DNA of 64,000 nt from Chrysemys picta bellii (lineage: Eukaryota). Where the stretch lies: positions 110,298,001 to 110,362,000 of the forward strand of contig NC_088798.1 of assembly GCF_011386835.1 (NCBI RefSeq), written 5' to 3'. Positions within the stretch are counted from its first letter, which is position 1; each line of letters opens with the position of its first letter. Positions 1-64,000 of this stretch are shown here, in pieces. Below the pieces are notes generated by a model. The model had not been told where the DNA came from. It was given only the letters and a program-made list of their open reading frames with translations, and did no database searches. The translations under genes and the position numbers were made by a program.

Positions 1-1048
1 GATGCCATCCTCCATGCATTTCTGGGGCGGCCGGAATCATCCCATGCGCACAGACAGTCAGGAAGTCAGAGTCAGCACATAGACGGCACACTACTGCAGT
101 ATCTTAACCCACAGGCTACATTCTTTATCCGTATCCCCGCAGCACCACTGCAAGCCAGTCCCCTAAGCGTCTGATCCGCACGTTAACGCTGCTTGAGAGT
201 AGTTATTGCAAAACTGGTAATTTCAGAGCAGCCCAAGGAGCTGTGCTTTTGAAAATCGAGCCCCAAACGGCAGCCTGAAACTGAACTGTCACATGCTGTA
301 CCCACTGGGCCTGTACATTGACACTACACCCGCTGTGCATGAGCATGCTGACCCTGCAGCCTACACCCATGTGCATTGTACATGGAATCCACTGGTGAGC
401 GTGTTACATGTTCCCCACCGTAGCTAGAGGATGTTAGTCTGATACATTCCCCAGCCCCAGACTCTTTAGTTCAAGTTGCAGAGATGTGTATGTTCAGCTT
501 TTGAAGTTGTTGCTTCACTCCATAGGGTCAGTGAAGCCTGTAGCTGGCATGCACAGAGTGACCATGCAGGAATGCCCCTGACAGTGTTGTACGATGCCAG
601 CCCAGCAGTGCTGCTGTGAGAATCTCATAACCACCAGAGACACAGGCATGCTGACGCACCCAAATCTGCCCACAGCTGTGACAATCCCCCAAGCCTAATG
701 GGGGGCGGGCGGGTTCCTCCTGCCCTTTTGCACGTCCCTGTCTCCAACCCTGGCCCCATCCCAGGAGCTGAGCAGAGACACTGCCTGTATCTGAGCAGGG
801 ACATTTGGCAGAAAAGCAGTAATAGGGCAGGCCCCAGTGATCCAGCCTGCTCAGGACCCAGGCTGGGTCTGGCATCTCCAATAAAGCTGGCTGGGCTCTG
901 GCTGCTGCTTTGGCTGAGTTATTGGTGCGCGGAGGGGGGCGCGGGGGTCGTGGCCACAAGGCTTGGGGTTCCTGGGAGCGGGATGGCGCATGCCTGAGGG
1001 TCCGTGGGGGCGGCGCGATGTCAATGGCTGGTTGCAGAGTGACAAGGA

Positions 1049-1200
1049 GGGAGGGATAGCTCAGTGGTTTGAGCACTGGCCTGCTAAACCCAGGGTTGTG
1101 AGTTCAATCCTTGAGGGGGCCATTTAGGGATCTGGGGATTTAGTTGGGGTTGGTCCTGCTCTGAGCAGGGGGTGGGACTAGAACCTCCTGAGGTCCCTTC
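1049..1200 (+). mobile_element. tRNA-derived SINE with CR1-like 3' tail (turtle Pol III/Cry-type SINE)
   Basis: A-box TAGCTCAGTGG and B-box GTTCAATCC in a tRNA-like head, followed by a CR1-3'-end-like tail (ggtcctgctctgagcagggg...ggactaga...cctcctgaggtcccttc). Family assignment is from memory. Confidence 0.8.
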
Positions 1201-1237
1201 GGAATCTGTGCTGCGGTCCGACAGACCTAGCCCAAGT

Positions 1238-1535
1238 GCATGCTGGGAGTCGTAGTCCTCCGGGCTAGGGCATGCGAGGAGAAGCTATTCACGCCCCACC
1301 ACCCCATTGCATGCTGGGAGCGGTATGAGCTCCGTTAGCCCCGCCTCTCGGCTGCCATGGATACGAGGAATGACGTGTAGCGCTCGCACTAGCTGCTCTG
1401 TGTGGGGGCGGGGCCTCCTCCGGAAGCCCCCTCAGGCCGGGTTCTAATTGGAGGGCTGGCGCGGCCCTAGGCAGGAGTTTCCGGGGAGGCTGGTGTGTTC
1501 TGGTTCCGGTTCCGGTCGGAAGCAGTGGGAGCGGG
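1238..1535 (+). promoter_or_regulatory. LMAN2 CpG-island promoter with ZNF143/SBS-like, CRE-like and ETS motifs
   Basis: GCATGCTGGGAGTCGTAGTCC at 1238-1258, a second GCATGCTGGGA near 1309, TGACGT near 1371, CCGGAAG near 1400, TTCCGG repeats near 1504-1520; CpG-rich directly upstream of the ATG at 1536. Confidence 0.65.
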
Positions 1536-4500
1536 ATGGCGGCGGGTCCGGGAGGGGGCGGCTGTGCGCGCCGCGGGCGGTGGGGTCGGGGCTGCCCCGT
1601 GCGTGGCCTCTTGTCCGGGGCGCTGCTGCTGCTGGCGTCCGGGCTGCGGCGCGGGGCCGCCGAGCTCACCGACGGGAACAACGAGCACCTGAAGCGGGAG
1701 CACTCGCTGACCAAGCCCTACCAGGGTGAGGGGGCGAGCGGGGCTGGGGACACCCCTCCGAGACGGGCCCTGCCACGGTCTGGCCGCTTCTCCCCCTCGC
1801 TGGCCCCACGTTCCCAATGGGTCCCCCCAGGCCTGTCCGGCTCAGCCTGCCCCCAGCATGGTCATTCTCTGCAGCTCCCAGAGCCCTCGCAGCCCTTCCC
1901 GTCCGCTTGGCTTGTGATCTCAGCTGTGCCCCTTCTCTCTGCTCTAGGGGTTGGTTCCACTTCGATGCCGCTCTGGGACTTCCAGGGGAGCACGATGCTC
2001 ACCAGCCAGTATGTCCGCCTGACTCCTGATGAGCGCAGCAAAGAGGGCTCCATCTGGAACCGCGTGGTGAGTGCCGCCTTGTGATGGAGGAGATCCCATT
2101 CGGTTTGCTCGGGAGCTGGAGTTCCAAGCCCTGGTTCTGAAGCCCTGAATGAGGGTGAATACTGCAGCTTCTGTGGGGGCTATAGCTGTTGTCCCTGAGA
2201 GGAAAGAGAGAGGGTGCAGTGGCTAAGAAGTTCTGTCTGTGGGAGTCCCCATGGGTGGGGGAGGTGTCCATGGAATGCTGTCCATGGTACTGAGTGTGAC
2301 TCCCTCTCTCTCAGCCCTGTTTCCTCAAGGACTGGGAGCTCCATGTCCACTTCAAGATCCATGGAGCAGGCAAGAAGAACCTGCACGGGGATGGCTTTGC
2401 CCTGTGGTACACCCGGGAGCGCCTCATGCCAGGTACATAGTAGGGGATGGTGCATGCACTCAGAGAAGGAGAGATCTCCCTCCCACTGTGGGGGCAAGGT
2501 GGGGCAAAGTTCCTGTCATTATGACTTCTACACTTCATCCTTTCAGTAACTGCCAGCAGCAGCTCAGGAGGGGGAAATGTAACTAGTGTGCCCCATAGCA
2601 CTGGGGTGCCCCCTTTTGAGCCCGCTTCTAGAGAGCAGGAGTGGGGGTTGCCAGTCCACTCTGCTGAGTATCTCTATCCAAAGTCAGAGAGACAAGGTGG
2701 GTGAGGCAATATCTTGTATTGGATCAACTTCTGTTGGTGAGAGACACAAGCTTTCAGGCTACACACAGCCCTTGTTCAGGTCTGGGAAACTAACTCCAAA
2801 GTGTGTGTTGAGATTCGCCTCCATTTGCTGTCTATGGCAGGCTAGGGTTCTGAGCCTTGAGTGTGCCTCGCTTCATGACTTGCCCTGACAGAAGCTGGGC
2901 TGGTTTGTCCCTGTCGTGTAACACATGACTCTCACCGCATCTTCTTGGTATCGGGGTCTCACTAGTCTCTAGCACCTACGCTCTCCATTAGTGCTTTCCT
3001 CTGTAGAAGTTATTTGTAACAATGAATTAAAGACTACTTATTCATGTTGCTTGAGTAGAAGTGGCTTGAAAGGTGTGTGATTTTTTTTTTTTTTTTTTTT
3101 TTTTTTCCTGTGGGGAAGCATTTCATAAACCCCCCTGGCTGATTTGATAGCAGCCTTAGTCTGTTCATTAAAAGTGTAGCCAAATGTTTTACTATACTTG
3201 CTGATTGTTCTTAAAAATGTTCAAGAGCCCAAATAACAAACTTAACCAAATTTATTGTCTACAGACAAAGCATTACAGTACAAAAAGTAAACATTTCCCT
3301 CCTTTTGGGAAGCAGTTCTTGTCTTGCAGCATGTTCACCTTACGTCAGGGATACACCCCCAAAACCATTTCTACATATAGAACAGCTGCTGACAAGTTAC
3401 AAAGCATTTTATACGACACCTAAGATCCAACCCACCAATTTGTACTAGTTCCTGAATTTGTTGTTCTGTACCTTTATTTTATCTTTGTTTTGGATATTAA
3501 CGTTCCAGCTATTGATCCATGAAGTTAGCTGCCCAGCTTATACCAGGGCAGAATATTAATGGATTTTGCCTTTGACAGTGTTCCTATCCACTTAGGCTAA
3601 ATGTTGAGTTGTTCTGTTCAAAGGTATTATACCAGTGAACAAGAAGGAACAGCATTGTGGGGAAAATTACAGGGCCTTGGAGCTGTGCTCAGGTTCCGCT
3701 CCAGTTCCAGGCAAAAACCTGCGGCTCCGGGCTCCGGCCCAAAGCCCTGGGGAAAAACAACACAAGTCAGTTAGCATAAATAGCCAACACTTATACATAC
3801 AATATTCATGCCATGCACTTCATACATCAGGGGTAGGCAGCCTATGGCACGTGTGCCAAAGGTGGCACGTGAGCTGATTTTCAGTGGCACTCACACTGCC
3901 CGGGTCCTGGCCACCGGTCTGGGGGGCTCTGCATTTTAATTTAATTTTAAATGAAGCTTCTTAAAAATTTTAAAAACCTTATTTTACATACAATAATTTA
4001 GTTATATATTATAGACTTATAGAAAGACCTTCTAAAAAACATTAAAATGTATTACTGGCACGCGAAACCTTAAATTAGAGTGAATAAATGAAGACTCGGC
4101 ACATCTCTTCTGAAAGGTTGCCGACCCCTGTCATACATAATGAGGTGGCGACAGTAATATGTATAACACACACTTTGGCTAACAATGGGATGAGACGTTC
4201 ACCAGAGACTGGTCACTGCAATGCAGAGTTGGAGGGTCCTTAGTGCCCTTTCTCCTCCATCTCCTGTTGAGTTGGAAAAGTGAATCTGCCTTGCGTATCG
4301 TGGGGGGGTAGGTGTGATTTGAAGTTCTGTGTAGCCCCTTTGTCAGAGCACTATTAACCCCGTGCTGCTTTGGTTTTCTAGGCCCTGTCTTTGGCAGCAA
4401 GGATAACTTCCATGGCTTGGCCATTTTCCTGGACACATACCCCAATGATGAAGCAACAGAGGTAAGTGGTGACGCCTCAGGCTCCTGGCAGCATGGACAG

Positions 4501-7500
4501 GGCTCATTGTGACTAGCACCAAGGAGCTGTCTTTTCGTGCTATGTGGTCCCGGCATATCACTTGTTGTGTGGGCAAGGGGCTGGGGCTGGCCTGACTGTA
4601 CTGGGGGGTAGTGGAAGGGAGAGGAAGAGATGGATGTAGTAGGAAAAAGGGGAGGGTTAGGACATGTTGAGTCACTAGCACAGGCCTGTTTTCCTAGCTA
4701 GAAAGAACCTATTTTCAGGGTCTCTGATTCCTGCTAACCTAGGGGAGAGATGCAAGGAAGAAACACGACCCTCATGCCACAAAGGAAAAACTGAAAATTG
4801 CAGCTCAAAGAAAACCTGCCCTGAGAGTCCCCTCACTTCATCCAGGTCTCTTGGGGAGCTTTCAGCCCATATGACGATGAGTTAGTAAATGTCCGTTGCT
4901 AGATCATAGGTTAATCCTGCCAGATTCGTCCTGCCCTTGGTTGCAAACACACGATGGAAATGGAGAAGAGTAGGAAAAGAAAAACTTCGGTCTATCGGTC
5001 TAATCATTCCTGTACTAACTCTTAAGCCCACAGCTCAGTTTGGCAGAAATCCATCCAAAATGTGCTCTCCAGGGGGTATATCTTTGTAGTTGATTCTCCT
5101 CCTTTCTCCCATGTGTGCGCAAGTCTCGTTACATCTTCTAGCTGCCATGCTAACTTTCATCTATCAAGATCCACTGGCTCCGTCTTCTGTCTCATCAAAC
5201 ACAAGCTGCTTGTCTTCACTTTCAAGGCCCTTCGTGGTCTCTCCCCACTACCTGTCATCTCTCACTCACTATTGATCTTTGGATGCTTGCATCTGATTGA
5301 TTTTATGATGCCAGCTTCCACTGCTCGTTTGTCTACATTTTCAAGTGAACGCCTTTGTGCTTTCTCCCATGCTGCCCGTCCTACTTGGGAGGAGCTCTCC
5401 CTGAGCATCTGCAAAGCTCCTTCAGCATTCTCCCGAAGGCTCTCCTTTGCTGTGATACCTGCAAAAAAAGATTGACAATGGTTAAGCCACTGGTGTGCAG
5501 AGACTGCTGCCTTTCATGCCAACCAGTATTGTCTTACTGTTTGCTTGTACTTTCACATCTGTCTATGTCCGTCTAGTGTCTCTCGTTTCATACTTCAATT
5601 GTTAGCTCTTTGGAACTCTGCTTGTACAGTGCCTAGCACAACGTGATCCTGGTCTCCTAGGTGCTACTGGAATACAAATAATAAAAACGATCGAGATCTG
5701 AGGTGGCCCATCCTGTATCAAAGGGGTCAGAAGCATGTCAGGGAGGAAGAAAAGGCTAGCAGGAAGGTTTTTCTCACTACAAACCTGATGGAGCTGGTCC
5801 TTGTCTGTGCTGAGGATGGGCAGGCAGAGAGATCTGCCTGACTGGCCCTTGCTTGGTGCCTTCCTAATTCCGTGCTCATCTGATCGTTTTGTGTGCTCCG
5901 GCTGAGATGCGTTTCCCGAGTGTGGCCCAAGGACTGGATAGCAGGGTCTGTCTATGTCAGCTTCCCTCCACAAAACACATCCTGAGGCCAACCTAGAAAA
6001 GAACCTTTGACTTATTTGCTGCTCTTCTTCATTGGCACTCCATAGCTTCAGTGCCACAGGGGATGGTGGGTCTGCACATGGGTCCTGTCAGGTGGAGGCT
6101 CAGGCTTGTGGGATATATCTCCCTCATGCAGAATGCAGATCTCTCCCAGCTGTAGAAGGCTCAGAGTAATGTTCTCCTTCCCTGCCCCTCCAGCGTGTGT
6201 TCCCGTACATTTCTGCCATGGTGAACAACGGCTCCCTGGCCTATGATCACAGTAAGGATGGGCGCTGGACAGAGCTAGCAGGCTGCACAGCTGATCTTCG
6301 AAATCAGAACCATGATACTTTCCTGGCAGTTCGTTATTCCAGGGGCCGGCTGACGGTGAGATGGATTTGGGAGATGGCACTGAGCTTCGTGCCTGTTGCA
6401 GGCTCTGAGCTGTGCAGTTGGGTTTGTGCTGGGCGGGACAGTGGTGGGAATGGCAGCACTGCCAAGGCCAAGGGGTGATGTTGGGAGGACAGCTCTTTCT
6501 CAGCACACCTGGATCAGCCAACCTGCCCTCTTGCCACTGTGGCTCTAGAGAGAGTGATGGTGGGCTGGGCAGAACTCGGCGCCAGAACAGAGGGGGCCAG
6601 GGCCCTTCCACTCTCTCAAAGTGGACTTTTGCTGGGGCAGACCCCCTCCTCTTCCCCCTGAGGCTCTCCCTGTTGCCAGGTTGGCATGGAGTCCCCCTGG
6701 GGAGGGGAGCCTGGGCAGTTGTGGGAGCTGTGCATGTGGACTCTCCACCTGCCTGCATGGGGAAGGGGGGGGCTGACAGTAGCCCCTGGCCTGTGTCTTG
6801 GGCTCCCGGCCCGGTGGAGGTACGTTGTCCACGACTCTGTGCCGGCTTACCACAGCTGCTCGTGTGGCTCTCCCTGACCTGCCTGTGCAGGGCGGGGCAG
6901 GCCTCGGAGCCAATACAGACCCTCCATCTCTGCCTGCCCTGGACCAGACATGGAGCCTGGACAGGGGCAGGGGGCTGCTTTTGGCCTTGGGTGTGGTGGG
7001 CTCGTGGCCCCACTCCTGCTTCCAGCTTGGCTGGGGGTGGGGGCCCCTGGCACCCCCACTTTTGAGAAGGCTCTGATGCCCTTGCTTCTGTGCCCTGAAG
7101 TGACTTTGTCTTTTCCTGGCAGGTGATGACCGATGTGGAGGACAAGAATGAGTGGAAGAACTGCATTGACATTGCAGGAGTCCGACTGCCCACTGGCTAC
7201 TTCTTTGGGGCTTCTGCTGGCACAGGGGACCTGTCTGGTGAGAGCTCCTTTTGAACTGGAATATGTTCTCAACCCAAGCCAGCTCTGGGGGCTGGGGCAT
7301 GGTGGTGTGGGTGGAGTGGCGTTCCAGTGCTGCCTTGCAGTGGGCTGAGCACTTGGAATTCTTAACCATGCAGGAGAGGCGACAGGCAGCCTGGGAAAGA
7401 GAGCAGGCTCTTTGGCTAGGCACCTGGGGAAAGCCTCCCACATGGAAGCCAGGTTTCTGAGTCAGGGAGGGTGGGCCTGAGGGAGACTAGGGCATGGAAG

Positions 7501-8309
7501 AGCACAAGAGGAATCTTTTCATGTGCCTTTGAGGGCATGCAGCTTGGAAAGGGCTGTGCTATCATCTAATAATTGATTCTTGTTTCCTAGACAATCATGA
7601 CATCATCTCAATTAAGCTATTTCAGCTAATGGTAGAGCATCCACCAGAGGAAGAGAACATCGACTGGACAAAGATTGAGCCCAGCGTCAGCCTCCTTAAG
7701 TCACCAAAAGGTGAATCTTCTGGGCTCTGGGGACCCATGATAGAGGGTTCCTGTGTCATCCCTTCAGGCCTGCTGAGTGGTCAGCTCCCAGAAGGGTGGT
7801 GGCCTGGCAAGGACCTAGATAAATCTATGCTGGGCACTCAGCCACGCTGCATGAGATCCAACACTCCATAGCATCTCTGGTGGGAGGGCATTTCTCACAT
7901 GCAGCCTGGGGTGTATGGGGATTTTGCTACCCCAGCCTGAGCAATGGAATCTCCCTGCCTGCTCTTAACACAGTAATGGTAGATGTGGGACATTGACTTG
8001 TCCAAAAGCCACTCTCTTGGGAGGGGGATTTGGCAGGTCAGCATTAGCCCATTTGTTAACCATGGGAGATCCCAAGCTCAAGGTGGAATAGGAGATGGGG
8101 GTGTGTGTGTAAATCTCTGCTCTAAGCCTCCTTCTTTCCTGCCCACAGACAATGTGGATGACCCGACAGGGAATTTCCGAAGTGGGCCCCTGACTGGCTG
8201 GAAGGTGTTCCTGCTGCTGCTCTGCGCCTTGCTGGGCATCATTGTGTGTGCTGTGGTGGGGGCTGTGGTCTTCCAGAGACGGCAGGAGAGGAACAAGCGT
8301 TTTTACTAG
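1536..8309 (+). CDS. LMAN2: Vesicular integral-membrane protein VIP36 (L-type lectin), 8 coding exons, 354 aa
   Basis: join(1536..1725,1948..2066,2315..2432,4382..4461,6194..6355,7123..7237,7591..7710,8149..8309); all GT-AG with consistent phases, 1065 nt. Signal peptide, EHLKREHSL, GDGFALWYT, GFFGASAGTG-like motif (YFFGASAGTGDLSDNHD), TM helix and KRFY* tail. Confidence 0.97.
3081..3106. repeat. poly(T) tract, 26 nt
   Basis: Uninterrupted T run in LMAN2 intron 3. Confidence 0.9.
3828..4130. mobile_element. Non-autonomous hAT element (MITE), 303 bp
   Basis: TIRs CAGGGGTAGGCAGCCT / AGGTTGCCGACCCCTG (14/16); perfect 8-bp TSD TCATACAT at 3820-3827 and 4131-4138. Confidence 0.92.
5045..5697 (+). 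mobile_element. L2-clade LINE 3' fragment
   Basis: Degenerate translation IKHKLLVFTFKALRGLSP resembles the L2 ORF2 C-terminus; ends in an L2-type tail gtacagtgcctagcacaa...taggtgctac...aataataa. Confidence 0.75.
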
Positions 8310-8679
8310 TGGAGGAGCTGGCCTGGGCCCGGCCCCGGCCCCAAATGTGATCTTTTCTATGGGGGATTGTACAAAACTTTGGTTTCTAAAAAGCTGTTTT
8401 TGGAGAAATAACAGGAGTATTTTGGTATCTTGTTTCTGCCTTAGCTCCTCCTGGGTCGCTTGTGTCAGACAAGCAGGAAGTGGTGAGCAGGCCCTGCAGC
8501 CGGCTCTCCTGGGGGCGCTAGCGCTGGCTCCAGGGGTGGGGCAGGGCCGAGGGATTGGCGGGGGGAGGGTGCCGCCCCCAGACAGACCCGGGCGGGGGAT
8601 GACGATCCGTTGCCAGCCGGGCCTGGCCGGGGGCCGCGCGGGGAGTGTTAAAGGGCTCGCACCGCCTGTCTGCCTCTGC

Positions 8680-8880
8680 GAGGGGGGCTGCCGGGAGTTG
8701 TAGTCCCGTCCCCTGCGGCTGCGCGCGGCGCTGAGTGCGCAGGGGCTGCCGGGAGTTGTAGTCCCGTCCCGTGAGCTGCGCGCGGCCTTATATGGCGTTT
8801 GGGGGGCACGCGGCGCTGAGTGCGCAGGGGCTGCCGGGAGTTGTAGTCCTGTCCCCTGCGGCTGCGCGCAGCCTTACGTG
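8680..8880 (+). promoter_or_regulatory. TMED9 CpG promoter with three tandem ZNF143/THAP11-type GGGAGTTGTAGTC motifs
   Basis: GGGAGTTGTAGTC at 8693-8705, 8751-8763 and 8836-8848, embedded in duplicated 58-85 bp blocks. Confidence 0.7.
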
Positions 8881-8896
8881 GCGTTCGGCGGGTAAG

Positions 8897-11505
8897 ATGG
8901 CGGCTCGCGGCGGACTGCTGGGCCTGGTCCTGCTGCTGCTCGTTGGCGCCGTTTCCCGCGGCTTCGGCCTCTACTTCCACCTGGGCGAGACCGAGCGCCG
9001 CTGCTTCATTGAGGAGATCCCGGACGAGACCATGGTGATAGGTGCGGGGGGCGCCCCGGCGGGGCGAGCGGGGAGGGGCGGGGAGACTATGGAGAGAGGT
9101 GCGGGGGGGGGAACTACTGGGGACCCTGTAGCGGGGATAGGAGGAAAGTCTGTGGCGCGGGCGGGCGGGGGGTAGACGGGCATGACGGGTGCTGGGGGCT
9201 GTTCTGTGTTTGATGACCAGGGTGGTTCTCAAAGTGTTGCCCTCCCCTGCAGGGAATTACCGTACCCAGCTATACGATAAGCAGCGGGAGGATTACATGC
9301 CTGCCACACCTGGGCTTGGCATGTTCGTGGAGGTGAAGGACCCTGATGATAAGGTACCTGGGTTGGGAGGAGAAGATACTGGCCCATTTCAGACCTGGGT
9401 CAGCATAGGTGCTCTGGTTCCCCAACCTGAATCTGCCCTCATACCCATCCCATTGGGGCCTGGAAGCTACAGTAGCCGGGTAATAGGACTGAGCAGCCCA
9501 GAGCCAATGCCCATGGTGAGGGGCACCCCTTCAGCATCTGCTTGCAGTTCCACTGAGGTGTCTTATCTGGGCTCTAGCTCTGGTTGCTCTGTTTCATAGA
9601 ATCATAGGACTGGAAGGGACGTCAAGAGATCATCTAGTCCAGTCCCCTGCACTCCTGGCAGGACTAAGTATTATCTAGAGCATCCCTGACAGGTTTTTGT
9701 CCAACCTGATCTTAAAAATCTCCAATGATGGAGATTCCACAACCTCCCTAGGCAGGTGCCACACACAGACCACGTTGACTCGTGAGACACCAGATTTCCC
9801 TGGTATTAATCACCATAGATAATGGGGGTTCTGCTGTGGAACAGGCTGTCTTTGTGGCATGGGGGCAAGCTCTGGGTTTAGGTGGATCTGCCTGATTTTT
9901 CTGTTGCTGCCTGGTTCTGAGAGGTTCTTGATTCACCACCATGTTGCTTAGTTCTAGAAATTCCATTTGAACTATGAAATTAGAAAAATGTCTTTTTTTA
10001 AGCTGCTTCTCTGCAGTGTCAGCTACTTTAATCAGTGCAGTGACTGCTGATCCCTGTGGTACATGGTGCCCACTCACTTCCAGTCATAAGAACGGCCATA
10101 CTGGGTCAGACCAACGGTCCATCTAGCCCAGTATCCTGTCTTCCGACAGTGGACAGTGCCAGGTGCCCCAGAGGGAATGAACAGAATGGAATCATGAAGT
10201 GATCCATCCCCTGTCACCCGTTCCCAGCTTCTGGCAAACAGAGGCTAGGGATACCATCCCTGCCCAGTCTAGTTAAACTCCATGATCTAAGACTCTAGAC
10301 TTATGGATGGTCTGGTCCTGAACTTAGAGCTCCATCTAGGCCCAACCTTCCTTCTCTGGCAGTTTCCATCCCCTCCTCCCCAGTGCATTTGGTTGGAGCC
10401 CTGCTTGTTTTGAAATTGCTTATGAACAGATTCTAAGGTTCAGCAGAATGGTATCTCAGGAGAGCAACTAACTGAAATGCTGATCTGGCCCTGTGTTCTT
10501 GGCCCGATGTGATGCTTTAACTGTCACCTGGGCAGATAGCACAGGGGACTTGAAGAGGGTCTCTAGCCCCTGTAAATCTGCCTTGCTACCTAGATCTCAC
10601 CACTAAACAATTTGCATCGGGCAGACAGACCCTTTAGCTATAGTACCAAGTATTCTGCCAGAAACCTTGATGCACTCTGCTGTCAGAGCCATGGATGTAC
10701 TGGATTGGCTGTGCTCTGGAGGTTGCCATTACTGCCCTGTCCTTCTCTTCCAGGTCATCTTGTCGAGGCAGTATGGCTCTGAGGGCAGATTCACCTTCAC
10801 CTCACACACTCCTGGAGAGCATCAGATCTGCCTGCATTCTAACTCCACCAAATTCTCCCTCTTTGCAGGGGGTATGCTGGTAAGGTGGGCCGATGCGGGA
10901 CAGAGAGGAGAGGGATGGTCCAGGCCATGTAGCATTGTGCTGGGGCAGAACACCTGACTGTGTTCTCTTGTCTTGCTGCAGAGGGTACATCTGGATATCC
11001 AGGTGGGGGAACATGCCAATGACTATGCTGAGATTGCTGCCAAGGACAAGTTGAGTGAGCTGCAGCTCCGGGTGCGGCAGCTCATTGAGCAGGTGGAGCA
11101 AATCCAGAAGGAGCAGAACTACCAGCGGGTGAGGAACCTCAAGCAGCCTGGCCAGCCCTGCACTCTACACTGGAGATCCAGCAGGGGCTGTGTTCATGGT
11201 TTGAGAAGGAGGTTCCTGGGTGGGAGGGTGGGGGGAGCCTACCCAGCTGGACAGTGACTATTAGAGAGTTCTGAGGGCCATGGGAAGCCACTGGTCTCTG
11301 GGGCCTGGGAGGATCAGTCTGTATTTGCTTCTGACCTGTTGTTTCCTTGCTGCAGTGGCGAGAGGAGCGGTTCCGCCAGACCAGTGAGAGCACCAACCAG
11401 CGGGTTCTCTGGTGGTCCATTGTCCAGACCCTCATTCTTGTTGCCATTGGTGTATGGCAGATGAGGCACCTCAAGAGTTTCTTTGAAGCCAAGAAACTGG
11501 TATAA
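8897..11505 (+). CDS. TMED9: Transmembrane emp24 domain protein 9 (p24 alpha2), 5 exons, 222 aa
   Basis: join(8897..9041,9253..9353,10754..10879,10982..11128,11356..11505), 669 nt, [35 protein letters not shown] start, coiled coil, TM helix, FFEAKKLV* tail. Confidence 0.96.
9596..9752 (-). mobile_element. CR1 LINE 3' end fragment
   Basis: tcatagaatcatag (reverse complement of the CR1 ATTCTATG tail) followed by ggactggaagggac...atctagtccag...ctccaatgatggagattccacaacctccctagg. Confidence 0.8.
10084..10275 (-). mobile_element. CR1-type LINE 3' end fragment (second subfamily)
   Basis: cataagaacggccatactgggtcagacc...ggtccatctagcccagtatcctgtc, a recalled reptile CR1 3' end in reverse orientation. 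Confidence 0.7.
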
Positions 11506-11834
11506 AGAGGGCACACAGCATGAGCAAACAGCCCTCTCTTAACAGAGGCAACTCCATGAGTTTCAGCAGCCTGGACTGGTCATGCCTACCTTCCCCTAAC
11601 CCTCCAGCTGCCTGGGCTAAGTGTCACCTGCCTCCACCACTTCCCTCTCTCCCTCCCTCCCAGTCTGGGTGGGATTTCCTTGTGTTGGTTTGTTATGGCG
11701 TTTCAGTCACTCATTCAATCTGTGACGCTTACATGGCCTCAACAGTGTACTATCTGAGTGCCTCACCGTCTTTGATACATTTATCCTCAGCACCCCTGGA
11801 AGGCAGGCAGGGCTATTCTTGTCATGTTAAAGAG

Positions 11835-11945
11835 GGGAACTGAGCCCCAGATACTAAGTGACTTGGCTTAGGTTCTGTACAAAGTCTGGGGGCAGGAACT
11901 TGAATCCAGGTCTCAGACCAGCACCCTAACCACTGGACCATCTTC
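11835..11945. mobile_element. Ancient CORE/MIR-like SINE fragment in the TMED9 3' UTR
   Basis: ggggaactgagccccaga...aagtgacttg...gaacttgaatccaggtctc resembles the MIR/CORE consensus; similar short fragments lie near 14700-14770, 27390-27470 and 33755-33805. Confidence 0.5.
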
Positions 11946-12942
11946 CCTGGGAATAAGGGGTAGAGTGTTATCCTGCATGGATTCCTCTGAGGTACACTGA
12001 CCTTCCCCAGGAGTTGCATTTGAACTCTCTGGCAGTGTGGGTGGAGTCTGTCTGTGCCTGTGGATTTCCTCCTCTCCCAAGGCTCACCCCCGTACAATGA
12101 GCTGTGCTCCCCTTTCCAAGAAGGCTGGAATCCTCATCCCTTCAACTAGAACCACAAGTATTTTCTTCATGCCAAGAAGCTGGTATAAACGGAGAAGGAA
12201 GCTTGAGCACACAGCTCCCTTGTGCACAGAACCTTCAGCCAGGTGCTGAAATCTGCATGACTGTGTCCTGTACTGGCTGCTCTGTGCTGCCCTTGGATCA
12301 CCCCAGAAAGGACAGAACTGATTGTGATGGTGCAGGGGCCTCTGCACTACCACACCCCCCTGAGGCTCCTGGTCTGACCCAGCATTGAGTGTGTGTATTA
12401 AGTGGTGTAAAATGCATAATGTGAAGAGACTGCACAGGGGTTGGAACTAGCTGCCTTGAGGCTGAGGCAACAGGCTTGTGTATCTGCCATTGGTATTTCC
12501 AAGGTGCTGATCACTGTGGCATAGGAGTACTGTGGGATTAGAACCCCACAAGTTTCTGTGTAGGGATGGCTGCATATTTTAGCATAGCATTTGTTTTCCT
12601 AGTGCGTTAAAAGGGATCTGGGCACAAGGCAAAGCTGTCCTATCCTCCAACTTCAGCAGTCATTCCTTTTCTAGGTGGTATAATAGTATGCCACTTACCA
12701 CCCTTCTCTGCTGCTCAGAGGGGCATGGTGAGGGGTCACACTCAGCTTCCTCTTCCACAGTGCTGCAGACAGCTTTTCCCTTCCATGGGGCTGCAGGGCA
12801 TCCCTGGCCTCCGTGGGGCGCATGTGCAGCAGTGAAGTAGATTGGTTGATGTGTCCTTTCCCTGTACAGCGGGGAGGCAAAGGGGGTGTTGGGTCACTTG
12901 GTTACTAACTTTTGGATACTTTGTTCTGTCACGTGGATTCCT

Positions 12943-12948
12943 AATAAA
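12943..12948 (+). terminator. Probable TMED9 polyadenylation signal AATAAA
   Basis: AATAAA about 1.4 kb after the stop, just before the B4GALT7 CpG island, with GT-rich sequence downstream. Confidence 0.6.
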
Positions 12949-13498
12949 GAGTGCTCTGAGGACGGGCTTGTGTGTGTCCCCGGATTCTTGCTTTCTGAGC
13001 CTGCTCCGTGGACAAGGGACTGCAGCTGGGATGAAAACCCGTTGCGGGAGAGGGAAGTCTTTCCGCCAGGGGCCTGGCAAGCTACCCGTGCATGCGGTGG
13101 CAGCTGGTGACCCGTCCCCTGGAGGGGGAGGTAGCGGTGACTGGGGTACGGCGGGCAGCCCTCGAGCGTCCTTGTAACTCCATGTGCCCCTTCCGGCTGA
13201 GAGCTCGGGGCTGCCCGGGACCGCCCGATGCTGTTTGGGGGATGCTCGGCCCGGGACCGCTTACGTGGCTTTAGGCCGCCGCACCTCCCCCGGCTGCGTG
13301 GGCCGAGGATGGGGGGAGCGGCTGGTGCTCGCGGGAGCCGCTCGCCCCGGAACCCCCGTGTAGGCGGAACGGCGGGACCGGGCCGTGTTTCCGGGGGACC
13401 CCGCTCGGCGCCGGACCTGGTGTCTGAGCCAGCGTGTCCGGGCAGCCCCGGGCCCGGGGGGACGGAGCCAGGAGCCGCCCCCGGCGCCGCCTGGGAGC

Positions 13499-17052
<3,554 letters not shown>

Positions 17053-17306
17053 GCAGCCTGCCACGCTGAGATGCCCAGGGACTGCAGCGGGGCCATTCGG
17101 AGCAGGGCAGGTTCGCTGCGGCAGCTGAGCGCGAGGGCTGGAGCATGGAGGCGACAGACTGGAAGAGGGCTGAGGAGCCAGCCCAGCTCCTCGGTCGGTG
17201 CAGCTGGAAGGGCAGAACTGAGACCGAGACACTGTGGCCCCCAGCACAGATGCCGCTCCCTCCTTGCGCTGGCCATGGCAGAGCCACCTCCGTGCTCCAA
17301 GGGGAC

Positions 17307-17312
17307 AATAAA
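17307..17312 (+). terminator. Probable B4GALT7 polyadenylation signal AATAAA
   Basis: First AATAAA, about 255 nt after the stop codon. Confidence 0.6.
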
Positions 17313-17880
17313 GACCCATCAGGACCATGTGATATCAATGCACTGAGCCTCGCCCTGCTTTCCATGCCAGTGCCCATCTGCCAGCCTTGGTCAGGCACCA
17401 TTTCTGCTCCTCGCTCCCTTGCTCTCCTACTGCTCTGTGATTCCAAGAGGAAGCAGGGACGGAAGCCAGGCTGTGAGTGTCTGCAGGAGGCCAGTCACTC
17501 GGGAGGCTCACAAGAGAGGTTTGGTTGATGCAGTGGGGCCCAGAACCCCATTAACACGGGCTGGGATTTCAACAGAGAATGGGACGTATTGGCTACAATA
17601 CTGCCCAGAACTTCCCATTCCCCTTCATGTGGCTTCTAGGTCCCGCTGCCCACCCCTGCTTTCTGTGGAGTAAGGTCATGTTTCTGTTGAACCCCAGCTC
17701 GTGAGCATGTCACTGCTCACCGGCTGCATCCCCCCAGAGCACCAGCAGTGCCAGTGCCACTTCCCACAGTACACACCATACCCCAGCCTTCTCCATGGGG
17801 CTTGAGTGAATATCTGGTGCCTTGGCCTCTAGTGCCCCCTTCTCTCCTGGCCCTGCCCTCTCCCAGCTCTAGTCAGGAAA

Positions 17881-20065
17881 TCCTGCACCGTGTTTCCCTG
17901 GAATGTAATGGCTGCTCATTTGCTGCAGTGGTGGCATTAAAGCCAGTGGAGCCATGGATGGTGTCCGTGCAAGAATCCAGCCCCGGGCTCCTCCCCAGCA
18001 GCCAGAGATGGAGCTTCCTGTACTGCAGGGGGCAGGGTTCTGAGACTCCCTACCCCAGGGAACAGCACAGGCCTGTGAATGTTTCTGGTTAGAGAAGGAC
18101 CAGAGGGGTGTCTGTTTGTGTGTAATTAACCACAGGAACAACTGCCCCGGGGGACTCTCCACCGCTGACCATTTCTAAATCCCAACGGGCTGTTTTTCTA
18201 ATCGCTCTGCTCCAGGAATGGTTTGGGGGGAGGTCTCTGCCTGTGCTGTACAGGAGCTCAGACTAGACAATCACTAAGGTCCCACCTGACCTTGGAATCT
18301 CTGAACTGAGCTTCCTTCCTGGACCGAGAGGCTGGCCACCCCCTCCAGCTGCGGCCAACAGCAGCTGCTCTGTAGGCTGGGTCATGCTAGCCCAAGGACC
18401 TGCTGCCCCATAACTGCTGGCTTATGCGCTGGTAGAGCCAGGACTGCTGGGCTCTGCTCCTGCAGCCTCAGTGCTGCAGAAGGTGGCTTCTTCTACTGGG
18501 TCTAAACCTCTCACCCCCAACCTGTTCTCATTGTTGTGAGATGGGGTGAGGAAGCAAATACAGCTCTTCCAGCCCGCAGGAGGGTTTCACTGCCCCCTGC
18601 AGCCATCAGGCCAGGCATGACGGTGTCCTGCTGGGTGCATCACAGGATGCTGAATGCAACAGCAACCTTACAGCTGGAGGTCCCAGACCTGCTGTGGGGC
18701 CTGCCCACCCTCCTGCCAGGCTCTGCTTTGGTGGAAAAGTCCACTCGGCTCAGAATGGGGGCTGCACATGGTGGGGGGCTGGGACTACAGGGCTTAGCTC
18801 ATGGGCCAGGCCCCCACAAGCTGGACTGGCCCCTGGTAATACCCCCTAAAGCAGGGACCTGCTGCCCTCCTGCAATCCCCTGCAGGAGCATGAAAGTGAG
18901 AGCAGGACGGCCCTGTCGCTTCATGGCAAACTCAAAAGGTCTTTTCTGCACATCTGAACTGGCACCGGGGGTACCACGTTACCAAAGACACCCATGACTA
19001 GAGGCAGCGCCAAGAAGAGCAGTAACTGGGAGTTGGGGGTGCTGGAGAGACCAATTCACAGCTGGATGCCCATCTTGGCACAGCAAGGGGGGAGGGATGC
19101 AGGATAAATCTACACACCTTACAAGAGGGTGAACCCCTTGGGAGAAGAGGGATTAGTTATGTGGGTGCCTGGAGCTGAGACAAGGAACAAAGGGTTGGAA
19201 ATGAGCGAAGGAAAAGCCGCCCAGCAGTCCAGGAATGCAGCCATGGAGGTGCGACAGAAAGGGTAGGAACCCATTGCATGGACGGATCCCTGTACAGGTG
19301 TGAACATGCCCTGGATGGGTGCTCAGCATGACCCTCTAGGCAGTATAACACAGAGGGGACTTACTATGGCTTTCCCCTGAGGTCTGACGATCCCAGGAGC
19401 AAGTCATCTGTGGAGCCAAGTCCCAGGCTGCCTGATCCCACCGTCATCCAGCTCACGCCTCCAGCCGTCAGGCTCTCCCAAAGCACTCGGGGCAGAAGGG
19501 GGGGACCACAGGCAGCATGGGGGCAGGAGTCTGGCCTAGAGCCTCCCATCAGCCATGCAGTTCCCAAGGCCAAATTTCATCTCTGAGCGTGAGGGGGCTG
19601 GTGGCAGGCCAGAGAGGCGCTCGCCTGTGAAAACATCGGGCAATGACCCAAATTCTGACCCTCTGCTGTTGGTTTTGGGACCTGTGGAGAATTAACTAAT
19701 GTCTTGGGGCATTCCCAGAGGGCCGGTGTCCACTGTCCCCCTTGTTCCCAGGGGCTGAACCCCTCTGTCTTGCTGTGGGGGCTGTTGTTTGGCAGAGGGG
19801 GAGCTCCCGGTGCTGGCTGTGCTACATGTGGTGGGAGGACAAAGGTCTGCAGGCCTCTCATCAGCCCATCCTGGGATCCCCCAAGGAGCTGAGGGATCAA
19901 GGCTGGTTCTAGTGAAAAGGCCCTGCCTCGCAGTGCTAAAGGCCCCATCCTGAGGGCTGTTCCCACAGCTGCTACATCCAGGGGTCTCCCCATCGCCGGA
20001 TCAGACAGCCACTGGGTCTCTCATTGTCTGGCTCGGGGCATAGCCAATCCCTGGCTCGGGGCTTA
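17881..20065 (-). pseudogene. Possible decayed 3' exons of the Rab11-FIP-like gene
   Basis: Candidate large exon 20065..19365 (pyrimidine acceptor, GTAAGT donor) has stops at 20001-20003, 19692-19694, 19536-19538 and one more in the frame inherited from exon 4. A faint, frameshifted resemblance to the Rab11-binding coiled coil lies at 17928-17881. Stop density is only modestly below random for GC-rich DNA. Confidence 0.3.
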
Positions 20066-20151
20066 CTGAACCGACAGGGAGGGTGAGACCCCACATCCAT
20101 CGGGACCAGGCTGAGCCCTTGTCCCCTCCCTGCCCCCGTGGAGCTACTCAC

Positions 20152-22618
20152 CTCCAGTTGCATGTGCGGAGCCCGCGGCGGTGCCCCTGGCCATCAGTGC
20201 TGATGGATCCGGTTCAATGGGCAGGCTGGAGGAGGAGGAGGAGACCTCATCGTTGGTCTGCCCAGAGGGAACAAACAGGGTCAGCACAGCAGTCAGATGC
20301 CGTGAGCTTTGGCTCCCTAGGCCTGTTCCTTGAGGAATGCTCTGAGCACTGCTGTGCCCCTGGCCTAAGCTTTCATGGCCACCATGCCCTTGTCCAACAG
20401 CTGTGTGCAGTCCTGGCAGGCTGGGCCCCTCTCACCTCCTGGCTCCATCATTTCAGTGCCCACTGCAAATCGTGATCCTAAATTGCTTTCTCTGAGAAGC
20501 TCATGGGGCAGCCAGGGTCACCCTTGGGAGCCCCGTGGCATCCAGGATTGCAAGATGTGCCCTTAGTTGAGAGGGAGGCAGGGAGTTCTGTTCTTCTCCA
20601 CAGCCACTTGCCGGATTCCACAGGTCAAAGTCTCCAGGGACACGTTCCAGGATACAATGCCTATTGCTCCTGTCCCCCAGGCTGAGATCCTGCCCCCCGA
20701 CACTGAGCTGGGCAATTTAGCACCCCAAAGAGCCCACCTGCTACCTCCAGGGTAAGCAACATGCCGCTAACAACAGCCACGCTCAGAGGCCCAAGATAAG
20801 GGGAGTGAAACACCTGGCTGGCCAGAGAGACGCCACGTACCGTATACAAGGAAGGTGATTGGGACTCAGGATAAACCTTGTTTCTTCGGCCCTTCATGCT
20901 GCTGTGGAGCTTAGTGAAGAGGGACCATGGTCCTTGGATGCTGAATGCCTTTTTGCTGCCAGGAGACAGGATCTGCATGAACTGGAGGTCGAGCTGCAGC
21001 TGCCCTCGCACCTTGTCAGGTCTGCCACGCCTGGATTGCAGCCTGAACCATCTGCGCCAGACAACGCCATGAACCATGAGGAAGCTGCTCGAGCCTTCAC
21101 TGCTCTATTTGTCCCGAACTCACAGGGCTCAGCCCACTAAGGACTGGGGGTAAAGGGAGCTAAATGTTGTGCTGAGTCCTGCTCTTAGAAGTTATATCTT
21201 GTGGCTACACCTCACTGCCCCGGGGAAAAGCCCCCTGGCCCTGGCCACGCAGGCTCCCCAGCCACGTGCAGAGGAATTTGTGCCTTCCAAGTCCCTTGCC
21301 TGGTGGGCTGTTTACTTCTGAGCCAGCCTGGGATCCTCCCTTTTCAGCAATCGGGCCGGGAAAGCCCATCCTGTGTGGTGCAGTGGCTCTGCTCTCACCC
21401 ACCCCCAGTTCTGGTCTCTAGCTCTCTGAGCCACTTTCTTCTGCCCTCTCCTTTCCCACCAGCCCTTCTCCCTTCCCCTGGTCACAGGCTTTCCGCACCC
21501 GAGCTGAGACAGCGCTTTCTAGGGGTCTTTTACCAGCTAGTCAGAAAGGCCCACACCCACCGCACACCTGGCCAGGTGCATTTATGGGGAGCTTCGGCTT
21601 CCTCTGGATCAGTCCTTGGACCCTGCCAGAGAGGGGAGTCCAACCCCCGCCCCCATTCCGCTGTATGTTGGCACCAGAGAGCCCAACCCCACCAGGTAAA
21701 GCTCCCCGTAGAGCTGCTCTGTGCTCTGGGGCACCCCACACAGACCCCAGGAGAGGTGACTGAGCCCTGGTAATGTGTCTGGCTCATAGGTCAACCACAG
21801 AAGGGCAGGAGGTAAATGGTTCCCTGGGACACCTCCATTCCCTGGCCCCAGGTCTCAGCCCCATGGATGGGGCAGGGGTGGCTGCAACACTCACTCATTC
21901 CTTCTCCTTGCCTTGTTGCAGAACAGCTGTGGCAGGGGAAGGCAGAGCCGGCCCAGGAATTGGTCGGGGCGATGGAGACAGTGGTGCATGGCAGTGAGGA
22001 CGAGACTGGGCTCCTCTGCCTCCTCCAGCCTGCTGGGCAGCTGGAGTGTGCACTCCTCCCTCCACTCGGGGGTCAGGCTGTGGGGCACCACTGACGTCAT
22101 GTATTTCTGCTTTTGCAGCTGAATGACCACGTAGGGGCTGCTGGAGCCAGCACCCCCTTTGGCCCGCAGTGACCGAGCCCTCAGGACGGTCACACGAAGG
22201 TGAGTCGGGTGCCACTCCTCCGACTCGGCCACCCTGCAAGACACGAGCCCATGTCAGTCCCCGGTGGCCCCGCGCCCACTACGGGCTGAGAATCCCCATG
22301 AACCACCAGGGATGTGGCGGGGACTGTCCCCACAGCCTCTGCCCATGTCCCCAATGCAGACAAACTGGAGACTGGTGTCAGGAGGTGGGGGAGGGCAAGA
22401 CCCTGGTGCGGGATGGGGGGGCAGAGGGGGTGGGCCAAGCTGCCCTGGAGGCGTGGCGGGGGGCTAGTCACTGAGGGGGAGAGGCTACTTGCTTGGAGGA
22501 GGGGAGGTGGGGGGTAGATTGACCTGGAGGGGGTAGGGCGGCCCGGGGGGAGAGGCTAGTCCCTGGGAGGGGCTCTTTACCCCGGGCGGGGGCTCTGGGC
22601 TCCGTGCTCCGCCTCCAT
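20152..22618 (-). CDS. Class I Rab11 family-interacting protein-like gene (N-terminal C2 domain); 5' four exons intact, 3' end unresolved
   Basis: complement join 22618..22581 (MEAEHGAQSPRP, GTAAAG donor), 22233..21895 (WHPTHLRVTVLRARSLRAKG...PYVVIQLQKQKYMTSV...PEWREECTLQLP...DQFLGR), 21051..20841 (WFRLQSRRGRPDKVRGQLQLDLQFM, GTACGT donor), 20257..20152 (GTGAGT donor). All junction phases match. The motifs and the intron within the ..E|W codon junction match recalled RAB11FIP1/2/5. Confidence 0.85.
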
Positions 22619-23110
22619 AGGGGCGCCCTGGCCCGCCCACGTGGCACCGGCCCGCCCCATGCTAACGTCACAGAGCGGCGGGAGGATCCTGGGCCCGGAG
22701 CCCCCAGGGGGCGGGGCCACATCGGGCCATTAGCCCCGCCCACGGACCTCCTGAGCCTGTGCGAGGCCCGCCCAGGGGGGCGGGGGAGAGAGCCGGTGAG
22801 GGGCGGGGCCCGGGGGCGGGGCAGAGCCCAGGGGGCGGGGCGATCTCCGAGCCGTGGCCCGCAGGGGCTGGCCTGGCACCGAGCTCGGGGGAACAGCAGG
22901 GTCCGGTGGGGGGGTGACTCCCCTGCTGCCCCTCGGGTCCCTTCCCCGGCTCGGGCTCCTCCTGGTCGTCAATAGCCCAGGGCCGGACTCTGGCTGCAGG
23001 GAAGGGGCAGAGGGGGGCAGGCGATGGCTGGTGTCGGGTCTGTTGGGCAGAGGGACCCGGAGCCGGGCAGAGCTCTTCCCGGGTGTGGGGAAGGCCCTCG
23101 GGGCCCCCGA
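22550..23110 (-). promoter_or_regulatory. CpG-island promoter of the Rab11-FIP-like gene
   Basis: CpG-dense; GC boxes, CCACGTGG at about 22637-22644 and a CGTCA half-CRE at about 22666-22670, just upstream of the ATG at 22618. Confidence 0.65.
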
Positions 23111-23239
23111 ATACGAGGTGGGACAGACAGTTTAGCATAAGTAGCTAACACACATTTCAAGGGACCCTTCAAGGTGAAGTGGCCTGTTAACAGTCACCTG
23201 GGGGAAAGCAGCGGGCGAGTCGTTGGCGGGTCACAGATT

Positions 23240-23481
23240 CAGGGCCGGCTCCAGGCACCAGCTCTGCAAGCAGGTGCTTGGGGCGGCCAAGGGGAAGGGG
23301 CGGCACATCGGGCTTTTCGGCGGTTGGTCCCTCGGTCCCTCTTGGAGGGAAGGACCTGCCACCGAAGTGCCGCCGAAGAAGAAAGCGCCGCGGCGGAGCT
23401 GCTGCCGAATTGCCGCCGATCGCGATCGTGCCTTTTTTTTTTCCGCCACTTGGGGCAGCAAAAACCCTGGAGCCCGCCCTG
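23240..23481. mobile_element. GC-rich hAT MITE, 242 bp
   Basis: TIRs CAGGGCCGGCTCCAGG / CCTGGAGCCCGCCCTG (15/16); TSD CACAGATT / CACAGACT (7/8). Confidence 0.85.
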
Positions 23482-24170
23482 CACAGACTGTTGTAAGAAG
23501 CCATAAATCCAGTGTCTCTGTTCGGTCCATGAGTTTTAGTATCTAGCAAAATTCTCAATTTAAGCTCCCAGGCTTGTCTTTTGAAGGTATTGTGCAGGTT
23601 TCCTTAGAGGACGAGGACTGAGAGGTCAGACGTGGAGTGATCGCTTTGTGAAATGTGTTCACCCACAGGTGATGGGGTGTTTGTCATCATTTTCCTGTGT
23701 GAGGTACACAGACAGCACAGTGATTGTCTAGTTGCACCCTCATAGTTGCTATTGGGTCATGTAGGGCACTGGCTGAGGTACACCACATATTGTGATAGGC
23801 ATATGTAGGACCCCTGGATCTTGAGTTGGGGGGGGGGGTGTGGCTCATCCTAGCAGTGGAGATATGTCTGCAGGTTTTGCGTCTGTTGCATGGAAGGGTT
23901 TGGTGCTGTGTTGGGGTGTCCTGGTCTGTGGGCAGCTTGCTTCTGATGATGATCTTGGGAAGTTGTTTGAAGGCCAGAAAAGGGGTTTTGGGAAAGGTTT
24001 CTTTTGGGATGGGGTCCCCATTGAGTGGGGGGTGCAGTTATTTGATATCCCATGTGGGTTCCATGTGGGGTGGTAGGTGAAAACTCGGGGTGTGCAGTCG
24101 GAGGCGGTTTTAATTCTGTCTTGAAGCAGGTTTTCTCCGGGTATTTGGGAGGCTCATTCCATGGGGCGCA
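23482..24170 (-). mobile_element. Penelope-like element fragment (GIY-YIG endonuclease region), degenerate
   Basis: Minus-strand translation QIPGENLLQ...TYHPT...SYICLSQYVVYLSQC..PNSNYEGATRQSL...HRKMM...PVGEH.SQSDHS...ELKLRILLDTKTHGPNRDTG, with stops and frameshifts. Confidence 0.85.
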
Positions 24171-24479
24171 GGCAGAATCCTCTGCTGATTGGAACCCTAC
24201 CATGAGGAGCTCTTATGCCTCAGCCCAGCCCTGGGCAGAGGAAGGAAGAGATGGACTGAGCCAGGGACAGGGAGACAGGCCCATACAGCTCCCCTTTGCC
24301 TGGGGAAAACTCCTGTTTGACTACAGGAGGGCAGGGGTCAGTTTGCAGCATTCCTTAGCAAATCCGTGGCTATTGCACGAGTTCAGGTTTCCCCCAGAGG
24401 GAGCTGAGGGGCCAATGAAATATGCTGTAAGAGCTTCAGGGACCAGCCAGGTGAAGTCCTGGCAGCTAGAGATGGGCTG

Positions 24480-24960
24480 ACTGCGGTGTTCTGCCGCATA
24501 TTCTGCGCTGTCCTCAGCCTGGCCCTTGCCACCGTCTGGGCCGAGTCCTTAAGGAGCAGGGTGCCCCCTGTCGTGCCCGCAAGCCGTGCTCACCCTGCTG
24601 CCTAAAAAGGGGAAACTGAGCTAATTAACTGGCACCCAGTTTCGCTCCTCAGCATGGACTACAAGGTCATAGTGAAAGCCATCTCACAGATCCACCCCAG
24701 ACACTCTTACGCCACCCCGAGCCAGACCGTCTTCAATAACCTCCAAGAGAAGAGACCTAAAGGACCTGTAGCAGCAGGTCCCAAGTACGACTAGCTCCTT
24801 CTACCTGGGTCCCCAAAACCTGCTGAGGCAGTGGGGCTGATGGCATTACCACTTGCTCCAGTACGTACCCCTCCATCCCGGCCCGGCAAGCTGAGGGATA
24901 CCAAGTGGGCGTATGACTAATGCCCGTTCTGTGCACACATGGGGCTCTAGACTGTACTGC
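24480..24960 (+). mobile_element. Tx1/L1-clade non-LTR retrotransposon RT fragment, degenerate
   Basis: AVLTLLPKKG / NWHPVSLLSMDYKVIVKAIS...IHP...QTVFNNL across a frameshift (about 24584-24745) matches the conserved early RT segment of Tx1/L1 ORF2. Confidence 0.75.
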
Positions 24961-27900
24961 CAGGGGAATGTAACCTACCGTGAGACTTTACTATTATTGC
25001 TCCTACAACACCCCAAACTGGGGCTGCTTGTCACATAACGAGGCAGATCCATGTCCCAAGGGATCACAATTGAAATAGACACCCCACTGATAAAGGCAGG
25101 GAGGGGAAGAGATGGCCTTTGGGCCAGAAGATGCATTGGACAGACTGCCCTGCTTTCCAGACTGCCGTGCTACTGAGGTGTCTGCACAAGGTGTAATCAG
25201 CACGGGGGTGTGGGAGCACGTGTGTTTGTGAGCACTACCTAGTGCAGCTTTAAATTGTGTAAAGGCTCTTGTGCAAACTGGGTCTCTCAACATGTTATGG
25301 CATCAACCCCAGAAAACTATAGTCACACAGAGAGCCAAGACAGAGAGGAGGGAGGGAAGACACATTTTACTGAGGAGATTTTAAAATAGATGGGGAGCTG
25401 CTGAGGCAAATTATGTGCACACGGTTGCAAGTGAGTTTGTGTTAAGAGGTTTACAGGCCATTTCAGGTCTGCAGAATCAGCAGGATGTAAGAACATTTTG
25501 GCCAGACCTCCTTCCACCCCAGATCCATCCCTCCCTCCTTTGGCTCTTCCAGCCCCAGATGCTTCCTGCACTGGGGAAGGGGGCATGCTGTGGAGCCTGG
25601 TGGCAGGGCAGCTCAGAGCCTATGGGACTAGGGTATTCCTCAGGGAAGCTCAGGCCTTCGTTTTGCCCCTTGCAGGCAATGCTGATGTGCCCCTCCCTGG
25701 TGCCTAATTGAGCATTAGCAACCCCAACCATTTCAAAAGCGAGTCAAGCCCCAGTAAATCGGGCTCTTGGCTTCACAACGATGAGCTGCTCAGAACCGGT
25801 AGCCAGTCTCTTCCCAGAGGCGTGCGTGTGTTGCATAGTGCGTGTAATTACTGAGTTAGAAGGTGCTGGTGCTTTGCTTGGGTCCCTGTTTTGGAGTGCG
25901 CTTGGCTGGTGCTTGCATCCTTGTCTCTGCTGCAACCAACATCACGCCCCAGGATCCCGACTCCCTGAGCTGGTGACAGCTGGGGAGGGGACGCAAAGGA
26001 ACAAAACCAGGCCCGGCTGGGAGTGAGCGAGTCTGATTCAGAGGCCCTGATTGTGTCACATCTCATGACTAAAGCAGGCAGGGGCGGCAAGGAGAAAGAT
26101 CATCCCTGTGCTGTGCTCTGTGTAGCTGACACCGGGAGCAGAAGAGGCTCCCTGGGATTCCCTTTGAAACACCTCAGCTGCCTTCCCGTGAGCTGGTGAA
26201 ACCCAGCGAGCCAGGCTGGCTGCACGCTGAAGAATGTTTAGCAAAAAGCCCTGTGCTGCCCCGCTCCCACCCCCGTCCAGCACAGCACAATCAGGGCGCT
26301 GCATGCAGCCTCCTCTCAGGCAAGGCCAGATTCTAAAATTACTGCTGCTGATTAAAGGGCTGTCACTGATCTCGCCCACATATTCTCAGCACTCAAGACT
26401 TCCATGGAGAAGTGAGAGAGGTGCCACTTAGTCTGGTGTTGACAACATGGTCTTTATAAACAGAGCAAAGGGCCTGGAGGGAGCCTCTGCGGTTCCATTA
26501 CCACGAGACCCTATCATTGCAGCTCAGTAACGCGTGAACAGGAATGCTAGGTGTGCATGGCTGGAAAATCTGGATGCTTCATACAATCAGATGTTTCATC
26601 CCTGGCCAGTTCTGTTTCCTGTCATCAACTTCAATGGGTTTCACAATGCGAATCCCGATGATACATGTCCAGGGCCGAGCCCCAGGGCTGGGGAGCGAAC
26701 AAGTCCTGGCAGCACTGAACTCCTCACGTACACCTTCTGCGGAGAGCCAGGGCCTGTCACCATGCTCCACCAGGGCCAAGCACACATGCAGGTGGCTCGT
26801 ATTGCAGCAAGGTGAGCCGGGCTCTCCCCACAGTGCTGTGTGCTCTTTGAGTTTCCTAACTGTGGGATGGGGCACTTGCTGATTACTGAAGCAGATCACA
26901 GTTTCCTGCTCGTGAGGTCCCTTCCCCGTTTAAGCTGCAGATTTTGTTCTTTAGGGAGTGGGTTGTGAGGCCAAGCATCATTTCACCTTGGAACGGACTG
27001 TGACCCTCAGGGACATGGGCTCCCTGCTGCTATGGCTGTAATAAAGGACATCGATGTGCAAGGACACACACTGCCCACGAGTGGATGTGGTGACACTGCC
27101 CCTGTAAACAGCTGGAGGCATGGCTTGAAGCAGCCTGCAGTGCATGTGTCCCTGCCTAGCTCTGCCTGTACCCTGGCAACCTTCTGTGGGGACAGGGCTT
27201 GTTCATGGCAGAAATTCCAGCACCCGTAGGGGATGGGAGCAGCTTTGTCTAACTCCTCCAGTAATAGTACTTGCCCTCTACGCATCTCTAGCACCTGCCG
27301 GCCAAGGGTTCCAAGCACATTGGGAATGTCTATTCGTAAAGCTTCATAATCACCCCACCCTGGAGGGAAGGACCGTTGCCACCTTTGTGCAAAGGGGGAA
27401 ACTGAGGCATGGAGAGGGGATGAGATTTGCACAGTCGTGGTGAGGCAGAGATGGGCACAGAACCCCCTGTAGATACCATCTTTCTGGGAATAGCAGCATC
27501 ATGGAGGGATGGATCAGATGTTTGTAAGGGGGTGTTCTGGGTGACTTGTTCCAGGATTCCAGCTGGAGCCCTACTCTTTAGGTTGTCTTGAGTCCTGGTG
27601 CTGTTTGTGAAACGAGGGGCCTACATGTGTAAAGGGCAATAATCAAAACAGGCCCTGTCAGCCCGCTGGAACCACACCCCCCCGTTCCAGAGGCCCCCCG
27701 TGCCAGAGCCCAGTGTTCTGGTGCAGGGCGTGAGCACGGGGCTGGCAGAGAGGCCAAGGGGGCACTGAGACTGAATACTTGGTTTGCTCCCTAGGGCAGG
27801 GGCTCATAGCATGGAGCAGCTGTGGATGCAGCCAGTACCCGGTGGGCTGCCTCTGCTCCCAGCCAAGCCCACCCTGACCCAGCACCTTTGCGCCAACAGC

Positions 27901-28199
27901 AGCAGTGCTGCCCAGGGGCAGAGTACTGTATTTCTAGCTGCCTTGGATGTGCGGGAGCAGCTGGAAAGAGGGAGCGGGTGCTCTAGGGCCTGCAGCTCGC
28001 TGCAGATCCTGGCAAGGACGGGTTAGGCAGGCGAGGGTTTCCCCCCCAGGGTCTCCAGTGACTGAGGGAGTTAAAAGTTAACCGGCATTGCAAGGTTGGG
28101 CAGCAGGAGCTGAGCAGGGCTCTGTGGATCAGAACCTCCATGTGCCCCCCCGGGGCGGTGTTAACGGTGGGGGGGCGCTAAACAGGAATATCCCCCCCC

Positions 28200-29100
28200 C
28201 CAATAATGAAAAGCGACTATAGGGGCCCCCGGAGCTGCTGGGGCTCTCAGCAATTGCTTAATCCGCTCCTGCCTGCAGGGGGGTCCAGCAGCGGCCCCGT
28301 GGCTGGCGGGGCGGGGCGGGGCGGGCATCGCAGGGTCCCGCCCCCGGGCTGCGATCCAGGCCGGGCTTTGCCGCTCCGGGTTGGGTTCCCAGAGCGGCCG
28401 CGATGCGGCTGCGGGCGGGAGCGGCGTCTGGGCCGGGTTTTGCCTCTGCCCCGGCCGAGCTACAGCGGCCACGCGGAGCCCGCGCCGCGAGCCTGGTGAG
28501 TCCCGGGGCCGCCCGCGCGGGGCACGTGTCCGCCGAGCCTGGGCCCGACCTGCGGCGCCTGGCCCGGGCCCCCGTGATCCGGGCCCCGCATCCGGCTGGG
28601 GGCTGGCCCGGCCCGGCCCGGCTCGGCTCTGCGCGGGGTCAGGCCGGCAGGACACTGGCTTTGTTCGGGGTGCCCGATCCCGGCCAGGGCGTGGGTGGGG
28701 CTGGCCCGAGCCGAGCCGGGCCGTGCCGGGCCAGGCCGGGTGGGAGCGCGGAGCAGTTGGGTCGGGCTGCAGAGGAGCCGTGGCGGGTCTGGACCAGCTG
28801 CCGAGCGGCGGGTGGGGGGAGCCCGGGGCCCCGCTGCGGAGCGCTCGAAGGCCGGGGTCTCTCACTCGCCTACCCGGGCGCTGGGCGTCTCGGGGCTGGT
28901 CTGGGTCGGCCCCGTGTTCCTGGGTTCCCGAGCCGGGGGCGCGGTGCTCCTGGGATCTGCCCTGCACCCAGCGATTCCCGGGGAGCCGGGCTGGACCAGG
29001 GCGGGTACTGGAGAAAGGCCGTTTCTCGGTCACTATTGCTGGTGCCCGTGACATGGGGACAGGGGAGCGCCGCTGCCAGGCAGCCGCCCACCTCCCTGCC
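28200..29100 (+). promoter_or_regulatory. CpG island and probable non-coding first exon of N4BP3 (donor CTG|GTGAGT at 28495/28496)
   Basis: Dense CpG island with GC boxes and a consensus donor; the first coding exon of N4BP3 begins at an acceptor (36280), which requires an upstream exon. Confidence 0.65.
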
Positions 29101-30477
29101 AAGCGTGTCTGCTCTACTGGAGGGGACCCATCCCCGGCAAAACGGTGCTGTTGGTTTGAGATCGGATTCAGGATTCCTTAACCGGGGTCCCAGGTGCCTG
29201 AACTGCGGCCCCCAGGGCCGCCACCTGGCTCCGAGCTCTGCATGCCCCGAGCCCCGGGCTGCAAACCCCCCACTGCTGCCGGGCTGGTCTGTTCAGGTCA
29301 GGTTCCCTGCGGCCTCCGCACTGTGATAGCCGAGAGTGTAAGACTTAAATGTTTAAAACAGGTTATTTCCTCTCTGGACACATGAAAGATCCTGCAAATG
29401 GGGGTAAACAGGGGAGACCGGTGAACTGACTGTACCAGGTGCTGTCAGACACGCGGAGAACACAACAGGAATGTTTCCTTCTCCAGCTCCTGTGTTCTGA
29501 GCTGTTCCTGGCGGCAATAGACATGAACAGTGTTCAGACAGGAGCGTGGCTCTGGAGTGAACGGTGACCTCCTTCAGCAAGAATATGTCTGTGTTTCAGC
29601 AGGATTGCTGTCTCAGACATACCCGCCTGGCCTGTGGGACACCAGCCCGTTCTCCCCACTCTGACCTCCGCTCCTCAGCCTCTTTGCCTGGGCACCTGAC
29701 GCTGGATGCTCAGGGTTTGTGGTGTGGGCAGTGAGGGTTAGCGGACTTGGGCTCTTGGCTTATATAGCATGTGTTGGGCTTTACTAGGGTTTTATGCTTG
29801 AAAATCCCCCCGTCCCCCCATCCCCGCAGGTGTGTTCCTCGTTCTGCGCGCTGCTGGTCATTTTAGAGCTAAGGTGATCTGCGGTCCCCATCAACCTAAT
29901 GTTGTCTCCCCGTCACCGTTGTGAAGTGGTGTGTCTATAGAACTCGGGTTACAGAACCTGCTAGCTGGTGTCTGACAGCAAGGCCTTGGCAAGAGGAGGG
30001 ATGCAGGGTAGCGGCGGGAGTCGTCCTCGGGATGTGTGGTATGAGTATGGGTGGCTGAATGCCCTGTCCGGAGCTCGAACAGTTCCTAGGCTGGGCTGTG
30101 CTTTGGGACTCCATTGGGATAGCAGCTGGGGTACTGCGGAGGTGCTCAGGTGGTGTTCCCAAGCTGTGGTGTTCACCTGCCCTGGGGATTTCACAACCCA
30201 CAGGATCTGGCAGAAGAAGCCAGGAAACGCCTGCCATTTTCATGGTCTGGCGCTTCTGCCTCCGCTTGCCACAGGCATCTTGTGGCTGCCCAGGGAAGTG
30301 CCCATCTTCACTTAGGGGTTGATGATGTTTGGGGGTTCCTGGTTCTTCCCGTTGGAGTAAGAAGGGATGGGTGGCCCCGTGCTGAGTATCACTGCTCGGC
30401 ACCTGGGGGTGGTAAATAGCACCTGGCTCTTGGGGAGCTTGCCAGGGGCAGGGAGGTGGAGCAGCAATTGTCTGGTG

Positions 30478-30766
30478 CAGGAGTTCTCAAACTGCACTGA
30501 GACCCCCTTCTGACAACAAAAATTACTGCATGACCCCAGGAGAGGGGACTGAAGCCTGAGCTTGCCTGAACTCCGCTGCTGCTGGTGGGAAGCCAAAGCA
30601 GAAGCCCAAGGGCTTCAGTCTTAGGCTGGGGGCCTGTAATCTGAGGCCCTCGGGCTATGGCCCTAGGTGGTGGGGCTTTGGCTTTGGTCCTGGGCCCCAG
30701 TAAGTCTAAGCCAGCCCTGGCAACCCCATTAAAATGGGGTCGCAACCCACAGTTTGAGAACCACTG
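30478..30766. mobile_element. hAT (Charlie-like) MITE, 289 bp
   Basis: TIRs CAGGAGTTCTCAAACTG / CAGTTTGAGAACCACTG; TSD GTCTGGTG / GTCTAGTG (7/8). Confidence 0.85.
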
Positions 30767-33700
30767 GTCTAGTGTTTCCAACCAGTGCTGAGATTCTTGT
30801 CAGGTTTTGGAGAATAACCCCCAGCCTCCCTGCCTGGGACAGACTCCCTGGGGCTGCTGGATTCTTGCTGTTCATTGTGGTCAAGGGCATGCGGAAGAAG
30901 CCTGGCAAAGCCAGTCTCTAGGAGCCAACAAAGCCCATCTCCCTGGGGTCTGCAGGACTCAGGGGATTGGGCCATTTCCTGCCAGGTTGCTGGCATGAAT
31001 GCAGCCCAGACTGCAGGCTTGGTGGCCTGTGTGAAGAGCTGGGGGAGCGGGTGTCAGGCTAGTCCCCTAAGCCCTGAAAGCTGAATCTAATTTTCAAAAA
31101 CTCCATCTTAAGTGTGGGTTGCAGAGCCTGCCCCTGTGGGTAGCCACTGCTTGAGCCCTGCTCTGGGCTCTTCGCTGGCCAGCTCGAAATCCCAGGCAAC
31201 ACTGTACTGGCAGCATCTTCCCAGCTCCAGCTGTGTGGCCATGGGATGGGGCTGCTTTCTCATCCTGCCTCAACGTCTCCCACCCCACTCCCATGCTGCT
31301 CCAGGGCAGCTTGTGAAATCACAGGGCTGGTCTCCATTTGTCCCTGCCCCCCCAAGCACAGCACTGCTGGGTGGATGGCACCTTCCCTTGGAATGCAGCC
31401 CCAGCCCCTCTGTGAGTCGTGCTGTGGCCCTGGCCCTGGGGAGGTGTCTATGGTTTAAGTCCACCCAGGGTCTCTCCCACAGTCCCGGTGCCTGTCCCTT
31501 TTGTTACTGAAGACACAGGCTGCGCTGATGCCGGCCTCTCCAGAGCCAGGGCAGGGTACCAGGGCCCTGCCTGCTCCTGATGAAGTCGTGGCCAAGCTCC
31601 CATTGAATCCGGCCCACAAGCTCTGCTGCACTGCACGAGCTCTTCCCTAGGCTTGCGCTGCGGAGTGCGTGTGACCCACCCGGTCCGGAAGGGCCCTTCC
31701 AGCCCAGCGGGGTTGGAGCCCGGCAGGTGCCAGAGGCTGATTTGAAAGGAACTTCCAGACCAATCGGGATACAGGCCCGGGTCCTGGCAAGACTCTGTGG
31801 ACTCCAGAGGGGCTGGGGCATGTCCCATTGGCACCTGGAGGGAGCTGATATCCTTGCTTTGTGGCTGCCAGGGCAGTGCTTTGATTGCTGTGCAGTGTCG
31901 TGTGCAATGGACCAGCTGCCACCCAAGGAAGGGGCTGGGGAGTCACTCACTGAGCATTCCCTGTTCCCAGGGGCTCCTGGAGCAGGTGAGAACGTTCCTC
32001 ACGCCTGTGTGTCATGGATACCTTCAGGCTGCTCCCAATCTGTCTGCGCAGCAGGGGCTGGGAGTTAGCCAGGCCTCCTGCAGCTGTGGTCGCTACAGTG
32101 CTAAGCAGGTCCGGTGTGGCTCACCTCCCGGGAACAGCCAGGTGCTTTGGGGACCAAAGTAGGTGTCTCAGTAAAAGGGATGTTCTCCCCTGGCAGTAAG
32201 TGCTGACCCCACTGCCCCAGTGTGACGTTAGGGGGTGATGTGCTGCTGCAGCGCTCTTCCAGGGGTGATGTCAAATGGCACCACGCTGCGGGATTGAGCG
32301 AAGCCATGAAGGAGGCTTTTACAAAGAGACGCTCAGTCTCGATTTAGAGCCTCCAATGATGGAGAATTAACCCTGCAAGCTGCACCAATGGTTAATTCCC
32401 CTCCCTGTAAAAAGCTTGTGCCCCGTGTTCAGTCTGAAGTGTTTTATTCCTGTGTGACAGCATGTGGGGTTATCCTAGGGCCCAAGGAGGGTGGCTGTGT
32501 CCCGGCTGGGGCTGAGAGTTGCTTTCCAGTGCAACACACCTGGAATCCAGCTCAGGTCCCGTCCCCTCCATGGGGGTGTATACAGGGTTGTTCTGGGGTG
32601 GGCCACCTCACTGACGTGGCTCAGCCAGAGAGGCTGCCGCAGAAGAGAGCAAGGGGCCAGTGGGCCGAGAGGCCTGGAACTGCATGGTGCCCCCCCTGCC
32701 ATGTGCCCCTCAGGCAGCCAAAAAGCCCCTTCTAAGAAGAAGAAGCAGGGGAGGAGGCAGTGGGATGGCACCTGGGCACCACTTGCCTTGGTCTGCCAGA
32801 GCTGTGCACTCGAAGGGAGACGCCCACTGGGCACAGGTGTCAGTGGCATCTCAGGTACAGGGAGGAGATTGGGCCCAGGAGCTCCTGCAAGCTGAGCTGC
32901 TCCGTGGACCATCCCTGCTCCACAGAGGCAGTCCATTCCTTGGGGTGCTTGTGTGGGTCTTGGGGGGGAGTCGGCTGTGGGGTCTGGTCCCAGCAGCTTT
33001 TTCAGGGCGTGGGGCCTGCTGCTGGAGACTCTGGTGCTTGAGGTGCAGGGAGCCCTGCCCAGCCTCTGAGGAGCGAGAGCCCTTGCAGACCCCTCTGAGC
33101 TCCCAGAAGCATCCAGGGTGGCCCAGCTCCCCTGAGGAGCGTGGATCCCTCCTCCCCAGGTTGGAAGCCATATGCAGGTGGCTTGTGGGAGCAGATGCTG
33201 GGTTCCCTGGGAGGGAGATGACCTTGCAGGGCAGGAGCTGTCAGACAGGTTTGTGCGTGACAGTGATTAAAGGGGAGTTGTTTGTTTACACAGTGCCTGG
33301 TGCAGAGAGCTGGGGCGTTACACCTGAGCTGGGAGCTCCCTTGGGCCAGGGCAGTGCCTGACCCAGGCCCCCCAGCAGGGATCGGTCTGGCACTGGCAGT
33401 GCTGGGCTTGGAGCAGGCTGAGACCCCCTCCTCCTGTCCCCCAAGCTGCAGTGGTGCGACTTGTAACAGGTTCCCAGCTTTGGGCCTTGGACAGCTTCAC
33501 CTCCCCACCCCCATACTTGGCTGTCCTGTTCTCACTGGGGCTCTGAAGGGAAGTTTCCGCCCCACCCCCCCGGACGCTCGGGTATCCAGGGCTGAGTGTT
33601 CGAGGACAAGTGGGTGAGAGTCATGGCACAAGCTGTGCTTTCCCGACACAGGCAGTACTGCCGCATGGGCAGACTGGCAGCCGTGCTGTTCCCGTGCTTA

Positions 33701-36309
33701 GCCTGTTCATTTTTGGCTGTCGTGACGTTATTCCAGGGCTGGTTGGTCTTTGCTGGGCAAGTCATTTAACTGCTTTGTCTCACTTTCCCCATCTGTAAAA
33801 TGGGGCCTCTAGCGAACTCTGCCCCCGCTGGCTCTGCCGTCTTTGGCTGCCTGTCCCGGCGAAGAGCAGAGGGAAGGTGTTGGAGGCAGGGCACAGAGAG
33901 CAAGCCCCTGGAGACTGCCTTTGCCAGTGGAAATGCCACTGCCGATTTGGGTGCCCGAGGCAAAGCGTGAGCCTGCAGTAAGTGGGCAGCGGCCTTCGGG
34001 GGCATTGGGGTGAGGTCCGTAGTCCAGGGCAGGTGGAAATGCTGCCCAGAGCAAGGAGCTCTCCCAGTCGGGACCTCGTGGGCATCTTGCTGGTTCTCAG
34101 GCTGGGCTGGGTTCTCTGTGCTCCCTCCTGGTGCTGCAGCAGGCCCCAGAGCTGGCTGGTCTCGCTGTCCCCGCTGCTGCCAGGGTTGATGGGCAGGGAG
34201 CAGGCACTGGAGCCAGCCTGGGGAGTAGAGCATGTTGGGGATGATGCCGGGGTTGGTAGCCCTATGCACTGAGGGGGAGGCCTGACCACTGCCCTGGGTA
34301 GCACTGGGGAGGGAGGGGCTGTTCCTGTCCCCTGTGCTTCATGGGAAGGGCGAGGGGCTTGTTAGTTGCTAAGCAGCATTGTCAGTTTCCTCCTGGGCTT
34401 CCTCCCAGCAGGGCCCGGAGTGTGCTGCCTGGAACCTGCTAAGGAAACTGCCACTTCCTACCTCACGTCCTTCCTGTTCCTGCCTCCCCCGCTGGTGCCA
34501 TCTGGCCTGTGCCCCGCAGCCCCCATGCCACAGCATCTGCCTGGAATGGAGCATCTCAGCCCTTCCCCTCCTCAGGGCTGGGGCCGGGACGCTGGCTTCA
34601 ACCTCTGCTGCTGTCTGGAGGAGCTGGACGCCTCGCCCCTGTGCCCCTCCTCGAGGGGATGGAGTGGGGAGGGGGGGACAGGGAGCCCAGGCCATGGGGC
34701 CTTGGGTACGTGCAGGCCCGGGCTGCCAGTTGCCTTGCTCCTCTTGGTGCAGCTGGTCAGGCCCAGAAGGTTGAGGTAGGGCAGGAACCCTGTTCCGAGC
34801 CCATGGGACGTGGCAAGAGTTTGTCCATTGAGTGCAGTGGGGTCAGGACCAGGTCCCAACGGAAAAAGTTTCTGGCACATGTGGGGAGCTTCTGCCCAGC
34901 CAGACTTTCCATCCCAGCTGCAGCAGTGCCCTGGCGCCTGAGGGACTGTCTGGGGGCACCTTGCATCCGCCGCCTGGGGGCTCTGGCATTGCGCCGTTGC
35001 TAGGGCAGCACGTTCAGTGGCCCAGCCTCCAGCAAAGGGCCATGTCTCCCCCGCAGGGATTCCCCTGGTATCTTGCACTCGCACCTCAAGGCTGAAAGCT
35101 GGTGGGCTTCTTTCCCCCAGCTCCTGAGCTGGGCTCTGGGCCTTCCTCTGAAGGGAAAGGAGCTGCACCAAGGGGGAGGGGAGGCGCTGGCCTGTCATGC
35201 CCACAGTGGGTGCAGCTCAGACAGGGGCACTGCCCCCTCCTTGGGAGCCAGGGGGTAGCAGCCTCTGTAGCCCAGCCAGCCCTTAGCCCCTCTGCTGTGG
35301 CTCCCAACAGGGAGCTAAGTTGGATGCTGGATTTTGTGCTACTGAGACCCCAGTTTGTGGGCCCCAGGCCGCAGAACAGCCATGGAGGGGTGTCGTCTGC
35401 CTGCCTGGTCTGGATCCCCCACTCTCCTCTTGACTGCTCTCCCCTGAGCCGGCCCGAGGAGCGCCCCCAACGCAGTGCTGTGGCCAGGGTCTGGAAAGGC
35501 TCCTGGGAGGGTGGATGGGTGGGTGTAAAGACCATGCTGCTGGCCCAGGGTCCCGTCTGAGCTGGGAGGAGGCAGCCACAGCCGTGTGGGGACCAATTGT
35601 CCAGGAATCAGCCTGGGGACAGAGCCCAGGCGGGCGACTGGAGCTTGCCTGCCTGGCTGGGTGGCATGTGCTTGTTTTGGTTTCCCTCCCCAGCCCCCCA
35701 GGCGGGAGGAGGAGCTGGGTGTGGGAACCACCACGTCAGACAGGAGGGAGCAGTTCAGCCTTGGCTGGGTGGCAAGGCAGACCGACTTCCAGCCGGATCC
35801 TCCCAGCGTGCTGCTCCCTGGGGCTCGGCTCTGGCTGCCTGGGGGGAGCAGGTCAGTGGCAGAGGACCCTGCTTTATCTCTGGGGAACATGCTAGTGTCT
35901 GGCTGGCTCCTGTTGGGGTTCCCAGCTCCAGAGGCTGAAAGAAGGCACCTGCATCCTCAGCTTACAGGCCTGAAGGGAGCAGCTGGCGCCGTACAGACCC
36001 ACTCCCACCAGAGGCTGCTTGTAGGCAAGGGGTGGGGTGGGGGTCCCTGCATGGGGACCCTGGATGAGTCTTTGGGGCCCTGCTGTGAATGCTGGGAGTA
36101 GTAGTGGGCTCTGCATGACACAGGGAGATGTGGCCTCTCTGCCTCCCCTCTGGCTGGCTGGGCATCCATGGGGATGGGGGAGGGAGCCCTGCTCTCCCCC
36201 TCAGGGTGGGGCTGGTGGACATAGAGTGGCCCCAGCCACTCACGCCCCTTTGCTGATTGTCTGTTCCCTCCTTTGGCAGTGCTGGTACCACACGTTGGTC
36301 TAATTCTCC

Positions 36310-39300
36310 ATGGCAACAGCACAGGCCCCTCATGTGACCTGTGACCCTGGCAACTGCCTCCTTGACTCTTCCCTAGCCTCTGCGCCTGGGAGCTACGGCT
36401 GCGGCATGGGCAGCGTGGGCAGCTTGGTGGAGAAGCAGGACTTGACGCCTGTGGAGCTGCGGGCGGTGCTGGGGGGCTCGCGGGGGCTCCGGCAGCCGGA
36501 CGGCCTGCTCCGGAAGGGCCCGAGCCAGCGGGAGCTCTTCAGCTACCTGCACAGCGCCAGGAAGGAGCCCCGGGCCGAGAGGAAGCACCAGGCGCTGGGG
36601 GCGTCCTGCAACCGGGACTACGAGAGCGACCGTGAGAACCGGTCCCCTGACCGCTACTCCCGCGAGCACCACCGGGGGGCAGACTTCTCCAAGAGCTCGC
36701 TGCCGGAGCGGGGCCGCTTTGACAAGGTGAGGCCCTGGGTGATGGGCTGGGCTGGAGCAGCCCATGTGGCTAGGGATCCGCGGGACTAGTTGTAAGGATG
36801 TTTCCCACAAGTGCGTCGCACCAACCGCCCCTGAAATGCAGCTGTCTCTAGAGTGGAGTGCAGCCCCCAAATGGGAGCTGGTTGGCGCAGAACACGTGAG
36901 GAGGGGGCCCTTATGGACAGTCCCCATGTTCTCGGCGGGCCAGGTGGTGATGGGCCCCTGTAACTGCTGTGACAGCTGGGAGCTGCTGGAAGGTCCTTGT
37001 ACATAAACCTCATCTCTGTGTCCAGGGCAAAGGGGTGGGGCAGCCCTGAGCCATCCTGCAGCTGGGGACACAGACTGGGGTGCCTCAGCTCTTCTCCCTG
37101 CTGAGTGGAGAGGCAGCAGGGCTGGGTGGCTCTGCTGAGACCAGGTTGATCCTTGGCTCCCTTGTCTTTCAGTGTCGGATCAGGCCATCGGCCTTCAAGG
37201 CAGTGGCTGGGAAAGGCCTGGTTTCCATGCAGGGCCTGGCCTCATCTAAAGGGCAGAAGCTGTCGAAGAGCAACGGGAGCCTGCACACCCTCCTGTCCCA
37301 GAGCAGCACCAGCACCGGTGCCTCCTCCCAGCATGGCCACATGCGCACCCACCTGCTGCACACCATCAGCTTAGACGAGGCCTCCAATTCCAGCCACAAC
37401 TCCATCCAGAGCTTCCCCATCTACCCTCCCCACTTCAAACCTGCCCAGGGCCAGTTCAGCGCCTCTATGGGCCACATCAACCACATTGGGGGCTCCCTTG
37501 ACAGGGCCTCCTGGGGCCCCAGAGACCCCCTGGCAGTGGAGAAAGCACCTCTGTCCTGCAAGAGCATGGCCACGCTAAGCCGTCTGCAAAGCTCTGGGGA
37601 GCCCCCACCCCCCTACGAGTTCACCTACTCCCTGGAGGACGTGGTGAAGCAGCTGGAGGACCGGCTGCAGGAAAAGAGTGGGGAGCTGTGGCAGTTGAAG
37701 AGGAGCCTTAGCGAGACTGAAGACCCCTTCACGCAGGTGAGTGCAGTGGGGTTGGTCTGAGGGTGCAGGGCCCTGGGCCTGCTTCCCCCCACCCCCAAAG
37801 CAGGGATGCTAGTGTCTCATGTATTGCCCCCGTGCTGTTGTCTTGGAGCTCACTGTATGTTGGGGTCTGTGTGTGGTCCATGATTCCCTGGAGTGCTGTG
37901 CTGGCAGTAGTGTGCTGGTGTGTTGTGTCTGGTGCGAGCAGAGCGGGGGAAGGGCACATTCACCTCCAGAATCCAGTGACCTGTTGGGAAATGGGGAGCT
38001 TGGGCCCTGCTGCTCCCAGTGCCAGAGCATCGGGCTTGCTCCAGAGAGATTGGGCTTGAAAATCTCAGTGCACGAGGAGCCTTTTCCCCCTTGCACCAAG
38101 GGAAGGTGGCGGTGGGTGGCCCATAGGAGCAGCTGCCCAGCCTGTATGTGCTCTCTTGAGAAAATGGAGACATTTATGTTTCCGAAGCTCGTACTAGGGG
38201 GGGAATGGTCCAGTGCCGGGAGGTGAGCGCTGCTGTCCTGACTGTATCATGCTTGGAGATGGATTGTGTGTTGCTGCAGGGTGGCCCTTAGAGCTGCTGC
38301 TTCCCATTCCAGTGTCATGGGGCCAGGCTGCTCCCTGTGCTAGTGACTTCCTTTCACTAAGCCACCTCTAATCCACCATGGAGTTGGGGCAACTGCTCCC
38401 CGCTGCAGGGCTGGGATCCGGAGCAGCCTCAAATACTAACAAGCTGCTGGAGGGGGCTGGGCTGCCTGGCACTTCGCCCCAGGAGCTGGGCACAGACCTC
38501 TGCTTGTGCCAGCAGGTTTTCGAGGACAAACAGCATCTGTGGATGGATGCACTGGACGAGCTGAAGCAGATGTATGTCGCCAAGCTGCAGCAGGTGACCC
38601 AGCAGGCCCAGCGCAGCCAGCGGGCACTGCAGCTGCAGCTCTACAAAGCGCAGCAGGAGAAGAAGCGGCTGCAGGAGGAGCTGAGCCTGCACCAGGGCCA
38701 ATGCGAGGAGCTGAGGCAGTGGCAGCAGCAGTGTGAACGTGTCAGCCCCAAACTAGAAGAGACCAGGTGGGAGGTGAGTAAAGGAGAACCCTGCAGCTCT
38801 CCTTCACCCTTCTGCCCCAACAGCTGTCCTAGTGCCCCTCAGTCCCAACCCACAGCCTCAGCCCTCGGCACAGGCGCCAATTGTACCATGCTCTGAGGTT
38901 TTTGGGGAGGAACTTTTGGCTCAGGACGAGGCAGAGAGAGGCTGAGTCACTGTCATCTGTGACTTAATGCAGCTGTGGACCTGGGACTACAGCCAAAAGC
39001 CTAGTGACCCCCCCACCCCACCCCGCCTCCAAACCATCCCTCACACCCCTACAAAGCCTCCATTTCCTGCCTGTGGGAATCCCGAGAGTGCTGCCTGGTA
39101 TGGCTGCCCCATGGCAGGTTTAATGCTCTATGCCCCTGCCTGGCAGAGTTGGGATTGAATGGGGGTTTCCTCTCCAGATTCACCCAATGATTCTAAACCC
39201 CATCCCCCCTTTTCCTGTGCATCTCATATCTCGCTCTGTCCCTCTCCACCCTTTCTCTGCCTCTCCTGCAGGTTTGTCAGAAGGCGGCTGAGATCTCACT

Positions 39301-39844
39301 GCTCAAGCAGCAGCTTCGAGACTCCCAGGAGGAGATGGCCCAGAAAGTCAGTGAGATCTTCAGCTTGAAGACCCAGCTGCGGGAGGCCCGGGCAGAGGTG
39401 CAAGCCAAGGACTCTCAGCTGGCCCAGCTAGGGGACTCCTTCCAGGCCCCACCAGAGCCCAGCTCCTCCCTCCCTTTGGGGGATGCTCCCATGCCAGTCT
39501 GCCAGGACTTCTCTGGCTGTGAAACTGACGACTCCAAGTCTTGGGGTCTTCACAGCGAGAGTGGTGAGCCCCCGGAGAGGCAGGTGGAGTGGCTGTGGGC
39601 AGAGCTGCTGCGGGAGCGGCGCCAGGCCCAGCTGAAGGCTGTGAACTTTGAGCTGGAGCGGAAAACCTGGCAGGAGGAGAAGGAGAAAGTGCTGCGCTAC
39701 CAGAGGGAGATCCAGGCAAGCTACATGGAGATGTACCACCGCAGCCAGGCTTTGGAAAGGGAGCTGCGGCAGCTGCGGGCTGAGCCCAGAGATGCTGACG
39801 CAGACTCACCCTGGATCGAGAGAGTCGAGTCTTCAAAAATCTGA
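36310..39844 (+). CDS. N4BP3: NEDD4-binding protein 3 (LZTS family coiled-coil protein), 4 coding exons, 603 aa
   Basis: join(36310..36726,37173..37736,38516..38773,39272..39844), all phase 0, GT-AG. MATA...[79 protein letters not shown] and ESSKI*. Confidence 0.95.
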
Positions 39845-41027
39845 ATGGGAAGCCAGCAGCCTGGACTGGGAAGGAGCAAGAGCTCTTGGGATGGTACCCA
39901 GGCTGCACCATGGACTGACTGGGCTAGCCAAGGGGGCTTCTCCATTCAGACCGATGATGCTGTGAGCACTGCAGGTCCATCCCTGGGGAAGTCTCAGGAG
40001 CAAGTGTTACTTCTGCCTCTGCAGCAGGGGCCTGTGCTCCAACAGCTGCCTTGGGCAGGGCAAGTTTGCACCATGATTTTTACTGTCTGCCAAACAGAAG
40101 CCCAGCATCAAGTGGGATTTCCTGTTCCTCCTCCCCCATCCCCTGCTGCTTCCTACCCCAGCAAGGGCTCTGGCCCCGCTGGGGAGATGCCCAACTTCCT
40201 CTCCTTACACTGTCCAAGCTGCATGCCTACCAGTCTTGCTGCATGTCCTTCACACTGAGGCTGCACTGCTCACTGGCCCCAGCAGAGAGCTGCGGCAGAG
40301 TAAACCTGCCCTGCTGTGCCAGTGCTGGGTGCCCATGCAGGTAGCCTGGCCTTGGGGCTTGAGGCCTGGGAAATGTGAAACACGGATGCTGCGGATCACT
40401 TCCTGCCAGGGCTAGAGCTGCCCTGGCACCTGGCTCTGCTGGAGTCTCTGCAGCAGGAGAAAAGGAGGGGGGGACAGGTGCAGGGGTTTTGCAGACCACC
40501 CAGGGCTGTGGCCTCTGTGCTGGGGCTTCTCGTGCTGCTTCGGAGCTGGGTCGGTATCCTGACCTAGAGAAGGGGAGATGGAAAGCAGCTCCTGCCAGAG
40601 AGCATGCACCATCGCTCAGACCTGTCCTTGCCCACCCTCCCCCGTTCTGGCCCAGCCGACGTCTGGGTATGAAGCTTTCCCGTGAGGCAGTAACACATGC
40701 CTAGTGAGATGAGATAAATGAAGAACCTTTTCCCCCACCGGCCCGGCCCAGCCCAGGGTGAGGGGAGGGATGGGACCTGCCTGTGTAGAGCGAGAGCCCA
40801 CAGGAGAGCACCTGGTGGGGTCACAGGCACAAGTGCAATCAGGGGGAAGGTGTGGTCAGCTTTCCCCCCCTTCAGCTGCAGAGCACAGCCCAGAACGTAG
40901 GCTGTGGCTTGGTGCTGAGGGGTGGGCAGGGGCAGGCTAGCACCATGGGGTGGGGCAGGGGGCTGGCTGCTGGGTGCTCTGGATATGAAGGTCCAGGCCT
41001 GGCACGGCTCTGCTCAGCCTCTCCTGG

Positions 41028-41033
41028 AATAAA
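41028..41033 (+). terminator. Candidate N4BP3 polyadenylation signal AATAAA
   Basis: AATAAA about 1.2 kb after the stop, with T/GT-rich sequence downstream. Confidence 0.5.
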
Positions 41034-43165
41034 TCTGAATTTGGTACTTCTGGCTCCTGTGGCTGCTTCTTTCTCTCCCGCCATGGGGGGACCCCAGCGG
41101 CTGTCCCTGGGTGCTCAGGGGTGAGTTCCAGGCCTCCCAGCTGACAGGATAGGGCAGCAGGGAAGCTGGTATTTACTCTGCACCCCAGGAGGTTGCTGCA
41201 GCCAAAACTCCATTTGCTGCTGACCAGGGATGTTGAGCTAAAGGCAGGCGTCTGGGAAGGGGAGCAGTGCTCCCAGCGTGGGGACCATGGGCCCAGTTTC
41301 TGAGGATGATGCAGACAGGGCTCCACGTGGCCTGGCCCCTGGCTGTCCAGTGGTAGCAGCAGGGCTGGTCCCACCTCCAGGAGCTGCTTGCTCCATTGTG
41401 TGTGTTCCTGCTGGAGGGGGGGGCTCTGGTTTGTCTCTAATGGGCTGGCAGCAACATGCTGCTCTTTAAGGTCAGACACAAGCCCCCACGAGCAGTCCTG
41501 GTGCAGTGCCACTTGCCTCTCCCAGCTGCAGGTTATCTGATGGGTGGAGAGGAACCAATCTACTCAGTCCTGCTGGACACAGGTGCTGGGGGCTGGCAGG
41601 GTCAATCTCTCTGGCCTCATCCTGGCAGCACCCTCTGGACTCTGCTTGGAACTGAAATACACAAGATGCCAACAGCTGTTGTACCCTCAACCACTGGCCA
41701 GCGTCTCCTTTTAAATCACCTCTTGTCATGGTGGTGCCTGGCACCTGTCCATGCCATCAACCTGGCTTGGCCCTGCAGTGCCAGGCTGTGCACACACAGC
41801 AGTGCTCCTGGCTGCTAGCCCAGTGGGGCTTGGCTCGGAGGAGCTGGAGCCCGAGCCTGGGATCTGCGGCAGGTTTGTTATTCTGGGCCAGCTGGCTGTT
41901 GAAATCTCGTTTGTTTGCTGGTGCCCACATCAGGCCAGGGCTCTGTGGTGCCGGGCTCTGATCCTTGCAGCAGGTTTACACCCAACAATTAGAGCCATGG
42001 GGAGGGGAGGTGGGACCCAGGAGAGGGCGGCACCAAAACTTGGCAGGGAAGCCAGAAACCAAGCTCCTGCCGCAGATGCCACAGGGCAGAGTCGTGGCGT
42101 CTCAGGAAGAACCGAGTGTTTAGATTATTGGGTTGGTGGTGAAACCGGTTTCCTGAATTCCACAACATTGATTCACACTCAGAGAGATGGCGGCCCGGCC
42201 GGGTGTAACTGTCAGTGCTCTGCTGCAGGGGCCCTTCTCCAACAGCCCTGCGAGCAGCTCGCCCTTGCTTGGGATCCTAAGACTACGACAGCCCTTCCTC
42301 CGCATGCTTCTAGCCTGTGCAGACACCCTCGTATTGCCACTGTCTCTCTTTGACCCAAGCACCATCACTGAACCAAAGGGACCCTGTGGAACCCTTTCCA
42401 AACCACCCCAGCAAAATGCTCTCTTCTTAGGGCTGGTGTGGCCAGGGCAGCAGTGACAGCATTGTTCAGCCTGACAACTCCATTGCCTGATTCCAGCCCC
42501 TCGCTCCTAATTACACCCCTGTCTAGCTCCTGTACAACTCACCTCCCCTCTCAGGTAGGGTGATGGCGGGTGGAGATGTGAAGTCATATATCTGTCACTG
42601 AACCAAGCTGCTAAGCAGCTCCCTCCAGCCTGGATGCTGCATGTCTCCTCTCTGAAAACATACCCAGACCTGCATATGCCACTCCATGCCTGCTCCTGGC
42701 CAGGTGCAGGCAGCCGGGCCCCTCGTTGGGCTGGTGCTCAGACAGGGGCATGTGCAGCACCGTGAGGCCCTGGCAGCTGGAGCTCTGCATGCCCCCAGAG
42801 AAGCCACTAGTGCTTCCTGGGGTTGGCCTGGCAGCCCAAAGCTCTGAGCTGAGAGATGGGTCCACTGCAGAATCCTGGGCCCCTTACCAGCTCCTGTGTT
42901 CAGCTGGGCCCAGGGAACCCTGGTCACTGTCTCACCCTTCCCCAGGGCCTGGCATGAGGCAGGAGCCCCTGAGTGCAGCTGCAGCCCCTGTGCTGTGGGC
43001 TGAGGCAGGGAGCAGGGGCTGGGGGGAGCCAGGGACACCCCGACTCCAGGCATGTGGGGCCAGTACGAAGGGCACGAGATCACAAATGGTATTGTGGGTT
43101 CCCTGCTAGGTGCTGACCCAACAGGCTTTCTTCCCTCCCCAGGAGCAGAGCCCGCCTGGGCCTTG

Positions 43166-43775
43166 ACCGCCCCCCCCCCGGCACCATTCCCTCCTCCCCA
43201 GTACTGACCCCCCCCCCGCACCATTCCCTCCCCCCCAGTACTGACCCCCCCCGAACCGTTCCCTCCCCCCAGTACTGACCCCCCCCACACCGTTCCCACC
43301 CTCCCGCACTGACCCCCCCGAACCCTCTGCACCGTACCCTCCCCCCAGCACTGACCCCCCCCTCCCCGCACCGTTCCCACCCTCCCGCACTGACCCCCCG
43401 AACCCCCTGCACGGTACCCTCCCCCCAGCACTGACCCCCCCGCACCATTCCCTCCCCCCAGCACTGACCCCCCCCGCACCGTTCCCACCCTCCCGCACTG
43501 ACCCCCCCCGACCCCCCTGCACGGTACCCTCCCCCCAGTACTGACCCCCCCCGAACCGTTCCCTCCCCCCAGCACTGACCCCCCCGCACCGTTCCCACCC
43601 TCCCGCACTGACCCCCCCGAACCCTCTGCACGGTACCCTCCCCACAGTACTGACCCCCCCCCGAACCGTTCCCTCCCCCCAGCACTGACCCCCCCGCACC
43701 GTTCCCACCCTCCCGCACTGACCCCCCCCGACTCCCCTGCACGGTACCCTCCCCCCAGCACCGACCCCCCCCGCG
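43166..43775. repeat. C-rich minisatellite (about 33-40 bp units) upstream of the RMND5B promoter
   Basis: Alternating (A/G)CACTGACCCCCCCGCACCGTTCCCACCCTCCC and ..CCCCGAACCCCCTGCACGGTACCCTCCCCCCA variants. Confidence 0.9.
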
Positions 43776-43779
43776 AGGA

Positions 43780-44125
43780 GCCGCGCGCTGCACGGCAGTT
43801 TGGGTGCCCAGACGGCCAGGAATCTCGGGCTAAACACCCAGGAAATGGTACATTCCAGCGCTCTCCCCTTCCCCCTGCCCGGCGAGGATGGTTTGCCCGC
43901 ACTGTGGACGGGCGGTACCAAGCTCGGGAGACCAGGGGGCGGCGAGTCCCTAGGTAAGCCCCTCCCGCAGTAATGGGCCAGTCTAGCCCCCTCCCACGCC
44001 GGCTGCCGTAGGAACCTACCACTGCGCGTCTCCCGGGGAGGGGGATCCCGCCGCGCAGTGGGACAGTCCGGGCCCCGGACGCGGCAGCTGCCGGAAGCGC
44101 TGGGCTGAGGCCGCCCCGGCGCCGG
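43780..44125 (+). promoter_or_regulatory. RMND5B CpG promoter and probable non-coding exon 1 (donor CGG|GTGAGT at 44125/44126)
   Basis: CpG island, CCGGAAG ETS motif near 44091 and a consensus donor; the first coding exon starts at an acceptor 13 nt before the ATG. Confidence 0.7.
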
Positions 44126-44215
44126 GTGAGTGGAGCGGGCCGAGCCCGGCGGCCTCGGGGGCTGGAGCCCCAGCTCGGCAGGGTCCGGGGGGCCGCGCGT
44201 GCGGAGGGGGGGGCG

Positions 44216-47200
44216 ATGGAGCCGCGCGCCTGTGTGGTGCGCTGCCCCCGCAGGGTCCGTCGGGCGATGGAGCCGCGCGCCTGTGCGGTGCGTTCCCCCC
44301 GCAGGGCCCGTCGGGCGATGGAGCCATTGGCCTGTGCGGTGCGTTCCCCCCGCAGGGCCCGTCGGGCGATGGAGCCATTGGCCTGTGCGGTGCGTTCCCC
44401 CCGCAGGGTCCGTCGGGTGATGGAGCCATTGGCCTGTGCGGTGCGCTCCCCCCGTAGGGCCCGTCGGGCGATAGAGCCATTGGCCTGTGCGGTGCGTTCC
44501 CCCCGCAGGGTCCGTCGGGCGATGGAGCCATTGGCCTGTGCGGTGCGTTCCCCCCGCAGGGTCCGTCGGGTGATGGAGCCATTGGCCTGTGCGGTGCGTT
44601 CCCCCCGCAGGGTCCGTCGGGTGATGGAGCCATTGGCCTGTGCGGTGCGTTCCCCCCGCAGGGTCCGTCGGGTGATGGAGCCATTGGCCTGTGCGGTGCG
44701 CTCCCCCCGTAGGGCCCGTCGGGCGATAGAGCCATTGGCCTGTGCGGTGCGTTCCCCCCGCAGGGTCCGTCGGGTGATGGAGCCATTGGCCTGTGCGGTG
44801 CGTTCCCCCCGCAGGGTCCGTCGGGTGATGGAGCCATTGGCCTGTGCGGTGCGCTCCCCCCGCAGGGTCCGTCGGGGGATGGAGCCATTGGCCTGTGCGG
44901 TGCGTCCCCCCCGCAGGGTCCGTCGGGTGATGGAGCCGCGCGCCTGTGCGGTGCGCTCCCCCCGCAGGGCCCGTCGGGGGATGGAGCCATTGGCCTGTGC
45001 GGTGCGCTCCCCCCGCAGGGCCCGTCGGGTGATGGAGCCATTGGCCTGTGCGGTGCGTCCCCCCCGCAGGGCCCGTCGGGTGATGGAGCCATTGGCCTGT
45101 GCGGTGCGTTCCCCCCGCAGGGCCCGTCGGGCGATGGAGCCATTGGCCTGTGCGGTGCGTTCCCCCCGCAGGGCCCGTCGGGCGATGGAGCGATTGGCCT
45201 GTGCGGTGCGCTGCCCCCGCAGGGTCCGTCGGGCGATGGAGCCATTGGCCTGTGCGGTGCGTCCCCCCCGCAGGGCCCGTCGGGTGATGGAGCCATTGGC
45301 CTGTGCGGTGCGCTCCCCCCCGCAGGGTCCGTCGGGTGATGGAGCCATTGGCCTGTGCGGTGCGTTCCCCCCGTAGGGTCCGTCGGGTGATGGAGCCATT
45401 GGCCTGTGCGGTGCGTTCCCCCCGCAGGGTCCGTCGGGGGATGGAGCCATTGGCCTGTGCGGTGCGTCCCCCCCGCAGGGTCCGTCGGGTGATGGAGCCG
45501 CGCGCCTGTGCGGTGCGCTCCCCCCGCAGGGCCCGTCGGGTGATGGAGCCATTGGCCTGTGCGGTGCGCTCCCCCCGCAGGGCCCGTCGGGTGATGGAGC
45601 CATTGGCCTGTGCGGTGCGCTCCCCCCCGCAGGGTCCGTCGGGTGATGGAGCCATTGGCCTGTGCGGTGCGTTCCCCCCGTAGGGTCCGTCGGGTGATGG
45701 AGCCATTGGCCTGTGCGGTGCGTTCCCCCCGCAGGGTCCGTCGGGGGATGGAGCCATTGGCCTGTGCGGTGCGTCCCCCCCGCAGGGTCCGTCGGGTGAT
45801 GGAGCCGCGCGCCTGTGCGGTGCGCTCCCCCCGCAGGGCCCGTCGGGTGATGGAGCCATTGGCCTGTGCGGTGCGCTCCCCCCGCAGGGCCCGTCGGGTG
45901 ATGGAGCCATTGGCCTGTATGGTGCGTTCCCCCCGTAGGGCCCGTCGGGCGATGGAGCCATTGGCCTGTGCGGTGCGTTCCCCCCGCAGGGCCCGTCGGG
46001 TGATGGAGCCATTGGCCTGTGCGGTGCGTTCCCCCTGTAGGGTCCGTCGGGCGATGGAGCGATTGGCCTGTGCGGTGCGGTGCGCTGCCCCCGCAGGGTC
46101 CGTCGGGCGATGGAGCCATTGGCCTGTGCGGTGCGTCCCCCCCGCAGGGCCCGTCGGGTGATGGAGCCATTGGCCTGTGCGGTGCGTCCCCCCCGCAGGG
46201 TCCGTCGGGTGATGGAGCCATTGGCCTGTGCGGTGCGTTCCCCCCGTAGGGTCCGTCGGGTGATGGAGCCATTGGCCTGTGCGGTGCGTTCCCCCCGCAG
46301 GGTCCGTCGGGGGATGGAGCCATTGGCCTGTGCGGTGCGTCCCCCCCGCAGGGTCCGTCGGGTGATGGAGCCGCGCGCCTGTGCGGTGCGCTCCCCCCGC
46401 AGGGCCCGTCGGGTGATGGAGCCATTGGCCTGTATGGTGCGTTCCCCCCGTAGGGCCCGTCGGGCGATGGAGCCATTGGCCTGTGCGGTGCGTTCCCCCC
46501 GCAGGGCCCGTCGGGCGATGGAGCCATTGGCCTGTGCGGTGCGTTCCCCCCGTAGGGCCCGTCGGGCGATGGAGCCGCGCACCTGTGCGGTGCGTTCCCC
46601 CCGTAGGGCCCGTCGGGCGATGGAGCCATTGGCCTGTGCGGTGCGCAGCCCCCGCAGGGCCCGTCGGGGGATGGAGCCATTGGCCTGTATGGTGCGTTCC
46701 CCCCGTAGGGCCCGTCGGGCGATGGAGCCGCGCGCCTGTGCGGTGCGCTCCCCCCGCAGGGTCCGTCGGGTGATGGAGCCGCAGGCCTGTGCGGTGCGCT
46801 CCCCCCGCAGGGTCCGTCGGGTGATGGAGCCATTGGCCTGTGCGGTGCGCTCCCCCCGCAGGGCCCGTCGGGTGATGGAGCCACGCGCCTGTGCGGTGCG
46901 CTGCCCCCGCAGGGTCCGTCGGGCGATGGAGCCGCGCGCCTGTGCGGTGCGCTGCCCCCGTAGGGTCCGTCGGGTGATGGAGCCATTGGCCTGTGCGGTG
47001 CGCTCCCCCCGCAGGGCCCGTCGGGTGATGGAGCCGCGCGCCTGTGCGGTGCGCTGCCCCCGCAGGGTCCGTCGGGCGATGGAGCCGTGTGCCTGTGCGG
47101 TGCGCTGCCCCCGTAGGGTCCGTCGGATGATGGAGCCGTGTGCCTGTGGGGCGCGTTCCCCCCGCAGGACCTGTCGGGCGATGGAGCCGTGCGCCTGTGC

Positions 47201-47335
47201 GGTGTGCTCCCCCCGTAGGGCCCGTCGGATGATGGAGCCATGCGCCTGTGCGGTGTGCTCCCCCCCGTAGGGCCCGTCGGATGATGGAACCGCACGCCTG
47301 TGTTGTGTGCTTCTCCCCATAGGGTCCGTTGGGTG
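44216..47335 (+). repeat. 51-bp minisatellite, about 61 copies, derived from the RMND5B acceptor/start-codon junction
   Basis: Consensus ATGGAGCCATTGGCCTGTGCGGTGCGTTCCCCCCGCAGGGTCCGTCGGGTG. The distance from the first ATG (44216) to the true ATG (47336) is 3120 = 61x51+9; the extra 9 nt come from four +1 units and one 5-nt duplication. Confidence 0.97.
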
Positions 47336-50300
47336 ATGGAGCTGTGCGCCTGTGTGGAGCGAGAGCTGGACAAAGTGCTGCACAAGTTCCTGAGCTACGG
47401 GCAGCACTGTGAGCAGAGCCTAGAGGAGCTGCTCTGTTACGTGAGCCAACTGCGCCAGGAGCTCGGCAGCGCAGGTACCACAGCTCGCCAGCATGATGTA
47501 GTGACACAGCACAGTGCTGCTTCTGGAGCCGGTCCTGTTCCCAAACCGCAGCTTGGTACTTAGGAGCAGAGCGCCGTGTCCGGGCGGGGTGGTCACTGAT
47601 GGCAGATCTATGGATGGAGACTGACCTCCACTGAGCAGACAGCCCTGTGGCTCAGCCCTCGTTCTGACTAGGGAGGCTGTAGGCCAGTGTGGGGACACGC
47701 CTGCTCTTGGGGGGCGGAATCCTAGCAGAGCTTTCTGTCCGGGCGCGCGCTGTGAGGTGTCTGCCTGCAAAGGGTGCTATTGAGTATCTGAGGCTGTTGC
47801 TCTAGACCAGACGTGGGCAAATTACGGCCCATGGGACCGTCCTGCCCGGCCCCTGAGATCCCGGCCGGGGAGCCTGTCCCCCCTCCCCCGCAGCCACGCC
47901 ACAGTGCGGGCCGCGCTCTGGCCCGCTGCTCCCACTGGGCAGCGTGGGGAGCGCAGCTGGCTCTGGCCGGGTGTCGTGGCTGTGAGCTCCTGCTGCTGGT
48001 AAGGGGGTGGGGAGCAGGGGGGTTGGGTAAGGGAGCGGGGAGTCCTGGGGGGCAGTCAGGGAGCAGGGGGTGATTGGATGGGGCAGAGATTCGGGGGAGG
48101 CAGTCAGGGGATGGGGAACAGGGAGGGTTGGGAGTGGGAGTCCCGGGGGGGCTGTCAGGGGGCGGGGGTGTGGACAGGGGTCGGGGCAGTCAGGGGACAG
48201 GGAGCAGGGGGGTTGGTTAAGGGGCGGGGGTCCCGGGAGGGGGTGGTCAGGGGACAAGGAGAAGGGGGGGTTGGACGGGTTGGGGGCTCTGAGGGGGGCA
48301 GTCAGGAGGCGGGGGCCAGGCTGTTTGGGGAGGCACATCCTTCCCTACCCGGCCCTCAATACAGTTGCACAACCCCGATGTGGCCCTCGGGCCAAAAAGT
48401 TTGCTCACCCCTACTCTAGACCAGCACTGGTCAAAGCCCTCGGCTGCACCAACCATTTCCAGCTGCTCCCATTCAGTTCTGCATTATCTGGCCCCTGGGC
48501 GCTCAGGCTGCTCCGGATCCCAGCCCTGCAGCGGGGAGCAGTTCCCAAACTCGGGTGGATTAGAGGTGGTTTAGTTAAACGGAAGTCACACCGCAGTCTA
48601 GCACAGGGCTCGTTGTTCTGGCGGGGGAGGGGGAGTTCTGGTGCATGGTGCAGAGTTTGGCAGATGTAGCTCAGAGCTACTGCTTTTCTGGTGCAAAGCC
48701 TTAGCAGTAAGGGCCTTGCACTTCCTGGAATAGGCTCCTGGCTAGTCCGCGCAGCCAGGTCTGAAGAGCCTTTCTGCTGCAGCCCTGCAGGGGGCACCGC
48801 TCTCTGCCACGCTCTCCCTGGTGATGGCCCAGTGCTGTCGGAAGATCAAAGACACGGTGCAGAAACTGGCCTCGGACCATAAAGATATTCACAGCAGTGT
48901 CTCCAGGGTGGGCAAAGCCATCGATAGGGTGAGTACTCCCTTTCGTCTAGAGTCCAGGGGCTGGACCTGGGCACCAGATGGGAATCCCTGCCTTAGTGAT
49001 GGCTTTCGCTCCCATTGGTTCTTTGGCCCTCGGCAGGCTGGAGCATGGGAAGAAGATTTCCCCCAAGGTCTCCCTCATCTGCTGGTGCCCAGTGGCATCA
49101 TGGTGGGAGCCAGTTTTCATGGTGTTGGGCTTTCTATGGTCCTGAGCATCTCCTGCTCCTGTGCGTTCATGCCCGTTATATGTGCTGCAGTCAGGATCGG
49201 GGCCCTCCCGTGCTGACGTGTTCTTGGCCCTAAGGAACTCACATTCCACCTCTGTGACGGGCTCCCCGGGGTACAGCTGGAACTGGGGTACTGCTGTGCC
49301 CCCTTAACTCTCCAAACTCTCACAATGCTTTGCTAGTGAAAAGAAGCAAACCCCTCCAGGCGCTGTTATCACTCAGTACAACAGCATGTGGAGCCCACCC
49401 CCAGCTAAATGCTCCCAGAGACACTCATGAATCACATGGAGAAAAGCACCAGCAAATCTTCTAAGACCCCAGTCTTGCACCCCAGAGCTGTTCCGTCTTG
49501 CCCTGGTCAGAAGCCTGACCAGTGTACGTTTATTACCCAGTCTGCCCTCCCTCGATGTGGAGAGGACAGACACTAGCCTTTGTAAACTGAGCTGAGATTT
49601 ACCAAGCACTTCAATTGAAACACACTGTTTTAGGTAAAATATAAAACAGATTTATTAACTACAGAGAGATTTTAAGTGATTAGAAGTGGTAGCCACAAAA
49701 GGTCAGAGATAGTTACCAAAGGAAATAAAAGATAAGTGTGCAGTCTAAATCTTAAACCTTATTACATTAGGCAGTATTGGGATGAAGCAGTTTTTCTCAT
49801 CCCACTGGATGTTGCAAATAGGTTATAGTCCTTAACACACAGGCTTCCCCTTTAAGCCTGGGACCAGTCTCCTCAGTTCAAGTCTTTGTCTTCCCAGTGT
49901 TCTTGTTGCTTCCAGCGTAGGTGGGGGAGGCGAAAGGCCAAGGCATGATGCCGCTGTCCCCTATTTTATATCCTCAGTCCCTGTGCCTGGAAAACCAGGT
50001 GGGCTTTGCTGAGTCATGGAGTTGAGCAATCCCCCATTGTGTGATTCTTGTGCAGCTCTCTTACTGTACTTGTATTGTAAATCCCTTGTTTACAACTCCC
50101 CTGCTGTTTAGTGGTCACTTAACACCTTCCTGGGTGGGGATCACCTCCTCTGTTGTCACTAGAGAACTAGTAACAACCATACAGCAAAATCTCACAACTT
50201 CATACACACAAATGGCATACATATTTGGACAGAACAATGGGTTTCTGCAGATCATGACCTTTCATATGATTCCTTACATGGCATGCTTTGTATGAAATAG

Positions 50301-53300
50301 ATCATAATTATATGATGGGGTGAATATGGGGGGTCCAGGGTGCTGCTTTGAGGCACAGAGCGTCATGACCTCCTACTACTGTGCCGCCACCCACCCAGAA
50401 ATGCGCTGTTGTGGCTCTGAGGCTGTGATCCAGCCAGCCAATTGAATGCAGCTCCATGCAGGGGCCGCAGTGGTTTGGGTGGGAGGGTGCTGTTGTGGGG
50501 TGGCTTTGCAGGCAGCTGCAGGGGGTTTGTTTGTGAGCATGTGATCAGGCCGGGAGGTGACAGATGGGGGGCTGTCCCCTCATTCTCAGGGGCACCACTG
50601 ACTCCTCTCATTCATCTCCCAGAACTTCGATGCCGAGCTCTGCAGCGTGGTCTCGGATTCCGTCTGGGAGTCGCGGGAGAAGCAGCAGCAGATTCTGCAG
50701 ATGGCGATTGTGGAGCACTTGTACCAGCAGGGCATGCTGAGTGTGGCGGAGGAGCTGTCCCAGGTACCAGGGCTGCCGGTCATGAGACTGGTGCTAGCTT
50801 GCCACACAGCAGCATTGTGTGAGGGAGGGTTGTGGCCTCCCTGGGGCAGGGGGAACCAGGAGTGCTGTGACCTGCTGTCTGGTGAGTGGGCCTTACTCAG
50901 CATTAGCCACTGGCAAGGTTCGCTCCAGGCCAGCACCTCTAGCTGACCCAGGCCAGTTGGTATGAGGCCCTGCCCAGCTCTGCAGGGACCGAATTGCAGC
51001 TGCCAAGTCTGCTGCTCTCCTGCATGTGCTCTGTGCTCCAAGGTGGAGGGCCTCTCTCCATCACGCAGGGTAGGAAACCTCACCCATCTCTGGCTGGGGA
51101 GCCTCTCCTGGCACCACCCCTCCGCCCCGGTGCATGCCGCCCTCCCCAAGAGGATGGTGGGATGTGACCACTGGCTCTCATTCTCCACAGGAGTCCACCC
51201 TGAATGTGGACTTGGACTTCAAGCAGCCGTTCTTGGAGCTGAACCGGATCCTGGAAGCGCTGCACGAGCAGGACCTGCGTCCTGCTCTGGAGTAAGAACC
51301 AATCATCTGGGAGTGCCGAGCATCCAGTGCCCCTCCTCGCCCACAGCCTCCCCACCCTTACTGAAAGTAGCCCCTCCCCTTCTGCTAGACTCATGCACCG
51401 AGTCTGGGTTGGGGTATGGGGTGCTTTGGCTGGTCAAGGGAGAGCCCGGTGCACCCCAGCTAACGTGTGATGATCTCACTCACCCTGCCTGCTGGAGCAT
51501 GCACCTTGCACCCCTGTTGGAATGAGGCCTACAAGCACAATGCTCCTTAACGCCCCCTGACCAGCCCTCCTGGGGCAGCGCCATCTGCAGGGCCTGGCAC
51601 ACCCTCCTGCCCATGAGCCACTTATGTTCCTTTTCACCCCAACTGACTCTGGTGCTACCTGGGCAGTCCCTGGAATTATAGACACTGGAGGGAAAGGAGC
51701 CCTCTAGGCCAGCCCGGCCAGGGGCATTTCACACAAAACAGTCTCCAGGAACGGGAATAACCCCATCCTCGTCTTGTCAGGTTGGGCATCAGTGAGAGCT
51801 TCCTGGCTGTCCTGGCCCACCTCCCCAGGACAGCCAGGACTTAGCTGCCCCCTGTTCTTTCCTATCCAGCTGGGCAATCTCAAACAGGCAGCGTCTGCTG
51901 GAGCTGAACAGCTCCCTGGAATTCAAGCTGTATCGTCTCCACTTCATCCGGCTCCTGGCTGGTGGCCCTGACAAGCAGCTGGAGGCCCTGAGCTACGCTC
52001 GCCACTTCCAGCCCTTTGCCCGCCTGCACCAGCGAGGTGAGACTGTGCCAGGTGGGGCCCTGCCACTGGCCTCCCTAGTGGGGCACGGGACTGCCCGGCT
52101 GGGTAGCCCCGTTCCCAGGCTACAGGGGCCCCATCACTAGCCCCGTACTGGAGGCATTGGCTGGTTGGCAGGACAGGGTGGGGGCTGGGGCCATACTGCT
52201 TCTTGAGGCCAACCAGGTGTTGTGTTGTTCAGAGATCCAGGTCATGATGGGCAGCCTGGTGTACCTGCCCCTGGGCATTGAGAACTCCCCGTACTGCCAC
52301 CTGCTGGATGCCCGGCACTGGACAGAGATCTGCGAGACCTTCACCCGCGACGCCTGTGCCCTGCTGGGGCTCTCGGTGGAATCCCCTCTCAGTGTCAGGT
52401 AAGCCCCAGGCCAGGGCCGGCAGGGTCCCCCCTTAGCAGCACCACCAAGTGCTAAGGCCTCTCCCTCTCACGCAGCTTCGCGTCTGGATGTGTGGCGCTG
52501 CCCGTGCTGATGAACATCAAGGCGGTGATTGAGCAGAGACAGTGCACGGGTGTCTGGAGCCACAAGGATGAGCTGCCTGTAAGTGCCATCTCGATGGGGG
52601 GCGGGGGGGCGGGGCGAGGCAGTGGGGCTGACCTCCCTGCGCTCTCTTGGCAGATTGAAATTGAGCTGGGCATGAAGTGCTGGTACCACTCAGTGTTCGC
52701 CTGCCCCATCCTTCGCCAGCAGACGACTGACTCCAATCCGCCTATCAAACTCATCTGCGGGCACGTCATCTCCCGGGACGCGCTCAACAAGCTCATCAAT
52801 GGGGGGAAGTAAGTTTGGTTTCTTGACATGCTCAGGCCGTGGACCCTGCCCCACCTCCGCCCTGCAGCCCCTGTCCTGCAGGCTTGGCCCTCGCCTGGCA
52901 TCACTTTGTGTGACGCAGCCCGGTGCCATGGGAGTGTGAGTGCTCTGAAGATCCCTTGGCCTGTGCCCTGTACCGCCAGGGTTCCTGGCTGGCCTTGTGC
53001 TAGTCTGGGCCAGATCGCCTTCCCGAGCTCCCCTGCAGCTGGGTGCTGCGGGTAGCAGTGAGCCTGAACGGGCTGGGTGCCGTGCATGCTGATGAGCAGG
53101 GCTTGTTATCTCTGGGGCTGGGAAGTAGGGTGCACAAGCAGTGCTGCTGCCTGCCTACGGCCAGCCCCAGGCCTTCCTTAGACTGAGCCTTGAGGGCTGG
53201 ACTGTGCCGGGAGGGGCAGACTTCTGCTGCTGTCGGTCCCCTGCAGTGCCCCAGAGCTCTGCCGTTTTCTCTGTGTTCCCTGGCCTTCCTGCCTGATGCC

Positions 53301-53387
53301 TTTGTCTCTGGACCTCTCCTCAGGCTGAAGTGTCCCTACTGCCCCATGGAGCAGAACCCGGCTGATGGGAAGCGCATCATCTTCTGA
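47336..53387 (+). CDS. RMND5B: E3 ubiquitin ligase RMND5B (GID/CTLH complex RING subunit), 9 coding exons, 393 aa
   Basis: join(47336..47474,48783..48928,50623..50763,51191..51291,51870..52036,52233..52398,52476..52578,52654..52808,53324..53387), 1182 nt, [35 protein letters not shown], LisH/CTLH/CRA segments, degenerate RING ([24 protein letters not shown]). Confidence 0.97.
47808..48413. mobile_element. hAT MITE, 606 bp, in the RMND5B intron following the first coding exon
   Basis: Degenerate TIRs CAGACGTGGGCAAATT / AGTTTGCTCACCCCTA; perfect TSD CTCTAGAC; 3' part shared with the 59245-59759 element. Confidence 0.88.
49253..50367 (-). mobile_element. Probable solo LTR, about 1.1 kb
   Basis: Starts TGTGACG and ends CGTCATG (near-inverted termini); 5-bp TSD ACCTC at 49248-49252 and 50368-50372; AT-rich interior with TTTATT motifs; no ORF. 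Confidence 0.65.
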
Positions 53388-53905
53388 CGCTGGTGGGGTT
53401 GGAAGGACTGTGGCAATAGGTCACTGCTCTTCCCCTTAGATGGCCTGTCCCACCCTCGCAGTGCGAGAGGCGGTGGTGCTGCCCACGGCAGGGCATGGGC
53501 TGCCTGTTAGGCTGAGGGTCTGAGAGCAGCTCCGTCCACTGCAGCCCCATTGGGGTCCCTTCCTTCTGCTGAACCTAGTGCAAGGTCCAGAGCAGTGGGA
53601 CCTGAGCCTGACCACCCTCTGAGACTGGACAGAGCAGCAGTGTGATGTGCTTGCTGCTGCCTGTGTGTGCTCTCCTAGTGATCTGGCTTATGCTGCCCTG
53701 CTCACTCTGCCTGTCCGGAGTGCCGGGCAGCTGTCTGCTCAGTCATAGGCAGACCCCTCCTGGCCGCGAGCGTGGCTACTGGAGCGTTCCGAGCCCTCTG
53801 CCGGGCAGTGGCCGTGCTGTACAGTCCCTTGTGCATTTACTGATATTTTTGGCATTGTAAATATTAAAGCGGGAGCTGCCTGGAGCCATTTTATAAATTC
53901 CAGAA

Positions 53906-53911
53906 AATAAA
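53906..53911 (+). terminator. Probable RMND5B polyadenylation signal AATAAA
   Basis: First AATAAA about 520 nt after the stop, in an AT-rich patch. Confidence 0.65.
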
Positions 53912-54894
53912 GCCTGTTAGCCTTTCCTCCTTGCTCTCGGAGCTCCTTGGGCAGCAGGGAAGGGCCTCCTGGCTCAGGAGGCAGTGTCAGATTTAACCTG
54001 GGAGACAGGAGGGCTGGGTCCTTAACAGCTTGGGGCCAAAGATGACATGAACCCCACTGTAAGAGGGGGCACGCTTTCTGGTGTGGGGGCTGCGGCTATG
54101 TCCCTCTCTGGGTCCTGCCGGCCCTGCATCAGTCTACAAAATAGGGCACAGAAATGAGGGGGAAGAGCTGCTGTTAGATCTGAAAAATGGAGGGGTGAGG
54201 TGGGGTGCATATGGGGGGTGGGGTAAGGAGACAGAATGGGAGGAGGCACATGTGGGCTCCAGGACACTAAGCCTGGGTGGGGTAGCAGCTTTATGACAAA
54301 CAGACCAGTGTCAAGATAAACCCTTTATTCTAAACAGAACCAGGTAACAAATGTCCTACTGTGACTGGCCTGTCCTAGGCTCCTTTGGTTCTTCCCCAGC
54401 CCGAGGGATCACAGAGAAACCCAAGACTGGATAGTGGCTAGCTGTCCTGGAGAACTATAGCACGTGGTCCATCTTTTAGATCCCGTTACTGAACAAAAAC
54501 AGTTCTCTTTCAACTAGAACCAATACAGTAACTGATGTAACCACCTTCAAGTTGCTTTAACACAACTTAACACGGCTCAATCCGTCCCTGAGGGCATTTC
54601 AGCAATCTTCCCCATCTGCAACCCAGGTCTGTAAGACTGGTCCACCTCATGGTCAGTTTGTGACTTGTTTCCATCTTGTGTCTGCTCTCACTTCACTTGT
54701 CGTGGCCACGTTGTCGGGTATCGTGGCAGATGCTTACAATTCCGGGGTAAGATTTTGCCTTTGTCTGTGCTCCTCTTTGGTCGCTGGTGCTTTGACTGGC
54801 CAGTGCCCATCTTGCCAATCTCTCACCAATCTTCTCTTTCCCAGACTCCTTAGTTGTCCTTTGTCCCATAGCTGCTGAGTATTCCGAAGAATCA

Positions 54895-55195
54895 GAGAAA
54901 TGTGGGGATGGAAGGGACTTTGAGGCCATCAAGTCCAGCCCCCTGCACTGAGACAGGACCATGCCTGGCAGGTGATGGTCCAACCTGCTTTTAAAACCCT
55001 CGAAGGCTGTGGAATTCCAGCATCCTCTGGAAGCCTAGTTAGGAAGTTTGTCCTAATATCTAACCTAAATCTCCCTTGCTGCAGATTAAGCCATTTCTTG
55101 TGATCCTACCTTCAGTGGACATGGAGAACAATTGATCCCTGTCCTGTTTGTAACAGCCCTTCACAGAGTGTGATTGGGTCCCCCTCAGGCTTCGG
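54895..55195 (-). mobile_element. CR1 LINE 3' fragment
   Basis: gaagggac..gaggccatcaagtccagccccctgc...aggaagtttgtcctaatatctaacctaaatctcccttgctgc...cttcagtggacatggagaacaa; same family as 9596-9752. Confidence 0.75.
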
Positions 55196-57723
55196 TATCC
55201 TTGGTGATGCTTTTCAAGCCTCTTTATGTGTATTGCAATCAGTGGTTTGTGGTCAGTTTCTACTTTGAAGCTACAACACTAGAGAAAGTAGTGAAATCAT
55301 GTACATCCATACACCAGACCTAGTGGCTCTCTATAGGTATACAGCCTTTCTGCGGTGGTCACAGCCCTGGAGGCATAAAAGACTGGCAACCAGTCAGTCC
55401 CCTGCCACACCCAGCCCTCCTTTAGAAGCATCGCTGCAGCTGGGGCAAAATATCGCAGCACTGAAGCCTGAAGTCCGAATGGGCTTTAAATCATTGACCA
55501 AGTGCCTGAATCCCGGCCATTTCTTATAGTCATGCTGGTTTCCAAATCTCTGACATTTTTTGCTTCCATTTTTCTGTCCCTGCCCAATTTTAATTTCTGA
55601 CCTTTGGCCTTGTTGATTTCACTCTGGTATTCAGTCACGTGCTCCGTGCCTTTCTTTAGGGTGCTTTTGTGTATGTTCTGCTGCTTGGGATGTCAGAGCC
55701 ATCACGCTTAGTAATCCTTCACAGACTCGCTTTCTGTTACAAGTGGGACACTCTGGTCTTTGAGTGTTTACAGTCCTGTGACAAATTCCTGTTTTCCCTT
55801 GGCTGTGTTCTTAGCCTGAACAGCTCGTTCCAAGTAACACGTTTTCTAGGGACACACTGAGCCTCAAACATTTTCATTATTTCTGCACCCCTTTCCTGCT
55901 TGCTCACCACCTGCATGGGCTGCAGCGTGCGCAGTTGGGGCTTCTGGGCCTGCCGCTGCTCATCGCAATCGTTTGCTTCGCTGCCAGTGGCTTTCCTGCG
56001 TCCAGGCGCTGCATGTCCACGGATGCTTAGCGCTGCTGTGGCATTGCTGGCAGTTGCCCTGGGGCTGTAGCTGCCATTGTAACACCACCTCTCCCAGCTC
56101 ACAGGGGCTGCCCTGCTCGTGAGCAGACGGTATCAAGGTAAAGGGCTGTGCCACTGTGGTGCCATAACACAGGCACTTCCTACAGCAATGGCAGGGGTTT
56201 TCTGTTGCCTAATTTACCTCCCTGAGCAGCAGGAATTAGGTTAATGGAACAATTCTTCTGTTAACCCTTGGTCTAGATGCAGCTAGGTCAAGTTCGCCTG
56301 AGCTATGTACAGAAATGTTCTAGTGCCCTGTGTAGCTGCAGCCTGAGTGTGCCCTCGCTTGGGCTCCTTTGATTCTGCTCCAGAGGCAGTCTCCAAGGCT
56401 GCAGAGTGTACAGAAGTGGGGCATGATGGCTACCCCTGGAGCTCAGGGTGCTGGGGCTGTTCTGGGGGCAAGGCTGGCCTGGCCAGCAGGGACTGGGCTG
56501 TGAGCCTGGTGTGGACTCTGCAGTAGCTCTGCAGCCCTGTCTCCCGTCACCCATATCTGGCAGTGACGGCTGGAGTCCAGTAGTGATGGGCTCCAGCCTG
56601 TACATCCAGGATAGCTGCTAGTACCTGCTGCTAAGAGCAGAGCAAGTGGTTGCTCATCCTTGTTTGTTTGCCCCGTGGCTTTCAGCTCCGGATCAGAGCG
56701 CTGTCTGAAGCGCTTCCAGGCACATGGAGCAGCTCCCTGCTGCTCCAGGGTACGAGGTGCCCGCTAGCTGGTCAGTACCTCACCCCTGGGCTCAGCAGCC
56801 CTCAGGGAGGGAATCTGTTGCCCTTTGGGCCCAGCTGAATGAGAGGCTGGGGTGGGTCATAACTCGTCATTCCAGGCTGCCCCCAGCCAGCACAGCAGTG
56901 GGGCACAGCGGAGTGGTGGAAGGAAAGGGTGGAGGGTTTTTTGCACCAACTAGGATAGAATCAACGCACGTGACAATGCTGCACAATCACCTCATGCGTG
57001 GCTGACTGCAGCTCTGAGACCCCAGCCTCACTGCCTGTCAGACATCCCACATGCTGGAGTCATCTCCCCACCAGGGGGAAGGGGGGAGAAGAAATGCATA
57101 CTAGTCCTCAATACCTCTCCACCCCCCGCTCAGCAGGCTGGGCATAACCAAGGGTTGTGGGGACTGGTCACAAGCAGCTGCCCCCCAAGGGCTGGAGAGA
57201 GGAGTCCAAATTCCTCTCACCCCACTGATATTTTTGATGCAGAGAGAGGCCATCAGTCAGCCATGCGCCATGGCTGGGGAGTGCATGTTGCAGTAGGTAG
57301 GCGTGGGTCGTGCCTTATGTTCATTTAGCCAAATTCACTGTAGTCTTTTGTTCATTTAGCCCAGGCTCCACTTTGCCTCCTAACACGGGGTCCAAGCCCC
57401 AGACACAATGGTTCCCACCTAGCCATGGCTGGGCTTGACTGAAAGGGACACCAACCCTCTCTAGCCCCTTCTGCACCCAGCGCAATGGCCTCTATTTAGT
57501 CCAGGGCAAATGCTGGTGGGCCAGAAAGAAAGCCCTTTCTGTGCTGTCAATGTCATTTCTACACAGTCATCCTTGTTCCTCCCCCACTTTCCATCATCCA
57601 GCCTTCAGGCCCAGCCCTGCTGGTGATGGCACATCAGCCGCCTGCTCAGAACGTAGCCTTAAAGCCAGGGTGCCTCCAACAGCGACTTTACTAACAACCC
57701 CACCAAACAGCTGTACAAATAGG

Positions 57724-57729
57724 TTTATT
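57724..57729 (-). terminator. Probable NHP2 polyadenylation signal (AATAAA on minus strand)
   Basis: TTTATT on the + strand about 345 nt past the NHP2 stop. Confidence 0.6.
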
Positions 57730-58072
57730 TCATCCACCACAGAACAGGTCTGACTCGCTGCTCAAGGCTTGGGCTCGTCCCCCACAGGATTGCTAGCCTG
57801 TCCAGGAAGCCTGCTCTCCCCCGCCCTTCAAGGGGGAGGTTCATCACCATCTGCCCCCACCCTCAGCAGCTGCTACTCAGTTCTTTCAGAACAATTTTTT
57901 TGGGTTAAATGTAAAAAGCCCAGGGTCTGTGCAGCCCCCTCTCCCCCACACTGAGCCCCCAGCAAGTCGCTGCAGGACCAGCGCACGTTTCATTTTGTAA
58001 AGTCCTCGGAGGCCAGCGAACGTTGCTGGGGCAGTGCAGGCCCAGCCAGCCAGAAGCTCCAGAGCAGGAACT

Positions 58073-60688
58073 TCACAGGGGGACAGGAAGGGACACAACC
58101 TCCTCCCAACACTCCTCATATGCCTCCTGGTACTCCTCATGTGGCTTGATCATTATCACACAGGTTGGGCGCTTTGAGCCTCCAGCTGCTCCCAGATCCT
58201 GAACAAGAGGAAGAGGATATCAGGCATGTCCAGGAAAGCTGCTGGTGACCTCCATCAGCAGACAGCCCCACCCACTGGGGGGAGTGGGACCCCTACCACT
58301 CCTCTGGAGGAGAGCAGACCCCCTGCACTCCACCCCACGGGGAGAATATGACTCCCCTGACCCTACAATCACCCCCACCCCCAAGTGACTGAACCACGTT
58401 GTAAAGCAACCTTCCCACAGCTGAGCAGTCTCTCCCCCTCCCACCCCGCAAGGTTAGAGCAAGGGTTCCCAAACTTTTTGTGAGACAACCCCATTTGAAT
58501 TATTTCCTCCTGGGCCCCCCAGAGGGTACCGAGTACATCATTCTGAAGAGCAAAATGTCCTCCTCCACACAGCGTGACTGCGTAGCTGTGCGGTGTGTGA
58601 GGTCATGCTGTGTCGAGGAAGCCATTTCATAGAACAAAATGGCATCATCAATGCACTGTGACCGTGCACACACCACAGAGGCGAGGTCACGCTGTGCAGA
58701 GCAAGACAGCACCCATTGCATAGGAGGGATTGCCAGGGTACGACCCCATTTGGGGGTCTGCTGTGTTAGAGGGACTTCTCTTCCCCAACTCCTCTCCCAG
58801 CCTGTCCTTGCTGATCCAGGAATGTCTGGCCTCACGGGGCCCAGCTGTACTCTGCAAGGATGGCACGAAGTCAGCAGGGCCAATGTCTTGCCGGGTCGAC
58901 GGCAGGTTAAAGCCCTAAGGATGCCAGCTGGAGACACCCCTTAGAGACGATTGTGTAGGGCTCCCCTTGGGTTTTTTGTTTTGTTATTTGGACAATTTAA
59001 AGGAGCTGCCAGATGAGAACAGAACATCGCTATCTCCTGGCTGCAGCTGGGCAAATAATACTTTAGGAACAAAGGTGAAAGCCTCCTTTGGCCCATAGAC
59101 TAGAGCACACGTCACAGCATTATCCCAGGCAGCTTAAAGCATTTGCCTGGCTGTGTTACCTCTGGCAAAATAATGGCTTCAGTGGTAGGCAGTGTCCCCT
59201 CTTCAACCCCACCCTTGAAGCAGGATGACAAACAGCCCGTAGAGCAGAGGTGGGCAAACTACAGCCCCTGAACTCCCATCCAGGGAGGCTAGCCCCTGGC
59301 CCCTCCCCTGCTGTCCCGGCTCTGGCTGGGCTATGAGCTTTTGCTGCTCTGAGCCGCATGGTAAGGGGGCAGGGAGGTTGGATGGGGGCAGGGGGTCCTG
59401 GGGGGCAGACAGGGAGCGGTTGGATGGGGGCAGAGGTTCTGGGGGGAGGGGCTGTCAGGGGACAGGGAACAGAGGGACGTTGGATAGGCATGGGAGTCCC
59501 GGGGGGCCTGTCAGGGTGTGGGTAGGGGTTGGGGCAGTCAGGGGAAAGGGGGGTTGAATGGGGGGGCTCAGGAGACAAGGAGCAGGGGGGAGGGGTTGGA
59601 TGGGTCAGGAGTTCTGAGGAGGGTAGTCAGGGGGTGGGAAGTGGCGGATAGGAGGCAGGGGCCAGGCTGTTTGGGGAGGCACAGCCTCCCCTACCCGGCC
59701 TGCCATACAGTTTTGCAACCCCAACGTGGCCCTCAGGCCAAAAAGTTTGCCCACCTCTGCCGTAGAGTGTCACTGCTAGGGATCCCTTAGCTCAAATGGG
59801 TGATTTTACGGAGTTGTGGGGGAGCAGCAGCAAAGACCTGGGTTTTATGCCCTGGGCAAGAGCTTCTTAGCACCAAAAAGAGAAAGGGGGGGCGAAGGAA
59901 GCACCACCTAAGCCATCACTTGTTATCCTGCTAGAATGTTTCATGCCCTCTTGGTGCCCAAGAAGGGTTGATTCCCACAACCCCTGAGAGCCCCCCCGAC
60001 CTTACCGACTTGGAGGGGATGTAAGCATAGGGGAGGGACCTGTCTTCACACATGACGGGGATGTGGCAATAAACTTCAATGGGCAGCGTGTCTCCCGCAA
60101 GGACTATGATCCTGAAACAGCAGAGCGAGAAGACTGATCAGTAGCTGTAGAGGGAGATGGGAACACGGAGCGCTGAGGAGGTGATTGGTCACAAAGGGGG
60201 CCCGGCGCTGCTGCTGTCTCGTATCTGGCCATGGGGCATAGGACGAAGTGCTAAAGGCCAGTGCGGTGCGGTCAGAGCCGAGTGCCCGGACAGCGCCTGT
60301 CTGGGCAGAGGCTGCAGCAGCTCCCGGGGCGCCAGGGCTGGTGGGTTCTTACCCTTTCTCGCCCTTGTTAATGAATTTCTGAACTTCCTTCACTCCCCGC
60401 CGGATCTGCTTGTGTCTCGCCGCTGGAAGAGAAATACGAGGCCCTCAGAATTCAGCCCGGGCTCAGCGGGGCTCCCCCGCTCCCCGGGCCCGTCCGCTAG
60501 CCTGTGTCCCGCCCCCCCGTGGCCTGCCCGGCCCCAGTCCCGGCCCCACCTTTCTTGACGCACTTGTAGAGCTTGCGGGTGAGCTTGCGGGAGGCCAGCG
60601 GCCGCGCGATCGGGTTCAGGTTCCCCAGCAGCTCCTGGTACGATCGCTCCGGCGCCGCTTCGGGCTCCGGCGCCTTCTCCCGAGCCAT
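58073..60688 (-). CDS. NHP2: H/ACA ribonucleoprotein complex subunit 2, 4 exons, 146 aa
   Basis: complement(join(58073..58198,60006..60111,60353..60422,60550..60688)), 441 nt, GT-AG. YQELL..LNPIARPLASRKLTRKLYKCVKK, IRRGVKEVQKFINKGEKG, LAGDTLPIEVYCHIPVMCED, DLGAAGGSKRPTCV. Confidence 0.97.
58460..58763. mobile_element. Older hAT MITE in NHP2 intron 3
   Basis: Degenerate TIRs CAAGGGTTCCCAAA / TTTGGGGGTCTGCTG; TSD GGTTAGAG / TGTTAGAG (7/8). Confidence 0.55.
59245..59759. mobile_element. hAT MITE, 515 bp, in NHP2 intron 3
   Basis: Perfect 16-bp TIRs CAGAGGTGGGCAAACT / AGTTTGCCCACCTCTG; perfect TSD CCGTAGAG. Confidence 0.93.
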
Positions 60689-60994
60689 GATCGACAGACA
60701 CGTGGCCCGCACCCCTGCCCCACTTCCGGGTGCGCGCAGAGCACCCTGGGAAGGACCTGGTTACAGACTCCGCCCGCCTCCATCCCAGCCAATAACAACC
60801 CTCCCCTTGTTTGCCCCGCCCCCCCCCCACGTGCCCCGCCTGCCGGAAGGGAAAGGACGCGCGTGACCATCCCGCCACTCTCAGAGACACGCGCCTGTTA
60901 GAGCCGTGTGCGCGCGCTTGTCCCGGGCCTCTTTGCCCCGCCCAGCCCGGGCTCCGGCTACACCCCCCAGCTGCAGCCCGGGCCACTGGCGGGG

Positions 60995-61502
60995 GGGGTC
61001 CCAGGCGGGCTCGGTGGGATGGGGCAGGGAGGGGCCCCAGGCTGAGGGAAGTGGCCCCGGTGGGGGGCAGGGAGGGGCTCCAGGCTGAGGGAAGTGACCC
61101 CGGTGGGGGGCAGGGAGGGGCCCCAGGCTGAGGGAAGTGACCCCGGTGGGGGGCAGGGAGGGGCCCCAGGCTGAGGGAAGTGGCCCCGGTGGGGGGCAGG
61201 GAGGGGCACCAGGCGGGCCCGGTGGTTGTGGGGGGCAGGGAGGGGCCCCAGGCGGGCCCGGTGGTTGTGGGGGCAGGGAGGGGCCCCAGGCTGAGGGAAG
61301 TGACCCCGGTGGGGGGCAGGGAGGGGCCCCAGGCTGAGGGAAGTGACCCCGGTGGGGGGCAGGGAGGGGCCCCAGGCTGAGGGAAGTGACCCCGGTGGGG
61401 GGCAGGGAGGGGCCCCAGGCGGGCCCGGTGGTTGTGGGGGGCAGGGAGGGGCCCCAGGCGGGCCCGGTGGTTGTGGGGGGCAGGGAGGGGCCCCAGGCTG
61501 AG
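60995..61502. repeat. G-rich 43-bp (and about 39-bp variant) minisatellite upstream of NHP2
   Basis: GGGGCAGGGAGGGGCCCCAGGCTGAGGGAAGTGACCCCGGTGG; GAAGT recurs at 61048, 61091, 61134 and 61177 (43-bp spacing). Confidence 0.9.
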
Positions 61503-61837
61503 AGGGAATCTAGACCGGGACCAGATTCCCTAACTCCTGGACACAGACGAGGCTTTTCACCAGAATTCAGGCATCAAGTCTGGACTCCAGCTTGTCACCC
61601 CAGCCCCGTCTCTCTGGCTCCTCAGCCCCTGCAGGGAGGACAGACTAAGGCCGGGAACAAGCCCTGAGGCGATGCAAAGCTGATCCCCCTTCCCGGGACG
61701 TTTCATGGCAGTAGCTGGCTGGGATAGGACCTCAGGACTGAGCCTGGGGGGCGGGTTCCAGAAACTTCCCCCTGTAGCAGTTAAGGAGTTCTTTCTGGGG
61801 ACAACTGTGTGAGATTACCACAACTTCACACACGAGA

Positions 61838-61843
61838 TTTATT
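61838..61843 (-). terminator. Candidate polyadenylation signal of the BRD8-type gene
   Basis: TTTATT on the + strand about 950 nt past the stop at 62796, at the end of an AT-rich 3'UTR-like tract. Confidence 0.5.
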
Positions 61844-62795
61844 AAAAGCAGAGAACATGGAAATGAAAGCAGAGAAAAGGGTGGCTTTGCCCTGTTTACA
61901 AGCTGACCTAGAGTCCAAGTCAAAAATGCAGTTAAAAGCAAGCATACATATCCGTGATGGAAGGGTACAAACATTTACAGAGCTGTTGTAACGATCCCCA
62001 AACCAAACATTACAAACCCAGGAAATTCAAGTTTAGATTACACTTAACACATTTGGATTTAAGGGCTGGAAATGTACCATTAAACAGCCTTAACTCTGCC
62101 CTGTGGTGACATCGTGCAATAGCCATATGATTATGATTAAGGCAGTTTAGTGTGTGAGACCTCAGATTAAACAGATTGTTAAAGGCCTTGTAGCTGTTTC
62201 CCCTCATGTCCTCATTACAGGGATTACATTGTAGAAACAAAGAACTGTAACAGACACCTTTCAAAGGCTTAAATGACCTTACTCAGAGCCTGCATTTCAC
62301 AAACAGTCTGCACAGCTCTACCTCAGCCAATTTCAGTATTATCCTTTCAACTATGCAGACGGACATCTTCAATACACCCTCCTTTTCTCCACCGTGCTAA
62401 ACGATGAATTAGGGACAGAGGTACAGACCCCATCACAGGTCTTAAAGGGACCAAGGGCTATACAGCTCCTTTCTTTGGGGACAGCATGTTTCTTTACTGC
62501 CCTGGGAACATCACCACCACCCCAGCCAAGGAAAGGGGCATCCAGCTCAGGGTGTGTGTGCCCGGCCCCACCCCAAGCCAAGGAAGGGGATGTCCTTTCC
62601 AGGGCAGAGGAGGCCCCAGGAATCTAGAAATTGCATTTAGTTTTTTTAATCCAGTTCCTGGCACCAAGGCGCAATAGCTGCCATTCTCATGGAATGTGAG
62701 AAATGGTTGCTAGTGCAGGGCAGGGGAACAGGGTTTGGAACAGAGCTGGGGGAGGATATTACCCCCCAAAACAGGCCCCTCATCTGACCATCTCT

Positions 62796-63030
62796 CTACC
62801 TCCTCCCAAAGCCCAGCCTCTCCTCTGAGCACAGGAGGGCCTCACCCAGCAGCTGAAGCTGCTCCAGGACGTCTCGCTGCATCTCCACAGCCATGCGGTG
62901 CACGTGATGGTCAGAGCTGTTATACATCACTGCATTCTGGAACATCAGCATGAGGTCGCGCTGGAATTGGGCCGTGGTCCAGATCTGGCCCTTGGACAGG
63001 CGCCTCTTTATGTTGGTTAAATCCATGGGT
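62796..63030 (-). CDS. BRD8: Terminal coding exon of a BRD8-type bromodomain gene (partial; upstream exons not found in the window)
   Basis: Acceptor ctccttccag at 63032/63031, then (R)PMDLTNIKRRLSKGQIWTTAQFQRDLMLMFQNAVMYNSSDHHVHRMAVEMQRDVLEQLQ...FGRR*. Matches the recalled BRD8 bromodomains, most like the C-terminal one; could be a BRD8-like paralog. Confidence 0.75.
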
Positions 63031-64000
63031 CTGGAAGGAGGCATGAAACTCAACTGTACATACCTAAGGACTCCCCTAACCTTGTCTGGATGGGGGTGGG
63101 CACTCTCTCCCTGAGATGGAGGTCTCCCTGCAACCCCAAACACTGGAATTCTTGGGCCCAATTCTCAAGAGGAAAATGTCAAGAGCTTAAGAAAGCTGGA
63201 AAGAAACTGTGGATTGGGGTGATACGTATCACATGGCTAATTAACTTGCCAAGCCACTAGCAATTATTTCTGAAAAAACAAATGTGACACTGAGCAGAAA
63301 AGGAAAGAGGCGTGATCCTGGTAATTAGTACCTGTCAAATCAACCCCAATTCCCTTGTGATTAAAAATGGCACATGTTAAGAAAAATATCTATAAAGAAC
63401 AAGAATCTAATGATGCCAGGGGAAAAAGCCGTGGTGGTGAGGGGGCATGTTATAAGGACTAAATCTTATTTACTTTCTTTTGAAATCATTACCGAATTGA
63501 TGGGTGAAGCGGGAGGTGGAAGAGGATGACCATGATTAGAAACGCAGGTCAGAAATAGAATAAGCTTCATCTTTAAAAAATGTACTTAATCCATCTGGGG
63601 GAAAAAGGATCTGAAACTCAGCTCCTCACTGGCAAGAGGAACCTTGCAAAACGGGAGTGATTGGGAGACTAAGGAGAGGGGAACCGCAAATGAGACAAGT
63701 TTACAACACAATATGACGATACAAGAACATCAGTGTGATTCTAGGCGGCATCAGGCTGTAACTGGCCCTCCCCATACAGCCCTGGAGCCTGCACTTGGCG
63801 TACTGCTGTCAGTGCTCGGCACACATTACTAGAACTCCAGACAGACTGGAGGGAGCACAGAGAAGAGCAACCATACACTGAGGCAAAACAAGTCATGGAC
63901 AAAAGGCTAGATTCACAAAGCGACTTTGGGTGCCTAAGTCCAACACCTAGGCACCACTGAGTGTCACAACAGAAGAGGTCACTCACTCCGTGCAGTAATT

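What the first reader, a model, noticed from the sequence alone, without database searches (positions are those of the whole stretch)
20152..23110. A class I Rab11-FIP paralog at a locus where I know of no human counterpart: a candidate lost ohnolog
Seen: four phase-compatible exons encode about 231 codons, including a full FIP-type C2 domain (W.PTH..VTVL.AR.LRAKG, KY.TSV, P.WREE, D.FLGR, WF.L.S..G..DK.RG) under its own CpG island. Known: humans have three class I FIPs (RAB11FIP1 8p11, FIP2 10q26, FIP5 2p13). The neighbours here have paralogs on the same 2/8/10 paralogon (LMAN2L, RMND5A, LZTS1/2). Inference: this is the chromosome-5-type copy from the vertebrate genome duplications, retained in this lineage, divergent (the NNMTASMFDLS motif is replaced) and perhaps unannotated or mis-named.
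Basis: partly seen in the sequence, partly recalled or inferred. Interest (0 to 1): 0.8.

Follow-up and report, generated by a model that had tools for sequence, protein, structure and literature searches.

The report
Decaying fourth FIP-type C2 gene
The four exons are real and belong to an ancient fourth relative of the Rab11-FIP1/2/5 genes that placental mammals appear to have lost, but the family has no Rab11-binding domain, and this turtle's copy has lost its last exon and is drifting like a pseudogene.

Summary
Observation confirmed. Four minus-strand exons with canonical GT/AG sites (22618-22581, 22233-21895, 21051-20841, 20257-20152) encode 231 codons. They contain a C2 domain (Pfam E=2e-19) whose nearest relatives are class I Rab11-FIPs.

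Interpretation partly supported.
- The genome also holds complete FIP1, FIP2 and FIP5 on other chromosomes.
- In a tree rooted on amphioxus, this gene falls in its own gnathostome-wide clade (99/97 support), with sharks, rays, chimaera, axolotl, squamates, turtles, echidna and marsupials. It sits outside FIP1+FIP2 and FIP5.
- It lies tail-to-tail with B4GALT7 in lizards, turtles and echidna.
- The four Fez1-family genes (N4BP3/LZTS) lie on the same four chromosomes as the four FIP-type C2 genes.

Three qualifications:
- RefSeq already models the family in many species as "rab11 family-interacting protein 2-like" (about 385 aa).
- No member has the Rab11-binding domain. They end in a conserved CxxCFGL helix instead.
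- In this genome a clean 1,055-bp deletion at 18969-18973 removed the whole last coding exon (147 codons). dN/dS against Mauremys is 0.78 (C2 region 0.95), against 0.17 between two lizards. A hawksbill turtle carries different disabling deletions.

So this copy is most likely a decaying remnant.

The parts
22581..22618 (-). Coding exon 1: ATG plus 12 codons and 2 nt, donor GG|GTAAAG
   Evidence: It is 96% identical in DNA to exon 1 of the Mauremys mutica RefSeq model P0176, and its phase fits exon 2.
21895..22233 (-). Coding exon 2: FIP-type C2 domain (113 codons), acceptor ..cttgcag|G, donor GA|GTGAGT (phase 2)
   Evidence: Pfam C2 E=2.2e-19. It is 42-53% identical to the C2 exons of this genome's FIP2, FIP1 and FIP5. 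The intron position and phase match those three genes.
20841..21051 (-). Coding exon 3: last C2 strands (WFRLQSRRGRPDKVRGQLQLDLQF) plus the start of the linker, donor ACG|GTACGT
   Evidence: The junction to exon 4 is seen in a contig of run X5.
20152..20257 (-). Coding exon 4: Ser-rich linker. It ends in donor G|GTGAGT; read-through would stop after two more codons (..HATGGE*)
   Evidence: A contig of X2 covers the donor unspliced (record 13).
18969..18973 (.). Junction of a 1,055-bp deletion (TACCC microhomology). It removed the end of intron 4, all of coding exon 5 (147 codons, stop codon, CxxCFGL helix) and about 400 bp beyond.
   Evidence: Mauremys L023 14852-15907 and Eretmochelys L028 12058-13095 have no counterpart in the window. 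Exon 5 has no match anywhere in this genome. A contig of X1 spans the junction, and junction words occur in runs of three further studies.
22500..23500 (.). GC-rich stretch with moderate CpG enrichment around and upstream of exon 1; presumed promoter
   Evidence: GC 0.63-0.76, CpG o/e 0.55-0.70, against 0.2-0.3 in the flanks.
16210..16326 (+). Exon of B4GALT7, the convergent neighbour. Its 3' UTR runs to about 18050.
   Evidence: Glyco_transf_7C hit E=3.3e-9. Contig depth is 44-70 up to 17890-18048. The same tail-to-tail neighbour is seen in Varanus, Lacerta, Mauremys, Eretmochelys and echidna.
39269..39769 (+). Fez1-domain exon of the N4BP3-type gene, upstream neighbour
   Evidence: PF06818 hits at E=9e-16 and 3e-18. 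The three other Fez1 genes lie on C5, C2 and C7.
51868..52396 (+). CTLH-domain exons of the RMND5B-type gene
   Evidence: Another CTLH-domain locus lies on C5 with FIP5; identifying it as the RMND5A paralog is my assignment.
1944..7242 (+). LMAN2-type lectin gene exons
   Evidence: PF03388 hits.

Best explanation
The exons belong to an unnamed vertebrate gene family, here called FIPx. It is the fourth copy of the ancestral class I Rab11-FIP gene, most likely from the early vertebrate genome duplications, alongside FIP1, FIP2 and FIP5. FIPx kept the FIP-type C2 domain and the exon boundary behind it, but lost the C-terminal Rab11-binding domain before sharks and bony vertebrates split. Intact members are about 385 aa: a confident C2 fold, about 190 disordered residues with a KKKS..LKEER motif, and a short C-terminal helix ending in CxxCFGL. 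I infer that this is a lipid-binding C2 protein held on membranes at both ends, with the cysteines plausibly palmitoylated, and acting without Rab11. That mechanism is untested. In the window's turtle the gene is decaying. A 1,055-bp deletion removed the entire last coding exon, and the remaining 231 codons have evolved at the neutral rate since the split from Mauremys. The locus is still transcribed and spliced at a low level. At best it yields a 233-aa C2-plus-linker product that lacks the conserved tail.
For: Shown:
- C2 domain and exon model.
- This genome holds complete FIP2 (C7), FIP1 (C2) and FIP5 (C5), each with C2 and RBD. There is no RBD on C8.
- Careful ML tree rooted on amphioxus: FIPx clade 99/97, with a cartilaginous-fish subclade and a tetrapod subclade at 100/99 each. 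It is separate from FIP1+FIP2 (99/94) and FIP5 (92/89).
- The intron after the C2 exon has the same position and phase 2 in all four genes.
- B4GALT7 is the neighbour in lizards, turtles, echidna and wombat.
- Fez1-family genes lie on C8, C2, C5 and C7, the same four chromosomes as the four FIP C2 genes. CTLH (RMND5-type) loci lie on C8 and C5.
- No Pfam RBD in 8 orthologs at E<=1.
- AF2 model of the Mauremys protein: C2 at pLDDT 86-97, residues 165-355 below 50, helix 360-379.
- Varanus against Lacerta: dN/dS 0.17 overall, 0.09 for C2, 0.13 for exon 5.
- Deletion of exon 5 with TACCC microhomology. The junction occurs in independent runs.
- Window against Mauremys: dN/dS 0.78 (C2 0.95), 30 nonsynonymous to 12 synonymous changes. 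Exon divergence is 0.061 and intron divergence 0.054-0.068. This is not different from neutral (p=0.47) and rejects omega=0.17 (p=1.6e-6).
- The hawksbill copy has a separate deletion of about 3 kb (end of exon 3 plus exon 4) and a 32-bp frameshift in exon 5.
Against: - Exons 1-4 have no stop, frameshift or broken splice site. Only 2 of the 56 columns conserved at 90% or more differ, both conservatively.
- One spliced contig shows the locus is still processed.
- Contigs of X5 (same species label), X2 and X7 break or diverge at 18969, and X5 lacks the junction words. An undeleted allele may therefore persist.
- The neutral rate is measured over both turtle branches and rests on only 42 differences.
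- The order of the FIPx, FIP1+2 and FIP5 splits is unresolved. Lamprey and hagfish sequences do not fix the timing.
- Synteny in cartilaginous fishes could not be tested, because the 10-kb flanks held no genes.
- The membrane-anchor mechanism is inference only.
Confidence: 0.7

Rival explanations
1. The copy is still a working gene in this turtle. It would make a shortened C2-plus-linker protein, either by reading through the exon 4 donor (233 aa) or by using a new 3' exon. Alternatively, the deletion is only one allele of a polymorphism, and the species keeps an intact gene.
For: Exons 1-4 and all their splice sites are intact. The conserved core residues are kept. There is a spliced exon 3-4 contig. 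Contigs of X5, X2 and X7 stop or diverge exactly at 18969, and X5 holds none of the junction words. Changes polarised to the window's branch are 8 nonsynonymous to 5 synonymous, which is too few to exclude some constraint.
Against: dN/dS is 0.78 overall and 0.95 in the C2 region, and exons diverge as fast as introns. The lost exon is under strong constraint where the gene is intact (omega 0.13). A second turtle lineage has independently broken the gene. The junction words are present in runs of three studies besides the probable source. No protein from this gene in the window's own species appeared in the protein collection.
Confidence: 0.2
2. The missing last exon is an assembly error, and the gene is complete in the animal.
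For: The source assembly has 9,850 contigs. Several contigs from other runs end at 18969.
Against: An 811-nt contig of X1 crosses the junction without a mismatch. Both sampled junction words occur in 8 runs from two studies other than the probable source, and one of the two in three runs of a third. The breakpoints share a 5-bp microhomology and there are no Ns. Exon 5 is nowhere else in the assembly.
Confidence: 0.05
3. It is a recent, fast-evolving, lineage-specific duplicate of FIP1, FIP2 or FIP5, or the species' only FIP1/FIP5.
For: RefSeq names such as '2-like', '1-like' and '5-like'. Long branches could mislead a tree built on 181 columns.
Against: FIP1, FIP2 and FIP5 are all present and complete in this genome. 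Orthologs of the candidate exist from chimaera and skates to marsupials, and they form one clade at 99/97, found in 98% of bootstrap trees. Position next to B4GALT7 is conserved.
Confidence: 0.02

Closest known systems
Class I Rab11 family-interacting proteins (RAB11FIP1/RCP, RAB11FIP2, RAB11FIP5/Rip11)
   Same: They share an N-terminal FIP-type C2 domain, 42-53% identical to this genome's own FIP1/2/5. The phase-2 intron directly behind the C2 exon is in the same place. Shark and ray members keep the RDNMTAS motif. The gene lies in the matching paralogous chromosome block.
   Different: There is no Rab11-binding domain in the window, on its chromosome or in any ortholog. The proteins are short, about 385 aa. 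There is an extra small first coding exon. The proteins end in a CxxCFGL helix. No full-length placental-mammal protein was found.
RefSeq Gnomon models 'rab11 family-interacting protein 2-like' (for example Mauremys mutica P0176, Anolis P0167, Monodelphis P0157, Tachyglossus P0158, Carcharodon P0224)
   Same: These are orthologs of the window's gene. Exons 1-4 are 88% identical in protein to P0176. The five-exon layout and the B4GALT7 neighbour are the same.
   Different: The window lacks the fifth coding exon that all of these models have. The names are automatic. No paper in the searched library describes the family.
Unitary pseudogenes (single-copy genes decaying in place in one lineage)
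   Same: A constrained exon has been lost, the substitution rate is neutral, and there are independent lesions in a related lineage.
   Different: The four remaining exons are still open and splice-competent, and the locus is still spliced at a low level.

Membership tests
Class I Rab11-FIP (as a protein family) | N-terminal FIP-type C2 domain | tested here: met
   Pfam C2 E=2.2e-19. The nearest paralogs in this genome are the FIP1/2/5 C2 exons. It groups with class I FIPs in the tree.
Class I Rab11-FIP (as a protein family) | C-terminal Rab11-binding domain (RBD-FIP, PF09457) | tested here: not met
   Six RBD hits in the genome and none on C8. No PF09457 hit at E<=1 in 8 full-length orthologs. 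AF2 shows only a 20-residue terminal helix.
Class I Rab11-FIP (as a protein family) | Binds Rab11-GTP | not testable with these tools
   This needs a pull-down or two-hybrid assay with an intact ortholog.
Class I Rab11-FIP (as a protein family) | NNMTASMFDLS-type motif after the C2 domain | tested here: not met
   It is replaced by MQILSPGS.. in the window and in other tetrapods. Skates, rays and sharks keep it as RDNMTAS.
Class I FIP gene lineage (homology by descent) | Shared intron position and phase behind the C2 exon | tested here: met
   There is a phase-2 donor at the equivalent codon in FIPx and in this genome's FIP1 and FIP2. The FIP5 reading frame ends at the equivalent point.
Ohnolog from the vertebrate genome duplications | Own clade holding both cartilaginous fishes and bony vertebrates, outside the sister paralogs | tested here: met
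   FIPx 99/97; FIP1+FIP2 99/94; FIP5 92/89; amphioxus root.
Ohnolog from the vertebrate genome duplications | Lies in a block whose other gene families are spread over the same set of chromosomes | tested here: met
   The four Fez1 genes are on C8, C2, C5 and C7, as are the four FIP C2 genes. CTLH (RMND5-type) loci are on C8 and C5. The LMAN2-type result was less clear (C8, C2, C6).
Ohnolog from the vertebrate genome duplications | Same neighbourhood in distant species, including cartilaginous fishes | tested here: inconclusive
   B4GALT7 is adjacent in Varanus, Lacerta, Mauremys, Eretmochelys and echidna, and is one gene away in wombat. The skate and shark flanks held no called genes.
Pseudogene | Loss of an otherwise constrained coding part | tested here: met
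   Exon 5 is deleted. That exon has omega 0.13 in lizards.
Pseudogene | Neutral substitution pattern | tested here: met
   Omega is 0.78 (C2 0.95). Exon divergence equals intron divergence. The pattern fits neutrality (p=0.47) and rejects omega 0.17 (p=1.6e-6).
Pseudogene | Stops, frameshifts or broken splice sites in the remaining exons | tested here: not met
   None in exons 1-4.
Pseudogene | No mature transcript | tested here: inconclusive
   Depth is low and mostly unspliced (3-10), with one spliced exon 3-4 contig. The runs are only guessed to be RNA.

The most novel reading that the evidence does not exclude
FIPx is a functional vertebrate gene family that no paper in the searched library describes. 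It would be the fourth ohnolog of the class I Rab11-FIPs, stripped of its Rab11-binding domain before the gnathostome radiation and rebuilt as a C2 protein with a cysteine-bearing C-terminal membrane helix. It is kept under purifying selection in cartilaginous fishes, salamanders, squamates, monotremes and marsupials. It has been lost repeatedly: in placental mammals, apparently in birds, crocodilians, frogs and ray-finned fishes, and it is now being lost in turtles. Because it shares the lipid-binding C2 but cannot bind Rab11, it might act as a natural Rab11-independent counterpart or competitor of FIP1/2/5 at membranes.
Probability: 0.55. Interest if true: 0.55.

Novelty: new variant of a known kind. 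Interest (0 to 1): 0.45.

Why it matters
Rab11-FIPs are treated as a closed set of five genes, three of them class I, because the work has been done in human and mouse. A fourth class-I-derived gene that lacks the Rab11-binding domain changes the family's history. It appears conserved across sharks, lizards and marsupials but absent from placentals. It also offers a natural experiment on what the FIP C2 domain does on its own, and another case of repeated loss of an ohnolog. For genome annotation, the '2-like', '1-like' and '5-like' names are misleading and the gene deserves its own symbol. For this window the message is more modest. The copy here is a remnant caught early in decay, which is useful mainly for dating loss of constraint in turtles.

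Tried and rejected
- I looked for an RBD or a CxxCFGL-type ending on the minus strand between 14000 and 20200, by eye and by pattern. None was found. The deletion later explained this.
- I considered a cryptic exon 5 at about 19867-19692 (frame 1, acceptor ..atcccag|GA). I dropped it because it has no similarity to exon 5 of Mauremys or the lizards and no joint in the contigs.
- The sea-turtle gene models (P0002, P0153) contain extra 'exons' at 22402-22355 and 21627-21556. I treated these as artefacts of modelling a broken gene.
- The search of earlier findings, by place and by words, returned nothing.
- Four literature searches found nothing on this family.
- The protein-atlas search on the C-terminal third of the Varanus protein gave no usable hit.
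- PDB by sequence gave only generic C2 domains (dysferlin, synaptotagmins) and no FIP C2.
- A homeodomain search and a pattern scan found no PROP1-like homeobox in the window. In marsupials a homeodomain gene lies between FIPx and B4GALT7.
- tblastx of the window against the skate and Tamandua loci matched only the C2 exon, so synteny there stays open.
Full report
1. WHAT IS IN THE SEQUENCE

The feature lies on the minus strand. Translation and splice-site inspection give four exons:
- exon 1: 22618-22581
- exon 2: 22233-21895
- exon 3: 21051-20841
- exon 4: 20257-20152

Each has an AG acceptor and a GT donor, and the phases fit, giving 231 codons plus one base. All quoted motifs are present. 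Exon 2 matches Pfam C2 at E=2.2e-19. One contig of run X5 carries the exon 3-exon 4 junction at exactly the predicted bases.

The stretch from 22619 to 23110 is not coding. It is GC-rich with CpG o/e of 0.55-0.70, against 0.2-0.3 nearby, so it is a weak CpG island.

2. THE REST OF THE FAMILY IN THE SAME GENOME

The window is C8:110298001-110362000 of a 2.37-Gb assembly. The RBD-FIP profile (PF09457) finds six loci above cut-off, on C10, C12, C7, C2, C1 and C5. It finds none on C8.

The window's C2 exon finds three paralogous C2 exons, on C7, C2 and C5. Each lies 20-105 kb from an RBD hit. Their sequences read as FIP2 (C7), FIP1 (C2) and FIP5 (C5), and they fall in those clades in the tree. The candidate is therefore a fourth gene, not the species' only FIP1 or FIP5.

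The donor behind the C2 exon is phase 2 at the equivalent codon in FIPx, FIP1 and FIP2. The FIP5 reading frame ends at the same point.

3. ORTHOLOGS

An exhaustive HMMER search with the C2 exon, followed by name look-ups and two word-indexed searches, recovered a set of short proteins (about 360-420 aa) that are closer to the window than any FIP1/2/5:
- a turtle, Mauremys mutica (P0176, 386 aa, 88% identical over exons 1-4)
- many squamates
- echidna and several marsupials
- axolotl
- many sharks, rays and skates, and Callorhinchus

RefSeq calls them 'rab11 family-interacting protein 2-like' (sometimes 1-like or 5-like) or 'uncharacterized'. No bird, crocodilian, frog, ray-finned fish or full-length placental protein appeared. 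The one placental hit is a lone 152-aa C2 reading frame in Tamandua, on a long branch.

None of eight full-length members has an RBD-FIP hit at E<=1. Mapping the Varanus and echidna proteins onto their loci shows five coding exons. The fifth encodes 142-159 residues.

4. PHYLOGENY

I built a careful IQ-TREE run (LG+C20+F+G4 by PMSF) on 88 rows and 181 columns, rooted on amphioxus.
- FIPx is one clade at 99/97, found in 98% of bootstrap trees.
- Inside it, the cartilaginous-fish and tetrapod subclades each have 100/99.
- FIP1+FIP2 form a clade at 99/94, and FIP5 at 92/89. The FIP1 and FIP5 clades each hold cartilaginous fishes as well; no cartilaginous-fish FIP2 was identified among the labelled rows.
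- The three gnathostome clades form an unresolved trichotomy above lamprey, with hagfish unresolved among them.

Rows left out were exact or near duplicates (P0156, P0157, P0043, P0048, P0074, P0063, P0153), multi-C2 proteins, and hits that did not cover the region.

5. SYNTENY AND PARALOGON

In the window, a B4GALT7-type exon lies at 16210-16326 (+) and an N4BP3-type Fez1 exon at 39269-39769 (+). RMND5B-type exons lie at 51868-52396 and an LMAN2-type gene at 1944-7242.

FIPx is tail-to-tail with a Glyco_transf_7N/7C gene in Varanus, Lacerta, Mauremys, Eretmochelys and echidna. In wombat a homeodomain gene sits between FIPx and that gene, and in opossum a homeodomain gene likewise follows FIPx. 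From my own knowledge of the human map, this resembles the B4GALT7-PROP1-N4BP3 order at 5q35.3.

The four Fez1-family genes of this genome lie on C8, C2, C5 and C7. These are the same four chromosomes as the four FIP-type C2 genes. The distances are 17 kb, 2.2 Mb, 2.7 Mb and 12 Mb. A second CTLH locus, which I take to be the RMND5A paralog, is on C5 with FIP5.

This is the pattern expected of ohnologs. Synteny in cartilaginous fishes could not be tested.

6. THE COPY IN THIS GENOME IS TRUNCATED

Exons 1-4 of P0176 map to the window at 85-95% protein identity, but exon 5 (residues 240-386) has no match in the window or anywhere in the assembly (best E=0.4).

DNA alignment of the Mauremys locus shows that L023 14852-15907 (1,055 bp) is missing between window positions 18973 and 18969. 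This segment holds the end of intron 4, all of exon 5 at 15062-15502, and about 400 bp beyond. The breakpoints share TACCC. The hawksbill locus also has the segment (L028 12058-13095), so this is a deletion in the window's lineage.

It is not an assembly slip:
- An 811-nt contig of X1 crosses the junction without a mismatch.
- Both sampled junction words occur in eight runs from two studies besides the probable source, and one of the two occurs in three runs of a third.

Contigs of X2, X5 and X7 end or diverge exactly at 18969, and X5 holds neither junction word. X7 carries another species label. An undeleted allele in the species cannot be excluded, and I could not see the loose letters.

Without exon 5, reading through the exon 4 donor stops after two codons, giving 233 aa.

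7. SELECTION

Over the 231 shared codons, the window and Mauremys differ at 42 bases, of which 30 are nonsynonymous and 12 synonymous.
- dN is 0.059 and dS is 0.076, giving omega 0.78 (0.95 for the C2 part).
- Introns 1-3 differ by 0.054-0.068 and the exons by 0.061.
- The split does not differ from the neutral expectation (p=0.47). It rejects the lizard-like omega (p=1.6e-6).

Varanus against Lacerta gives omega 0.17 overall, 0.09 for C2 and 0.13 for exon 5. The family, including the exon lost here, is therefore constrained where it is intact.

The hawksbill copy has a different deletion of about 3 kb that removes the end of exon 3 and exon 4 (L023 11708-14683 absent). It also has a 32-bp frameshifting deletion in exon 5.

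Against decay: exons 1-4 here are still open, and only 2 of 56 highly conserved columns are changed, both conservatively. About 3 such changes would be expected by chance on so short a branch.

8. HOW THE FAMILY PROBABLY WORKS

The AF2 model of the Mauremys protein, built on 24 orthologs, gives three parts:
- a confident C2 sandwich (residues about 30-160, pLDDT 86-97)
- a disordered middle (165-355, below 50)
- a helix at 360-379 (pLDDT 62-70)

The alignment shows a conserved KKKS..LKEER stretch and a terminal C..CFGL with one cysteine conserved in the nine-sequence alignment; that column is no longer invariant with 24 sequences.

From published work on class I FIPs (my own knowledge), their C2 domains bind PI(3,4,5)P3 and phosphatidic acid. 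My inference, which is not shown, is that FIPx is a peripheral membrane protein. The C2 domain and a cysteine-bearing, possibly palmitoylated, C-terminal helix would hold it on membranes, and it would act without Rab11. The window's product would lack the second anchor.

9. VERDICT

The idea of an ancient fourth paralog with no human counterpart is well supported. However, it is not a Rab11-FIP by the family's defining domain, it is already modelled (though misnamed) in RefSeq, and in this turtle it is a truncated copy evolving at the neutral rate.

I rate the family as a new variant of a known kind. I found no paper on it, though the searched library excludes most subscription journals. Interest is moderate.

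Noticed in passing
window 23013-23200: Contig depth jumps to 131-311 in all four runs, against 0-10 around it, with many loose ends at 23130-23193. This looks like a high-copy repeat just upstream of the GC-rich region.
   Followed up: no
G000:C8:110915276-110915805 (outside the window, minus strand): A second pair of CTLH (RMND5-type) exon hits has almost the same scores as the pair in the window (51868-52396). It lies about 565 kb away in inverted orientation. This could be a segmental duplication or an assembly duplicate. The C2 and Fez1 searches found no second copy there.
   Followed up: no
L028 (Eretmochelys imbricata) 11907 and 12250-12693: The hawksbill FIPx is broken in a different way. 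A deletion of about 3 kb removes the end of exon 3, intron 3, exon 4 and most of intron 4. Exon 5 has a 3-bp deletion and a 32-bp deletion. The deposited protein models of four sea turtles hold little more than the C2 exon.
   Followed up: yes
L031 (Tamandua tetradactyla) 10001-10459: A lone 152-aa reading frame with a FIPx-type C2 exon occurs in a placental mammal (a xenarthran). It groups with marsupial FIPx on a long branch. No other FIPx exon or window neighbour was detected within 10 kb. It is probably a relic showing that early placentals still had the gene.
   Followed up: partly
window 20027-20046 against L023 12627-13806: About 1.18 kb in intron 4 of Mauremys has no counterpart in the window. 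It is either an insertion in Mauremys or a second deletion here.
   Followed up: no
window 22619-22642: Mauremys has an in-frame ATG eight codons upstream (MWADQGAP..). The window reads TWAGQGAP there, so its first ATG is the MEAEH one. The 12-residue first exon matches the opossum and echidna layout.
   Followed up: partly
window 17300-18048: Contig depth of 44-70 ends at 17890-18048 in all four runs. This is probably the B4GALT7 3' UTR, leaving only about 0.9 kb between it and the deletion junction.
   Followed up: partly
G000 C10, C12 and C1: There are three RBD-FIP loci with no FIP-type C2 partner. Only two class II genes (FIP3, FIP4) would be expected, so one RBD-bearing locus is unaccounted for.
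   Followed up: no

What the first reader, a model, noticed from the sequence alone, without database searches (positions are those of the whole stretch)
44126..47474. RMND5B intron 1 is a tandem array of about 61 copies of the gene's own splice acceptor, leader and start codon
Seen: each 51-bp unit is ATG plus about 8 RMND5B-like codons (unit 1 ATGGAGCCGCGCGCCTGTGTGGTGCG versus the true start ATGGAGCTGTGCGCCTGTGTGGAGCG, 23/26), then a pyrimidine run + YAG|G and a 13-nt leader (GGTCCGTCGGGTG versus true GGTCCGTTGGGTG) before the next ATG. The real acceptor is 47321-47322 and the real ATG is 47336. A consensus donor at 44126 lies only 128 nt before the first decoy acceptor (44252-44253). Inference: the spliceosome must skip about 60 near-identical acceptor/ATG modules to make RMND5B. 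This would be a repeat-encoded splice and initiation decoy array whose length could tune the dosage of a CTLH E3 ligase subunit. I know of no described equivalent.
Basis: partly seen in the sequence, partly recalled or inferred. Interest (0 to 1): 0.92.

Follow-up and report, generated by a model that had tools for sequence, protein, structure and literature searches.

The report
Splice-acceptor minisatellite in turtle RMND5B intron
The first intron of a turtle's RMND5B gene consists almost entirely of about 60 head-to-tail copies of the gene's own splice acceptor and start codon; the cell skips them all, other turtles carry the same array, and it belongs to a repeat type already described in lancelets and in human F7.

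Summary
Window 44216-47335 holds 61 tandem units (51 bp; four of 52, one of 56). Each unit carries ATG plus about 8 RMND5B-like codons, a pyrimidine tract, YAG|G and the 13-nt leader. The last unit runs into the real exon 2.

Spliced RNA contigs from two independent studies join exon 1 (donor 44125|44126) directly to the last acceptor (47322|47323).

The array is not private to this genome. In the same register it has at least 190 copies in Macrochelys and in Dermochelys, about 20 in Carettochelys and about 17-20 in Chelonia mydas. Two squamates lack it; the snake has a ~96-nt intron 1. Units evolve in concert within each species. In Chelonia 16 of 17 units have lost the AG.

Equivalents are described: "mirage" minisatellites of lancelets and the human F7 IVS7 VNTR.

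The proposed role as a dosage-tuning decoy is unsupported. Only one low-depth contig suggests minor use of an array splice site.

Best reading: an old, self-perpetuating mirage-type minisatellite whose pseudo-acceptors stay silent because the exon-proximal site is chosen. The scan's first-stage notes list similar unverified arrays at other genes of this genome.

The parts
44027..44125 (+). Non-coding exon 1 of RMND5B (minimum extent). It contains no ATG and ends at the donor CCGG|GTGAGT.
   Evidence: spliced contigs of X10 and X31 carry 92-99 nt upstream of exon 2, and the last 30 nt equal window 44095-44124 with one mismatch; no ATG in 44027-44125; exon and donor are conserved in Chelonia mydas.
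44126..47322 (+). Intron 1 (3197 nt, GT..AG). About 98% of it is the array.
44126..44215 (+). Unique 5' part of intron 1. It includes a decayed 'unit 0' (CAG|GGTCCG... at about 44177-44215).
   Evidence: sequence; alignable with Chelonia.
44216..47335 (+). Minisatellite of 61 units of 51 bp (four of 52, one of 56). Each unit is ATG + ~8 RMND5B-like codons + pyrimidine tract + YAG|G + 13-nt leader. It has 34 distinct unit types and 6-unit higher-order duplications (units 22-27 = 28-33).
47284..47335 (+). Last unit (61). It supplies the branch region, pyrimidine tract (CTTCTCCCCATAG) and the real acceptor. It reads GGAA instead of GGAG, so 47271-47320 contains no AG.
47323..47474 (+). Exon 2: 13-nt leader, real ATG at 47336, 46 codons + 1 nt, then donor GCAG|GTACCA.
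   Evidence: contig pieces 47322-47470/47474; joint to exon 3 in all four runs.
48783..48928 (+). Exon 3 of RMND5B.
   Evidence: joint 47474|48783; loose end behind 48928 continues as exon 4 sequence..
50602..53930 (+). Remaining coding exons of RMND5B, stop codon at about 53385-53387 and a ~540-nt 3' UTR with AATAAA at 53906.
43250..47500 (.). CpG island (GC 0.70-0.77, CpG observed/expected 0.7-0.9) covering the promoter, exon 1 and the whole array.

Best explanation
This is a 'mirage'-type minisatellite. A ~51-bp piece spanning the 3' end of a formerly short intron 1 and the first 39 nt of exon 2 of RMND5B (acceptor, 13-nt leader, ATG, ~8 codons) was duplicated in tandem in an early turtle. 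It has since been kept as an array by unequal exchange and gene conversion. The array expands, contracts and homogenises separately in each lineage: about 20 to at least 190 copies, 61 in this assembly.

The array is transcribed as part of intron 1 and removed. The mRNA joins exon 1 directly to the last, exon-proximal acceptor. The ~60 upstream pseudo-acceptors are as pyrimidine-rich as the real one. I infer they stay silent because only the last is followed by a real exon body and a strong donor 152 nt downstream (exon definition, or positional selection as shown for the pseudo-donors of human F7 IVS7). Each pseudo-acceptor is instead followed 51 nt later by another acceptor.

The array most likely has little or no adaptive function. 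Its main consequence is a risk of rare cryptic isoforms that carry an upstream ATG.

Shown here: the array, the gene model, the main splice junction, presence in five turtle lineages, absence in two squamates, and concerted evolution. Inferred: single origin, the reason for silence, and near-neutrality.
For: Main junction: in two runs from two studies the 30 nt shown of the loose end before 47323 equal window 44095-44124, i.e. exon 1 up to the base before its last G (1 mismatch), with GT..AG ends. Those polyA-like runs have zero array coverage.

Annotated proteins of four other turtles all start at the last unit's ATG or splice into the last acceptor.

Orthologous arrays in the same register:
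- Macrochelys: 52 bp, at least 192 copies.
- Dermochelys: 52 bp, at least 193 copies.
- Carettochelys: 53 bp x 20.
- Chelonia: about 17-20 units.
Modal units align with the same breakpoints.

No array in Protobothrops (single copy, ~96-nt intron 1) or Pogona.

Concerted evolution: unit identity is 0.83-0.94 within species and 0.70-0.84 between species. The leader of the units tracks each species' real leader.

Minisatellite dynamics: 6-unit higher-order duplications; two unplaced contigs of the same genome that carry the flanks and break inside the array.

Pseudo-acceptors are consensus-grade: 10 of 12 pyrimidines at -16..-5 in 52 of 60, the same as the real site.

Precedents: mirages do not disturb splicing (PMC3087553, PMC3902484); F7 pseudo-sites are functional but silent by position (PMC1557585).
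Against: - Holding the same position across lineages that (from background knowledge) split over 100 million years ago is unusual for a neutral minisatellite and could indicate constraint.
- ATG is kept in at least 95% of units in every species, and YAG in four of five species.
- Contigs drop rare variants, so decoy use below roughly 10% cannot be excluded.
- Only the last 11 units could be laid with reads, so junctions from exon 1 to early units were not examined.
- One contig in run X1 (depth 4 against about 26-30 for the exon 2 contigs) joins an array-internal GT to the real acceptor, so the array is not perfectly silent.
- Exon definition as the reason for silence is inferred, not tested.
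Confidence: 0.72

Rival explanations
1. Functional decoy array. Array acceptors and ATGs capture a fraction of transcripts, producing leaders loaded with upstream ATGs or NMD substrates. Array length would then set the dosage of the CTLH E3 subunit RMND5B.
For: - The array is retained at this position in five turtle lineages.
- Pseudo-acceptors are as good as the real one, and unit ATGs sit in a strong context (G at -3 in 57 of the 60 ATGs counted, real ATG included; G at +4 in all).
- One X1 contig joins a unit-internal donor (GCG|GTGCGC) to 47323 with GT..AG ends. The product would carry a 36-codon upstream ORF that overlaps the real ATG out of frame.
Against: - No decoy-acceptor junction appears in any of the four runs over the last 11 units, and X10 and X31 have no array coverage.
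- Chelonia mydas lost the AG in 16 of 17 units yet keeps the array.
- The unit-internal GT donor is absent in Dermochelys (3 of 171 units) and Chelonia (0 of 17).
- Copy number differs about ten-fold between species.
- Comparable arrays are noted at other genes of this genome (unverified notes), which fits a mutational process rather than gene-specific design.
Confidence: 0.12
2. Promoter-proximal regulatory array. The repeat extends the CpG island just downstream of the transcription start and multiplies transcription-factor sites. In this species 44 of 61 units carry GGCCAATGG on the minus strand, a perfect fit to the NF-Y consensus RRCCAATSR as I recall it.
For: - The array lies 90 nt downstream of exon 1, inside a CpG island with CpG observed/expected of 0.8-0.9.
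- The ATTGG variant is the most amplified unit type.
Against: - The CCAAT motif is essentially absent from the units of the other turtles: 1 of 180, 0 of 171, 0 of 17 and 0 of 21. It is therefore a lineage-specific variant that spread by homogenisation.
- There are no binding or expression data.
- High CpG may simply reflect the young age of the units.
Confidence: 0.08
3. Assembly artefact. The array, or its length, was produced by mis-assembly of a much shorter repeat.
For: Two small unplaced contigs of the same genome carry the flanks and end inside the array, so the region was hard to assemble. The copy number could not be verified with long reads.
Against: - Arrays are present at the same site in four other independently assembled turtle genomes.
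- Unit-like contigs occur in runs of the same species and of a related species.
- 34 distinct unit variants arranged in ordered higher-order blocks are not what a collapsed or inflated assembly produces.
Confidence: 0.05

Closest known systems
'Mirage' minisatellites of lancelets (Adh3, TnC, globin BflGb6/BflGb9, PGBD5); PMC3087553, PMC3902484
   Same: Both are head-to-tail duplications of an intron-exon boundary. In BflGb6 the unit is likewise the 3' end of an intron plus the 5' part of the next exon. Many units keep AG/GT signals and regular splicing is not disturbed. Both vary in length between haplotypes, show concerted evolution inside the cluster, and have edge units that escape homogenisation.
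   Different: The lancelet arrays reported have few copies (3-6 for BflGb6) and units of 10-160 bp. This one is in an amniote, has 61 to at least 190 copies, includes the start codon and 5' leader, fills nearly the whole first intron, and is shared across turtle families.
Human F7 intron 7 37-bp VNTR (Borensztajn et al. 2006, PMC1557585)
   Same: In both, one edge unit of a minisatellite spans the authentic exon-intron boundary, so the real splice site is flanked by a row of near-identical pseudo-sites. These normally stay silent, and the exon-proximal site is the one used.
   Different: F7 multiplies the 5' splice site, with pseudo-donors downstream of the real one, and has only several copies. 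Here the 3' splice site is multiplied, with pseudo-acceptors upstream of the real one, together with the ATG. The competence of the pseudo-sites was shown experimentally for F7 and not here.
Upstream-ATG/uORF or poison-exon (NMD-coupled) control of gene dosage
   Same: If array sites were used, the transcripts would carry upstream ATGs in good context and out-of-frame overlapping ORFs, as in such control systems.
   Different: The main mRNA leader (exon 1 plus 13 nt) has no ATG. Use of array sites is at most minor, and the signals are not conserved in all turtles.

Membership tests
Mirage-type minisatellite (tandem duplication of an intron-exon boundary) | Head-to-tail repeat whose unit contains the end of an intron and the start of the adjoining exon of the host gene | tested here: met
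   the unit is a pyrimidine tract + YAG | 13-nt leader + ATG + ~8 codons, and the last unit is continuous with real exon 2.
Mirage-type minisatellite (tandem duplication of an intron-exon boundary) | The authentic boundary at the edge of the array is the one used; regular splicing is not disturbed | tested here: met
   the exon 1 to 47323 junction is found in two runs from two studies; annotated models in other turtles use the last unit.
Mirage-type minisatellite (tandem duplication of an intron-exon boundary) | Minisatellite dynamics: length variation, concerted evolution, divergent edge units | tested here: met
   Edge units 1-2 and 57-61 diverge from the core type.
Mirage-type minisatellite (tandem duplication of an intron-exon boundary) | Length polymorphism or instability within a species | tested here: inconclusive
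   unplaced contigs with variant flanks break inside the array.
F7-IVS7-type row of silent pseudo splice sites | Pseudo-sites match the authentic site in sequence quality | tested here: met
   pyrimidine counts equal the real site; in Carettochelys and Macrochelys the penultimate acceptor is identical to the real one from the pyrimidine tract through the ATG and first codons.
F7-IVS7-type row of silent pseudo splice sites | Pseudo-sites are functional when the authentic site is removed | not testable with these tools
   This needs minigene mutagenesis.
Regulatory splice decoy, poison exon or uORF system | Decoy sites are used at a measurable, regulated level | tested here: inconclusive
   there is no decoy-acceptor junction in the last 11 units, and one low-depth contig uses a unit-internal GT. 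Contigs cannot quantify rare isoforms.
Regulatory splice decoy, poison exon or uORF system | Decoy signals conserved among species that keep the element | tested here: not met
   Chelonia mydas keeps a pyrimidine tract + YAG|G in only 1 of 17 units. The unit-internal GT is absent in Dermochelys and Chelonia.
Regulatory splice decoy, poison exon or uORF system | Upstream ATG present in the mature main mRNA leader | tested here: not met
   exon 1 (44027-44125) and the 13-nt leader contain no ATG.

The most novel reading that the evidence does not exclude
The array is a functional element conserved in turtles. A set fraction of RMND5B pre-mRNAs would be captured by array acceptors or by 34-36-nt array mini-exons, yielding leaders that carry upstream ATGs and are poorly translated or degraded. 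Array length, which differs about ten-fold among species and probably among haplotypes, would then act as a heritable, quickly mutable setting for CTLH E3 ligase dosage.
Probability: 0.1. Interest if true: 0.85.

Novelty: new member of a known kind. Interest (0 to 1): 0.5.

Why it matters
This is a natural experiment on 3' splice-site choice. Sixty to nearly two hundred consensus-grade acceptors, in some turtles identical to the real one, lie upstream of the authentic site, yet the main mRNA uses only the last. That makes the rules of acceptor selection (exon definition against first-come-first-served) directly testable, as the F7 VNTR did for donors.

It also shows that boundary-spanning 'mirage' minisatellites, known from lancelets, occur in amniotes. 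They can apparently hold one genomic position through the radiation of cryptodiran turtles while the units turn over by concerted evolution.

There is also a practical point. Such arrays mislead gene prediction: an old Chelonia mydas model translates the units as an N-terminal extension.

Tried and rejected
Only 46722-49100 could be laid, so junctions from exon 1 to early units are untested.
- Neither search for sequencing runs returned a run recorded as RNA. RNA status was inferred from the spliced contigs.
- I considered a single long ORF through the array as an N-terminal repeat extension. The 52- and 56-bp units shift the frame and a TGA lies at 47282-47284 in the real ATG's frame, so this was rejected. 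The long minus-strand ORFs are a by-product of GC-rich repeats.
- No Rfam family matches 42500-49000.
- The unit is not a dispersed satellite. In the own genome it occurs only at this locus and on two small unplaced contigs that carry the same flanks.
- The conserved NF-Y/CCAAT function was rejected as a general explanation, because other turtles lack the motif.
- Protein look-ups for Chelonia isoform X4, Gopherus X3 and Carettochelys X2 found no record. Longer isoforms worked for Chelonia and Carettochelys.
- No paper in the library mentions RMND5B together with turtle.
- MaxEntScan scores could not be computed because the model tables are not available. Pyrimidine counts were used instead.
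Full report
**1. The observation**

Tandem Repeats Finder reports one array at 44228-47342 with period 51, 60.9 copies, 91% matches and no indels on average. Cutting the sequence at ATGGAG gives 61 units from 44216 to 47335: 56 of 51 bp, four of 52 bp and one of 56 bp.

The modal unit is ATGGAGCCATTGGCCTGTGCGGTGCGTTCCCCCCGCAGGGTCCGTCGGGTG. It reads as ATG plus about 8 codons resembling the real start (ATGGAGCTGTGCGCCTGTGTGGAGCG), a pyrimidine run, YAG|G, and a 13-nt leader like the real GGTCCGTTGGGTG.

- 59 of 61 units keep ATG.
- There are 60 pseudo-acceptors plus the real one.
- A decayed unit 0 (CAG|GGTCCG...) precedes unit 1 at about 44177-44215.
- The array has 34 distinct unit types and 6-unit higher-order duplications (units 22-27 equal units 28-33).
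- Edge units (1-2 and 57-61) resemble the real exon more than the core units do. This is typical of minisatellites.

The array is not one open frame. The 52- and 56-bp units shift the frame, and unit ATGs fall in all three frames relative to the real ATG.

**2. The gene**

The exon starting at 47336 translates to [18 protein letters not shown].... It matches residues 1-43 of human RMND5A in PDB 8pjn (E 1.2e-10) and proteins named RMND5B from turtles at 87-94% identity.

The remaining exons lie on the + strand up to the stop at about 53385, and AATAAA is at 53906. In the other turtle loci the neighbours are a Fez1-domain gene upstream and a Ribosomal_L7Ae-domain gene downstream.

A CpG island runs from about 43250 to 47500 and includes the whole array.

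**3. RNA evidence**

Runs X10 and X31 come from two different studies and behave as polyA RNA. Their contigs cover exon 2 (47322/3-47474) and exon 3 (48783-48928), joined GT..AG, with no depth in the array or in most of intron 2.

In both runs the contig continues upstream of 47323 for 92-99 nt. The last 30 nt shown, AAGCGCTGGGCTGAAGCCGCCCCGGCGCCG, equal window 44095-44124 with one mismatch. Base 44125 is a G and base 47322 is also a G, so under the GT..AG rule the junction is 44125|47323.

This gives three conclusions:
- The donor at 44126 is used.
- The real acceptor is 47322.
- The main mRNA skips the whole array. Intron 1 is 44126-47322.

Exon 1 (at least 44027-44125) has no ATG.

Runs X1 and X12 carry both spliced and intronic contigs, so they resemble total RNA. 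They contain unit-like contigs at depths compatible with collapsed intronic repeats.

X1 has one contig (depth 4.1, against 25.8-29.6 for the exon 2 contigs) that joins 46946|46947 to 47322|47323 with GT..AG ends. This is a unit-internal donor GCG|GTGCGC spliced to the real acceptor. The skip of 376 nt is not a multiple of the unit length, so it is not an unequal-exchange deletion. The 30 nt on its upstream side occur at units 2, 50 and 54. The donor may therefore be that of unit 2, which would define a 34-nt mini-exon (44254-44287) behind the first pseudo-acceptor. The product would carry a 36-codon upstream ORF overlapping the real ATG out of frame.

That contig is the only hint that array splice sites are used. 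Contigs cannot quantify rare isoforms.

**4. Other genomes**

Orthologous loci were fetched through the protein route (and the look-ups).

| Species | Locus | Array upstream of the start codon |
|---|---|---|
| Macrochelys suwanniensis | L001 | 52-bp units, at least 192 copies, fills the whole 10-kb flank |
| Dermochelys coriacea | L002 | 52-bp units, at least 193 copies, with 104/156-bp higher order |
| Carettochelys insculpta | L005 | 53 bp x 20.4 at 8940-10020 |
| Chelonia mydas, chromosome assembly | L006 | about 17-20 units of 46-57 bp at 10372-11472 |
| Chelonia mydas, older short-read assembly | L003 | about 5 units |
| Protobothrops mucrosquamatus (snake) | L004 | none; one copy and an intron 1 of about 96 nt |
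| Pogona vitticeps (lizard) | L009 | none; one copy |

An ab initio protein model from the older Chelonia assembly translates the units as an N-terminal extension.

The modal units of the five turtles align in one register with the same breakpoints. This favours a single origin before the split of Carettochelys from the hard-shelled cryptodires. From background knowledge that split is well over 100 million years old.

The window's gene body is 88-90% identical to Chelonia, Dermochelys and Macrochelys, and 73% identical to Carettochelys. The window therefore comes from another hard-shelled cryptodire lineage.

Units are 0.83-0.94 identical within a species and 0.70-0.84 identical between species. 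Each species' unit leader matches its own real leader. This is concerted evolution.

Signals in the units, by species:

| Species | Pyrimidine tract + YAG\|G | Unit-internal GT donor | CCAAT variant |
|---|---|---|---|
| Window | 55/56 (all 60 pseudo-acceptors) | 54/56 (GGTGCG in 57/61) | 40/56 (44/61) |
| Macrochelys | 178/180 | 126/180 | 1/180 |
| Dermochelys | 157/171 | 3/171 | 0/171 |
| Carettochelys | 21/21 | 21/21 | 0/21 |
| Chelonia | 1/17 (AG changed to GG) | 0/17 | 0/17 |

ATG is kept in at least 95% of units in every species.

Exon 1 and its donor are conserved between the window and Chelonia.

**5. The own genome**

The unit occurs only at this locus and on two small unplaced contigs. 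L007 carries the upstream flank plus the first units. L008 carries the last units plus exon 2 and intron 2, at 96% identity. Both break inside the array.

This suggests a second, divergent copy of the locus (probably the other haplotype) that could not be assembled through the repeat. It argues against an artefact but leaves the exact copy number unverified.

**6. Why the pseudo-acceptors are skipped (inference)**

The pseudo-acceptors are as pyrimidine-rich as the real site: 10 of 12 pyrimidines at -16..-5 in 52 of 60, with slightly fewer T. In Carettochelys and Macrochelys the penultimate acceptor is identical to the real one from the pyrimidine tract through the ATG and first codons. Site strength therefore cannot explain the choice.

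Only the last acceptor is followed by unique exon sequence and a donor 152 nt downstream. Every pseudo-acceptor is followed 51 nt later by another acceptor, and at best by a weak GT 34-36 nt downstream. Selection of the exon-proximal site by exon definition fits this. It also mirrors the human F7 IVS7 VNTR, where functional pseudo-donors stay silent and the exon-proximal donor is chosen (PMC1557585).

In this window the last unit also reads GGAA instead of GGAG. That leaves an AG-free stretch of 50 nt in front of the real AG.

**7. Comparison with known systems**

[quoted passage not shown] They keep AG/GT signals, vary in length, evolve in concert and do not disturb splicing (PMC3087553, PMC3902484).
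- The F7 VNTR is the donor-side case in humans (PMC1557585).

The present array meets the defining features of a mirage. It differs in degree and setting: an amniote host, 61 to at least 190 copies, inclusion of the leader and start codon, occupation of nearly the whole first intron inside the promoter CpG island, and persistence across turtle families.

No paper in the searchable library mentions RMND5B together with turtle.

First-stage notes of this scan list similar arrays at other genes of the same genome: AQP14, RNF40, PPP6R1, CFB, SLC7A8 and RNF214. None has been followed up and I did not test them. The window itself holds four other GC-rich tandem arrays. Both points fit a genome prone to minisatellite formation.

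**8. Verdict**

The claim that no equivalent is described is refuted. The dosage-tuning decoy function is unsupported, though not excluded at low levels.

The most likely account is an old, self-perpetuating mirage-type minisatellite with positionally silenced pseudo-acceptors (confidence about 0.7).

It is worth a moderate score as an extreme natural test case for 3' splice-site selection, and as evidence that such arrays can persist for a very long time.

Noticed in passing
window 43164-43774; also L006 8611-9882 and L005 7354-7787: A second, C-rich minisatellite (units of about 34 and 110 bp, e.g. CCCCCCCCCGCACCGTTCCCTCCCCCAGCACTGA) lies just upstream of the RMND5B promoter. It is present at the same place in Chelonia mydas and, in a related form, in Carettochelys.
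   Followed up: partly
window 44318-46860 (core units): 44 of 61 units carry GCCATTGGCC, which reads GGCCAATGG on the minus strand. By my recollection of the motif this fits the NF-Y CCAAT-box consensus exactly. The other four turtles' units lack it, so it is a lineage-specific variant that spread through the array.
   Followed up: partly
window 43888-43953; L006 10001-10063: An upstream ATG (MVCPHCGRAVPSSGDRG...) is followed by a donor-like CTAG|GTAAGC. In Chelonia mydas and Lepidochelys kempii, annotated isoforms start here and splice in frame into the real acceptor. In this window the homologous piece is 4 nt longer, so it would be out of frame.
   Followed up: partly
window 52573-52650: The short intron between two C-terminal RMND5B exons is open and in frame (26 codons). 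Its translation appears in predicted proteins from assemblies of sequencing runs (P0286, P0287), and a longer in-frame insert at the same site appears in the Macrochelys model (P0186, 420 aa). It is either a retained-intron isoform or a prediction artefact.
   Followed up: no
G000:C5672 (L007) and G000:C7306 (L008): Two unplaced contigs duplicate the flanks of the array at 86-96% identity and end inside it. They are probably fragments of the other haplotype. L007 is unusually divergent (86-87%) over the C-rich minisatellite and promoter.
   Followed up: partly
window 13556-14026, 61021-61502, 8724-8892: Three further GC-rich tandem arrays lie in the same 64-kb window: a G-rich one with 82-99-bp units, one of 43 bp x 11.6 with a 206-bp higher order, and one of 85 bp x 2. 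The region is dense in minisatellites.
   Followed up: no
window 48150-48420: A stretch of intron 2 collects very high contig depth (up to about 6000) and many loose ends in all four runs. It behaves like a dispersed repeat or transposon fragment.
   Followed up: no
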